Shown piece after piece: positions 1-64,000 of a stretch of DNA of 64,000 nt (within the stretch, counting starts at the first letter, position 1; the number at the start of each line of letters is the position of its first letter). The translations under genes were made by a program, and so were the position numbers. The stretch comes from Balanoglossus misakiensis (Eukaryota > Animalia > Hemichordata), in NCBI GenBank assembly GCA_040954595.2, contig CM082591.2:9441309-9505308 (forward strand), written 5' to 3'. Below the pieces are notes generated by a model. The model had not been told where the DNA came from. It searched no databases and saw nothing but the letters and a program-made list of their open reading frames with translations.

Positions 1-235
1 TATCCAGGACACGTTTATATAGCTTGCCATCGGCTTTAGGGTAAACGGGGACAGCGCTGTCTCGAGTTTCGTTGTACAATGCCATGGTTTCCCTGTACGT
101 TACCTGCCAGTTGTAGGTGCACACTTCGTAGTTGTCTTTCAAACGACAATCTCCATTTGGAGTCAAAATCTCCGATTTCGCCGGCAAAGATACAACAATT
201 ACTAAAAGTAAAGACAGCGACAAGTTGCGAAGCAT
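1..235 (-). CDS. First coding exon (runs off the left edge) of a secreted protein, probably a laccase-like multicopper oxidase
   Basis: ATG at 235 opens a frame to the window edge: MLRNLSLSLLLVIVVSLPAKSEILTPNGDCRLKDNYEVCTYNWQVTYRETMALYNETRDSAVPVYPKADGKLYKRVLD. It has a hydrophobic signal peptide, then a C-x8-C-x-Y-x-W-x-V-x4-TM...VYP..DGKLY pattern resembling invertebrate laccase N-termini. No copper motifs are visible in the window. Confidence 0.55.
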   Translation of the reverse strand, partial: MLRNLSLSLLLVIVVSLPAKSEILTPNGDCRLKDNYEVCTYNWQVTYRETMALYNETRDSAVPVYPKADGKLYKRVLD

Positions 236-904
236 GTTGAAACGCTCTGCACCAGATCCGGCGAACAATAGTACCACGTTCACAAGAAGATGAATTGAAC
301 CCAGAGTGCACGTGAGGGGTGTGTGAATGAAAATGAGACAGACTTCAGGGTCACAGACTCTATATGACCTTTCTCACAATCATCCATGAAAGAAGTCAAT
401 AAATCATGACTCCGTGGCTTATTTCGGTTAATCATTAAACCAATATGCACTTCCCAAAGTTAATTGCCCAAAGGAGATATTTTCTGAAAGTGTACATTAA
501 GATGTTGTTTGGGTAAAATGTGTGCAGGATTGTCAGACCTCGGTTTCATTATACTGTGTATCTAACTGACGTCACACAAATAATAACTTGTTTTCATGGG
601 AGGGGGGGGGGGTTATCGTGTATTTTATCAACAAAATAGTTATTATTGCGTTTACTTTTGTAACAAAAAAATTATATTATCTCTCATGGGATTATGGAAA
701 GCATCTGGCTTGTATCAATGTGTGGTTTTCCTATGGCCTCAGTTCAAACATATTTGTACAAGGTATATTTGTACAAGGCTGGCGTAAGTACATTGTAGGC
801 CTATAACCGATTCGAGACAGTTGAGGTAATATTCTGGCGATTTTTTAGCAATTTTTTTTTCGAGACGTGAGGGGGTTGAAAATGAAATTACTCCGAAATC
901 TGCG

Positions 905-967
905 TGTTATGTTGTGTTGTGTTGCGTTGCGTTGTGCTGTGTTGTGGTGTGTTGTGTTGTGTTGTGT
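905..967. repeat. (GTTGT)n microsatellite
   Basis: Imperfect tandem GTTGT/GTTGC units. Confidence 0.9.
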
Positions 968-1314
968 GAAAGAAAATAGCTAAACATGAACCGGTTTTAT
1001 ATTTGTGTACTGACTGTGTTTGAGTGAAGACCGGGAAGTACGTTTGCGTTGTTCTGGCTTTCATTTTGCATTTTACGCTTCATTTATATTTATTCAAACA
1101 AATTAACATTTACCTTTTTGAACGGCATTGTTATTTACTCCATACTTGTATTTGTAAACAATACACACTATATTTGTGTTGTGTGACGTAATTATGCGCA
1201 GACAAACATATGATTACGGAGAACAAGCACACCACAAACTTCGTGGAATCACATGTCACGTGATTTCTCTTCTGGTACACACGGGTACAGATAGGCATTC
1301 ACAACACACCAGCT

Positions 1315-1460
1315 ATGGCAGCGAAAGAGTCTAAGATGTTCGGCGGAGATCGATGATAATATCTGTCCTGTGCTATCTGCTCAGAGCGATACAAGAATGC
1401 TAAACTGCTATCGTGTCTACACAGCTTCTGCGAGTCGTGTCTGGGTATATTAGCAAATCT
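1315..1460 (+). pseudogene. TRIM-family RING-HC N-terminal remnant
   Basis: Reads MAAKESKMFGGDR**YLSCAICSERYKNAKLLSCLHSFCESCLGIL, a C-x2-C...C-x-H-x2-C-x2-C TRIM RING with two in-frame stops. The last C-x2-C pair and the B-box are missing. Confidence 0.8.
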
Positions 1461-1571
1461 CTCTCGTGTTCGTCGGTCTTCAGTGATTTTCCTTGAATGG
1501 AAAAATATCAAACGCGTTGAATATTTGTCCGTTGGGGAATATATTTTGGTCGCTTCCGCCCTTACTGCATG

Positions 1572-2108
1572 TATTACCGCTGGAATCTTTTTGTTATTCA
1601 TGCATCGGGGAATCTGTAGCGATGAGGTAACGGACTCTGACGAGAACAGTGATCCATGGAGACACGTATCTGATTCACGTTCATGTATTGTCCGAAATTA
1701 CTTCAGTACATCAAATATGCCCAGTAAAGTATGTGAGGAAGGCAACGAACACGGTAGCCTGATGTACTCCCATCTCCCGTTAGATTTATTCTCTTACAAC
1801 GTTGGAAACAAAGTTCTCTTATAATTACTTTTCTCAAGGCGTGGTTAATCATGTAAAATATCAAAAATACAATGTGTTATAATTTCATTGGGCATCAATT
1901 CAAATATATACGTACCATATTACATAAGGCATTATATAACAAAGTCACTTCGGTGATGATTGACAACCAGAGCAGTCAGTTAAACACCAGCTCTCCCTAT
2001 CTACTTCAAATACATAAAATCAAATACTATCAAACATTGACATTCCCGAGCTCTGGATTAATTAATTGACCCTTAAAATCATATTTGACCTTTAAACAGA
2101 TCGTAACA
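1572..2108 (-). mobile_element. Solo LTR of the family at 34717-37722
   Basis: Collinear but diverged copy of the 529-bp LTRs (TATTAC...CGTAACA on +). Flanked by a 4-bp TSD CATG at 1568-1571 and 2109-2112. Confidence 0.9.
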
Positions 2109-4269
2109 CATGGTTCAGTTTATGGCAGTCGCTGTGCCTGTCGATAAGAGTGGAACTTTCATACTGCGTACGCCGCGCCGCCAGGCAAAGCGACTGTATG
2201 TTTCTGGAGCAAGACTAGGTCAAAGGTTAAATAATCAGCAAAACTGTATGATTAGCGTCGCGTCCACAGGACGTTCTAACACGGACGCGCATTTCTGTAC
2301 AGAGTCTTGGAGCAAGACTAGGTTAAGTCTAGACTTGCTCCAAGTCTATGGGCTGTGTAGGGAACGTGTCGGCCCATAGACTTGTACACCTTGCTGCTTT
2401 CCGGTTGCTATGAATTATTCATGTAGACGTCATTTATGAATATTCATTTGCTAATTTAAATAGTGGGCGGAGTTTCAATGCATTAAGGCCGCCGCACACG
2501 AGAGAAATCAGCTGAGCAAAAAGTCATTCGAGGAATTTTGCTCAGCAATTTTCCTTCCGTGTGCGGGCGATATTTCCTGATCTTTTTACTTTTGCGCCGC
2601 GGATCACGATATTCAACAGGTTTGATATTTTTTTCCTCGCGAGGAAAGTTACTCACCGTGTGCGCCGAACCATAGACCCTAGAGAAAAACGGGACAGGAA
2701 AGGGCGGCAAACATCAAAGGAAAAGGGGATTAGCCGGTTTTGAACCTAAATGGAATAATTACAAAAGGTGTCAATCGGTCGTGGATGGGCGATCGTCAGT
2801 GTCCAACACCCCTGACTACTTTGCAGACGACAAGTAATCTTAGTGATCTTCGGAATACAATTGTTGTTTGATGCCGGTCGAATCCCGCCGATTTTTGCTG
2901 CAATTTTAAACATTATATAACTTAATTTCTTCCAATAATGGTCTCGAATAAACTTTTAATGTCTTCATTTGAAGACAGACAATTATTGAAAACACTCATG
3001 GCCAAGAGATTATTTTTTGGTCGTGATATCTGACTCTGAATTTTAACCCGAATCGCATATCGCATGCGCAATTAGGCTAGATACGTGAGTAAAATTACTT
3101 TGTTCGGCCATAGACCCTAGAGAAAATCAGGACAGGAAACAACGCCTCTTTCTTTGTAGTCACCTGGGTGGAATACATTAACTAGTGTTTGCACAGGTGT
3201 TGGCCTCCGCCCGCTTATCTAATCCCATTTACGGCCTGAATAACGCGAAATCCCGCGAAACACGAGACGAGATCATGCGAAACACCCCAAATCACGCATT
3301 TCTCGAGATTTCATGAGACGTGAACAGCCTGGATTGTTTACACCACTAGCACTGACAGAAATGCCACAGCGATGACGACGAGTTTGTGGACGTTTTCTCC
3401 GAGGAAGACACAAATGGGTGTTCAGATAGCGATGTAAGCGAAGACGAAACCCGTTCAGAAGACACAAAACCATTTGAATTGGTGATAGATTGTGTGCTAT
3501 CAGACAATGCTGCATTACAATATTGGTCTGATTTGTCAAAGGGTCTTAGTGAAGCCCTATCCCAACATCACACCCTTATTGTTCCTGATATAATGGCGTT
3601 TTGTGCTGCGTGTAAACGGAGGATTTACTCAACAAAAGGCTTGACAATACCTAACTGGACACATCAAGTGTTATTAAAAAAATATCCGCATTTGCGGCTT
3701 TCCAAAAAAATCTCCTCAAGGGTGGATGATCAAAAATAGACCCACGAGAAAAAAAAAAGAAAACACAACTTCCGGAAAGCCGGAGTGTCGCTGGTCGCAT
3801 GATCGCATAACAACAAGTTGACTTCTTTTTTTCTTTCAACTGAATGTGAAATATCTGCGTAAAACCCCACCAATACACCCACAATTACATGGTAACAACA
3901 ATAAAATAAGAGGTTAAGACATTCAAGGAATATCTTCCTTAAAAAAAGGACCCAATCGGCAGCATGAAATTTTACGCTACATGCAACCGGAAGTATTTGT
4001 CTGCGAGCACGATGCACAAAAAGCATGGGCAAAATCGTCATTTATCACAGAAATTTGCCACCCATCGACAATCAGAGATTAGTACTATGCACGGTCGGTT
4101 TGTTACGACTTCCTGTGCGACGAAGGAACGTAATAAATGCCAAATCTTGGAAAAACTGGGAGACAAAAATCCAAAACAAGTGAAGTTCTGGAAACAAAAC
4201 AATCGAGACAGGTTCGGAACTACGCAATGTTCTTTTTGACGGCAAACGTAAAATTGACGACGATACAAG

Positions 4270-7047
4270 ATGGCCGCCTCCACTGAAACTAACTACATGT
4301 ACATCAACGAAGCCGTCGTCGAAGACAAGTTGGTGGAACTATCGGTAGAGTTTCCGGTCCTCTACGATGTAAGATCGCCCGACTTCAAAAACCGGGACAA
4401 AAAAGAGCATGCGCTCCAAGAAATTGAAGCGCAACTTGGAAAAACAGGTAAGAGTTAAAAAGTACGATGTTGCCGACGAAATAAAAGTGGAGACGCCGTC
4501 AAAACATGCAAAAGGCCCACCAGCAAAACAAATGTGGCCAGGGCCACGGTACAGACTATCGGAAGAAGTTGTATCAAGCACAACTTTACGTGACAATACG
4601 TTTCAATAATGTGCAACAAAATAACAACTCTCTACAGACATTGTTACAATAAATGGCGTACACAAAGCACCAATGAATGAATGCCGTTAACGGTCTAGTC
4701 CAGACGTCCTGCACGTGTCGAGCCTGTAATTTATTCACGTAATATGCCTGTTTCTTAATAAATTACAGACTCGACACCTGCCGGTTTCAGGATATACTAG
4801 TAAATTGCACATTGATTCAAACCATTGTCCGCTCACGTCACGTTTGATTTTGCAGGCGATCCAAGCTTCGTTTGCATGTCGATCATACATAATAGGACCA
4901 AAAATGTTTGTGTTCACATTTGAAAATGCAAGGCAAATTGTCTGTTGCCATATACACTGGGGTAGTTATTAGGGGGGGGGGTGTACTTGAAAAATATGAC
5001 AGCAATGTCTTGTTGAACAGGCATTCAGTACTTTGATACTTAGTAAAATTGTGAATTGTATTGTTCACTATGATTGGTTATATACTGTAGTTATTGTGTT
5101 TGACTTGATGATAAAATGGTGTTATTTTTCAGCTGAATGGGTTAAAATAAAATTGAGATACCTTCGAAACAATTATGTAAAGGCTAAGAAACCCCCGAGT
5201 AGTGGAAGCGCCCGGAACACCACGAAGAGAAGGAGCTGGCTGCTTGACAAGCTCCAGTTCCTGGACCCATTTATTGCGTCCAGGCCATCAATTTCAAATT
5301 TGGATACAGTAAGTATTTTATTCAATTCAAATAGCACATACACAAAAAAAAATTAAACAACTGCAGAATTTTTTCTTCTTATTGTTTATTTTTTAGAATG
5401 CACTATACATAACTCAATGCATTTTACATAAGTTAAAATCAATAAATATACAAGCAAAAGCAGAAAGATAAATATTTAGTTTAAACAGACATTCCAAATT
5501 ACCAATATATAAACATTTAACAATCTGTTCCTATAATACCAATAAAATACATTTTAAATTAGCCATGTATAAAAACATCACCTTCCCCAATTCCAAATAG
5601 TGCATAAGAAAAAGGTCATAACATTGCACCAATATTGCACCAATCTCAACTAGTATAAGTTGTTTCATTTGGCAGTGAAAATTTCAAAACGTGACCATGT
5701 GGTTTTGCCATGGGACTGAGCCTACTCCAGAAAAGTAGGTAGTCAGAAGATTACGCTGGGTTTTTGCATCTTTACTTGGATTTCTGTCAAGTGCTGGTGC
5801 CAATCCAGTAAGTGCTGGATCATTGCGCCAGGCACCAGCAGTGAATGTGTGGTTTTCAATATCTTCACTGTCAGAAACACTAGTGTAGCCATGTTTGTTT
5901 TTATCCACCATAAAATTGTGCAAACAACAGGCTGACAAAACCAAAGCTGTAACTCTATCGGGGTTGAGATTGATTGATGTGTGAAAAACACGAAACCTAT
6001 TTGCGAGAATCCCGAAAGCATTTTCAACAATCCGCCGAGCACGGGAGAGGCGATAGTTGAAAATCCTTTCCCCTCTCTCCAGATGCCTATGAGGGTAGGG
6101 TTTCATCAAATGTGTTGACATTGGGAAGGCATCGTCCCCAATGATATGGTAGTTTATCTTGTTCCCGGCTACATTATCTGGTGGAGGTACGTTTAGGCAT
6201 TTGGCATCCAACGCGTTTTTCAGATCAGAGTGCTTGAACACGCCTGCATCACCTTCACGACCAGCTGCCCCAACATCTACACATATGAACTTATAATTTG
6301 CATCAACTAACGCTAAAAACAATATACTAAAAAAATGCTTATAATTAAAAAATTCTGACCCGCTGTTGTGTGGCTGCACTATGGCAATGTGTTTGCCATC
6401 TATTGCCCCAATACAACATGGGTAGTTCCACTTCTGTTTGAATTCATCAGAAATGATTATCCAGTCTTCCATGCATGTTGGAGTCTGAAACAAAATGGAA
6501 TATAAGGATAAGAAGTTATTAAATGTGATTTTTTTTATCATTTCAGCCATCCCCATCCTTAGTGGATGATGAAGTTAATACTAGCAGGCATAATGAAGAT
6601 GAAGAACGCACATTAAATGTTGAAGATTCCAATGATGTAGAACCAAAACAACCAGTAAAATCAAAAAATAAATCTTCAAAACGCCATCAAGCTGAAATGG
6701 AGTATGAACTTATAAAGGGGGTTGCTGCATCGATTGCAGATAGAAATAAAAGACAAAAAAAAGATGATCAGGAAAACAGTGCCATACAGTCCTTCGGCAC
6801 CTATGTGTCCCAGGCACTAAAAGACCTTGAGCCCAGGGTGAGGCATTTGGCCCAGCATCGTATTAACAACATTTTGTTTGAGGCTCAGTCTGGAACCTTA
6901 ATGCCTGCCAATTATAGTCCCTACAACTACCAGCAGCCTGCCCATCCCTTTACACAACAAAACTGGAATGTACCACATCAGCAATGTTCTGGTCCCAATA
7001 ATGTTGATGTACCCTTTGATGAATCACCAATCTATACTCAAATGTAA
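4270..7047 (+). CDS. Harbinger DNA-binding protein, MADF domain plus C-terminal BESS-like motif (284 aa)
   Basis: Exons 4270-4447, 5133-5308, 6547-7047, all GT-AG with matching phases (855 nt). MADF-like LVELSVEFPVLYDVRSPDFKNRDKKEHALQEI...LRNNY...WLLDKLQFL; BESS-like SFGTYVSQALKDLEPRVRHLAQHRINNILFEAQ. Confidence 0.88.
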
Positions 7048-8338
7048 AAAGTCCCATTTAGCTGAAATTTTCATTATTTTATTTAGAAAGTGTTCTTGTT
7101 ATAAACAAATGAGACCAAAGCGTCCTTGACACTATTTATTGCATTAGTTTTGGTTAATTTAAAAGTTTACTTACAAGTATACATTTAAAGGGGAACAAAT
7201 TAGAATATAAATCATTAATGGGAGCTGTATGCACATGGGTAATTATAAATTCCACAACTCTGTTTTTAATGTGCTATTTTATTGCACGAAATGTAGCATT
7301 TTTACAATTTATCTTGTATTATTTATTTTATTTGTCTGGGCATTTTTGCAATATTGTGTTGTTTTACATGTTATCTATTTCTGGTTATGTGTTAGTTGTT
7401 AATTTTTTCTATGCAGTAACACATTTATAGATTTATTTGTTAAAATGATAAACAAGATTATTTATTTGTTAAAATGATAAACAAGATTATTTATTTTTTA
7501 AAATGATAAACAAGATTATTTATTTGTTAAAATGATAAACAAGATTATTTATTTGTTAAAATGATAAACAGAATATGTCACAGATATGGCAAAGAACTCA
7601 TTTAAATGTCATTGTTATACAATTGATTTCTGTAATAAAATTAGCAATCAAATAATACCTTCAAATACTGTTCCTTCATTGCAGTGTATAAGGCCCTGCA
7701 TGTTTCCTCGACAATGGCTGATACAGTCCTCTCCCCTATTCTGAATTGAAAGGAAAGACTTCTGAACGTTTCTCCTAAAAAAGAAGAACAAAATTATCAT
7801 TAACTCCCAGACTAGTTAAATATATTTTAGCAATGCTGAAAATTGTTTGAAAATAGTAAAAAAAAACATGATGTCCAACATGTGCTACACAAGGTTTATG
7901 AACCTACATGTTCGGATACATTTGACCTTAACTTGAACTAGTCTGAAAACATCAACATATATTTTGTTTAATCACTTGCCAGCATTTATTTTACCTACCT
8001 GTAGCAAGGAATCGTAATGTAACAGCAAGTTTTTCACTAGGATCAACTGCTGATCGCATATTTGTGTCCTGTTTGGAAATGAGCGGGCAAACCATTGCCA
8101 GGACATCTTGGAAGGATTGCCTGTCTAGTCGATGGAACTGGCGGAAGCTTTCAGGGTCTTCAGTCCTCAACTCTTGGATCAGGTTTGCATATGCTCCTTG
8201 AGCCTGTCGTCGCAAAATCCATTGTCGAGCCCAGGTTGTTCGAGCTGCCGCTCTCAACCGGCGTCGACGTCTACGAAGCAGCAAAATAAATAATAACGCT
8301 TCTTCATCCTCTGATCCACTGGAATCTGTCAATTCCAT
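5684..8338 (-). CDS. Harbinger (HARBI1-type, DDE_Tnp_4) transposase (418 aa)
   Basis: Exons 8338-7999, 7774-7659, 6484-5684, GT-AG and in frame (1257 nt). Motifs LAVTLRFLATG, GAIDGKHI, FFNYKHFFS, IIGDDAF, FNYRLSRARRIVENAFGILANRF. Confidence 0.95.
7431..7570. repeat. 29-bp AT-rich tandem repeat (about 5 copies) in transposase intron 2
   Basis: Unit ATTTATTTGTTAAAATGATAAACAAGATT. Confidence 0.9.
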
Positions 8339-11300
8339 TACTGAACTGAAAAAGGAAAGTGCATAAAGGTTTTATTTTAACAGCCAATTTTGATTCTCTG
8401 CTTACATATACCTCAGTATAGCCGTATGAAGTGTTTCATCCAGAAAGGGAAACGTCTATCGATATTAACACTCTGTTTACCATGTTGGTGCGTGAAATGA
8501 CGTCAGCGAGCTTGAACGCAGCGTTCACAACAAATCATCAGCTGATCATGTAAACAGCCCACAGTCGACTTGTCAATATAGGTAAACTGTAGCGAAAGTG
8601 TAACGATTTTGTAAACCAATAAACTTTGCTATTTTGCTTTCGGTGTAGATAAAAGGTCAAAAGGGCCATCCATTGTACTATGCAGGCAATGCAACGCACG
8701 CCGCGACATGGGAGGTCCTAGTGTAGATCACAAACTCGTTTGCAGTTCACGGTCCCTGACTCGTACGTGGTCAGTCAGGCAGATTATTTTTATTTTTCAC
8801 TTGCTCAGACGAAAAATTATACTTGCCACGGGCGTCGGGCGATAGGAAATATCGAGACATGGAAATGTTTTCATTAGAAAAAAAAGTAGTAGTCCGTGAA
8901 GAAAGCGCATTGTACTATGCATATATTTACTTACCACAACAAGTGCTGTCATCAATGCTCGCTTTCAGTGGAGGCGGCCATCCTGTATCGTCGTCAAGTG
9001 ATGCCGGCGCATGCGCAATTAGGCTAGATACGTGAGTAAAATTACTTTGTTCGGCACACGGTGAGTAATTTTCCTCGCGAGGAAAAAAATATCAAACCTG
9101 TTGAATATCGTGATCCGCGGCGCAAAAGTAAAAAGATCAGGAAAAATCGCCCGCACACGGAAGGAAAATTGCTGAGCAAAATTCCTCGAATGACTTTTTG
9201 CTCAGCTGATTTCTCTCGTGTGCGGCGGCCTTTACCTCGAGTACCCGAAAATCATATTTGGGTATCTCATAGCGAAAACGCAAACGGGTACATTCCTTTT
9301 TACTCATTTTATGTGAAATTCGGTCATCAATTTTTATGGTCGACCGATGGCTGAAACCATAGTTGCAGGGCAGCGACACAGTGTACGATGTATACGCTCA
9401 AATTACAGAGTGCGCGTGCCACACAAACAGACGTTGACATCACACTCACAGGTCGCGCCGTACTTGACTTAGACCGTAGACTTAGAGTGTAGCTAGTTTT
9501 CAGGTACCAAAGTCGCTCATTAAATGTCGGAGGACTATAGGTGACGATCGATGTTATTTATTTGGTCAACTTTGAAGTGTTTGGTTGTTGTTTTCACGGC
9601 GAATTACGTTCTCAGCTGGGTGATCGTGCACGGTCACTCGTGACCGTGGATCGTGTCATACCGTGTCTCATTGTACCTGAACAGCTACACGAACGTGGGT
9701 TCTACGCGTTCACGCTATATCACATCTCTTTATTCTCATTGGCGCACGGGATCGACGCCCCTGTCAATCATTCTCGACTATGTCAACAAACGGCCGGAGC
9801 GTTTGTAGATTTTGCAAGGTGTACTAGTCGCTTGGTCGACGCTACCCGAAACCACAAGCTCAGTCCCAAATTCGAAACTCGCCTCACTACCAAAAACACG
9901 CTCAAGGCAAGCATGCACGCAAAAAGTATTGCAATTATTTATTAAGACAAAAAAACACCGAAAACACATGAAGCATTGAGATTTAAAAATCACCAAGCGA
10001 CTAGTAGGCTAGTCTTGGTTAAGTCCTGCTGTGCGGGCGCTCCGGCGTTCTGCCTACGATAGGTCCACAGGCAGTGCGCTAAAGCGCCCGCATACAACTA
10101 AATCTTTCAATCTACAGTTACCCATATATACGCGTTTTGTACGCTACCTTACTGCATATGAACATGATATGCAGTAAGGCAGCGAATAAAATGCTTATAC
10201 ATGTGAAGGTGTTAACTAGAGCGCCACCACTAAAGTTCATGCAGTAACGTCACAATTCACACCATGATGATACACGCAACCATTTACATCGACTGTCTCC
10301 ATCAAAATTCAACTTGCCTTCAGGCATGAACAGGTAGCGCCGTTGCTGTTTTGTTCACAACTGAATTTCAATCCGTGATTGCTTTGATATGTCATAGTGG
10401 TGCATTTAGTTAAGGCTCTCTGAAATTCTGAACATGGACAGTTTCCAAGTTGCCAGTTTGGTGGGGGGGGGGTGTGTCTGGGTTGATATTATGAAAATAG
10501 CTAATATAGGGAACAAACATTTCAAATAAATCCCCAAAGTCAGAACTACTGTACTGTTAAAGTAAAATCTGATAAATCCAGCTCGTTGACAATAAATGTT
10601 CTATGTTGGTTCACCAATTCCTATGAGAACTAAAATGTAAAGAGTCGATTCTGAGTCCATATTTCTAATCTACTGGCCTTTTTATTCCATGGAAAATGTG
10701 GGTGTATATTCGTGGGGCTTTTAATGTTACAGTTAAACTCACCCTACCAGGAAAAGGTCAGTAACTCCAAGGTGTTCCAGGAAATATGTAATTGGTTGAC
10801 GACGTATGGTTTGTAACCACACAAGTTACATCGAATAACCTGTCTGAAATCAGCAAATATGCACCGTCGTAAACCACGACCTCTTTACGGCAACACTTTC
10901 TGCGTAGCGGAGGTATTAAACGACTCTGTAACTGAATCCCAATATATTGACAGACTATCCACCAACACATTTGTCATTTTTCGAAACTGAACTATGAACG
11001 CTTAGGTGCAATTTTGTAAGCCTCGTGGTCAACTATACCAGGAATAGCAATGCCCGTTGTACTGACGTCATGTTTGACTGACGTCACAAGCAACTGTTTC
11101 TATCGTGTCCATCGATGATTGGATAGAAATCTGTGTCGTCAAAAACCAACATTTTAACGGACCACGTATTCATTTCATCCATGATTGATGAACGACACAT
11201 TTACCAAATCAACACAACGGAGACTATAGTGCTTTGCAATAGCTATCGTTATACTGCCGCATATTTGGTTAACTTTCAGCTGAAGATTTACACAGTGTAT

Positions 11301-11665
11301 TTCTTAGGATTCGGTAAAAAATATTCCGAGGTACTACAGAGATAATTTACACGATTACTAGTCGGAGTATTCGTTTGAATTTAAAAAAAAATGAATAATT
11401 TTGTACTAATTTCGGAATGTATCTCATTTTTGTCGTGTTATCAGTCCAATACTATTATGTATTGTATTATAATTATTGGTTAATATTAACGATAAAGAGG
11501 GAAATATTTTAGTGTATCTAAAAACAATGTGCTTCGACTAGAACAGTATTATGATGTTATTAAATTAACACTGACTTTATTTGGACTAAGCAGAAAAAAT
11601 GGTACAAAAACGACGTGCGTGTTAGAGATACCATAAGATTGTAAGTCGATATTTCAAGTATTTAA

Positions 11666-11910
11666 AGGGACAAAGTCGCCCTCTCGATGCCCGTTTTCCA
11701 TTAACTATGTTTGATACAAGAGACCGCCAAAATGAACAAACGGAAGAGACCGATTATTCATTTTGGCGAGTTTTTCACTCGTGTCTCCACGTGGGATGGA
11801 AGATGTGTGTTGTCAAACCTTGATTCACTATATATCCACACGTTGAATAACATAAAAGGTGCCGTGTATCAAACGTAATAAATAGAAAAACTGCAGTGAA
11901 AGAGAGACTT
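11666..11910. mobile_element. Degenerate TTAA-type (Kolobok-like) MITE, same family as 25049-25401
   Basis: Starts TTAA|AGGGACAAAGTC and the body is collinear with 25049-25401. The right end is decayed. Confidence 0.65.
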
Positions 11911-14900
11911 ATATTGTATGAGTGTAGACTATGCGTGCGTGTGAGTGTACCTATGCAACGTGCACACTGATGACTATTAAAATTGTGTGTCAGATTTCCT
12001 AATGTGCACATCACGTCGGATTTGCTTGGTACAAAATGTACTCAGTTTTAAAGTCCCAATAGGTGCCAATTTTGATTCATTTTCATGATTTTAGTTTTGA
12101 ACTTAATATGATACAATTAAGTGAGTTAACCGGTGGGTGTAAACAAACAACGTATCAGCCTCCGATTATGGCTGTGCATTAAAATATGAATAAGTTAAAT
12201 AATACACGAGTGTAACACACGTTTATTAAACTGCCCAACTATACAGCTATAGTCATATGTACACATGGGTATTAAAATCACCAAAAGTCAAAATAGTGCA
12301 ATTTGTCGACAACGGATAAGGATTAAAATGAAGTATTTTATGAAATACAAATATGGAAAAAGTGGAAGCTATATAGTTGTCAGGGGAATTCATAATGCCA
12401 AGTGCTTGGTTATAGGTTGGCATCGCTCTGTTTAGTGGTGTCATCACGTGACATGTCGTACAAACCATATGTAGATGTGTCTAGATCTCTTTCAAATACC
12501 CCTTTCATTTATTTACATAAATGACGTCCCATCTCGATTGGTAGTTCTGACACGTCATCGAGATACCTTACTCTGCATCAATAGGAATAAAAGAATACAT
12601 TTGAACAATTACTGAGAGGAAATAGCAAGGTAGAGATAAATACGATTAAATAATTATAAACCGGTCCGAAACATATGGCAGGGATAGATGTAATTGGAAA
12701 AGTAATGAAAAAAGAAGAATATGATTTTGCTGCGCTTTGTGAAAACACCTTTACAAATTGAAACCAATTTAAAGAATCATTGGGGAAAAATTTACGATAG
12801 ATGAATCGAAGCATGTGAAATAATTTGATGATAAATGTCACGGAACACTGCGACATATGTAACAATGAAAGCAAAGTATTACAATGTAGAACTGCATTTC
12901 GATCACGTCAATGCTCAAAGGCGCAATATTCCAACTTTAAGTAGCTATGGAAACATGACCTAACCTCCTAATCCGATAAATTATACCCGTGAAAAGAACT
13001 GTCATAAGGACATAGCTTGCCATTTGAATGGTGCGGTCCTGATCGACCGTTTGAATTTGGAATTGCTACAGAGAGACATCGGGCCACATACCAAGAAAGT
13101 AAGTGTTTTTATAATGGTTGATCTCATTGCTTTATTAATTCGCAAGGTTTATTTTGTTCATCTGGCAACAATACCTTCAATTTACATTGTGACTTTTACT
13201 TCTATAGGCTGGATTTTTTTCTGTAGATTTTAATTTGTATCTATCAAAATGTCAAACAAAGTATTCTGGGAATAATCAAATGGAGACTAACTCTTATATA
13301 AATAATAATACATATTGGAAAATTTACTAGTTCAAAACTCACAGAAAACATGCCAGCTGCAAACGACATTTCTACAATATATCGAGAAATTGATCTGGAA
13401 AGAAACTATAATTAACTCTTATGACGTCGTTTAGATAATTTTCGATACTGTTAATTTTTATAGAAGTAGAGGGATTCGGAATGATGTTTTATTATTTAAT
13501 GGCGATGTTTTAGAAAAAAAAGAATATATTTTATTTCTTTTTAGAAAAATAGCACGAGGAAAAAGTTAGTGAGAACTTTGGTTGATTGGCTGGATTGATT
13601 TAGCCTAGACAAGTTTAGTTCTGTGTGACAGTGGATGTTACAATTTGATCTTGCCGAATACTTTCAGAGGTCTGTAAGATCGGTCTAATCTGTAATTTCA
13701 TATCAAAGTAACTAGAAACGTTCATAAATAAGTTGAGGTCAGCCCTATGATATTATTTATTAAACTTATGATGAGAACACGCTTACATGCGAGTGAGTGT
13801 TAATGTTCATATTAAGGACAAGGCAGTTTGTAAGTGACGTATACCATGTATGTAATATGACCAAACTGAGTAAGCAAAGTTGAAAGTTAAAGACATTTAG
13901 TTTCTGCAACACTTTTTTTCACCCACAAAAATTTAACTTGATAAGATATTTCAGATTTCTACCTGATTTTTACATCTGGTTGTTCGGCAGTGCGCTGGCA
14001 TGTGACTAGTGAAAGTTTTTCTCTCACATGTAGTTTCAGGACTCACTCCTTAAAGGGGCTAAGTCGCTATTTCTTGACATTATTAAGATTATGTTTAGCT
14101 TCTTCTGATAGATTATTTTTGTTATTCGGTTTTAAAATGTGAATTGTATTATATCATGCTATTCTACCGCCCGCCAGTGTGATTGGCGATGATAAAATAT
14201 TCAATATAACACTGATAACTTTTTTCTGTTTCGTTGAGAAAATGACACTGATATGCCACGAAATTGTTTTTTTATATGATATATTCGCATTTTTCTATAT
14301 AATATAATTGCAATAACTTCCGCCAAAGTCGGGTTTACATTCGATTTGTACCCAACTACCAGGGCCCACCTGCGGTAGGTGTAATTGCTTAAACCCCGGC
14401 GCGGTAAACCATAGGAAAAATAACGTGTGTTTTAATGTACGGTAGTTTATGTGGGAGTGATCGGGAGTGGTCGTCGTGCATAATGACTGTAAGTAACGAT
14501 CGGAATCATTAGTAGTTTATCTGCGTAATCTGTTTGCCCATTGGGCTAATCATTGTGCTGGCATATTCTCTCAGCCCAGTCTTCGAACTTGAACTCAAAT
14601 AGTTTTAGCGACGAAACTGTGATCAGCTGGGTCATCTAACACAATCAATGCACATGTCGACATTGTTCTGACTTTGACAAACAATCAATAAAATATGTAT
14701 TGTGCTGAATAAGCTTACAAGTACGACAACCTTCCCAGTGACAGACTAAAGTTTCAAGTAAAAATTATGTAAGTACGAAGTAAACATTTCTATACATTTA
14801 AATTCGTCGTCGCATACAATTGTTCTATTTAGCAATGCGCTCTGTGTGGGTCGGTAAGGTAACAAAGTTACGCAAATCGGTCCCTATCACAGTTGCACTC

Positions 14901-16215
14901 GATCACCGCCTAGCTTATTGTGACATACTCCCCAACCAGGTCGACTGACATTTCCTGAATTCTAAAACATGGGCCACTTTTCAAAATGTTAAAAAATATA
15001 CCAATGTGAAATTATTGAACGACTTGGTTATAACGTATTCAGTTTGGGGGGGGGGGGGTCAGGCGAACTTGGCAATGTTTTTGGTATGATTGAGTTCGCT
15101 TTTCCGACTGCTGTTTTCTAGTATCACACAGCCTAAATACGTGCAATCACGGATTGTCTGAGGGATCTTGATTCTTGCCTCAGAGAAATAACAAATATTT
15201 CACACTTTGTCTGCCTTAGAGGAATAAAAATGTTTCACACTTTGACAATTTACTGTGGTTTTGGTGCATTTTGATTTTGCCATAACTCTCCCATGGTCGT
15301 TCCATGCTCTACTGTGAGAAGCAAACTAAACCAGACCAGATTTCGGTTCAGCTGCGATGCCAAGAAGATCTCTAGAGATGCTAAATTACACTGTTACCCT
15401 GGTGCCGTGCAACATAGTCTTTCTCTGCTCTGTATGATTGTGGCAAAGTTTCGTCATTAGATATAACTAAGACCTCTCTAAAAATACACAATTTATTTAT
15501 AGTGTAATTGATCTCTTGTACTTTGCAAACGTTTGAACACTTTACGCCACTGCGTGTCTCTGAAAGATTGGCATGTGTTCGAATCGCTTAAGCATTGTTT
15601 CCCAGGGACATGATCTGTTGTTTTGAAAACCGATGAAACCAGATTTCCGTGAAAATCTTCCTTGTTTCGAAAGTTCGTGTACTGTTTAGTCGATAACTTT
15701 ATGTTGTATGTGTTTATAAAACCAGATATTGTCGTGTTGTAGCGGGCGTAATACGTTTTACCTGGGACCTGTTTGGGCCGATTTTCACAGAGCCTAGATT
15801 GATTGTGTTGTTTGATGTCAGTCAAACGGCATTAAAAATCATTTACTTAGTCTGGCAAAGTGTTGGAAATCGAAAGTTTGGTTTGCTGCGGTGGGAATAT
15901 GACATGATTTTTGACACATTCGCAAGAAGTCTCTTAATCAAGCAAGCAAGCAAGCAAACAAACAAGCAAGCAAACACAAACAAACGAAAAACAAACACAC
16001 GAACATACACATTTTTTATCAAAAGATAACATTCTTCTAAACGAATTGGAATAATAATCAAGTCGGTCGATTTATCAATTTAAGTCACCTATTTAATTTA
16101 ATATTTGTTGACTACCGTTCTTAAAAAGAACCTTCAATGAAATATTGTGTGACCCAAGCCGTGATCATGTACACCTGAACTGACGCAAAGCTATTGTTGT
16201 AATGTTTCAGGAAAC

Positions 16216-19200
16216 ATGTCGGTTGAAATCAAGATCATACTCGTCGTCTCTGGCTTAGTGATGTGTTTTCATGGTAACAAGGTCAGTTTTAAAGGGGCAC
16301 TAGCTGTGTCTCTTGGCTTTATTTCCATTTTTTCGTTCTTTGTATCAAATGCAATTTCTTGCTCTGCTCCAAACAGCGTGCTATTAAATATACCCAGTGC
16401 TCCACTTGTCAACATAGCCTGTATGTGTGTAAGGCTGCATTCACAAACACCTCTGGAGGGGGGGGGGGGGGGCTTGAGAATTAAATGTTTTTGGCCGTTA
16501 ATTTTCACTTGCCCCCCGTACACAACCCAAAATAGTTTAAATCCCCCCTTCCGAACTGCTAAAATTTTGGAATCCCCCCCCATTTTCTTTCACACAGCAA
16601 AACACATCACCAATCTATCTTGTAAAAAAGAAAAACATGGCGCTCCCATGAAAAGAATTTGAAACTGATGTTTTCCCTCATCAGTGAGCATTAAAACTGA
16701 ACATTTTAAAAGTATTTGTATTCTGTGTTGGCAGACATTGTAAGTGAAGGGGGTTGGTTTGGGAGGGGGTGTCCCCCTCCCACGTAAGAAAATTCAATAA
16801 AATACAGAGCTCAAAACTGCATTTTAATGAACCCAAAAGCAAATTAACTCAACTACCGGTATGTTGGGGAGGACAAATTTAACCTTCGCCGCTCAAAGTT
16901 AGCGTGGAGAGGGGGGGGGGGGGGCAAGTCCCCTGACCTGGGACGGTAGACAAACCAGTCAATGAATGAAAGGTGTTTATTAATGCATTAAGATGTTTAT
17001 TAATGCATTAAGATGGGTTCAAAACTGCATTTTTGTGGACTCAAAATAAATATTTAGTCCTTTAGTCCCTAAATTATTTCAAATCCCCCCTTACATACCC
17101 TCAATTTTTTCAAATCCTCCCCCTCAATTCTCCCGCCCCCCCCCCTCCAGTGGTATTTGTGAATGCAGCCTAACTGCCATTGTTTTGATGACAATTCAAA
17201 TGAATACTAGTCCGGACTTGAATTCAAATTTGGCACTGCCAATAAAATGCTGACTATACACAGCCCTGTTGTGTTGATGAGCTAAATGCTGGACATTTCA
17301 TAATGCTTCAGGGATTTGAACAAGAAACTACAGTAGATACACACAAAAAACATACTGCAAACATAGCAAACAGTTACAGCTAATTGAGCTTTAATATCAA
17401 ACACTTCTTGTTTTACAACGTGACAATTCACAGGATACCCGCGTCCGCGTTTTACTGCATAATTACAATTTGCAAATGTTGTATATATTGAACTCGAAAG
17501 AACAGCAGAGCAAAGCGACCAATTCAAATCGGTTTCCGACAATAATAGCTGGCGTTTTTGACATTTCCTGAACACTCAAGTGTTTTAAGACACTGGTAAG
17601 GTATTTTAGAATGTACTAATGTTTGATCCATCTAATGTGAGAATAACACACCTATAAACAAATATTCAAATGATCGGTTTGCTTTGGAGGATTAATATAA
17701 AGAATTCATTGATTGAAAACTAGAACGTGACAAACGTCACATTCCTAATCTTCGAGCAAAGTATTATTTTGAAACATACTCCTAAATCAGGCCATGTAAG
17801 TACATGTACAGCTGTTACGTAAGAGTTTTCACAGATGTCTCTTGTTAACGCCCCAATATCCGGATTTTGGATTATTTCTTTTAAAAAACTTTCTGATGGG
17901 TATACACAAATATACATGTATTTTCAACTTCTGATTGTGGCTGTACATTTAAGTATGAACGAGTCAAATATTAAACGGGTGCCTCGCCCATTTATTCAAC
18001 TGCCCGATTCAGGAGGACACAGCAATCCTGGTATGTGCACATGCGTTTTAAACACCACACAGGCTAAGAATAAGGAGAAGATTGAAGTATTTTATTGGTT
18101 AAAAATAAGCTAAAAGTGGCGGGTACTGAGGCTTTTAACCATCCTGCAAAGCAAACTGCTCATTGGGTTGTCTGCCCTGGGTGTGAAATTCGAGATGTGA
18201 CATGTAGGTTACCGGTACATCTTGTGGAGTAATAACGGGTTAACAGCACTCAAATATCAAACGAACGCTTATATCTGTTGTTACCATCGATTCTTAGGCG
18301 GGCGGTTTAAAAATAAAAGCAGACAGAAGTATTTCAATAGAGAAAAGAAACACAGCAGGTGAGACACTTTAACTCGCATATGGTAAAACTAAATGTATAT
18401 GCCTGTGCTAAATTTTTGTACCGAGTGAATTCAGATGGGACTCCATTCTACACCACTTACTTCTTGGCAACAGAATTTCAATGATTCGAACTAAACACCT
18501 AGTATTCCATGTGATAATTTCTTAACGTTATTGTTTCTGAGAATATGATTGAAAGAAATTGCTTAGATCCATTTTACTCATATGCCAAATATAATAACCT
18601 CCAATTTGCTTTGAATTTACCATGTGTGTGTATTATACGTCAGGAATACCGAGATATGGTAGCACATGTTGCATTGATTGAAACATGGGTTTTGGTGTAT
18701 GTCATCCATATAACTGCTTAAGTTATTTGCGTTAGGCAGAAAACAGTGGGACGTCGACAGTTTTCTTATGAGAGCATTGTATTTTCTTTCCTTTTTTGGA
18801 AGACCCGGTATTGTGTGAATGTGTGGAGTTCAGCTTTCATCATAGCCGTGAAACGTGGGATAATGCCCAGTCAGAATGTGAGAAAAATGATGGTGGTACT
18901 TTAGCTATTGTCAATGACCAGCAAACCCATGACAGTCTGATACAGTATATTGCTGATAGTGGCTTTAACGGCTTGATAGAAGGAAATGGGTATTGGATCG
19001 GTTTACAATTAAACGAAGTAGATGAGACATACCAATGGGTTAATGGCGATACGCTTATCAGGGGATGTGATTTTGAAGCTTGGGCACCTAAAGAGCCGAA
19101 CAAGAACGTCAATAATGGAGGAATCACTCAGTCCAAAATTCAGATGTGGTATGTATGTATGTATGTATGTATGTATGTATGTATGTATGTATGTATGTAT

Positions 19201-22200
19201 GTATGTATGTATGTATGTATGTATGTATGTATGTGTGTATGTGTGTATGTGTATGTTTGTGTGTGTGTATGTGTGTATGTATGTGTGTGTGTATGTATGT
19301 ATATATGTATGTATGTATGTACGTATGTATGTACGTACGTATGTATGTATGCATGTATGTATGTATGTATGTGTGTATGTGTATGTGTGTGTGTATTTGT
19401 GTGTGTGTATGTGTGTGTATGTATGTATGTATGTATGTATGTATGTATGTATGTATGTATGTATGTATGTATGTATGACAGTATGTATGTATGTATGTAT
19501 GTGTGTATGTATGTATGTATGTATGTATGTATGTATGTATGTTTGTGGATATACCACATCTCATTTCACATTTCTTTCCATTTAAATATATTTGTATTCA
19601 GGAAAAAGAAATCATTTATGTGGGATGATGACTACCCATACAAGAGGAAGTCCTTCATTTGCCAAAATTTTGGTAAGTATATTGACCGCTGTTAGCAAAT
19701 TTTTTTAAATCTTAAATGTCTATAATAAAATGTTTCTCTTGCCACAATGTCTGTGTTAATGTTTACAGATTATTTTAAATACTTCTGTATTACAGCACTG
19801 TTTAGCAGGAATTGACGATAAACTGTTTTGATTTGTCAGATTTACAATTCTCAAAAGCATTGTAGACTTAATCACAGGATACATACGCTGGCCCCAAAAT
19901 AATTATGATAGTTGTTTTACATCATGGCTGATGTCCAAAAACTATCATGTTTTACCACAATGTCTGAAGACACCAGTGTTGCACTAATTAACTTAAATTG
20001 CTATGCAATTCTCCCTACCTTAAATAGGATTTTTTACCTAGGTGAATGATGAAAATCTCACATGGTTGACACAATTTCAAAATGGCCGGTTTTTGTCAAG
20101 TTTAAAAGCACATAAACTGCAACTTTTAAGATATTTATCATCATTTATTTTTTCAAACTGTACTACCATTAGCCCATGCAGATGTATGTATGTATGTAGG
20201 CACTGAACTATATACAAGTAATATAAACCCTAAATATTACATTTTCATATTTTTTCATTGCAATATTGCGCTTTTTAAAAAATTGCATCGATTTTCTTTA
20301 ATTTTTGGCCATTTTGTTATAAATTAAAGCTGCAAGCAGCATTGGAGGGGCCCAAGCATAGAGTTAATAACCATTAGACTCCATTCAGGGTTGTACCATT
20401 CAAATGCGTAGGCTGTATTTGCTCTGGATGTGGAGATATGGGGAAATAGGCAACCACCCGAAATGGAAGTCTTACAAGTACAAACACACAACCAAAGGTG
20501 AACTTCTACGTTGTAAGTACTTCAGTAAGTATACTTCAAAGGTCAGCTGAGGGTACCCAAAAATTGGGCCAAAAATTAGGATTTTTATTTAGTTCATATT
20601 CAAGACAACGGAAAATCCTCGCTGTTTGGGGTTGTAAAATTAGATATGGCCATAATAATGAGTTACGCAAGTAAGTTACAGGTGGCCCCAGGAATTTAGC
20701 ATTTCATGACGCAGAGGGTCCTACCCTACCCCTCCAAACACCTGGCTATATATGATGTGCGTGCTAACATATGGAAAGCAGGTCAATGGACACCTGAGGT
20801 CACCCAAAAATATGACAAAACATTTTCATTCCTGTTTATGTCATGTGCAACAAATCCTACATTTGCAGCCCTTTCACTTTGGCTACCATTAGTTATGCAC
20901 GTAATACATGAATCAAGCAGGTGTCGCAGGTATCCCTCTGTATTTGGCATTTCATGATAGTTTCATCCCTCCAAATACCAAAGCTGCACCTGTACAACGG
21001 GCTGAGATGTGGCACTGTACGACAGAGGTCATCCAAATCAACTTATACATTTGGGCAAAAACAAACTGACACTTACATTCGTCCCTGTGGAACAAAAACC
21101 ACACCTATTGCCCTGTTGGTTAGTGTCCAATTAAATGTACAAAATCAATGACTTAGGCAGGCTTTGGTATATCATTATGGACCCATCCGTATATGCCCCC
21201 CCCCCCCCCCCCCACACGCCAAAGCTGCATGCATCTGCTGTGGATGCTCACTAAGCAAAAGTAGGTGAAATGTCACATTAGATTGCCCATAACTTGACAG
21301 GAAAATCGGACTTCATATTGATCCATGTGCAACAAATACCACACTAGCATCCCTTTCATTGACCCCACGATTACGCATGCACATAATTGAGTTACGCAGG
21401 TGTCACAGGTGATCCCCGAATCGGGCGTATTATTTTGGTCCCATACAGCTGCATGAAGCTGCGTGCCATTATGGGCGACCTGATAACCCCCACGGCCACC
21501 TGCGGGCCAACCCCCATATTGAACGTTCAGTTGCAACGTCACGACTGAAGTAGGAACTGTTGAACGGCAACAAAGCCTGATCTCTGATTATTGCTGGTAC
21601 CATACTCCCTTCGTGCAAGAAAATAACTGGTCTGCTGACGTATTTCGGCCACATTAGCGACTGAGGGTAAAAGTCCGCTGCCGCATTACATTGAATGTTA
21701 ACCAGTGTAGCCGGGTCTGGATAGAAACATTTGAACGGCAACAGCTAACAAACTCAGTGTAATTCAATAAAACGCCCTAACACAGCCTGAACTCCGATAA
21801 TGTGTTGTCCCAAAATTCATTCCATGGAAAATAATCACTGGTCTGTTTACGTATTTCAGCCGATTTTCCAAGGACTACTGCAACCCGCCAGAAGTGAGTA
21901 GCCTGCTAATGAGATCTCCACAACATTACGTAATGGCGGTCAAAGTCCGATGCCCCAGTGTCCGTCCTCAGCCCACCAAAAAATGCGAAAAAATATTACA
22001 AAAATCTTCTTCTCAAAATCGACGTGACCTAGGACCTTGCAATTTGGCACAGGGGATTTTGGCCACATGGTCTACAAAAATCGCGAAAAGAATGTACATG
22101 CCCCCATTAACGTGCAAATTAGGTCAATTTGAAAATTTCGCTCGATTATAGCTACAAAGTCACGTGACAAATTACAAATTCAAAGGGCAGGTGCACCAGT

Positions 22201-25200
22201 ACTCATGGGCCCCAACCACCTTGCCAAATTTGGTAGGCGCAGCTGCCGGAATTTCAGAGAAAAACGGGCGCAAAAAAACGACTCAAGACGATGGAAGAAA
22301 AACTCCAGCAATAACAGAAGTTTAATAGTCATAATTAAAAGCATATATGGGATTATTTAAAACTTATTTTTCCTCCAGTTGCAGCTCATGTGCCTTTAAG
22401 TAATTGAAGTTCATAAGCTTAAGTGATACTCGGTCATTCTGAAACTTTGTAACAGAAAAAATAACTGTGAAATTATTTTAAAATAAGTTGATTGAGTTTA
22501 ATATGCTATCTACAAAGGCGGATATTTTTTATCAAATGTACATATCAATTCTTCAAGGTCTTACTAGAGTGAGTTGTCAAGGTTTTAAACATTATTATAA
22601 TGTGATTTGACTCCCTAGTATGAAGTAAAAACCTATTTGCGCCAAGGGGTCACGTTGACAAACCAATGTAGTAAGAGATAGAAGAAATGATATGTTTACT
22701 GTATTTCATGATTTTCTTTGGTCATACATGTCTGTCTCTGTAGTTAGCATATAAAACTCATTAAACTTTCTTCACATTTTGTTATTTTTTCTGTTACAAA
22801 GTTTCAGAATGATCCATCATCACTTTAGCTTATGAACTCCCATTTCTTAAAGCTGCACAGTTGATGATAATGACAATTTACTTTGGTAGCATAAAACTCT
22901 TAACTTTTGTTTGTATAATACTTTACTTGCCGAAATAAAATAACGAGTGATTTGGTCAGTTGCCATGGTTCAGAATGTAAAAAAATAATACAAATAAATT
23001 TTATGGGTATGTACCCATATATTTTTATAAACACACAAAAATAAACATACAATGTGACGTCACTTGTGCACTTGCGCAGTAAATTTTTAGATGATAAGTT
23101 CATGAAACTGAATACCGCACTTTGTTTATTTTGCAACAAATTAACCGTTTCAAACGTGCGTAATCCCACTGTGAGATTGTCTGTAGTTTACTCTGAACCT
23201 TGTATGAGGATGTTTTGCACTGACAACTAAGGAAACTTCCTAATGCTGAAGAACAATATATCGAGTATTTAAAACGACAAACTCCTTCGATTTCATACGA
23301 AGTAATTCAACAAAAATTGGCGGAATTTTCGCAAGCAGACGTGTCTATACCCACCGTCTGTCGAACCATCAGAAATCGTTTGTCCGACAAAACGTGGACT
23401 TGGAAAAAAATGGCGTGTTGCAAACGACGAGAGTTGTTTAGCGTGTCGAATGCTGCTCTACGAAGCTCGTAGTTACCTTCTGACCGGGACATTTACGCTT
23501 GAACGGACTGGGTTCCCACCACTTCAGGTTGGTATATTCCTCTGAAGCAGAGACGTGAATTGCTAGTTCCGCGGGTTGCAGTGTATCCCGTCTGTTGAAC
23601 TTTCTTTTAGAGAATCGACGTATTGCGAAGAGAGACGATTGAGATGAGAATTAGCGGTGTAGGATATAGAGACGACGTACCAAACTGCCGTGTTGTATTC
23701 TGAATTTGTGTTGTTGAAATGAAATACAACGGAAGAGTTTGAACCGCATCGCTGTATGGACTGATAGTTTTGTGGCAAATTCGGGCGTGCGAGGCCGCCG
23801 CTAACCTTGCAGCGATCACCCGGCCGCTTGAGAACTTTCTCGACCTACGCATGAACTTGTTTGTGGCAGCAAAATATATGAACTCAGCGTGACAGGTTAC
23901 ATTGTTTGAAAAATAACGTCGGCGCGTCATCGCGCCAAGCGGATTTTTTTTTAAGATCTGGCTTTTTCAACGTTTGTTTGGCGTTCATGATTAGTATAAA
24001 TCCATGTTCTTGTTCCGCTATTTCCATTCCGAAAACCCCAAAGTTTTAAACGTGTACACTTTGACTAGAAAAGGCCTCAGACACCTTCATATGCTGTCCG
24101 GCAACCGGGGTGGGATATCCGACCGCGGTGCAGCTCAAAGTGGCGTGGAGCTGGTCATGTTTGGAGCGGTGCTGCCGGCCGGTGGATCGACGTCTTAGCC
24201 TACACTTTATACCCGCCGGCGTGCGGCAATCGGCAAGAACCCATCGGAAGGAACGTCTCCAATTCACGCCAGATCGCGCCTGGTCTCGTGATTGTGACGT
24301 CACAGTTTCCGTGTAGTATCGGCGGTTCATGTAAACATGTTGTTTACCATCGGACTTTTTCTATGAAGCTTATATCGTTATATAAGTAAATTTGACCCGA
24401 GTCCATGGGTAGGGCAATTATTTGTATATCGGGTTTGTATATCGATGTTTATTTCACAAAATACAAATATACCCAAAATGGTATTTGCCATCAACTGTGC
24501 AGCTTTAAACATGGCAAAACTCAGCCATCTTTAAATTGTGTCGATCATATGAGATTTTCATTACTCACTAAAGTAGCTTAAAACCTTTCCATAGAGAGAA
24601 CTAAAAATGCTTCGAGTTAGTGGGTGTGGCTTGTGTAATTATGTTTAATTTGTATAATTAATGAAACAATACCAATGGCAATATCTCAAAAATGTATCAA
24701 CCAAATTTTTACATGATTTTTCAAATTCTTTAATATTACTATGATGTTACCCTGATTAAGTTTTGGGTGAGTGACATATAAATTATTTGGTCATTTATTT
24801 ATATATAACATGAGTTATTGTAACCTCATCATATCAGAAGAATAACTCCGCCAAATTTGACTTGTTATTTTACTATGCGGAGGGTTTTCTGATTGTGTCA
24901 TACACATTTCGACCTCACTTACATATTTAACAAATGTTGAAATTCAGGGTGCCACAAAATTTCAAATGGCTTTATATAGGAACTTTCATTATAAGAGTCT
25001 CTGGTTTGGCACATGCGCATAGGACAATCGTCGCCCTTTAAGGCTTAAAGGGACAAAGTCTCTCTCTCACTGGCCTTTTTCCATGATTTATGTTTGATAT
25101 AAGACACCATTGATGTTATTCTACCAGTACATGTAGATATATAGTGAATCATTGTTCGACCACACACAACTTCCATCCTTTTTGTAGGAGATGGGAGTAA

Positions 25201-25499
25201 AAATCCCACCAAAATGAATAAATAGTAAACACCGATTATTCATTTTGGTGAGTTTTTCACTCTCTTGTCTACAAGTTGGATGGAAGTTGTGTGTAGTCAA
25301 ATGTTGATTCACTATATATCCACATGTAGAATAACATAAACAGTGTCTTGTATCAAATACAATTAATGGGAAAAGGGCAGCGAGAGAGAGACTTTGTCCC
25401 TTAACTTTTTACACTAGAAAAGTGCTTTTAACGTTTATCTTTGTCATTCTTGTTGCAGTGTGTCCGATGGATGGGACCTGCCCCTCGTGTGTTCAGTGA
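16216..25499 (+). CDS. Secreted single-domain C-type lectin (EPN type) with a Cys-rich tail
   Basis: Exons 16216-16273 (signal peptide MSVEIKIILVVSGLVMCFH), 18013-18030 (tentative micro-exon), 18803-19148, 19602-19672, 25459-25499, with matching phases. CTLD motifs TWDNAQSEC, GGTLAIV, YWIGL, WAPKEPN, WDD, FIC. A possible non-coding exon ends at the GTAAGT donor at 13099. Confidence 0.8.
16293..17390. mobile_element. TTAA-flanked (Kolobok-like) MITE carrying a nested insertion
   Basis: TTAA|AGGGGCACTAGCTGT ... ACAGCTAATTGAGCT|TTAA. Relatives occur at about 47877-48200 and 50917-51060. Confidence 0.7.
16433..17170. mobile_element. Non-autonomous Harbinger/Tourist-type MITE
   Basis: TIRs GGCTGCATTCACAAACACCTCTGGAGGGG and CCCCTCCAGTGGTATTTGTGAATGCAGCC with TAA TSD. 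The empty site is visible in the related host copy near 48001-48018. Confidence 0.85.
19149..19543. repeat. (GTAT)n/(GT)n compound microsatellite filling a lectin intron
   Basis: Seen directly; it begins at the GTATGT splice donor. Confidence 0.97.
20323..22320 (-). mobile_element. Non-autonomous Helentron/HINE-like element, copy 1
   Basis: Terminal GCTGC-AA-GCAGC hairpin next to a GGGGCCCAAGC subterminal motif. The body is an inverted copy of 56628-60437. An uninterrupted host sequence is present at about 51070-51200. Confidence 0.65.
22851..24504. mobile_element. 1.65-kb non-autonomous TTAA-flanked (Kolobok-like) element
   Basis: Perfect 16-bp TIRs AGCTGCACAGTTGATG with TTAA on both sides. 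No transposase ORF. Confidence 0.85.
25049..25401. mobile_element. TTAA-type (Kolobok-like) MITE
   Basis: TIRs AGGGACAAAGTCTCTCTCTC and GAGAGAGAGACTTTGTCCCT, with further imperfect inverted identity inward. A partial copy lies at about 28860-28930. Confidence 0.8.
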
Positions 25500-27662
25500 G
25501 ATCTTCCAGGATGTGATGGCCATGCCGCCTAAATAAGCATCATATTCAAAATACAAAATGTAATCTTTCTTCACGATTTATTGACTATTACATGAAATTT
25601 GATGGATTGACATTTCTTTCCTGCATTTATAGCGCAACTCGTAAAGAATCGGTGTTTCAGATAGTATCACCGAAGCAACAGTTACCAATAGTATTACTGC
25701 AAATAAGAAAACAAATAACCACAGAAAATGTGATATTCATAAATGTAATTGGTATTAAATTGATTTATAATCTGTGAATATCATGTTCACTTTGTGTTAG
25801 CACTAATATTTCTTTGCTGTCGTCACAACAAAAATGAGCGCACATCTCAAGAGATGTGTGGATTATCAATTACAAAATTATATTCAACGAAACTTAAACT
25901 ATAGTGGGGACATAAATAGGAATATTGTGACCTGAAAAGTTTAATTTAGAGTGTATCCAAAACAAATAAAGAAATAATTTGTACGTTGATTGGTTGGTTG
26001 CCGGAAGTTGAATTTTCAATACAATTAAAAAATGATTGGAACTATTTTTGGATAATTGCGTACTGATTAAATGCGTACAAAACGATTAGTGGTATTCTGC
26101 CATTGTTTGAACAAAACAAAACAAAATGATCAATATGTTGAGTGTGTAGGCTACATGTACTTTGTTGAGTGTTCTACAGAGTTTATTACCATGCAATTAT
26201 CCCAAAATAGTTCCAATCGTGTTTACTATTACTTATGTTTATTGGCCAAGACTACTCCCATATAACAATGATGGGCATTGGTGGAACTGGTTGCATTGAA
26301 TGACAGTCATTGGACCCATAATTTTTTAAAGACTTCCCACAACATATAGAAATAATCACCACCATAGGAGAGTATAACCAAATCAAGTGTATATTATAAA
26401 TACACTTGACTGCGGCTGGAGTTATTGACATTATATTATTATAAAATGACTTTGATGACTGTGTGGCGTATCAGTGTCATTTTTAACGAAACAGCGTCAG
26501 AAAAAGTTTGCGCTATGTTGATTATATTAGAATCACAGGATTGAGCTCTCGTCCAATCTGAATGGCGGATGGTAGTGTGATATAACATAATATATTATAT
26601 TCCATGTATTGTGAAGCATCTATCGTGTAGCTTCATTTATATTTCATGCTATAGTGACCAACGACAGTACAAAGAAAACAGACGAGAACTACATGTGACC
26701 CGGATTTTTGTTTTTGTTGATATATATATATATACAAAGATAATGCTTAGTTTCTGATAGTTCATTGACGGTGGTGTTCACAAAATGACTGTCCAGTATT
26801 TGCATAATACTATACGTATTTGCATGCGAACTTTGACCAGGTGTAAGGCGCCCTCAAGGGGCAAAGAGACACAACCGGTCTCTTTGCTGACTTGGCCAAT
26901 GCGAGTAGGTTGGTAATATTTTTCTCTCCCTTTTAAATCGCCCATGCAAGCGTTAAATCATTGCCATCCACCCCTATAATTGAAATATAATGATGTGTTA
27001 GTGTTTAAAGAACCATCATCTGTAATATTTTGAAAGAATGTTAAGTGATTTTTGCTGCAAATGTGTGAATATTGGACTCGAAAAGCACTTTATGCGCCGT
27101 AGTATTTTCTGTTAAGTATGCTCTGTATATCTTCTTTGGTTTTGTAAGTATTGTAATTCTTTTTCTCTCTCTTTGCTGACTTAGCCAATGCGAGTATCCA
27201 AGTACAGATGGAGCCGCTGACCAAAGAAATAAACGTCATGAACATACATTAATGTGTGTCGGGTCAGTTATAGCTGTGTCCCCTGAGCGAATGGGTTTGA
27301 AATTACACAACGCAATGCCAAACGACAACGCCATTACCAAGCCTACAGAGGGGGTCACATACATATTAATATCGGCCTACATTTTCTAAAATATCATGTC
27401 ATTATGCAATAACTTTTCTTATATATTATCTTGTGGAAAATTTAAAACTTCACTGTTAATGGTTTCCGATTGGTATACGTCAGAGAATTTAAAATTTGAA
27501 CAAGTCCAACATAAGAAAGAGATTGGTAATAATAATATTTAGTAACGAATATTTCAACACTTGTTCCAGTCATTATTATGACAAGACGTAAACAGCACTT
27601 TATTTGGAACAAACACACAGATCGACATCGACGTAAATGGGTGGAAACCATTCTAAATAAAC

Positions 27663-28240
27663 AATTATATTATATCATGCTACCGTCTGCAATTCTGATT
27701 GGACGAGAGCTCAATCCAGCGATGCTACAATACTCATAATGCACTGCTGGCAGTGGTAAAACGGGCCCCTGAACTAGCATGCGGCGCCAGCAAAAGTGTG
27801 CGGTTAAACCACAGTCGCGCGTGTTTAAACCAAATAAATAAAACAAAAATACTGTTGAATTAACGGACGTTTTATTTTGGAACTGTTCTGTGGAAATATT
27901 TGTCACTTTGCCACGCGCGATGCCCGTCTTGTCACTTTTTGTCGTCTGCTTCGTGTTTAATGCTCAATCCCGGCTGGATCCCGGCCGCTCGTGTTTACAT
28001 TCATCGTCGCCATGTTGGTTCACGATCGTAATTTCTCTTTCTGACGCCGTTTCGGTAAGAAAATGACACTGATATGCCACAAAAACAATTGTTGATATAA
28101 TATAATAGCAATAAAACACCCCAGCCATGGTATACCACTCGATTTTGACCAGTTCAACTCCATATACGCTCGTGCGTATATGTCGTGAACTGGTCAAAAT
28201 CTCGTGGTATACCATGGCTGGGGGTGTTTTATTGCTTAAA
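27663..28240. mobile_element. Non-autonomous hairpin-terminated element (Crypton-like), copy 1
   Basis: Absent from the paralogous repeat at about 33790, so it is an insertion. It ends in a 130-bp hairpin (28107-28236). Decayed relatives lie at about 14148-14290, 26440-26590 (-) and 44425-44770. The Crypton label rests only on general architecture. Confidence 0.6.
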
Positions 28241-29099
28241 TAACTTCACGGGATGAAACCATATAAATGATATCACGTTGATAGAGAATCCCCGAAAATT
28301 TATGCATTTGACGACCAAAATTTTTAGGGGTTGTCTGTCTTTTCATATTTATATCGTGTCGACTCTTCATTTTGCTCAGTTTGGAAGCGTTGAAATTGGA
28401 CAAAAATATAGCATTTCCGTTAGTTGTTGAAAACGTTGTACATGTGCGACAGTTGTCCTTTTTAGTCGCCTACTTTTGAAATTACTTTGTTCTGTGTATC
28501 TGTATAAGATATGCTAATATTTTAATAAAGTCAATATAACATATATAACTAACAATCTGAAATCAATCATACATACTATTCACGTCTGGTTTGAGGTCAG
28601 CAAAGGTCATTACCCGCTCATGTCTGTTTGAGCTCAGGCGCAGGTTACAAAAATCTCAGGTACAAAACAACACTGACAGAAAAGTATGAAACATTTGTCA
28701 TGTTTTCTTCGTCAAATTTTTCATATAATTAGAATTGTAAACGGAGCGTGTGGGTGTGTGAGGGGGGGGGGGCGTAGACGTAGATATCTATAAATGAAAA
28801 CAAATACCCTCAGCCATTTTCTGCGCCTGGCTTGGATAACATAGAGAATAAAATGCTTAAAGGGGTATTTAAAGTCTCTCTCTTGTTGCCCATTTTTCCA
28901 TTAATTATGTTTGACACAAGACACCATTTATGTTAATGTACATGTATATGTATATGTACATTAACATCAGACATTCAGACGTACATGTAAATTTTAATGG
29001 AGAAGCGTTCCATGGTCATGTTATCCTTATGCAGACCACCTGCATTGTATCACCTACAAGAAGTGTTCGTTACTTCTGCCAATTCCGATGGGAATCTAT

Positions 29100-32000
29100 T
29101 TACACTTTGTTTGCCATGGGCTTCTGTATGGTGATATAATGAATAAGAAAACTCTTAGGGATTGTATAATCATCTGGCCAAATACCCTTTTCAGACATGT
29201 GTGATACAAAGTCATTATTAATATTAGCTGACAATAACATCAGAAGGTTGTAACAGATATCACAGGTATAGGCCTTTTCTATGATATCGGGTGGGCAGAC
29301 CAACTTTCCTCCCCCAAAGACACCAAATTTGAGTGTGATTCTTTTTAATCCAGTATGATCATCCTGCATTACCTGGTAGGTTGGTAGTAATAAATCAGTC
29401 CCAATCAGCTTCTGATCTTGCCAATTGGGGCAAAAAGTTCCCCTATATATAGGAAAACTCAATGTGAACTTCTTTAAAGTTGTATTGAGAGAGAAGGCCT
29501 GCACAAGGGATTTAAGCATAGGCTTCACGGACCGGCATTCATCCCATTTGTCTTGTACACAAGAAGTCAATGTTTTCAAATGCCTGTTTGTTTTGATGAC
29601 TTCGCTTATATGAGCAATGTCACCAAATGTTACTGTCAGCTCAAGTTCTTGAAATGTGGTATTTATCATCATACTATCAAGAACGTTTGACGACAAATTC
29701 TTACTTGCTTGACATACACTCTTTATCTCTCCTTCAAAACATAGAGTAAGGGCTTTCAGATTATGGCTGGGCAGCTGCACTGCACTGCCTAATGCCTTGT
29801 AATATTGCCTTATATTGGCAAGGTCTATCGGGACACCAATGTGGTACCAAGCTAATTTGATAGTGTTTTGGCAAGTTTTAATAAAGTCATCCAGTTTCGC
29901 CAGATTTGGCAAGTCGTGCATATTTACAACAATGAGTTCTTTAGGTCCACTGCTTTTCAGGGATTCATAGGGAATGACATCTGAGACACAGTTGTCTCTT
30001 ATACGCATGCGTAATACTAATGCCAATGAAGTAATGCATTTTATGAAATTTCTCAAATCTGCATGTCTTCATCACTATAGAGTGTCACTTTAACACTTAA
30101 TTTCTGTACAGCAGCTGTTTCTAGAAATGCTGTTTTCAAAATTTCCAGCTTCTGTATGCTCACTAAGTCAGAGATAATTACAAAGAGCCATTTTAAAGAG
30201 ATAAGATTTTTCTCCAACACATTTGCTAAAAGAAATAATTGATCTTTGTTCGTTTCGTCAATATCGATCTGAATACAATGATCAATTGTAGGTACAATTT
30301 GCCTTCTCTTTTCATGTTTTAAAATATTCAATACCACCTCAATAAAACAATTGTAGGATGTTCCAAGACAACAGAAAACTTCTTTTGAAACAAAGAAAAT
30401 ATCAGGTGTTACTTCATAGGACAGCCACATGCTTGTTATAGACGCCAAATACCATATTTTTTCTTAAAGAAAGGTAAAATAAACTTGACAAAGTCACAAT
30501 AAAAGACACTCTCATGCAACATGGTAATATACCTACGAAGCTTCCTTGCAATGCTGTAACAATCAGCATTGTCATTACATGGTGTTTCACTCCCCACCTT
30601 TCCAAACGCTTCAAACAGAGGACCTGCCTTGGCTTGAAGTTGGCCAGCTACAAACAACAGGACCTGAAAACTTTTTTGGACATCTTCAAGCAAGTGATGG
30701 AAGTCTGTAAACTAATTACACTCTTTGACACACTGGGCAATGTGCAGTGCAGCAAAATACCCCTGCCATGTTTTGTGACAGAAGAAACACAGTTTCCTTG
30801 GTTTCGAGCGTGAAATCCCACAATCCCGAACAAGCAACCCTAAAGACAATAGCGATTCCGATTGCTCACGTATGTCTGACTCATTAATCAGTATCTTATC
30901 CTCTTTTAAATTAACATATGCAATACACGCTAACTTATTCACTTCATTCATAACATGCTTCGGGACTTCTCCATCAACAAGACTGATTTTCATCTTTGCA
31001 CAGTACATTTTCAAAATGCTCTGCAACATTTCAGAGTACAAATCAGTCACTCTGGTTGGAAAAACGTCTCCAATTTGATGGTCCTCCCAGAGTACACACA
31101 ACAAAGTTACATGTAACGGATTACAAAGGATGTCAACAAGATTGTATGCACTTACACGTAATCTCAGCATAAATTTGTTAACTTCTGTTTGATTCTGTTT
31201 GAAGTACTTTAGCATGTAAGCGTCAACATCATCGACTGTAAAACCTTTCACTTGATAATGCAAATCACAATCTTTCAGCTGTCTATCACATTCATGGGGT
31301 CTTGTAGTGGCAACCACTGTACTCCTTATAACAGTAATTTCTTGGCAATAATTCTACTCATCTCCGAATTCTCCTTCATACCGCTGTCCATCTCATCTAA
31401 GCCATCACAGACAATAAAACAGACTCTTTATTCTCTGATAAAATCTTCCAAAGCTTATCTTTTGAAATTTTGGCATCATCTGGAAGCAACTGATCGTATA
31501 TAGTGGCTGATATGGACGACTTCTCCATATGCCTTGCCTCTAGTAAAAACGCCAACTTGAACTGGTCTAACTTTCCACAAGCCCAATCATAGGCTACTTT
31601 CCTGCAAAACATAGATTTGCCCATAGCTGGTGCTCCTTCAATTCTGATTATTTTGCTTTCTGCCTACTTCCAGATAATCCAAAAATTTCATTTTCAGAAA
31701 TAGTCTATGCCTGTTCAGAGTTTACGTTTTCTTTTATGACTTTACCCCGTTCATCAACTTCGACCACTTGTAGCCGTGTATACACATCACTCAGATAGAG
31801 GGAGAAGTTGTCATTCCATGGTAATGGTTGGAACTTGATGAAATGCTCTCTGTATAAATCTTTGAGATGCTGTATCAGCCATTCAACTCCACAAGAAGTA
31901 TCTATAAAACAGCAACAAAAATAAGAAATATTTTAGCTATATGGGGAATAAACCAAACTGAGCACAATAAGACACCGCAAAAATATTTTTTAGATCAAAA

Positions 32001-33364
32001 GTATGTGTGTCTCCCTTCAAATATGCAAAAGTACCTTTTACGTAAAGGACAGATTTTCTGCTTTGATGTATAATTATTGATAAGAAGATATAAAGTACCT
32101 GATTGACATGTACCAGTAGAGCTGTGCTGGAACTTGTCAACATCTTCAATCAAATCAATTCTTCCTACTTTTTTAGCAAGGCTCTCAACATCTCAGTGTT
32201 AGACTCTGTTTTACCAAGGCCATGAAGATGTCAATGGGATCCTTTAACTGTTTAAGTCTTCCACGGGGAATTTTGCCGATGCATCGACCTTTCATTCCCT
32301 TGAAAGTATCTGGAAATTAACCACACAAAGACAACTGCTGATGACAAACTTCAAATTTCTCTGTTGTATGATATTGTTGGAAATAGGAAGGTCTAATAAC
32401 GCCTGTGACCCACTAGCCTGGTCTCCATACCAGTGGTTTTTTTTAGATATATAGGAATGCACACACTATATATCTAAAACACACTGGTATGGAGACGAGG
32501 GTTGTTTCACACGGCGACAGTATCTACGACTCAGAAAAGGGCGGAATTTTGGCATGGAACGGGTGGTATCGATGCTGATCTGTTAATACAGTTTTGCATT
32601 TGTGTGAAACAAGGCAAAGATCTTCTGAACTTCAAAAGGCGACTGCGCCGTGACCTTTTTGACAGGTATTCAATCACCTTTACCGTACCGGTGGTTCCGC
32701 TTGTTTTAAGAGTAAACATACCGTGGCTGTTATTGGTAAGCACTGTAATCCGTTTGCTCAATTTCGGTTAAAGCATTCGGATAATGGAAGATTACAAACA
32801 ACAGGATTAATTTCTACAATCACGGGGGAGACAAAATTTGCTACTGTACCACGAATAACGCAATGTATTTCTCCCAAAAACAACCATTTACCGTCGAATG
32901 AAGCCAACTGCACATGTGCTAGTTACATATGAATAATTGTTAACAACTTTATTACATATTAACAATACACTTCGCATGACACTGTCAAAGCCAAGGAGAT
33001 CAAATTGTCATAACAGGGTTATCGCAAGTTAAACAAAAGGGGCTATAAACCCCAGAGATTTCAAGTTCACACACGTATGCAAAACACCAATCTGATTAAA
33101 ATCAGATGTAGGGAACGGCGACGTGTTATTTTTATGCTGTCGCCTCAGGCAAAACACCATTTTTAAGTTTCTCCCCATACTGGTTTATACAGCTAACACA
33201 CGTATATTACTGTGTAATTGCAAGCATTGCCAACGATAAAAGACCTTACCATTAGTTATTTCATCCGCAATATTGGCCAAGAAATCAACAAACGGGTCTA
33301 TTTTCTGTCTCTTGGCATCTGACTTATCACCTTCCTCCTGACTACTTCCTTGTGCCTCCGCCAT
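29100..33364 (-). pseudogene. DED-NACHT (NLR-type) innate immune receptor pseudogene
   Basis: Exons 33364-33250, 32309-32114 and 31901 to about 29100. DED-like DPFVDFLANIADEITNDTFKGMKGRCIGKIPRGRL...GRIDLIEDVDKF; Walker A EGAPAMGKS; Walker B FIVCDGLDE; ATTRP; NPLHVTLLC; FFCHKTWQGYFAA; degenerate Leu-rich C-terminus. Several frameshifts and stops. Confidence 0.88.
32421..32496. repeat. Short hairpin / mini-MITE in NLR intron 1
   Basis: GTCTCCATACCAGTG...TTTTAGATATATAG-loop-CTATATATCTAAAA...CACTGGTATGGAGAC. Confidence 0.7.
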
Positions 33365-36246
33365 GATGGAATCGATGAGATTTAACCTCAGTATACTGCC
33401 AGCAAGTGCCCGTTGTTAAAAATCTTTCCTTTTCTCATGTTTTTGTATTTGTGCACACATGCAAGTCGTCTCTGTGTTTTTTTTTCTTTCTTTTTAGGCG
33501 CCAGTATTCCAGTATGTGATCGACTATATTGCGACGTAAATTGGTAAATTGTCTATCAGTCTGAAGCCCCTATGCGTACACTGGGCTTCCTGGATGTTTA
33601 ATACTGAATGGCAATGCAGATTTCAATCAAGTCCAACATTCGAAATTGATTGGTAATACTAATATTTAGTAAGGAGTATTTCAACACTGTTGTTCCAGTC
33701 ATTATTATGACAAGACGTAAACAGAACTTTATTTGGAAAAGACATACAGATCGACATCGACGTACATGGATGGAAACTATTCTAAATAAACGAATAACTT
33801 CACCGGATGAAACCATATAAATGATATCATGTTGATAGAGAATCCCCTTGAACATTTATGCATTTGACGACCGAATTTTTTTGGGTTGTCTGTCTTTTCA
33901 TATTTATTTCATGTCGACTCTTCATTTTGTTCATTTTGGAAGCGTTGAAATTGGACCAAAATATTGCATTTCCATATAGTTGATGAAAACAAAAAATTTT
34001 GTACATGTGCGACAGTTGTCCTTTTTAGTCGCCTACTTTTGAAATTACTTTGTTCTGTGTATCTGTATAAGATATGCCTAATATTTTAATAAAGTCAATA
34101 TAACATATATAACTAATATTCTGAAATCAAACATACATACATGTACTATTCACATCTGGTTTGAGGTCAGCAAAGATCATTACCCGCTCATGTGTGTTTG
34201 AGCTCAGGCACGGGTGACAGAAATCTCAAGTACAAAACAACACTGGCAATGTATGAAACATTTGTAATTTTTTCTTCGTCAAATTTTTGCCTATTAGAAT
34301 TGTAAAAGATTTTCCTTCTCCTTTGCGAATATCATGACATGTGTACATTGATTGGTTATCGGCATTATTTATTCTGAATTATATTATATCATGCTACCGT
34401 CCGCAATGCTGATTGGACGAGAGCTCAATCCAGCGATGCTAAAATAGTCATATAGCACTGCTGGCAGTGCTAAAACGGGCCCCTGAACTAGCATGCGGCG
34501 CCAGCAAAAGTGTGCGGTTAAACCACAGTCGCGCGTGTTTAAACCAAATAAATAAAACAAAAATACTGTTGAATTAACGGACGTTTTATTTTGGAACTGC
34601 TCTGTGGAAATATTTGTCACTTTGCCATGCGCGATGCCCGTCTTGTCACTTTTTGTCGTCTACTTCATGTTTAACCCTCGATCCCGGCCGCTCGTGTTTA
34701 CATTCATCGTCGCCATTATTACGGCTGGTTTCTCATGATTGTTCATGCATCGGGGAATCTGTAGCGATGAGGTATCGGGCTCTGACGAGAACAGTGATCC
34801 ACGGAGACACGTATCTGATTCACGTTCATTTATTGTCCGGAATTATATAGTACATCAAATACGCCCAGTAAAGTACATGAGGAAGGGAACGAGCTCAGTA
34901 GCCTGAGGTACTCCCATCTCCCGTTAGATTATTCTTCCTAACTTTGGAAACAAAGTTCTCTTATAATTACTTTTCTCAAGGCGTGGTTAATAATGTAAAA
35001 TATCACAAATACAATGTGTTACAATTTCATTGGGCATCAGTCAACTCTATACGTACCAATTTACATAAAGTGTTATATAACAAAGTCAGTTCGGTGATGA
35101 TTGACAATCAGAGCAGTCAGGTAAACACCCGCTCTCCCTATCTACTTCAAATACATAAAATCAAATACTATCAAACATTGACATTCCCGAGCTCTGGCTT
35201 AATTAACCCTTGAAATCGTATTTGACCTTTATACAGATCGTAACACTCCCCTCCTTTTAAACCAATGCGTCCCGCATTGGACACAAATCTCTTAAAGAGC
35301 AGTACACCAAGGGTAATCGTTCAATTCCACCCCAAGAATATATAAGATGTACCGTATGATTTTGAAATGTAAGAGTACAATATATATAACAAAATTGAAG
35401 TAAAATATTCGAAAAAATCGAGTCATGCCTATGAAGTGATCGTCTTGAAAAATTACAAAATTACAATACAAAAATTACTACAGAATAAAAGTACATATAA
35501 ACTTAAAATAGTATGTGCTCATAAAACCTTCGCACACATATCCACCTACTAATATAACCTCTAATAAAATCGCAACTCCTTCTGTAAACCCATAAAACGT
35601 TGTATCCATCATTCAACACAATCTGAATATCTGTTGTCTTATTGACTCAAAAGAAACTCTCTTGCATTCTTTTACATCGAACGATCATCCGACATTCCTT
35701 ATTCTCGAGTTACGTCATGTCGGGCAAATTCAATAACCTTTAAAAATTTAAAACTGAAACATCTTAGCGTTTTGTCAAAAATCCACTCTTTACAACTTCG
35801 AAAATGGCATTTTCTTCATTCGAAAATGGGATTTTCTTTGGTTTCTTTATACAAACACATAGCCATTAAAAGGGGCTATTTACACAAATTGGACCATCTA
35901 TTTTAGGTCATCAAACGAAAGGCAAATTTAACTCACAACATTTTTCTCCAATGTTAAAATCTCTGCAACTTCAAACTTCACTGGTAATTTCTTTACAACT
36001 TAAATACATCAACACATTTAAACAGAGTGACACGGGAACCAGGTTGCACAGCACTTACAACTAAACTCAGCAAACAATGGATAATAAAATGTCATTCGAC
36101 AACTTACGTAACATTAAACGAATCAAGGGACACGCCAATCGTACACTCACTCATACAGGCCGGCATACACTCATACCTCTCAGTCATATTCAAATATTCA
36201 TTTCAATCAACCACGTGTCTCCCTTTTCCGTTTTTTTTTCTCTCTG

Positions 36247-37116
36247 TTACGCATATTTTGAACAATTTCTAGCTATATGATCGTAACGCCCACAATTAAA
36301 ACATGCACGGGAATTAAATTGACTATGTCGAGGAAAACGTTGGGTAGAGTGCCCAGTAAAATCATATCTGTTCCTCTTTACCTTATAGTCTATTGTTCGT
36401 TCTCTTGCTCTGTAATTCGGCGATTTCTTCTCTCTTTTTGTCGATCGTCCTCGATGATCTGCCGCGCTTGATTTGGTCTTCATTTCTTCATCTTCTTGTT
36501 TCATCTCGTCAATCCGTGTTGAGATTTGTTGTAAAAGACCCGCTTCTGGCTCGTCTGTCTCTGGTAATCCTGCCACGACCTCTGCTGTTCGAGCATGTTT
36601 GTACGCTGTTTCGAAGTCCTTAGGTGACATTCCCGCTACGAACTTTAGTATGTCCGGTCTCAGTCCGTTCATGAAGAAAGATAGTAGTTCCTCATCAGTC
36701 TTTTTCGCTTTTTCTGCTTTTTCGCATATTAATTCCGCATATTGTTCAACAGTCTGGTCCGGCAGTTGCTTCAGGCGAAACAGTTTCTCGTCATACAGCC
36801 ACATCGGACCGCACTTATCAAAACGAGCGAGGAAGACATTTTGCAGTGTCGTCAAGTCATTTTTCTTTTCAGCAGACAGTCTGTAGAACCATCGCTCCGC
36901 TTCACCAGTCAAATATAGTCCGATTCCTTTAAGCCGTTTCTCGTCTGACCATTGCTTAAAGTCAGCAAAGTCTATATATTTTTTCCACCATCGGTGTGCA
37001 TTCTCAGTCTCTGTACCCGAAAAGAAACCTGGGCCTACCTGACCTCCAGCTCTGAGTGTAACCTGTCGTATTTCCGATAATTGACTGTTCATGTCGTTTA
37101 GCATCTCGCGATCCAT
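36247..37116 (-). CDS. gag: Gypsy-type Gag (capsid domain plus CCHC zinc knuckle)
   Basis: Open frame; first ATG at 37116 (the ORF track starts at GTG 37179). Motifs FSGTETENAHRWW, YLTGEAERWF, LKQLPDQTVEQY, FMNGLRPDI, and knuckle CFNCGRYDHIARNC. Confidence 0.92.
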   Translation of the reverse strand: MDREMLNDMNSQLSEIRQVTLRAGGQVGPGFFSGTETENAHRWWKKYIDFADFKQWSDEKRLKGIGLYLTGEAERWFYRLSAEKKNDLTTLQNVFLARFDKCGPMWLYDEKLFRLKQLPDQTVEQYAELICEKAEKAKKTDEELLSFFMNGLRPDILKFVAGMSPKDFETAYKHARTAEVVAGLPETDEPEAGLLQQISTRIDEMKQEDEEMKTKSSAADHRGRSTKREKKSPNYRARERTIDYKVKRNRYDFTGHSTQRFPRHSQFNSRACFNCGRYDHIARNCSKYA

Positions 37117-37175
37117 GCTGTAATCTTTCCGCTGGACGTCGCCGTTTCTGTCTCCGATGGATTTGTTTCGTCTAC

Positions 37176-37191
37176 CCACGTATCTCCACCA
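37176..37191 (-). promoter_or_regulatory. Primer binding site, probably tRNA-Ala
   Basis: TGGTGGAGAT begins 2 nt after the 5' LTR and is complementary to the ...ATCTCCACCA 3' end typical of tRNA-Ala. Confidence 0.7.
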
Positions 37192-37953
37192 TGTATTACG
37201 GCTGGTTTCTCATGATTGTTCATGCATCGGGGAATCTGTAGCGATGAGGTATCGGGCTCTGACGAGAACAGTGATCCACGGAGACACGTATCTGATTCAC
37301 GTTCATTTATTGTCCGGAATTATATAGTACATCAAATACGCCCAGTAAAGTACATGAGGAAGGGAACGAGCTCAGTAGCCTGAGGTACTCCCATCTCCCG
37401 TTAGATTATTCTTCCTAACTTTGGAAACAAAGTTCTCTTATAATTACTTTTCTCAAGGCGTGGTTAATAATGTAAAATATCACAAATACAATGTGTTACA
37501 ATTTCATTGGGCATCAGTCAACTCTATACGTACCAATTTACATAAAGTGTTATATAACAAAGTCAGTTCGGTGATGATTGACAATCAGAGCAGTCAGGTA
37601 AACACCCGCTCTCCCTATCTACTTCAAATACATAAAATCAAATACTATCAAACATTGACATTCCCGAGCTCTGGCTTAATTAACCCTTGAAATCGTATTT
37701 GACCTTTATACAGATCGTAACACCATGTTGCAATGTTGGTTCACGATCGTAATTTCTCTTTCTGACGCCGTTTCGGTAAGAAAATGACACTGATATGCCA
37801 CAAAAAACAATTGTTGATATAATATAATAGCAATAACCCCCGCCTCAGTCAGGTATACACTCGATTTGGGTACAATTCGCTCCATATAGCACTCGCCTGA
37901 TGGCTCGTGCTATATGTCTCGAATTGTACCCAAATCTCGGGTTATTGCTTAAT

Positions 37954-38073
37954 CTTTACGGCCCTGATACGGGTTTTGCGGCCCGAGGTCGTACGGCGGA
38001 AGCGCCCGACCGCAGGGAGGGCGCGAATCGCCGTACGACCGAGGGCCGCAAAACCCGTATCAGGGCCGTAAAG
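37954..38073 (+). repeat. 120-bp GC-rich hairpin, probable end of another Crypton-like element
   Basis: 30-bp perfect outer stem, CGAG/CGAG internal loop, inner stems and a CC-GCA-GG tip. Confidence 0.8.
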
Positions 38074-38954
38074 GTTTTATCATATGCCTTTTTGAAAGAT
38101 AATCTACAAGAAATTAATAAAAATACACATTCTGTAATATTTTGGAATGTAAATATTACGTTTTTATCTATCGTTTTGAAGTGATCAATCCCGTAGCATA
38201 GAGCCGTATTCCTCCAGTTCTTGCGGAGTGATATGCACGATGCCATTTGTTTACATTCTATTGCGCGTGAGATATAGACGCGCTCGAACTCACACAGTCG
38301 AGCGCGAGCAAAACATTATTTTTTCTTCGCGACGATCGACGCTGACAGTCACACATTAATCAAATCAAATCATCAATTTTACTATTCATATTTCCAAATA
38401 AAGCTCTACAACATGCAGCGATTGTGGAAGAGGATGTGATTCGGTAGCGGCATAGGACGTACACACACTGCAAGTGCACTAGTCACTGACACCACACCAG
38501 AAAAATTAAATTCAGAACGTAGCAACGGCAACTTTCGAATCTCGCGCAATAAACACAAAACTAGTTCCGGATAGTGAACGCGTCTTCCAAATATGGTCAC
38601 CGGGCCGGGGCGTGATAAGCAAAAAAACTGCACGGATGTGAGGGCGCTTTCCCCCATAGACTTTACATGGGCACGTGAATATAGGCATATGATAATACAT
38701 ATTAAAACATTTCCATGACCCGTACATGACCTTCCAACCCGTGCTGTCAGTATGAATGCGTCAGGTTGTCTAAATGCTCTACAAACACCCCAAAACTTAA
38801 GTGCACCTGTAGTAATTTAATCACTAAACTCAATTAGAAACTTGAAAGTTAACTAATTTTCAGGCGAAATTTTACACATTTCCTGTCCCAAAATGTTGAA
38901 TTCGACAACCACATACAAGGATATGGGGTCACGCGGGGTCATGAAAGTGACTAG

Positions 38955-39015
38955 CTGCAATGATTGTAGCGGGTGCTGCTAGGTTACCTAGCAGCACCCG
39001 CTACAATCATTGCAG
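38955..39015. repeat. Perfect 61-bp palindrome (30-bp arms, 1-nt centre)
   Basis: CTGCAATGATTGTAGCGGGTGCTGCTAGGT-T-ACCTAGCAGCACCCGCTACAATCATTGCAG. Confidence 0.97.
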
Positions 39016-41144
39016 ATAGAAATTGACTTATTTATCATGATAACATGATCAGCTGTTATCGAGACACGGGGTCATGAGCAGATGTCTTACCCAGTCTTCG
39101 CAAAGTTTGTCCAATATTTCATGATCTTCAGCGACATAGTGACCTCCTATGGTGGCATTGTCCAGTTCTTCAGCCTCAGGCCAAAGTGACCTCCGAACGC
39201 CTACTGGAGATCTTTCCCTTGGGCAGCCTTCATCCATATGATTCGCCACAGTGAGTTTTGCAGGTATGTGAGACAGGTGGTACATGTATACATTGGCTCC
39301 AGCTTGCTTTCAGTGTAAAGAATATTCTCGCAAACTGAACTTTTCTAGAATGGGTCTCACTCTCACAAAAGCGTACAGAGCTGACGATGACGCTTCGAGT
39401 CCAATTTATGTGACGGGCAAGATTATGATGGCAAGGCACAACTTGAGTGTACGCAAAGAACTTACCTGAAGCGGAGAAATAGACCCAGTGAAATGTCTTT
39501 CAGGATAAACAAAACTTAACAGAAAATTGAATATTCAACGGAGCTGAAAAATCCAAGTCTCAAATCATGGTTGGAGTACCAGAACTTTCAATTTTCCCAC
39601 TATGCCTTGCGATAAAACTGTTCTCATCTAGCAGCAAGCGCCATCTACGTTCGAATCTCTCTCTCTCTCTCTCATATGTCAAAACTTTATTACATTACCA
39701 TACATATGCCTAGGCGACTGGTACGATGCGTGCGGCGATGATGATGTAGACTGTGATGTCTCCGCTGGTATTATTATTTGCGTTGCCACAATTCTTGGGA
39801 TGGCCCCCGTCCATGTTGACATTCGTGGCGGGGCCGAAGAAGCGATGCCGTAAGGGTACGGAGCCGCCATCGGATGTCGGTCTGAGAGGCTGCTGTGATA
39901 TCTACACGAATTCGCTTCGACCGGGGCAATTAAATCTTCCACACGGTAGCCCATTTTCTTGCTTTCGCCGAAATGTGGATTGCAATACCTCGGCCGGTAG
40001 TCTGACGGACGTACTCCGTAGGCTGGATTTCTCGGTGGGGATCGAGATTGGGCGGAGTAGATGGGATTTCTTTTCTGGCGTTGCGCGGCATGGCCGCCGT
40101 TACCTTCGCAAAATTGACGAAATGTGTTTTTCAGAGACGACATCGGAAAACTTAGATCAAACGGGTCACTTTCGCAAGTCGCCGGCGCCGTAGTACCACG
40201 TTTTAAAGCGTGCGCGTCTTGCGTGTATGAATGAATCTGACTTGAGTTGAAACTTTGTGATCCAATCAAGCATCCTTTTCTGTAGAAGAAGCTTCCATTC
40301 TTGGAGTGGGTGGGGAAGAGTTGACAAAATAACTTGTGGAATCAAAGTATTCGCCTCCTCATAACTTCACCGATTTCTGAGGTGAATGTATTTCATAAAT
40401 TGCCACCTCCATATCCTACCGTCATCGGAAGGTATATAAACAGATGAGAACTTCAATGAGACCAAAGTTGGTTAGACGCACCATCACCAAGTACCCGGTG
40501 GACGCGTCCTAACCGTGGGCGTTTCAGAGATGATTGACAGAGCAAATCAATCGAAAAGGCTGACACGTGCCAAGTACAATACCTGTCAATTATATCTCAG
40601 AATTGGGTTTCAAAAGAACCAACTTATTACTTTTTTCTATCAGAAAGACATAACACTTTACTGATCTGTCTTTCGTATACATTTTGCCTGATTATGGATA
40701 GGCCTATTTTACTGAAGAAAGGGGCCAACCAATAACAAATTTTACCACAAAAACGGTATTTCGATGAATACGAAAGGTTTCGCGGGTGACGTCATACGAG
40801 GGCCATAAAAATGTACATATACGCCTACCATACGGGTAAGCGGTGGTGTCATCTCTGTAATTCTTAGCCAATTATAATAGATTTTCATGGGTGAAAATTC
40901 AAGGCTAGGAAAAAATGGACAGCGTCATCCGGTTTTGAACCAACTTCAGCTGATTATGTATCGTGTATGTCGTTTTCGCAATTTTATAAAAGTAGAGAAG
41001 ATCTTCAAATAAATTACTGATCCATCTAGAACTATGTACAACTTCTTCTACAATAATTCAGCGTGTGTATAAAATTTTATAAACAAGCGAACAAACGTGT
41101 GAGGTGTTGTTGCCCCACCGAGAAATATACCCCATCACCACTAC

Positions 41145-44100
41145 CCTAGGAGATAGGTGCAGTTAATCAGAATTTTTGGTAAGGAAGGTTTGAGAAGTCC
41201 ATTCTATGTAAAAAATGGTGCTGATTCCAAAAATGTCAGTCTTATTGACCCCACTCAAGACAAAATTGCCATTTTGGCCATTTTTAACCCAAAAATGGTC
41301 TTTTTTAGAAAACACTAAAAACACACTGTTTTCGTCACATTCTGAGATCTGATGACATATGATATGCTTATTCTATGTAAAATTTGGTGAATATTACGAA
41401 AAAAGTAGTCCGATTGACCCAAAACAACAGAAAATTGCCTTTTTGACCATTTTTTGCCCAAAAAACGTCATTTTTAGAAAACATTTAAAACACACGGTTT
41501 TCTTCATAATGATTGATCTGGTGATATATGGAATGTCAATTCTATGTTAAAAGTGGTGACTTTTAAAAATAAAGCAGTCTTTTTTGGCCTCAATCAATAC
41601 AAAAATGCCATTTTTGGCCACTTTTTGAGGTCAAAAAAGGTCATTTTTACAAAAAAAACTAAAAATAAATTGTGTTTTACATATTCAGAGATCATTGGAT
41701 ATATGAAATGTCCATTCTATGTAAAAAATGGTGCTGATTCCAGAAATAGCAGTCTTATTGACCCTACTCAAGAAAAAAATGCCATTTTTGCCACTTTTTG
41801 CCCAAAAACGTCATTTTTAGAAAACACTCAAAATTTATATATTTTCTTCACTTTCGGAGATCTGATAATGTATTATATGCCCACCCTATGTAAAATTTGG
41901 TGATTATTCCAAAAAAGCAGATTTATTGACCCAACCTAATGCAAAAATGCCCTTTTGGAAAGTTTTTGCCCAAAAAGGCCATTTTTAGAAAACAATTTAA
42001 AAACAAACTTTTCATCATAAAGCTCAGAGATCATGTGATATATGAAATGTTCATCCTACGTAAAAAATGGTGCTGATTCCAGAAATAGCAGTCTTATTGA
42101 TCCTACTCAAGAAAAAATGCCATTTTTGCCACTTTTTGCCCCAAAAACGTCATTTTCAGAAAACACTCAAAATGTATATATTTTCTTCACTTTCGGAGAT
42201 CTGATAATGTATTATATGCCCACTATATGTGAAAAATTTCCAAAAAAGCAGTTTTATTGATGCCACTCAAGATAAAAGTGCCTTTTTGGCAATTTTTTGC
42301 CCAAAAAGTGTCATTTCTAGAAAATACGAAAAATATGCAATTTTCTTCCCATTGGTGATCTAATGATAAATAAAAGTAGGGACATTTAAAAAAAACGCTC
42401 TTGCTGACCCCACAGAGGGAAAAAAATGCCATTTTTGGCCTCTTTGCTCAAAAAGGTAACTGTTAGAAAAAATAAATACAAACTTATTCCTTCATATTCA
42501 GAGCCCTTGTGATGTATGTAAATTCGTTTTTTTTTGTGTGTGTGTGTGTGTGCAAAAAATATGCTGATACCAGCACAACGGTCTTATTAGTCCTGTTTCA
42601 TAAGTCAGGTCCATGACATATGTACCGACATCTGTGATTAGTCCATCTGGTAATCTTAGGTCCACTTGCGGCACGCTGATTGGAGGGACCTTATGTGTTA
42701 GGTCTTATTATTATGTATTATTCACTAGACCTTGTAGGTTAGGTCTTATTACTAAGTATTATTCGCTTTACAGCTCCCTGATTGGTTAATGTGTAGGTCT
42801 GGTCCTCCAGTGTTCACTGCCTCATTATGCAGGACCTTGTAGGTTAGGTCTTATTAATATGTATTTATTCAATTTTCAGCTCCCTGATTGGTTAATGTGT
42901 AGGTCTCCAGTTTTCACTGCCTCGTTATGCAAAGTCTTTTGTACTTTCTGGATACAGTTGTCGTATTCTGTCTGGCATGCTGCCTGCGCGTGGTCGAAGC
43001 TCGATCCCAATGTATAAAGAAAGGCACTCATATAATGATTGGATTTCACCTTTTCCTTCACTATTCATGGCATTTTATGTGATACTGTGAACTAGATACT
43101 CGAAATAAAAATTGTCAGGAGAAATTTCGTATTTTATTTCCAGTGGCGGTTTGTTGAAATGGGCTAGTGTTTTGTTACGTAATGTCTTTCAGCGCATCAC
43201 TTCGTGTAACACCTGGCTGAATACGAAGTGTGTGCTATTCATTCGAGCAAACCAAAAATATCTTACAATAGAAATGTTTAGAATAGCATTGCATTTCTTT
43301 GGGATACCTCATTAGTTGCTTTGCAGGTATGATAACTTTTATTGTACTTCTTTCACGAAGCTGCACCGTGAACACAATATAGGAATGTACAAACGGACAA
43401 CGTGGTCCTTATCACAACATCTTCGTCAAAACAAATTTACTTTAAAATAGTAATAACAACAATAATAAAATTGATGATGAGAAGTAGGAGGGTGATTAAA
43501 AAAATATACAACTGTTAGCAAAAATGCTTAGATGAGTAAATCAGATTTTCAAAGTCCATCTAAATGATCATTTAATCTTTCCAGGGTGCGGTTTATGTTG
43601 GAGATAGTATCAGTCAGGCTATTTCTCAGAAAATCAATGAACGATCTGCGGACAAACCGAATAATGTGTTACCACAACGCTAGCCAGGAAGCACATGGGA
43701 CATTTCACGATGAGGCAGTGAACACTGGGGGACCAGACTGACACGTTAACCAATCAGGGAGCTGTATGGTGAATAAATACATATTAATAAGACCTAACTT
43801 ACAAGGTCCTGCATAATGAGGCAGTGAACACTGGAGGACCAGACCTACACAATAACCAATCAGGGAGCTGTAAAGTGAATAATACATAGTAATAAGACCT
43901 AACCTACAGGGTCTGGTGAATAATGCATAGTAATAAGACCTAACACATAAGGTCCCTCCAATCAGCGTGCCACAAGTGGACCTTAGAGAAGCGGATAAAC
44001 CAATAAGAACATGCAATACATGTGCATAGGACGTGTAATGTAGGTCATTTTGAAACAGGACTATTGAGACACCCCGCTCAGTACAAAATTGCCATTTAGC

Positions 44101-46686
44101 CATCTTTTGGTCAACAATAGGCATTTTCAGAAAACAAATATAATTGATGTTTTGCCTTTTGTGTTCTGATGTTGTATATGCATATTTAAAACGCCATAAC
44201 CATATAATATCAATTAAATTGATGATATTGAAAGACAGGGTTGCCACAATTTGGCACATTTAGCCCAAAACTGAACTCAACAATAAGATGATCCATGTAT
44301 ACGCACTGTCTACTATAAGTCGATTATGCGTGGTGTGAAATATTTAGGTTCAGATATGCCAGCTCGGGAGAGATTGTTGAAATTTATTCTCTTCAATCTG
44401 AATACAAATTCAGAAATTATAGTATAATTTATATCATGATACCTCCGTCATACTGATTGGACAGGAGTGCAACCCAATTGAACGATGCTAGAATACTCAA
44501 TAGAGCACTGCTAAAACTGGCCCCTGAACTAGCACGCAGCAGGGAAAATGTGGGCTTAAACCAAATAAACATAATAAAAACACTTAAATTCCTTGACGTT
44601 TTAATTTGGAACTGCTGTATGGGAATATTTGGGCAATGTGCAATGCCTTTCTTTTGTCATCTGTATCATGTTTAGAGCTTGGTCCCGGGCGGCGTGTTTA
44701 CATTCATCGACGCGAGTTTTGTTCAATTCGTAACTTCTTTTCCTCTCGACGCTGTTTCATCATCATTATGAATTCACATTGGGCTAATTATGCAAAAAGT
44801 CCAAATACAAACATTTTTTCGGTACAAAATGGCTAAAAGGATGAATTTTTCTTGAGTAGATCTATTTTTGGCTACAAAAGCCAAAAAGGCAATTTTGACT
44901 AGAGTGGGGCCAACCAGACTGCCGTTTTTGGAATAGTCACCAAATTTTACACAGAATGGACTTTTCATACATGATCAGATCTCTGAATATGAAGAAAACA
45001 ATTTGTCTTTAGTTTGTTTGTTTTTAATGAACATTTTTGACCAATAAAGTGGCCGAAATTACAAATTTCAATTGAATAGGGTAAGTAAGACTTCCGTTTT
45101 TGGAACAGTAACCACGTTTCAATATAGAATGGGCTTTTATTTATAATAAGATCACCGAAAGTGAAGAAAAGAGAATGCTATTAATATATTCTTAAAAATA
45201 ACAATTTTGTGCAAAACTTAGCCAAAAAGGTGATTTCATCATGGTTGAGGTCATTAAGACTGCAATTCTGGAAACAACACCTATTTTACAATAAATGTAC
45301 TTTTCACACATCATAGAATCTCCAAATAAGAATCAGACAGTTTGTTTTTAATGATTTTCGAAAAGTGGCTTTTTGGGCAAAAACTTGTCAAAAAAGCACT
45401 GTTTTCTTGAGTGGCGCCAGTAAAAAAACTTTTTTTATTTTTTTTCACATAGAATGGGTATATAATACATCATCATCTCCGAAAGTGAAGAAAATATAAA
45501 AGTTTTGGGTGTTTTCTAGAAATGACACTTTTTGGGCAAAAACTTGCCAAAAGGCTTTTTTATCTTGAGTGGCATCAATAAAACTGCTTTTTGGAAATTT
45601 TTCACATATAGTGGGCATATAATACATTATCAGATCTCCGAAAGTGAAGAAAATATATACATTTTGAGTGTTTTCTGAAAATGACGTTTTTGGGGCAAAA
45701 AGTGGCAAAAATTGCATTTTTTCTTGAGTAGGATCAATAAGACTGCTATTTCTGGAATCAGCACCATTTTTTACATAGGATGAACATTTCATATATCACA
45801 TGATCTCTGAGCTTTATGATGAAAAGTTTGTTTTTAATTTTTTTTCTAAAAATGGCGTTTTTGGGCAAAAACTTTCCAAAAGGGCATTTTTGCATTAGGT
45901 TGGGTCAATAAATCTGCTTTTTTGGAATAATCACCAAATTTTACATAGGGTGGGCATATAATACATTATCGGATCTCCGAAAGTGAAGAAAATATATAAA
46001 TTTTGAGTGTTTTCTAAAAATGACGTTTTTGGGCAAAAAGTGGCAAAAATGGCATTTTTTTCTTGAGTAGGGTCAATAAGACTGCTATTTCTGGAATCAG
46101 CACCATTTTTTACATAGAATGGACATTTCATATATCCAATGATCTCTGAATATGAAAAACACAATTTATTTTTAGTTTTTTTTGTAAAAATGACCTTTTT
46201 TGACCTCAAAAAGTGGCCAAAAATGGCATTTTTGTATTGATTGAGGCCAAAAAGACTGCTTTAGTTTTAAAAGTCACCACTTTTAACATAGAATTGACAT
46301 TCCATATATCACCAGATCAATCACTATGAAGAAAACCGTGTGTTTTAAATGTTTTCTAAAAATGACGTTTTTTGGGCAAACAATGGTCAAAAAGGCAATT
46401 TTCTGTTGTTTTGGGTCAATCGGACTACTTTTTTCGTAATATTCACCAAATTTTACATAGAATAAGCATATCATATGTCATCAGATCTCAGAATGTGACG
46501 AAAACAGTGTGTTTTTAGTGTTTTCTAAAAAAGACCATTTTTGGGTTAAAAATGGCCAAAATGGCAATTTTGTCTTGAGTGTGGTCAATAAGACTGACAT
46601 TTTTGGAATCAGCACCATTTTTAAATAGAATGGACTTCTCAAACCTTCCTTACCAAAAATTCTGATTAACGGCACCTATCTCCTGG
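41145..46686. mobile_element. Foldback-type element with long inverted arms built of about 170-bp tandem units
   Basis: Outer ~1.15 kb are near-identical inverted copies (41145-42330 and 45490-46686), with likely TSD ACTAC. The sub-repeat CCATTCTATGTAAAAAATGGTG recurs about every 170 bp. A second inner inverted pair lies at about 42657-42925 and 43710-43985. No transposase. Confidence 0.88.
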
Positions 46687-46908
46687 ACTACACCACCACC
46701 ATCATGAACATCAACAACAACAACAACAGTAATTGTGTCAGTGCATGTTCGAGCTGGTAGCATAATATATCACGCAGTTCAGAGTTGGTGACATACGCTT
46801 ACTTCAGGGTCGCGAACTTTAAGACATGCAAATTTCCACGAACGTTTATCACTGCGCACAGACGATAAGTACCGCGTTGTTGTTGGTGCACGGAATTTTG
46901 TTGAGGCG

Positions 46909-50916
<4,008 letters not shown>

Positions 50917-52038
50917 AGGGACGTTAGCTGTATTTCTTGCATAATTTCCAGTATTTTTGTTCTGTGTACCTATGCAATTGGTTCTACACCAAACAGAATG
51001 CTGATATACATGTACCCAGTACCCCGCTTCAGTGTTAACAACGCCTGTCTGTAATGACCACCATTTTTTTAAAATTGCAGGAATTTTCGATTATCTTTAA
51101 TTTTTGGCCATTTTGTCATAAATAAGTGTTGGTCTTGATATACTATCATGAAATATCATTTAATAGACAAAATTAAAAGCATATATGGGATTATTTTAAA
51201 CTTGAATTTAAATGCGCTGTGTTGTGATATAATTCAATATAACCCTTGAAGAGTATCGGGCAGATGGTAAGATCAAGCGCCTCATATTTATCACAGTGAT
51301 GGTGGTTTCTCGCTTCCGCATTAAAGGGTCAAATCGTTTGTTTCCAATAAACAGTTATGTGCTAACACAAAGGATTTCTTATTTGCCTTTATTGTTCTGC
51401 CCTGGGATCGAGAAAATGGCCTTTAAGTAGCCTTCGTGATGGTATTTTATTTAGTGTACATTGTGCGTCAGTTTTGGTAACGATTCAGAACCCCAATACA
51501 CCAGCGAAGGTTGTTAAAAATGCCGCTGTGATTCCCCAAAATTTAAAAAATAAAAATCCATCGAACAAAGGCTGGCCTGGAAGAATCTGAGAAGCTTGTC
51601 TGTGGTTGGTTTATTTCTTTTGTGGTTCTTAGTAAGACCATTCTGTGATTGTGTTCAATAGATGTGTTACTAATTGGAGGTTATGTATAAGTGGCGCGCT
51701 TGTTTACAAAAACTAGGGAATGTTGGCAGAATTAATTTCCAATATGGCGTTTACTGTAATTTGAATCATGGGAAAAAAGCGCGTACGTCACCATCAACAG
51801 TTTTTTAATCGCAATATTTCAGGAGGTTACAATACCTCTACAACATGGGCAGCTTTGCACTTTCTGAACGCACAATTAATGAGATAAACAGTCAGATTTG
51901 CGTACATCTTATGCTTTATTTATTTACTTATTTGATGACCCACCACCTTTGTCCAATTCAACATGTAACACTGTTGAAGACATCGACTTGAATGAGCAAA
52001 AGCCGTCGACTGTAGCTTTGTGATAATGCAGGTATTGA

Positions 52039-54156
52039 TCACTCGCAGCCTGGCACGTTTTCAGGATAATCACAAACATCTAACTCAGGATTAAACACCA
52101 AGTCTGCAGGGCAGTCGAAGTCAGACCTTATATCATGGATGCATACGTAAAACTTGGTGCAGTCGGTAGGATGTGGAAAGATACCATCTTCAGTGCATAC
52201 GATTTCTGCAAAAAAAAATGAATGTCAACAGAAAGCGTCCATCATATATTTTGGCACCATGCCCCCATATGTAATACTTATATTTTATTTCGGTTGGACG
52301 TTTGTTTCATTTGTGTTTTGCATATATTTCATGTAGTCCTCATCAAAATGCGTGGTCACGTCTAACAGCGTCACAATTGATCTTCAGAGGGCTGAGTCAC
52401 GGATAGGTGTAAATTGTTGGCGATTTTGTGCCCCAAGCTGTTGACCGGGCATTTCATTTTGTGGGATAAAATCCTTGATAACGTGCGCCGTCGACCTCAT
52501 ATTTTTCAAATGTTGTTCATGCGAGATACGCGTTATGTTCTGACCCACCTCCTAGTTTCTTACATATGGACGACCGATTTTCTCTGCACTTCAGGTCGTT
52601 CCATTTCCCATGACTGTAGATATTGACACAGTCTTCTCCTCCCAAATCGTTTGGTTCATTCGGAGACCAATAGAAAAAATCGGGCTACGAAACAGAAATA
52701 GAAAAATCAATAGGTAATTGGAACCTTGAAAACTACAGTTGTTTATATTCGCGTAGAGTTTCACATTGAACAGAATATTGGAATCCTTGCTTTCTGGGAG
52801 ATCCAGAATAGAGGCGCTACTTACGTCAGTACCGTCAATCCACTGCCAGTCCCGTTCACTCGTCACATCAATCATACCTATCCAAGTCACACCGTCAGGT
52901 GATAATCCTACGAATTTTAGATTAAGTCTCAAATTATGGAGAATTCATCTTTGATACATTTATATAGGGGTTACACAGGCACCATTAAGACGGTTCTGAA
53001 GCGTCTTAGATTATAAACCGTCTTTAAAAATCGTGTGTGGACGGTGTAAGTGGTCCTTAAACGGCTCAGATTTGAAACGGCTTTGCTGGCCAGACCTAAG
53101 CCGGTGTAAGGATTAACACCTCTCTGCAACCCATTGTCTATGGGGCCGAGCCTCAGCGCCTATACATAAACTTTGTGTGTGTGGACACAAGGCGACTCAA
53201 AGGATTAATGCTCTGTGTTTAACATAGGGAAATAGTGTCTCAAATTTTACCCTGAGTGAACCTGGTAATAGGCCTCTCAGGAGTGACGTATAGAAATGTC
53301 ATGTAATCGCTTGTTTTCATACCCATCCAATTATCATGTCAAATCTGACTAGCAAGACAATACATTCGTATCACTAAAGATGAGGTATACCCAATGTTTT
53401 CAAAGCAGAGATTAGCCGTTACAATCAAGTCGATACCATTAAAATAAAGTGGTATTAAACTGGTCTAATATTGTTCCTTACCTCCCACATATGTGGACTC
53501 CTCCACATCACTCAAAATGGCTAAAGTGGCGCCTTTTTCTTCACATGCTGCTCGAGCATTTGTATACTGCTTCAGCCCTGTCTCGACGAAATAGCAGAAG
53601 TCACCGCGCATGACCCAGCCTTCCTCACACGTCTAAACGGTATAGGTTGAAAAGTTGGATGGTAAGTGTGTGCTAAACATTCGAAAAAAATGCCGAATAA
53701 TTACACCCAAGACCAGAAGAAGTTTGTGAGTTTGATGACTGTTTGATGACTGTTTTCAAAGAAAGGGCAATTACACACACATTGCATGGCTACAACTTAG
53801 ACAATTCTATCTTGTTGACCGATTCTCATTTTTTTTAGCGCAGTCGAAGGTAGAATAGAGGTCATAGTTTAGGTTATTGTCTGGAAGAGATGCATATTGT
53901 ATCCAATATTTTGCACATATTGCATGAACTTGTGAACACAAAAACTATTGGACGGATTTTATTTCCCATTGATTGTTGAAGACTGGTTCCACAAAAGTTT
54001 AAACTGGTTGCACCGTTTACACTATTTTGTAGTGTAATTACCGGTATACGGGGACAGTTTTTGTTGTATGATCAACGAAAACCAAAATTCACATACCACA
54101 TCAGGCTTGGCACAAACTGCAGGGAAAAGAAATAACACAACGACGTGGAACTTCAT
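52039..54156 (-). CDS. Secreted C-type lectin (EPN/WND) fused to a chitin-binding peritrophin-A (CBM14) domain (198 aa)
   Basis: Exons 54156-54097 (signal peptide), 53632-53482, 52907-52825, 52684-52549, 52205-52039, in frame (597 nt). CTLD CEEGW..CYF, WIGM, EPNDLGGEDCV, WNDLKC. CBM14 CTEDGIFPHPTDCTKFYVC...CPADLVFNPELDVCDYPENVPGC. AATAAA on the - strand near 51915. Confidence 0.93.
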
Positions 54157-55151
54157 TTTCTTAGGATTCCGCGAATGAACCTGGAATGATGGAGAGAAAT
54201 AGAAAAACCAGTCACAATAATGATTCTATCCATATATGGCCCACACTAATGAATACAAAATGAGATAAATTGTACGTCGAGATTGAGTAATGCCTACACT
54301 ATGCGAAAATAAGATGTCAGTCAGTATACATTGTGATGCTCGAAAATGTACCATTTATATGAACAAACGCATATGGTAAACATCGCGGTCACTCCACAGT
54401 GTAAACACATAACACAGTATATTCCACAAACTCGTCGGAAGAGATACAACTCTATTGTAGAGAACATTAACGTGAACGGCATGAAGCATGCACGCAGAAA
54501 TATTAAGTCAAAAACTCACCTGTATAGATTTCTCACTGCAAGGCTATCGAACTTGTCGGATGCTTCCTTCTGGACAGTGTGATGGCTATTGCTACATCAT
54601 TGCCTTATATTTCATATGAAGCACTGAGCTCTGAAGATGTCGATTATAAAAATAGCTTAATTAACATGACCATTTTGGCATAATTGCGTGTGAGTAAAAA
54701 GTTGACGAAAGAGCCCAATGCGGTGTGATCTTTTAGTGCAGGTTTTTAATCTGCTTCCATTTTATTACTTTCACTAAAAGCTTTCCCAAAATATCTCAAA
54801 TCGTGTTGGCTTAAAGCTCGTTAACGTTAGATATACACTTATTGATTTATGGTTTTAAAAACAACAAAGCATTAAAAAATCATCAAACTGTCAAAATGCG
54901 AACGTGTCCAGTACATAAACATTACAGAAAAGTTATATAGCAGTAAAACATGCCCAAAACAAGTTTAAGGAATATATCCTCTGGTGGTATATTCGTCAAC
55001 ATGCTCGAAGTCTTTTATTTAGCGTGTATACAATGATACCACAAACCAGTCAGACGACAGAACAACAATCTCATTTGTGGCAGTACATAACCTTGTTTTA
55101 GAAAGTACAGTAAAATGTGCTGTATTCCAGGTTTTTGATTCATGATCAAAA

Positions 55152-55156
<5 letters not shown>

Positions 55157-55234
<78 letters not shown>
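55157..55234. repeat. (GA)n microsatellite
   Basis: Pure GA run. Confidence 0.98.
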
Positions 55235-55238
<4 letters not shown>

Positions 55239-56283
55239 CCTGACAGGGACTTGTCATCAATCATTGGTTCAGAAGCAATGAGAAATTACAAAAATAAAAA
55301 AAACATTAAGTGGTTTTGCAAATGCAAGTAATTCGACAACCAGCGTAAATGTATTTATAATTTGTTAATAACAATAAATAAATACAAGTGCTTGCCAGCA
55401 ACACCTTTAATGCCCATTCCAAATTTATAGTCTGTGTATTTTTAGAATGGGAGAATGTGCAGACCACGCAGAGATAAACATATTCCCTCCCCCACCCTCT
55501 AACAAGGAGGAACTTGTCGAACACTGACGGTGGCCAAGTCGTGTTTCCACAAATTCCCCTTTCCATTTGAAAGAAAATGCCTTCTTGACAATACTTTTTC
55601 CAGCAATGTAGTTGACGGACTCAGTTACAAACTGTGTCTGCTCTTCCCATTCAACGCGAAAATGAAACGCCTTACGTGTCCTGGACCGCCATTTATGCAA
55701 TCACTCTATTCCTAATCAACTGGACTGATGAAAATATCTATGTTCAGTACATTCCTTCTGTGCGAGAGTCACGTGAAAAGAGGATATGGGAGTGAGACCG
55801 CACCCTGGGCTAAATTAACACAGTAAAACTGTCGATTGGAGTACACACCTTCCTATGCCAGGGAAGAATCGGGCAGGTCGTTAACAATGCATGGCCATCC
55901 ATATAGTGTTTTTTTTTTAGAGAAGCGTGTATTTTTATTCACAATTAACGAAAAGTTCAACATAGCATAAATGCTGGTAGATTGAAGGTATTGTTTTCGC
56001 GAGGGTTTGGCTATTCCCAATACAAGACAAAAAAAATAATATGTGCTGTTTCGATTACATGGTTTTCAAAAATATGGTAGGTAGGTAGGTAGGTAGGTAG
56101 GAAGGTAGATAGGTAGGTATTGTTTACACGATCGCCGTGTAAACAAACAGCCCACACGCGACTGTGCTCCGTACGCCACGAAGTCTAGTCAACAGAGTGC
56201 CAAAACGAGGCAGCTCACTTTATTACCATAAGTCAACATAGAGGGCAGTATTACAGATAGTAATGTACAAAGCGTTCATAGTG

Positions 56284-56474
56284 AACACCTATTGCCTGGC
56301 CATGAGGGCCATAGCAGCCGTTTATTACAACCGAGGGGCTGTGAGTTACCAGAATCACATGCTATTTCCCGAAGCCGTAGGCCGAGGGAAATAGAGTATG
56401 ATTCTGGTAACTCACAGCCACGAGGGGGTAAAATCGGCTGCTATGGCCCGAATATAGGCCAGGCCATAGGTGTT
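56284..56474 (+). repeat. 190-bp hairpin, Crypton-like end
   Basis: Arms CACCTAT..GCCTGGCC..GGCCATAGCAGCCG..GGCTGTGAGTTACCAGAATCA..CTATTTCC and their complements, GA/GA internal loops and a CC-GTA-GG tip. Confidence 0.8.
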
Positions 56475-56627
56475 TTATAATAAACCTCATGCTTACAGTT
56501 TGGAAAATCTTGCAATTTTCTCTTGAGGTTGGCAGACGACATCTTCAGCGGTGGCCATTGTGTCAGACGACCGACGCTGATTGACGTGACCGAGTCTGCG
56601 CACTCACGCTGGTCACGTGACCGGTTT

Positions 56628-59600
56628 ATTAGGGGACCAAGCGCCTGAGGGTGCTTGGTCCCCTTCTGTTATTGCTGGAGTTTTTTCTTCTTTCTCTTTG
56701 AGTCGTTTTTTTGCTCCCGTTTTTCTCAAAAATCCCTGGACGCACGTCTATGAAACTTGGCACGGTGCTTGGGGTACATGCTTACTGGTGCACCTGCCCT
56801 TTGATTTTGTAATTAGTCATGTGACTTGGTGGCTATAATCGAGCGAAATTTTCAAATTGACCTTATTTGCACGTTAATGGCGGCATTTAAATTCTTTTCT
56901 CAAACTTTGTACACCATATGACCAAATTCCCCTGTGCTAAATTTCAAGGTCCTAGGCCACGTCGATTTTGAGAAGAAGATTTTTGTAATATTTTTCGCAT
57001 TTTTTGGTCGGCTGAGGACGCACACTGGGGTATCGGACTTTCACTGTCATTACGTAATCCTGCGGAGGTCTCATTAGCAGGGTACACACTTCCTTGGAAA
57101 ATTGGCTGAAATACGTAAACATTGATTGCGTTCCCGATTTTTGGGGTACCGTAACAAGATATCGTAACCGAATTTCAGAATAAGAAAACGCCAGCTTATG
57201 ATTATCGCCCACAGTTCAAGAGTTCTTACACAACCAGTGTACATCATTATCTTTTTGGGCAAACTCGTGTCTATTTCGCCCGGTCATATCAACTTATAAA
57301 TACATATATAGTTCTATTTCTATAATTTTACATACAAACAAATATTTCAATCAATACATTTCTTCTTTACAAAATATACTTCGTTATTCTACAATGAAAA
57401 GTCCAACTTGCTTTGTTATTCTTTTCACTGTATTTCGAAACATGGATTTTGTTTATTATCTTTAACGTTTTTACAGATTGGCACGACTTTTGGCTCCGCA
57501 TTTTTCCCACATTTGTATGATGTGCAGTTTGATAATTCAGTAATCTTAATGTTAAATTGTGCAACTTTATTCAATTTCCCAATAATCTACTCCCCTGTCT
57601 TACAAAGATTTAAACTCGCCGGTTGATCTTTTATAAACATATATATTTATTTATATACCTGGTTTCCAGTACATTTTAAATAAAATTAGTCAATGTTATT
57701 GTAATTAAACTTAGGTTACTCCTTTTTTATTAAACAATATCTAGTAACGTTTAAATGTTGTCCAATTTGGTATCACGGTTAGAAATTCCGTATTCATCAA
57801 TTAAATTAAGCACCCAAGCTAGTATTTTTTCTCTACTGATATAGACTTGCATATCACCTGCCAACTGAGAAAAAAACATGTTTTTATTGATGAGGATACT
57901 GTTGAAGTGCAATACTAGTTAGTTTATAATGTCAATAGTAATACATAGTGGAGAAAGTATACGTATTGTATGTAGTTAAAATTCGCAAACTTTTTTGTTG
58001 TTGTTTTCACGAAAAAATATTTGGTCAGATGACCAGGTTGATCAGCTAATTGATAGGTATAAAATATGCATGCTGTTGCCAGAATAGCCACCAAATATTT
58101 ATGCATTCATTGAATAAAGATCAAATTGTTGATTGCCTACTGAAGCGGCTGCACATGCGCAGCTGCTGTTTACTAGTTGCCAGTCGAGCCCCCCCCCTCG
58201 TAACTGTTCGATGGAGCGTCGCGACTCGAGTTGCGCGTCGAGTTGCCTACCGAGTTGCCTTGTGTAACTCGGCCGTTAGTATCTCGTGCGCACGACTCAG
58301 TATCTCGTGCTCACGAGATAGTTTCTTGTGCGCACGACGTAGTATCTCGTGCTCTCGAGATAGTATCTCGTGCACACGACTTAGTATCTCGTGCGCACGC
58401 GATACTGCCTCATAGTATATTATTAGCACTGGCATTATTAACTATGAAGTTTCATGCACTTTATTGCGGATGCTTGGTGATTTTCACTTTCATTATGTAA
58501 GGAAAGAAGCCATTCCTTTATATTTCAACACGGGTTTCAACTATTGTGAAATGTTGGCTTTGAAAGCAAATATCACGGTTTTATTCTGAGCTTGTGAAAT
58601 TTAAAGAGAATATTGTACAAGAATGGATTGTACAGACGAAAACACCAGTCAGATGCCACCGACGTTATATCATACCTAAGCTATCAACCGGTCGGCTATA
58701 CATAAATACAGATGGATGAAATGTCTTCAACATGGTCCTGTAATTGTCCAAGAAAGCGCCCAGCTACTTCATCATATATCTATCAGTAAAATATGTCGTT
58801 AGCGACGTCGTAACCAGCATGTTCTTCACAATGGCAATCCTACACTTTAACTTCAATCTACAACTCTAAATTTGGCAACGTAGCCAATACCCGTTTCAGT
58901 GTTCAATAAGTGTATAACTCAAAGCAAAGCAAAATTTAGAACTATTATCCACTCTTCAAAACATTGTGATGAAATGCTCGAGACACGGATCTGGAAAGCC
59001 CTTAGTCTGAAATTAGCAGTGACTTTTTGGTGACATTGAATGTGACATACAAAATAATTAAACTGTCTGGCCACGTAACCTCCCGCCTTGATCATGCGAA
59101 ATTATTTCGCACGACTTAGTATCTCGTGCTCACGAGATAGTTTCTCGTGCGCACGACTTAGTATCTCAGGCTCACGAGATAGTATCTCGTGCGCACGACT
59201 TAGTATCTCGTGCGCACGACTTAGTATCTCGTGCTCACGAGATAGTATCTCGTGCTCACGACTTAGTATCTCGTGCGCACGAGATAAAAAAAATATTTGC
59301 TTTACGAAATGTCCCTAACAGGCTTTCATACTATCCAGACCAGGCTACACTGGTTAACATAGCGGCAGCGGACTTTGACCCTCAGTTGCTAATGGGCGAG
59401 TCAGATTTCATTAGCATTGTAGTCACATGTAGTGGGTATTAGTTCGGGAAATCGGCCGAATATTTAAGCAGAACAGTGATTTTCTTGCACGAAGGGAGTA
59501 TGGTACCAGCAATAATCAGAGATCAGGCTTCGTTACCGTTCAAAAGTTCCTACCTCAGTCGTGACGTTGCAACTGGACGTTCAGTATGGGGGTTGGCCCG

Positions 59601-60437
59601 CAGGTGGCCGTGGGGGTTATCAGGTCGCCCGTAATGGCACGCAGCTTCATGCAGCTGTATGGGACCAAAATAATACGCCCGATTCGGGGGTCACCTGTGA
59701 CACCTGCGTAACTCAATTATGTGCATGCGTAATTGTGGGGTCAATGAAAGGGATGCTAGCGTGGTTTTTGTTGCACATGGATCAATATGAAGTCCGATTT
59801 TCATGTCAAGTTGTGGGCGACCTTATGTGACATTTCACCTACTTTTGCTTAGTGAATAACAGCAGATGCATGCAGCTTTGGCGTGGGGGGGGGGGTATAC
59901 GGATGGGACCATAATGATATACCATAGGCGGGGTCACCTGTTGCACCTGCCTAAGTCATTGATTTTGTACATTTAATTTTACACTAAGCAACAGGCCGAT
60001 ATGTGGTGTTTTAGTTCCACAGGGACGAATGTAAGTGTCAGTTGGTTTGTGCCCAAATGTATAAGGTGATTTAGATGACCTCTGTCGTACAGTGCCACAT
60101 CTCAGCACGTTGTACAGGTGCAGCTTTGGTATTTGGAGGGATGAAACTATCATGAAATGCCAAATACAGGGGGATACCTGTCACACCTGCTTGATACATG
60201 CATACCTAATGGTAGGCAAAGTGAAAGGGCTGCAAATGTAGGATTTGACATAAACAGGAATGACATTTTTTTGTCAAATTTTTGGGTGACCTCAGGTGTC
60301 CATTGACCTGCTTTCCATATGTTAGCATGCACCACATATATAGCCAGGTGTTTGGAGGGGTAGGGTAGGACCCTCTGTGTCATGAAATGCTAAATTCCTG
60401 GGGCCACCTGTAACTTACTTGCGTAACTCATTATTAT
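56628..60437 (+). mobile_element. Non-autonomous Helentron/HINE-like element, copy 2, with internal insertion 57122-59330 and cut at 60437
   Basis: Starts with the hairpin AGGGGACCAAGC..GCTTGGTCCCCT. Segments 56665-57121 and 59331-60437 match the reverse complement of 22320-21845 and 21725-20652. Confidence 0.7.
58277..59285. repeat. Two arrays of 21-bp palindromic tandem units (about 58277-58400 and 59110-59285)
   Basis: Units TAGTATCTCGTGCGCACGACT and TAGTATCTCGTGCTCACGAGA, with no spacers. Confidence 0.9.
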
Positions 60438-60987
60438 TATACACCTACTGCTGTAACCTATGGAGTTCCGTAATATAATAATTCGCGGTATCACCGTACA
60501 ATAATTATTCAAATGAGGACGCGGAGTCCAATAACACCAGGGTTATTGGACGCATTGTGACTTTGACCTCACAGGACTGGTGATCAATGTAAACAATGAT
60601 GATATTAACTCTACTCTGACAAAAAATTATATTAAAAATACACAGCCGTTATTAAACAAAATTATTGGTGACCCAAGATACGAAATAAGTCAAAATCCAC
60701 GCTGAAATTTCAGTTGAAGGAATCTGTGAACGAACAGGCGACCGCGTTCATTTCAAGTTCCAGAACAGTCTACCCGATCGCCATAAAAGGAGTGCTTCAT
60801 TTAAATAAATGAATATTCATAAGAGAAGCGTTGCTATAGTATCATGTGGCCTCAGCCAATCAGATCGAATAAAATCTCGATCATGCATTGTACACGAAGT
60901 AGGTCACTACGTCAACAAAAATATTGGCAGTTCCGGGTTTTGTAGTTGTCGTCTGCTACTATCCGAACGCACAACAAGTATTGCAAG

Positions 60988-61380
60988 ATGCCGAAGGTTG
61001 TGATCCACGGTGTTTTTGCTGTGGGAATGATCCATTACGACGGTCTTTTGACCAAGGGTGGCGTGTACCGTTTGCTCCGTGAGAAGAACAACCCTCACGA
61101 CCCTCATGCCATTGCCATTGTTGAGAATTCTGCGGAAGCCCGGCACATTCTTGGCCATTTGAAGAGAGATGCGGATGCATTACTTGCTGGAGTAATGGAT
61201 GCACGTCTTTCTTCAAATGGCGTATATTATTTGAAAGTACAGTGCCGTGCTCCCGTTAATTCTGGGCGAAGTGGCATTGGACAAGAATGTACGGTCGGCT
61301 TCCTACTCAAGCTGGCCGATGTAGATCGAGCAACAGACATCGTGCCCGACAAGGGTTTCCGGGTTACCTACATACAGTAA
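60988..61380 (+). CDS. Stand-alone HIRAN-domain protein (130 aa, intronless)
   Basis: MPKVVIHGVFAVGMIHYDGLLTKGGVYRLLREKNNPHDPHAIAIV...ILGHLKRDADALLAGVMD fits the HIRAN pattern vG..Y...L.RE..N..D..AI.V...lG.l.r..a..la..mD. A CCAAT box lies at about 60855. Confidence 0.8.
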   Translation: MPKVVIHGVFAVGMIHYDGLLTKGGVYRLLREKNNPHDPHAIAIVENSAEARHILGHLKRDADALLAGVMDARLSSNGVYYLKVQCRAPVNSGRSGIGQECTVGFLLKLADVDRATDIVPDKGFRVTYIQ

Positions 61381-61399
61381 CTGAAAAACCCGAACAAAC

Positions 61400-61438
61400 G
61401 GCCCTTTTCAGGGCCAACACATTCTCAAAGAAGAGAAC
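61400..61438 (+). promoter_or_regulatory. Replication-dependent histone-type 3' processing signal (stem-loop plus putative HDE)
   Basis: CAAAC-GGCCCT-TTTC-AGGGCC-AACAC (stem-loop 61400-61415) starts 20 nt after the HIRAN stop. Purine-rich CAAAGAAGAGAAC follows at 61426-61438. Confidence 0.88.
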
Positions 61439-62639
61439 TACCGTTTAAACAACAAACACACTTTACTTTGTCATGAATAGTTCAGAGCTTTTCCTACACA
61501 TTACTATGTTAAACATGGCCATTTTCAGAGATTTAATTCATCTTCCAGAAACAAAATTATTCAATCTGTGAAAAGGGGATGGCATGCATTGTGTCAGTTC
61601 ATCTTCATCAGAATTTATGAACCAAGCCAAAAAGGCAAAATCTTTTCATTGATGGGGAATGGGTTCAACCTCAATTCAACAATCAAATTCCTGAGTTTTG
61701 TTGGTATTTTTAGGAAATGTGAATGATAAACTAAAAAAGGCACAATCGTACCCAGAAATTTTAATACGCACATGGTTCTCATTCATTTATTGTTTTCTCT
61801 CAATAACAAATATACCAAGCATAATTACGACATCATATACAATTTCTTGTTTAATCAAGCATACCCAGTATTATCCTCAGTACTGAGCAACATTGACAAC
61901 AGTCAATATATGCACAACCAGTATTGTTATTGTTTGAAAACGAGTGATCAAGTTACACATTTTCTAATAAACTGTAGCAGTGGAGTTCAATCGTAAGTAC
62001 TCTCTACTAAGAAGAATACTTAGTGTTACATGCTGAACTGTGTATATATCAAAAAAGTTGATACACAGATCAAAATTGTTGAGAAATCCTACAACAGTTA
62101 CATCTATACTCTCCCTTTCAACATTCTCATGACATACAATAAAGGCAATTCATAATGTGAGTTATCAACAAATAGTACCAGTACACATACAATTCAGAAA
62201 CGTTTGATTGCATTTCAATACCTACTCTTGTTTGTCATTGCTTAGTTATCAAATTAACTGTACGAATAGGGACAATTATGTCATATAGACTGTAACAATA
62301 TTTAGCTTGATTGTGTGTGCAGAGGCAGACCCAGGGAAACACCATACATACCTGAAAGACGAATAACAATTTATGTCAAATATGTAATACATGTACACAA
62401 AATCAAGGGAAGCATTCAACAGATCTTGCGCAATATAGTTCTAAATATAAAAATGAATTTAAACAGTGTAATCAACACGAGGTTTCAAGCAAAACAATAA
62501 TGAAAATTATGTGACTGACTATTGCTGGATCAGTGCAAAATACCATAAATAGGAAAGTAACACCAAGGCATTTATATACACAGGAGTTCATTAAATGAGC
62601 AGCTGTCATATTTCAATGACATCCAACTACACCAAACCT

Positions 62640-64000
62640 TTATGTCTCAACCAGGTCAGACTCTCCACTTACTACTTTCTTAACATCAACTACCAGCTCA
62701 ATCCATTTAGCCTTTGTAGCTTTTTGTTTTTTCAGTGTGTCAAATTTTGGGGTTAGGACTGACTTAGCATAATCAGGTAGGACTGTTAAGATAACCTCTA
62801 TTTCCTCCATAAGTTGTTTGATTGTTTTAGATTCCAATTTATTGAGTGTTGACCTCTCATTTTTGATTACAACCAATATTGGCCTATGACATCTTTTTGC
62901 AGGAAATTTACCTGCCCATAGGTATTCAGTTATGAATTCCATCCGTCTATTACGGGCCTTCATATCAAACTGCAATAACTCTTCATCTAATTCCTCCCCG
63001 TGTACATTAACTATTGGTCTTCCCTCACGTGGTATCAGATATTTCCTGTTTCTAAGAAGGACTCTAAATTTATGAATATCATTTCCACTTGGAGGAGAAA
63101 TGCGATCTCTGTTTTCGCTCCTATTTAAGCCTATTGACTTAAAAACTCTATTTCGAAGATCAACTAGAGTGTCATGATTTCGGATAACAGTTTCCCATTT
63201 TTTGTAGTCAGGTACTCCTGAAATCCAAGATTTGATTGATTTATTGTATTCCTCTAATACAAAACCTAGCCCCTGGTGTTTATTATCTTTACAAGATCTA
63301 GAAACAGTTTCATACATTTGTAAGGTGGTACAGAGGGGTTCAGGTTGACAAAGACGATCATACTCATCCCAGGCTTCAATTTCCTGATATCGTGGATGGT
63401 TGCGACCAAACCATATGGGAGCAAACAACTGCCTACCTGTTCTTATTAGTTTTGAGTCATTAAGCCGAACGCCTTTCCGGAATAAATGAATTCCAAGACA
63501 GTGTGGAAGCATAGTGTACCATATGAAGTGAATTGTGTCATCTGCACTAGCCTGATCTCTTACCCACTCTAGGAAGTCATAAGGGGATGGGGTTCTTGAA
63601 TCATTACAATAGGACTGAAGAAGCTCTAGCCAAATACCATCATGAAATTTGCAAAAATTGTCAAAACTTTGGTGATGGTCACAACATTTCTTAAAGAAAA
63701 CCTGAGCTTTATCACTTAAGAATCCCTGTGAGCGGCCAAACTCAGCATAAATTATGTGCCAATACATTTCAGCAAATGATTTTAACATGTTGATTTCCTC
63801 GTGGCCAGGTCCTGTCCTCAAAAGTACCCAGTCGAACTCATTTGAACGATCAATTGCTGTCCTCACTAAATGTTGTGGAAGGCCATCACATCGAACAATA
63901 ACCCACTCCCTATTTCCTTTCCCATTATGGTATTTGTGGATCCCAGCATGTTTCCCAATATATCGGAGGACTTCAACAAGTGCTCCTTGTGATGATGGAT
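62640..64000 (-). CDS. C-terminal part of an Academ/DUF6589-like RNase H-fold transposase
   Basis: The frame stays open to the window edge (PSSQGALVEVLRYIGKHAGI...WVIVRCDGLP). Motifs CDGLP, LLRTGPGHEEINM, DHHQSF, RNHPRY and VLEEYNKSIK resemble the D...GxxH...E-xx-N-xxx-K spacing of Academ-type transposases. The family call is by eye only. Confidence 0.6.
   Translation of the reverse strand, partial: PSSQGALVEVLRYIGKHAGIHKYHNGKGNREWVIVRCDGLPQHLVRTAIDRSNEFDWVLLRTGPGHEEINMLKSFAEMYWHIIYAEFGRSQGFLSDKAQVFFKKCCDHHQSFDNFCKFHDGIWLELLQSYCNDSRTPSPYDFLEWVRDQASADDTIHFIWYTMLPHCLGIHLFRKGVRLNDSKLIRTGRQLFAPIWFGRNHPRYQEIEAWDEYDRLCQPEPLCTTLQMYETVSRSCKDNKHQGLGFVLEEYNKSIKSWISGVPDYKKWETVIRNHDTLVDLRNRVFKSIGLNRSENRDRISPPSGNDIHKFRVLLRNRKYLIPREGRPIVNVHGEELDEELLQFDMKARNRRMEFITEYLWAGKFPAKRCHRPILVVIKNERSTLNKLESKTIKQLMEEIEVILTVLPDYAKSVLTPKFDTLKKQKATKAKWIELVVDVKKVVSGESDLVET

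What the first reader, a model, noticed from the sequence alone, without database searches (positions are those of the whole stretch)
60988..61438. Non-histone HIRAN gene with a canonical histone mRNA 3' end (stem-loop plus HDE)
Seen: an intronless 130-aa ORF whose stop is followed 20 nt later by GGCCCTTTTCAGGGCC with A/C-rich flanks, then CAAAGAAGAG 10 nt further. I saw no AATAAA until about 62138, and there is a CCAAT box upstream. Known: this 6-bp stem/4-nt loop plus purine-rich HDE is bound by SLBP and U7 snRNP and in metazoa is essentially restricted to replication-dependent histone mRNAs, which are intronless, non-polyadenylated and S-phase or oocyte regulated. HIRAN domains (HLTF/Rad5) bind free 3'-OH ssDNA ends at forks. 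Inference: a mobile element uses the histone pathway to make a DNA-3'-end-binding protein during S phase or cleavage, coupling transposition or gap repair to replication.
Basis: partly seen in the sequence, partly recalled or inferred. Interest (0 to 1): 0.92.

Follow-up and report, generated by a model that had tools for sequence, protein, structure and literature searches.

The report
HIRAN gene with histone mRNA end
A small animal gene for a HIRAN-fold protein, a fold known to grip free DNA ends, finishes in the hairpin and downstream signal thought to be reserved for histone messages; its closest relative appears to keep that signal and distant relatives lack it, so this branch likely switched to the histone route, though no transcript has been seen.

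Summary
Observation confirmed, with one correction: the first AATAAA after the stop is at 61966, not 62138. The 130-aa ORF (60988-61380) is a stand-alone HIRAN domain (Pfam E 1.8e-9; model pLDDT 92 matches HLTF HIRAN). It is followed by a Histone3 stem-loop above Rfam's cut-off and an AAAGA-bearing HDE. No histone-coding remnant lies nearby. The closest relative, P0001 (76% identical), lacks the stop and reads on through residues that match the stem-loop (8 of 8 codons) and HDE (3 of 4), while the neighbouring codons differ (1 of 7). This is evidence from one relative, at protein level only. The gene belongs to an animal HIRAN family. Distant members have no stem-loop (0 of 16 loci; 12 informative), and 7 of 16 sit beside pogo-like transposases. 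This locus has no pogo remnant; its neighbour is a weak DUF6589-like ORF, so mobility here is not shown. New: a very stable 68-nt hairpin inside the ORF (z -8.9), apparently kept across the six-member clade. Best reading: a transposon-derived HIRAN gene whose message is likely cut by SLBP/U7 and made in S phase or oocytes. RNA evidence is missing.

The parts
60988..61380 (+). Single-frame ORF, 130 aa, stand-alone HIRAN domain. H16, H37 and D38 align to HLTF Y72, Y93 and D94.
61395..61420 (+). 26-nt histone stem-loop element; 6-bp stem and 4-nt loop at 61400-61415. Predicted mature 3' end about 61420 (five nt after the stem, by the rule in preprint 10.64898/2026.10.14.759114).
61426..61437 (+). 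Purine-rich histone downstream element; AAAGA at 61427-61431 is complementary to the conserved U7 box UCUUU (PMC5054213).
61438..61446 (+). Short stretch after the HDE that is still shared with P0001 (3 of 3 codons); likeness ends here (0 of 9 beyond).
61154..61221 (+). 68-nt hairpin inside the coding sequence (codons 56-78), 29 of 32 positions paired, -43.2 kcal/mol; function unknown.
60853..60864 (+). CCAAT box in the context CAGCCAATCAGA, about 130 nt before the ATG; a second, reversed CCAAT lies at 60923. Promoter role inferred.
60809..60820 (.). Palindrome ATGAATATTCAT. Its likeness to POU/Oct sites is recalled, not tested; it is not the H2B octamer, which was not found in 60401-61000.
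61966..61971 (+). First AATAAA downstream of the gene; a possible read-through poly(A) site.
62640..63998 (-). Convergent neighbour, open at the window's end, at least 452 codons, weakly DUF6589-like. Whether it belongs to the same unit is unknown.
   Evidence: (Pfam E 0.045, below cut-off)

Best explanation
This is an intact stand-alone HIRAN gene from an animal family often found beside pogo-like transposases, and it carries a canonical histone stem-loop plus HDE, so its message is likely cut by SLBP and U7 snRNP at about 61420 without a poly(A) tail and likely supplies a predicted DNA-3'-end-binding protein in S phase or in oocytes and cleavage embryos. Shown: HIRAN sequence and fold; the three pocket positions named for HLTF are kept or conservatively changed; the 3' signal; its absence in distant relatives; the pogo neighbourhood of 7 of 16 distant loci. 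Inferred from one relative's read-through protein: the signal has been held by selection. Inferred from the tree: the signal was gained on the branch to the six-member clade or inside it, probably by capture from a histone gene. Inferred from the known pathway: U7 processing and S-phase or maternal timing. Most speculative: the protein caps 3'-OH ends at forks or transposon excision gaps, or competes with host HLTF/Rad5, and histone-type timing puts it there when a sister chromatid is available.
For: Rfam hit above gathering score, on the gene's strand, 19 nt after the stop; 0 of 100 shuffles. P0001 matches the window's in-frame read-through at 8 of 8 stem-loop codons and 3 of 4 HDE codons, against 1 of 7 between and before them and 0 of 9 beyond (Fisher p 0.0014 and 0.00017). 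Pfam, AlphaFold2 (pLDDT 92.3, pTM 0.86) and Foldseek (6KCS, E 2.5e-6, TM 0.71) agree on HIRAN. In 35 aligned members H16 and D38 are each kept in 34. No histone Pfam hit in 90 stop-to-stop segments of 59300-62700. The window's clade of 6 has SH-aLRT 100 and nests in a 61-row family with 98. Distant loci: 0 of 16 Histone3 hits; HTH_psq, DDE_1 or transposase likeness beside the gene in 7 of 16.
Against: No RNA evidence of any kind. Conservation rests on one relative, seen only as a protein, and that relative lacks the stop, so it may be a damaged copy or a mis-call. The blocks for the tests were drawn after I had seen the match. The DNA of the other four clade members could not be read. The stem is 19 nt from the stop, closer than the 23-31 nt typical of model animals. 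The Rfam score clears the cut-off by 0.6 bits. The HDE can fold into a weak 5-bp hairpin of its own. No pogo remnant or terminal repeat at this locus, and none of the 7 pogo-adjacent genes is in the window's clade. The tree is the quick version; the careful search did not finish.
Confidence: 0.58

Rival explanations
1. A passive chimera: a HIRAN cargo gene landed in, or replaced, a histone gene and still carries the old promoter and 3' end, but the unit is silent or the signal unused; P0001 is only a younger or gene-converted copy of the same accident.
For: No transcript seen; P0001 lacks its stop; short stop-to-stem distance; histone 3' ends are multicopy, so conversion could keep them alike (inference).
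Against: The ORF is intact with its pocket residues; no histone-coding remnant; 0.26 substitutions per site separate the two proteins while the signal's codons are unchanged and those beside it are not (probability 0.001 under even decay).
Confidence: 0.2
2. A domesticated host gene: the HIRAN cargo has left its transposon for good and is now a host replication-fork or DNA-end protein that is co-regulated with histones, perhaps as a dispersed member of a histone-like multigene family.
For: No pogo remnant or terminal repeat here; a distinct, well-supported clade of about 130-aa proteins with a long stem branch; CCAAT boxes and no clear 5' splice acceptor, unlike many distant loci. The 3' processing would be the same as in the best explanation.
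Against: It sits among repeats next to a DUF6589-like ORF; the five close relatives come from short contigs, two of them on several contigs, as multicopy DNA would; synteny could not be tested.
Confidence: 0.17
3. The stem-loop and HDE are a chance look-alike.
For: Rfam score only just over the cut-off; 4 chance-like matches of a similar pattern occur in the viral collection, in unrelated contexts.
Against: E 2.8e-6, right strand and place, 0 of 100 shuffles, and the same signal readable in P0001.
Confidence: 0.03

Closest known systems
Metazoan replication-dependent histone genes (Rfam RF00032 stem-loop, HDE, SLBP, U7 snRNP, CPSF73)
   Same: 16-nt stem-loop with G-C at stem position 2 and U at loop position 3, A/C-rich flanks, purine-rich HDE with AAAGA, short 3' UTR, uninterrupted short ORF, CCAAT upstream.
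   Different: The ORF is not a histone. The stem is 19 nt from the stop against 23-31 typical. No histone gene is seen nearby. PMC4604434 (abstract start and passages) calls these histone mRNAs the only known non-polyadenylated cellular mRNAs and found only them cross-linked to SLBP in HeLa cells.
HIRAN domain of HLTF/Rad5 (Pfam PF08797; PDB 6KCS, 4XZF, 4S0N) and bacterial or phage stand-alone HIRANs
   Same: Fold (TM 0.71) and pocket: D94 kept as D38; Y72 and Y93 replaced by H16 and H37.
   Different: No helicase or RING part; 24% identity to HLTF; it belongs to a separate animal family of 120-140 aa proteins. PMC4666394 (passage) mentions stand-alone HIRAN only for bacteria.
pogo-like DNA transposons (HTH_psq plus DDE_1 transposase) with a HIRAN passenger, as in loci L021, L025, L026, L029, L031, L032, L033
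   Same: Same HIRAN family.
   Different: Those genes have no stem-loop, several have AATAAA close to the stop and a splice-acceptor-like stretch before the ATG, and none has the coding hairpin; the window has no pogo transposase. I found no paper on this passenger.

Membership tests
Histone-type 3' end (SLBP/U7 substrate) | 6-bp stem, 4-nt loop, G-C at stem position 2, U at loop position 3, A/C-rich flanks | tested here: met
   Rfam RF00032 34.6 bits against 34; fold; features as listed in the preprint
Histone-type 3' end (SLBP/U7 substrate) | Purine-rich HDE complementary to the U7 box UCUUU | tested here: met
   AAAGA at 61427-61431; box from PMC5054213
Histone-type 3' end (SLBP/U7 substrate) | Extended pairing with the host's own U7 snRNA | not testable with these tools
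   no host genome is held
Histone-type 3' end (SLBP/U7 substrate) | Stem-loop a few tens of nt after the stop | tested here: inconclusive
   19 nt to the core; typical 23-31, median 30
Histone-type 3' end (SLBP/U7 substrate) | No intron | tested here: inconclusive
   the ORF is one frame and aligns end to end with relatives; a 5' UTR intron is not excluded
Histone-type 3' end (SLBP/U7 substrate) | Non-polyadenylated RNA ending about 5 nt after the stem, SLBP-bound, S-phase regulated | not testable with these tools
   needs RNA data from the host
Replication-dependent histone gene | Encodes a histone | tested here: not met
   HIRAN only; no histone family among the Pfam hits of 90 segments
HIRAN domain (PF08797) | Profile match and fold | tested here: met
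HIRAN domain (PF08797) | 3'-OH pocket (HLTF D94, Y72, Y93) | tested here: met
   D38, H16, H37 by the alignment and PMC5773155; conservation
HIRAN domain (PF08797) | Binds ssDNA 3' ends | not testable with these tools
   needs a binding assay
pogo-like transposon | HTH_psq/DDE_1 transposase beside the gene at this locus | tested here: not met
   tblastn of L021, L025 and L031 transposase pieces against the window: nothing better than E 0.26, none near the gene
pogo-like transposon | Terminal inverted repeats and target duplication around the gene | tested here: inconclusive
   no convincing pair in 59300-64000; the far end may lie outside the window
DUF6589 (Academ-type, by earlier notes) element | Neighbour is a DUF6589 protein and shares termini with the HIRAN gene | tested here: inconclusive
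   Atlas 0.90 with low recognition; Pfam E 0.045, below cut-off; the ORF runs off the window

The most novel reading that the evidence does not exclude
A lineage of transposon-borne HIRAN genes has dropped splicing and polyadenylation, taken over the whole histone expression programme (promoter, stem-loop, U7 processing, maternal storage) and gained a conserved coding-region hairpin. It would be a true non-histone client of SLBP and U7 that floods S-phase and cleavage-stage cells with a DNA-3'-end-binding protein to steer repair at forks or excision gaps in the element's favour.
Probability: 0.3. Interest if true: 0.9.

Novelty: new variant of a known kind. Interest (0 to 1): 0.72.

Why it matters
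The papers read here state that replication-dependent histone mRNAs appear to be the only messages finished by the stem-loop/U7 route (PMC5054213, PMC4604434). A conserved non-histone client would break that rule. The family also holds both states, members with the stem-loop and members without, so the gain of a 3' processing mode can be dated and tested. It would give mobile DNA a simple way to time a DNA-end-binding protein to replication and to egg stores. The test is cheap: 3' end mapping and SLBP or U7 knock-down.

Tried and rejected
No host genome is held, so copy number, synteny, host U7 and host histone HDEs are open. No RNA holder listed; this is no evidence either way, and no reads were laid. 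Single-sequence fold failed (pLDDT 33); the 35-row alignment worked. DNA of close relatives was not found: viral contigs gave 20 distant HIRAN loci at 29-43% identity and none with A3; metagenome contigs none with A1; genome contigs none with A3 and one 18-residue match with A1, judged spurious; no phage match. Stem-loop patterns in viral contigs: 0 of 35 matches have a full stem (2-4 of 6 pairs), and 4 matches of a second pattern lie in unrelated contexts. A stem-loop peptide signature was sought in the tails of all stored proteins and found only in P0001; most end at their stop and say nothing, while P0005 of the sister group reads on about 20 residues without it. Neighbour ORF: no homologues. 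The coding hairpin matches no Rfam family at E up to 5. A decayed histone gene abutting the ORF was rejected at the level of coding remnants, not as an origin of the signal. Literature: no report of a non-histone or transposon gene with this end, or of a HIRAN passenger in pogo elements, in searches (listings only); DUF6589 gave one unrelated preprint; one search gave nothing. The AcademH paper named in earlier notes is not held.

Full report
1. The observation. The ORF is real: 60988-61380, 130 aa. The hairpin core lies at 61400-61415, 19 nt after the stop, and CAAAGAAGAG begins at 61426. Rfam Histone3 covers 61395-61440 at 34.6 bits (cut-off 34, E 2.8e-6) and is the only gathering-level Rfam hit in the window. 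The pattern occurs once and in 0 of 100 shuffles. AAAGA at 61427-61431 is complementary to the box UCUUU that PMC5054213 (passages) calls universally conserved in U7. One error in the finding: AATAAA occurs at 61966, before 62138. Upstream are CCAAT at 60856, a reversed CCAAT at 60923 and the palindrome ATGAATATTCAT at 60809; the H2B octamer was not found.

2. The protein. Pfam HIRAN E 1.8e-9. AlphaFold2 with a 35-row alignment gives pLDDT 92.3, and Foldseek ranks HLTF HIRAN first (6KCS, E 2.5e-6, TM 0.71). PMC5773155 (passages) names D94 as reading the 3'-OH and Y72 and Y93 as pinching the last bases. By the alignment these are D38, H16 and H37 here. In the 35 rows H16 and D38 are each kept in 34; position 37 is Y, H, F or W in 27. 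DNA binding is therefore predicted, not shown.

3. The family. Searches gave 3 hits among 15 candidates, 41 representatives and 17 hits among the 7,998 candidates scored. Most are unnamed 120-140 aa proteins; two cluster mates are named from Mytilus. A quick tree of 70 rows (careful search unfinished; left out: P0033, P0073, P0074, cluster mates, and L022, L028, L034-L036) gives a 61-row family (SH-aLRT 98) and inside it a clade of the window's protein with P0001-P0004 and P0060 (100). The host is an unnamed animal; a marine invertebrate is my inference from the family and from the window's other genes.

4. Is the signal conserved? DNA of the five close relatives could not be fetched. But P0001 (76% identical, 0.26 substitutions per site) lacks the stop and reads on in frame, and tblastn aligns that tail to the window's 3' flank. 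By codon: 1 of 5 identical between stop and stem-loop, 8 of 8 across the 26-nt element, 0 of 2 in the spacer, 3 of 4 in the HDE, 3 of 3 just after it, 0 of 9 beyond. Fisher p is 0.0014 for the stem-loop against its neighbours and 0.00017 for stem-loop plus HDE against the rest; even decay at 76% would give 1 of 7 or fewer with probability 0.001. Limits: one relative, blocks drawn after seeing the match, residues not bases, and indels could hide flank likeness.

5. Distant relatives differ. Sixteen metagenome loci have no Histone3 match at E up to 1 and no stem-loop after the gene. Twelve have a stop and at least 90 nt beyond it; L028 and L034 are cut off and L035 and L036 are broken. Six of the 12 have AATAAA within 80 nt after the stop and a seventh overlaps it; in AT-rich DNA this is weak. 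An acceptor-like stretch precedes the ATG in 7 of the 14 loci scored, three of them near-copies, and not in the window. Seven of 16 loci have a pogo-like transposase beside the gene: HTH_psq in L021, L026, L029, L031, L033 and, just under the cut-off, L032; DDE_1 in L021 and L031; BLAST likeness in L025. None of these is in the window's clade. So the family is transposon cargo at least in part, and the histone-type end looks like a gain on one branch.

6. This locus. No pogo remnant near the gene, no convincing terminal repeats, and no histone hit in 90 stop-to-stop segments of 59300-62700. A 1-kb repeat with a second copy in the window ends at 60437. The convergent ORF at 62640-63998 is weakly DUF6589-like and has no sequence homologues in the searches made. 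Earlier notes of this scan treat DUF6589 as an Academ-type transposase; I could not test that or read the paper. Mobility of this copy is thus not shown.

7. A second structure, not in the finding. Codons 56-78 (61154-61221) fold into a 68-nt hairpin of -43.2 kcal/mol, z -8.9, 0 of 200 shuffles. Only 5 of 6,393 sampled 70-nt windows of the 64 kb fold as well, and 0 of 3,000 synonymous recodings do; the best 72 nt in 13 distant-family ORFs reach -16.6 to -27.5. The peptides of P0001, P0002, P0004 and P0060 allow 30, 30, 28 and 30 of 32 Watson-Crick pairs in the same register; 0 of 2,389 control stretches reach 29 and 2 reach 28. The arm codons are better kept than the rest (15/15, 15/15, 12/15, 13/15, 14/15 against 81, 66, 62, 65, 54 of 107), and P0003 lacks 10 residues at the hairpin's top. 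Against: shared descent explains much of this, the 5' arm also holds conserved HIRAN residues, and the substitution tests were mixed (p 0.015-0.31). Its role is unexplained.

8. Mechanism. Shown: the anatomy above. From the known pathway (preprint 10.64898/2026.10.14.759114, passages and section 9; PMC5706932, PMC8243935, passages): SLBP binds the stem-loop, U7 pairs with the HDE, CPSF73 cuts five nt after the stem, and the RNA is destroyed at the end of S phase. Inferred: this gene is handled the same way and yields a free HIRAN domain during replication or from egg stores. Speculative: it caps 3'-OH ends or competes with HLTF/Rad5. The stop-to-stem distance of 19 nt is shorter than the typical 23-31 nt, which may weaken decay control.

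9. What is known. [quoted passage not shown] The 2026 preprint looked downstream of histone genes, has no occurrence of 'non-histone', 'transpos' or 'HIRAN' in its main text, and its supplements were not seen. PMC13525598 (passages), PMC4666394 (one passage) and PMC11798991 (an author-name false hit) add nothing on such genes. Searches listed no report of this arrangement; subscription papers are mostly outside the library. Unchecked notes of this scan describe other invertebrate non-histone genes with such ends and pogo elements with HIRAN-like passengers; they are leads, not support, but they suggest the pattern recurs.

10. Verdict. A real and well-formed histone-type 3' end on an intact non-histone gene of a transposon-associated HIRAN family, with indirect evidence of conservation and none yet of expression. 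New variant of a known kind; interest 0.72.

Noticed in passing
window 61154-61221: Very stable hairpin inside the HIRAN coding sequence whose two arms encode the clade's best-kept peptides; function unknown.
   Followed up: partly
L021, L025, L026, L029, L031, L032, L033: Stand-alone HIRAN genes beside pogo-like transposases; in five loci the transposase frame begins within about 80 nt of the HIRAN stop, and L021's transposase ends in a PHD finger.
   Followed up: partly
P0001-P0004, P0060: All five close relatives come from contigs under 800 nt against 6 of 28 other members tallied (Fisher p 0.002). This may mark a short multicopy unit, but shared data sets could explain it.
   Followed up: no
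window 62640-63998 (-): Open DUF6589-like ORF with no sequence homologues found; possible Academ-type transposase by earlier notes.
   Followed up: partly
window 60526-60551: Perfect 10-bp inverted repeat with a 6-nt spacer, holding two opposed CCAAT words, about 90 nt from the end of the upstream repeat.
   Followed up: no
window 59454-60437 and 20652-21650: Two inverted copies (90% identical) of a 1-kb repeat with about 243-bp internal subunits.
   Followed up: no
window 58276-58406 and 59108-59286: Two arrays of a 21-nt partly palindromic unit.
   Followed up: no
window 5684-6574 (-), 6529-7047 (+), 7991-8371 (-): DDE_Tnp_4 (Harbinger-type) transposase pieces with a convergent second ORF.
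   Followed up: no
window 36247-37209 (-): Retrotransposon gag with zinc knuckle, between two copies of a repeat near 34902 and 37379 that may be LTRs.
   Followed up: no
window 37861-38040 and 38931-39030: The most stable 70-nt hairpins of the window (down to -60 kcal/mol); not examined.
   Followed up: no
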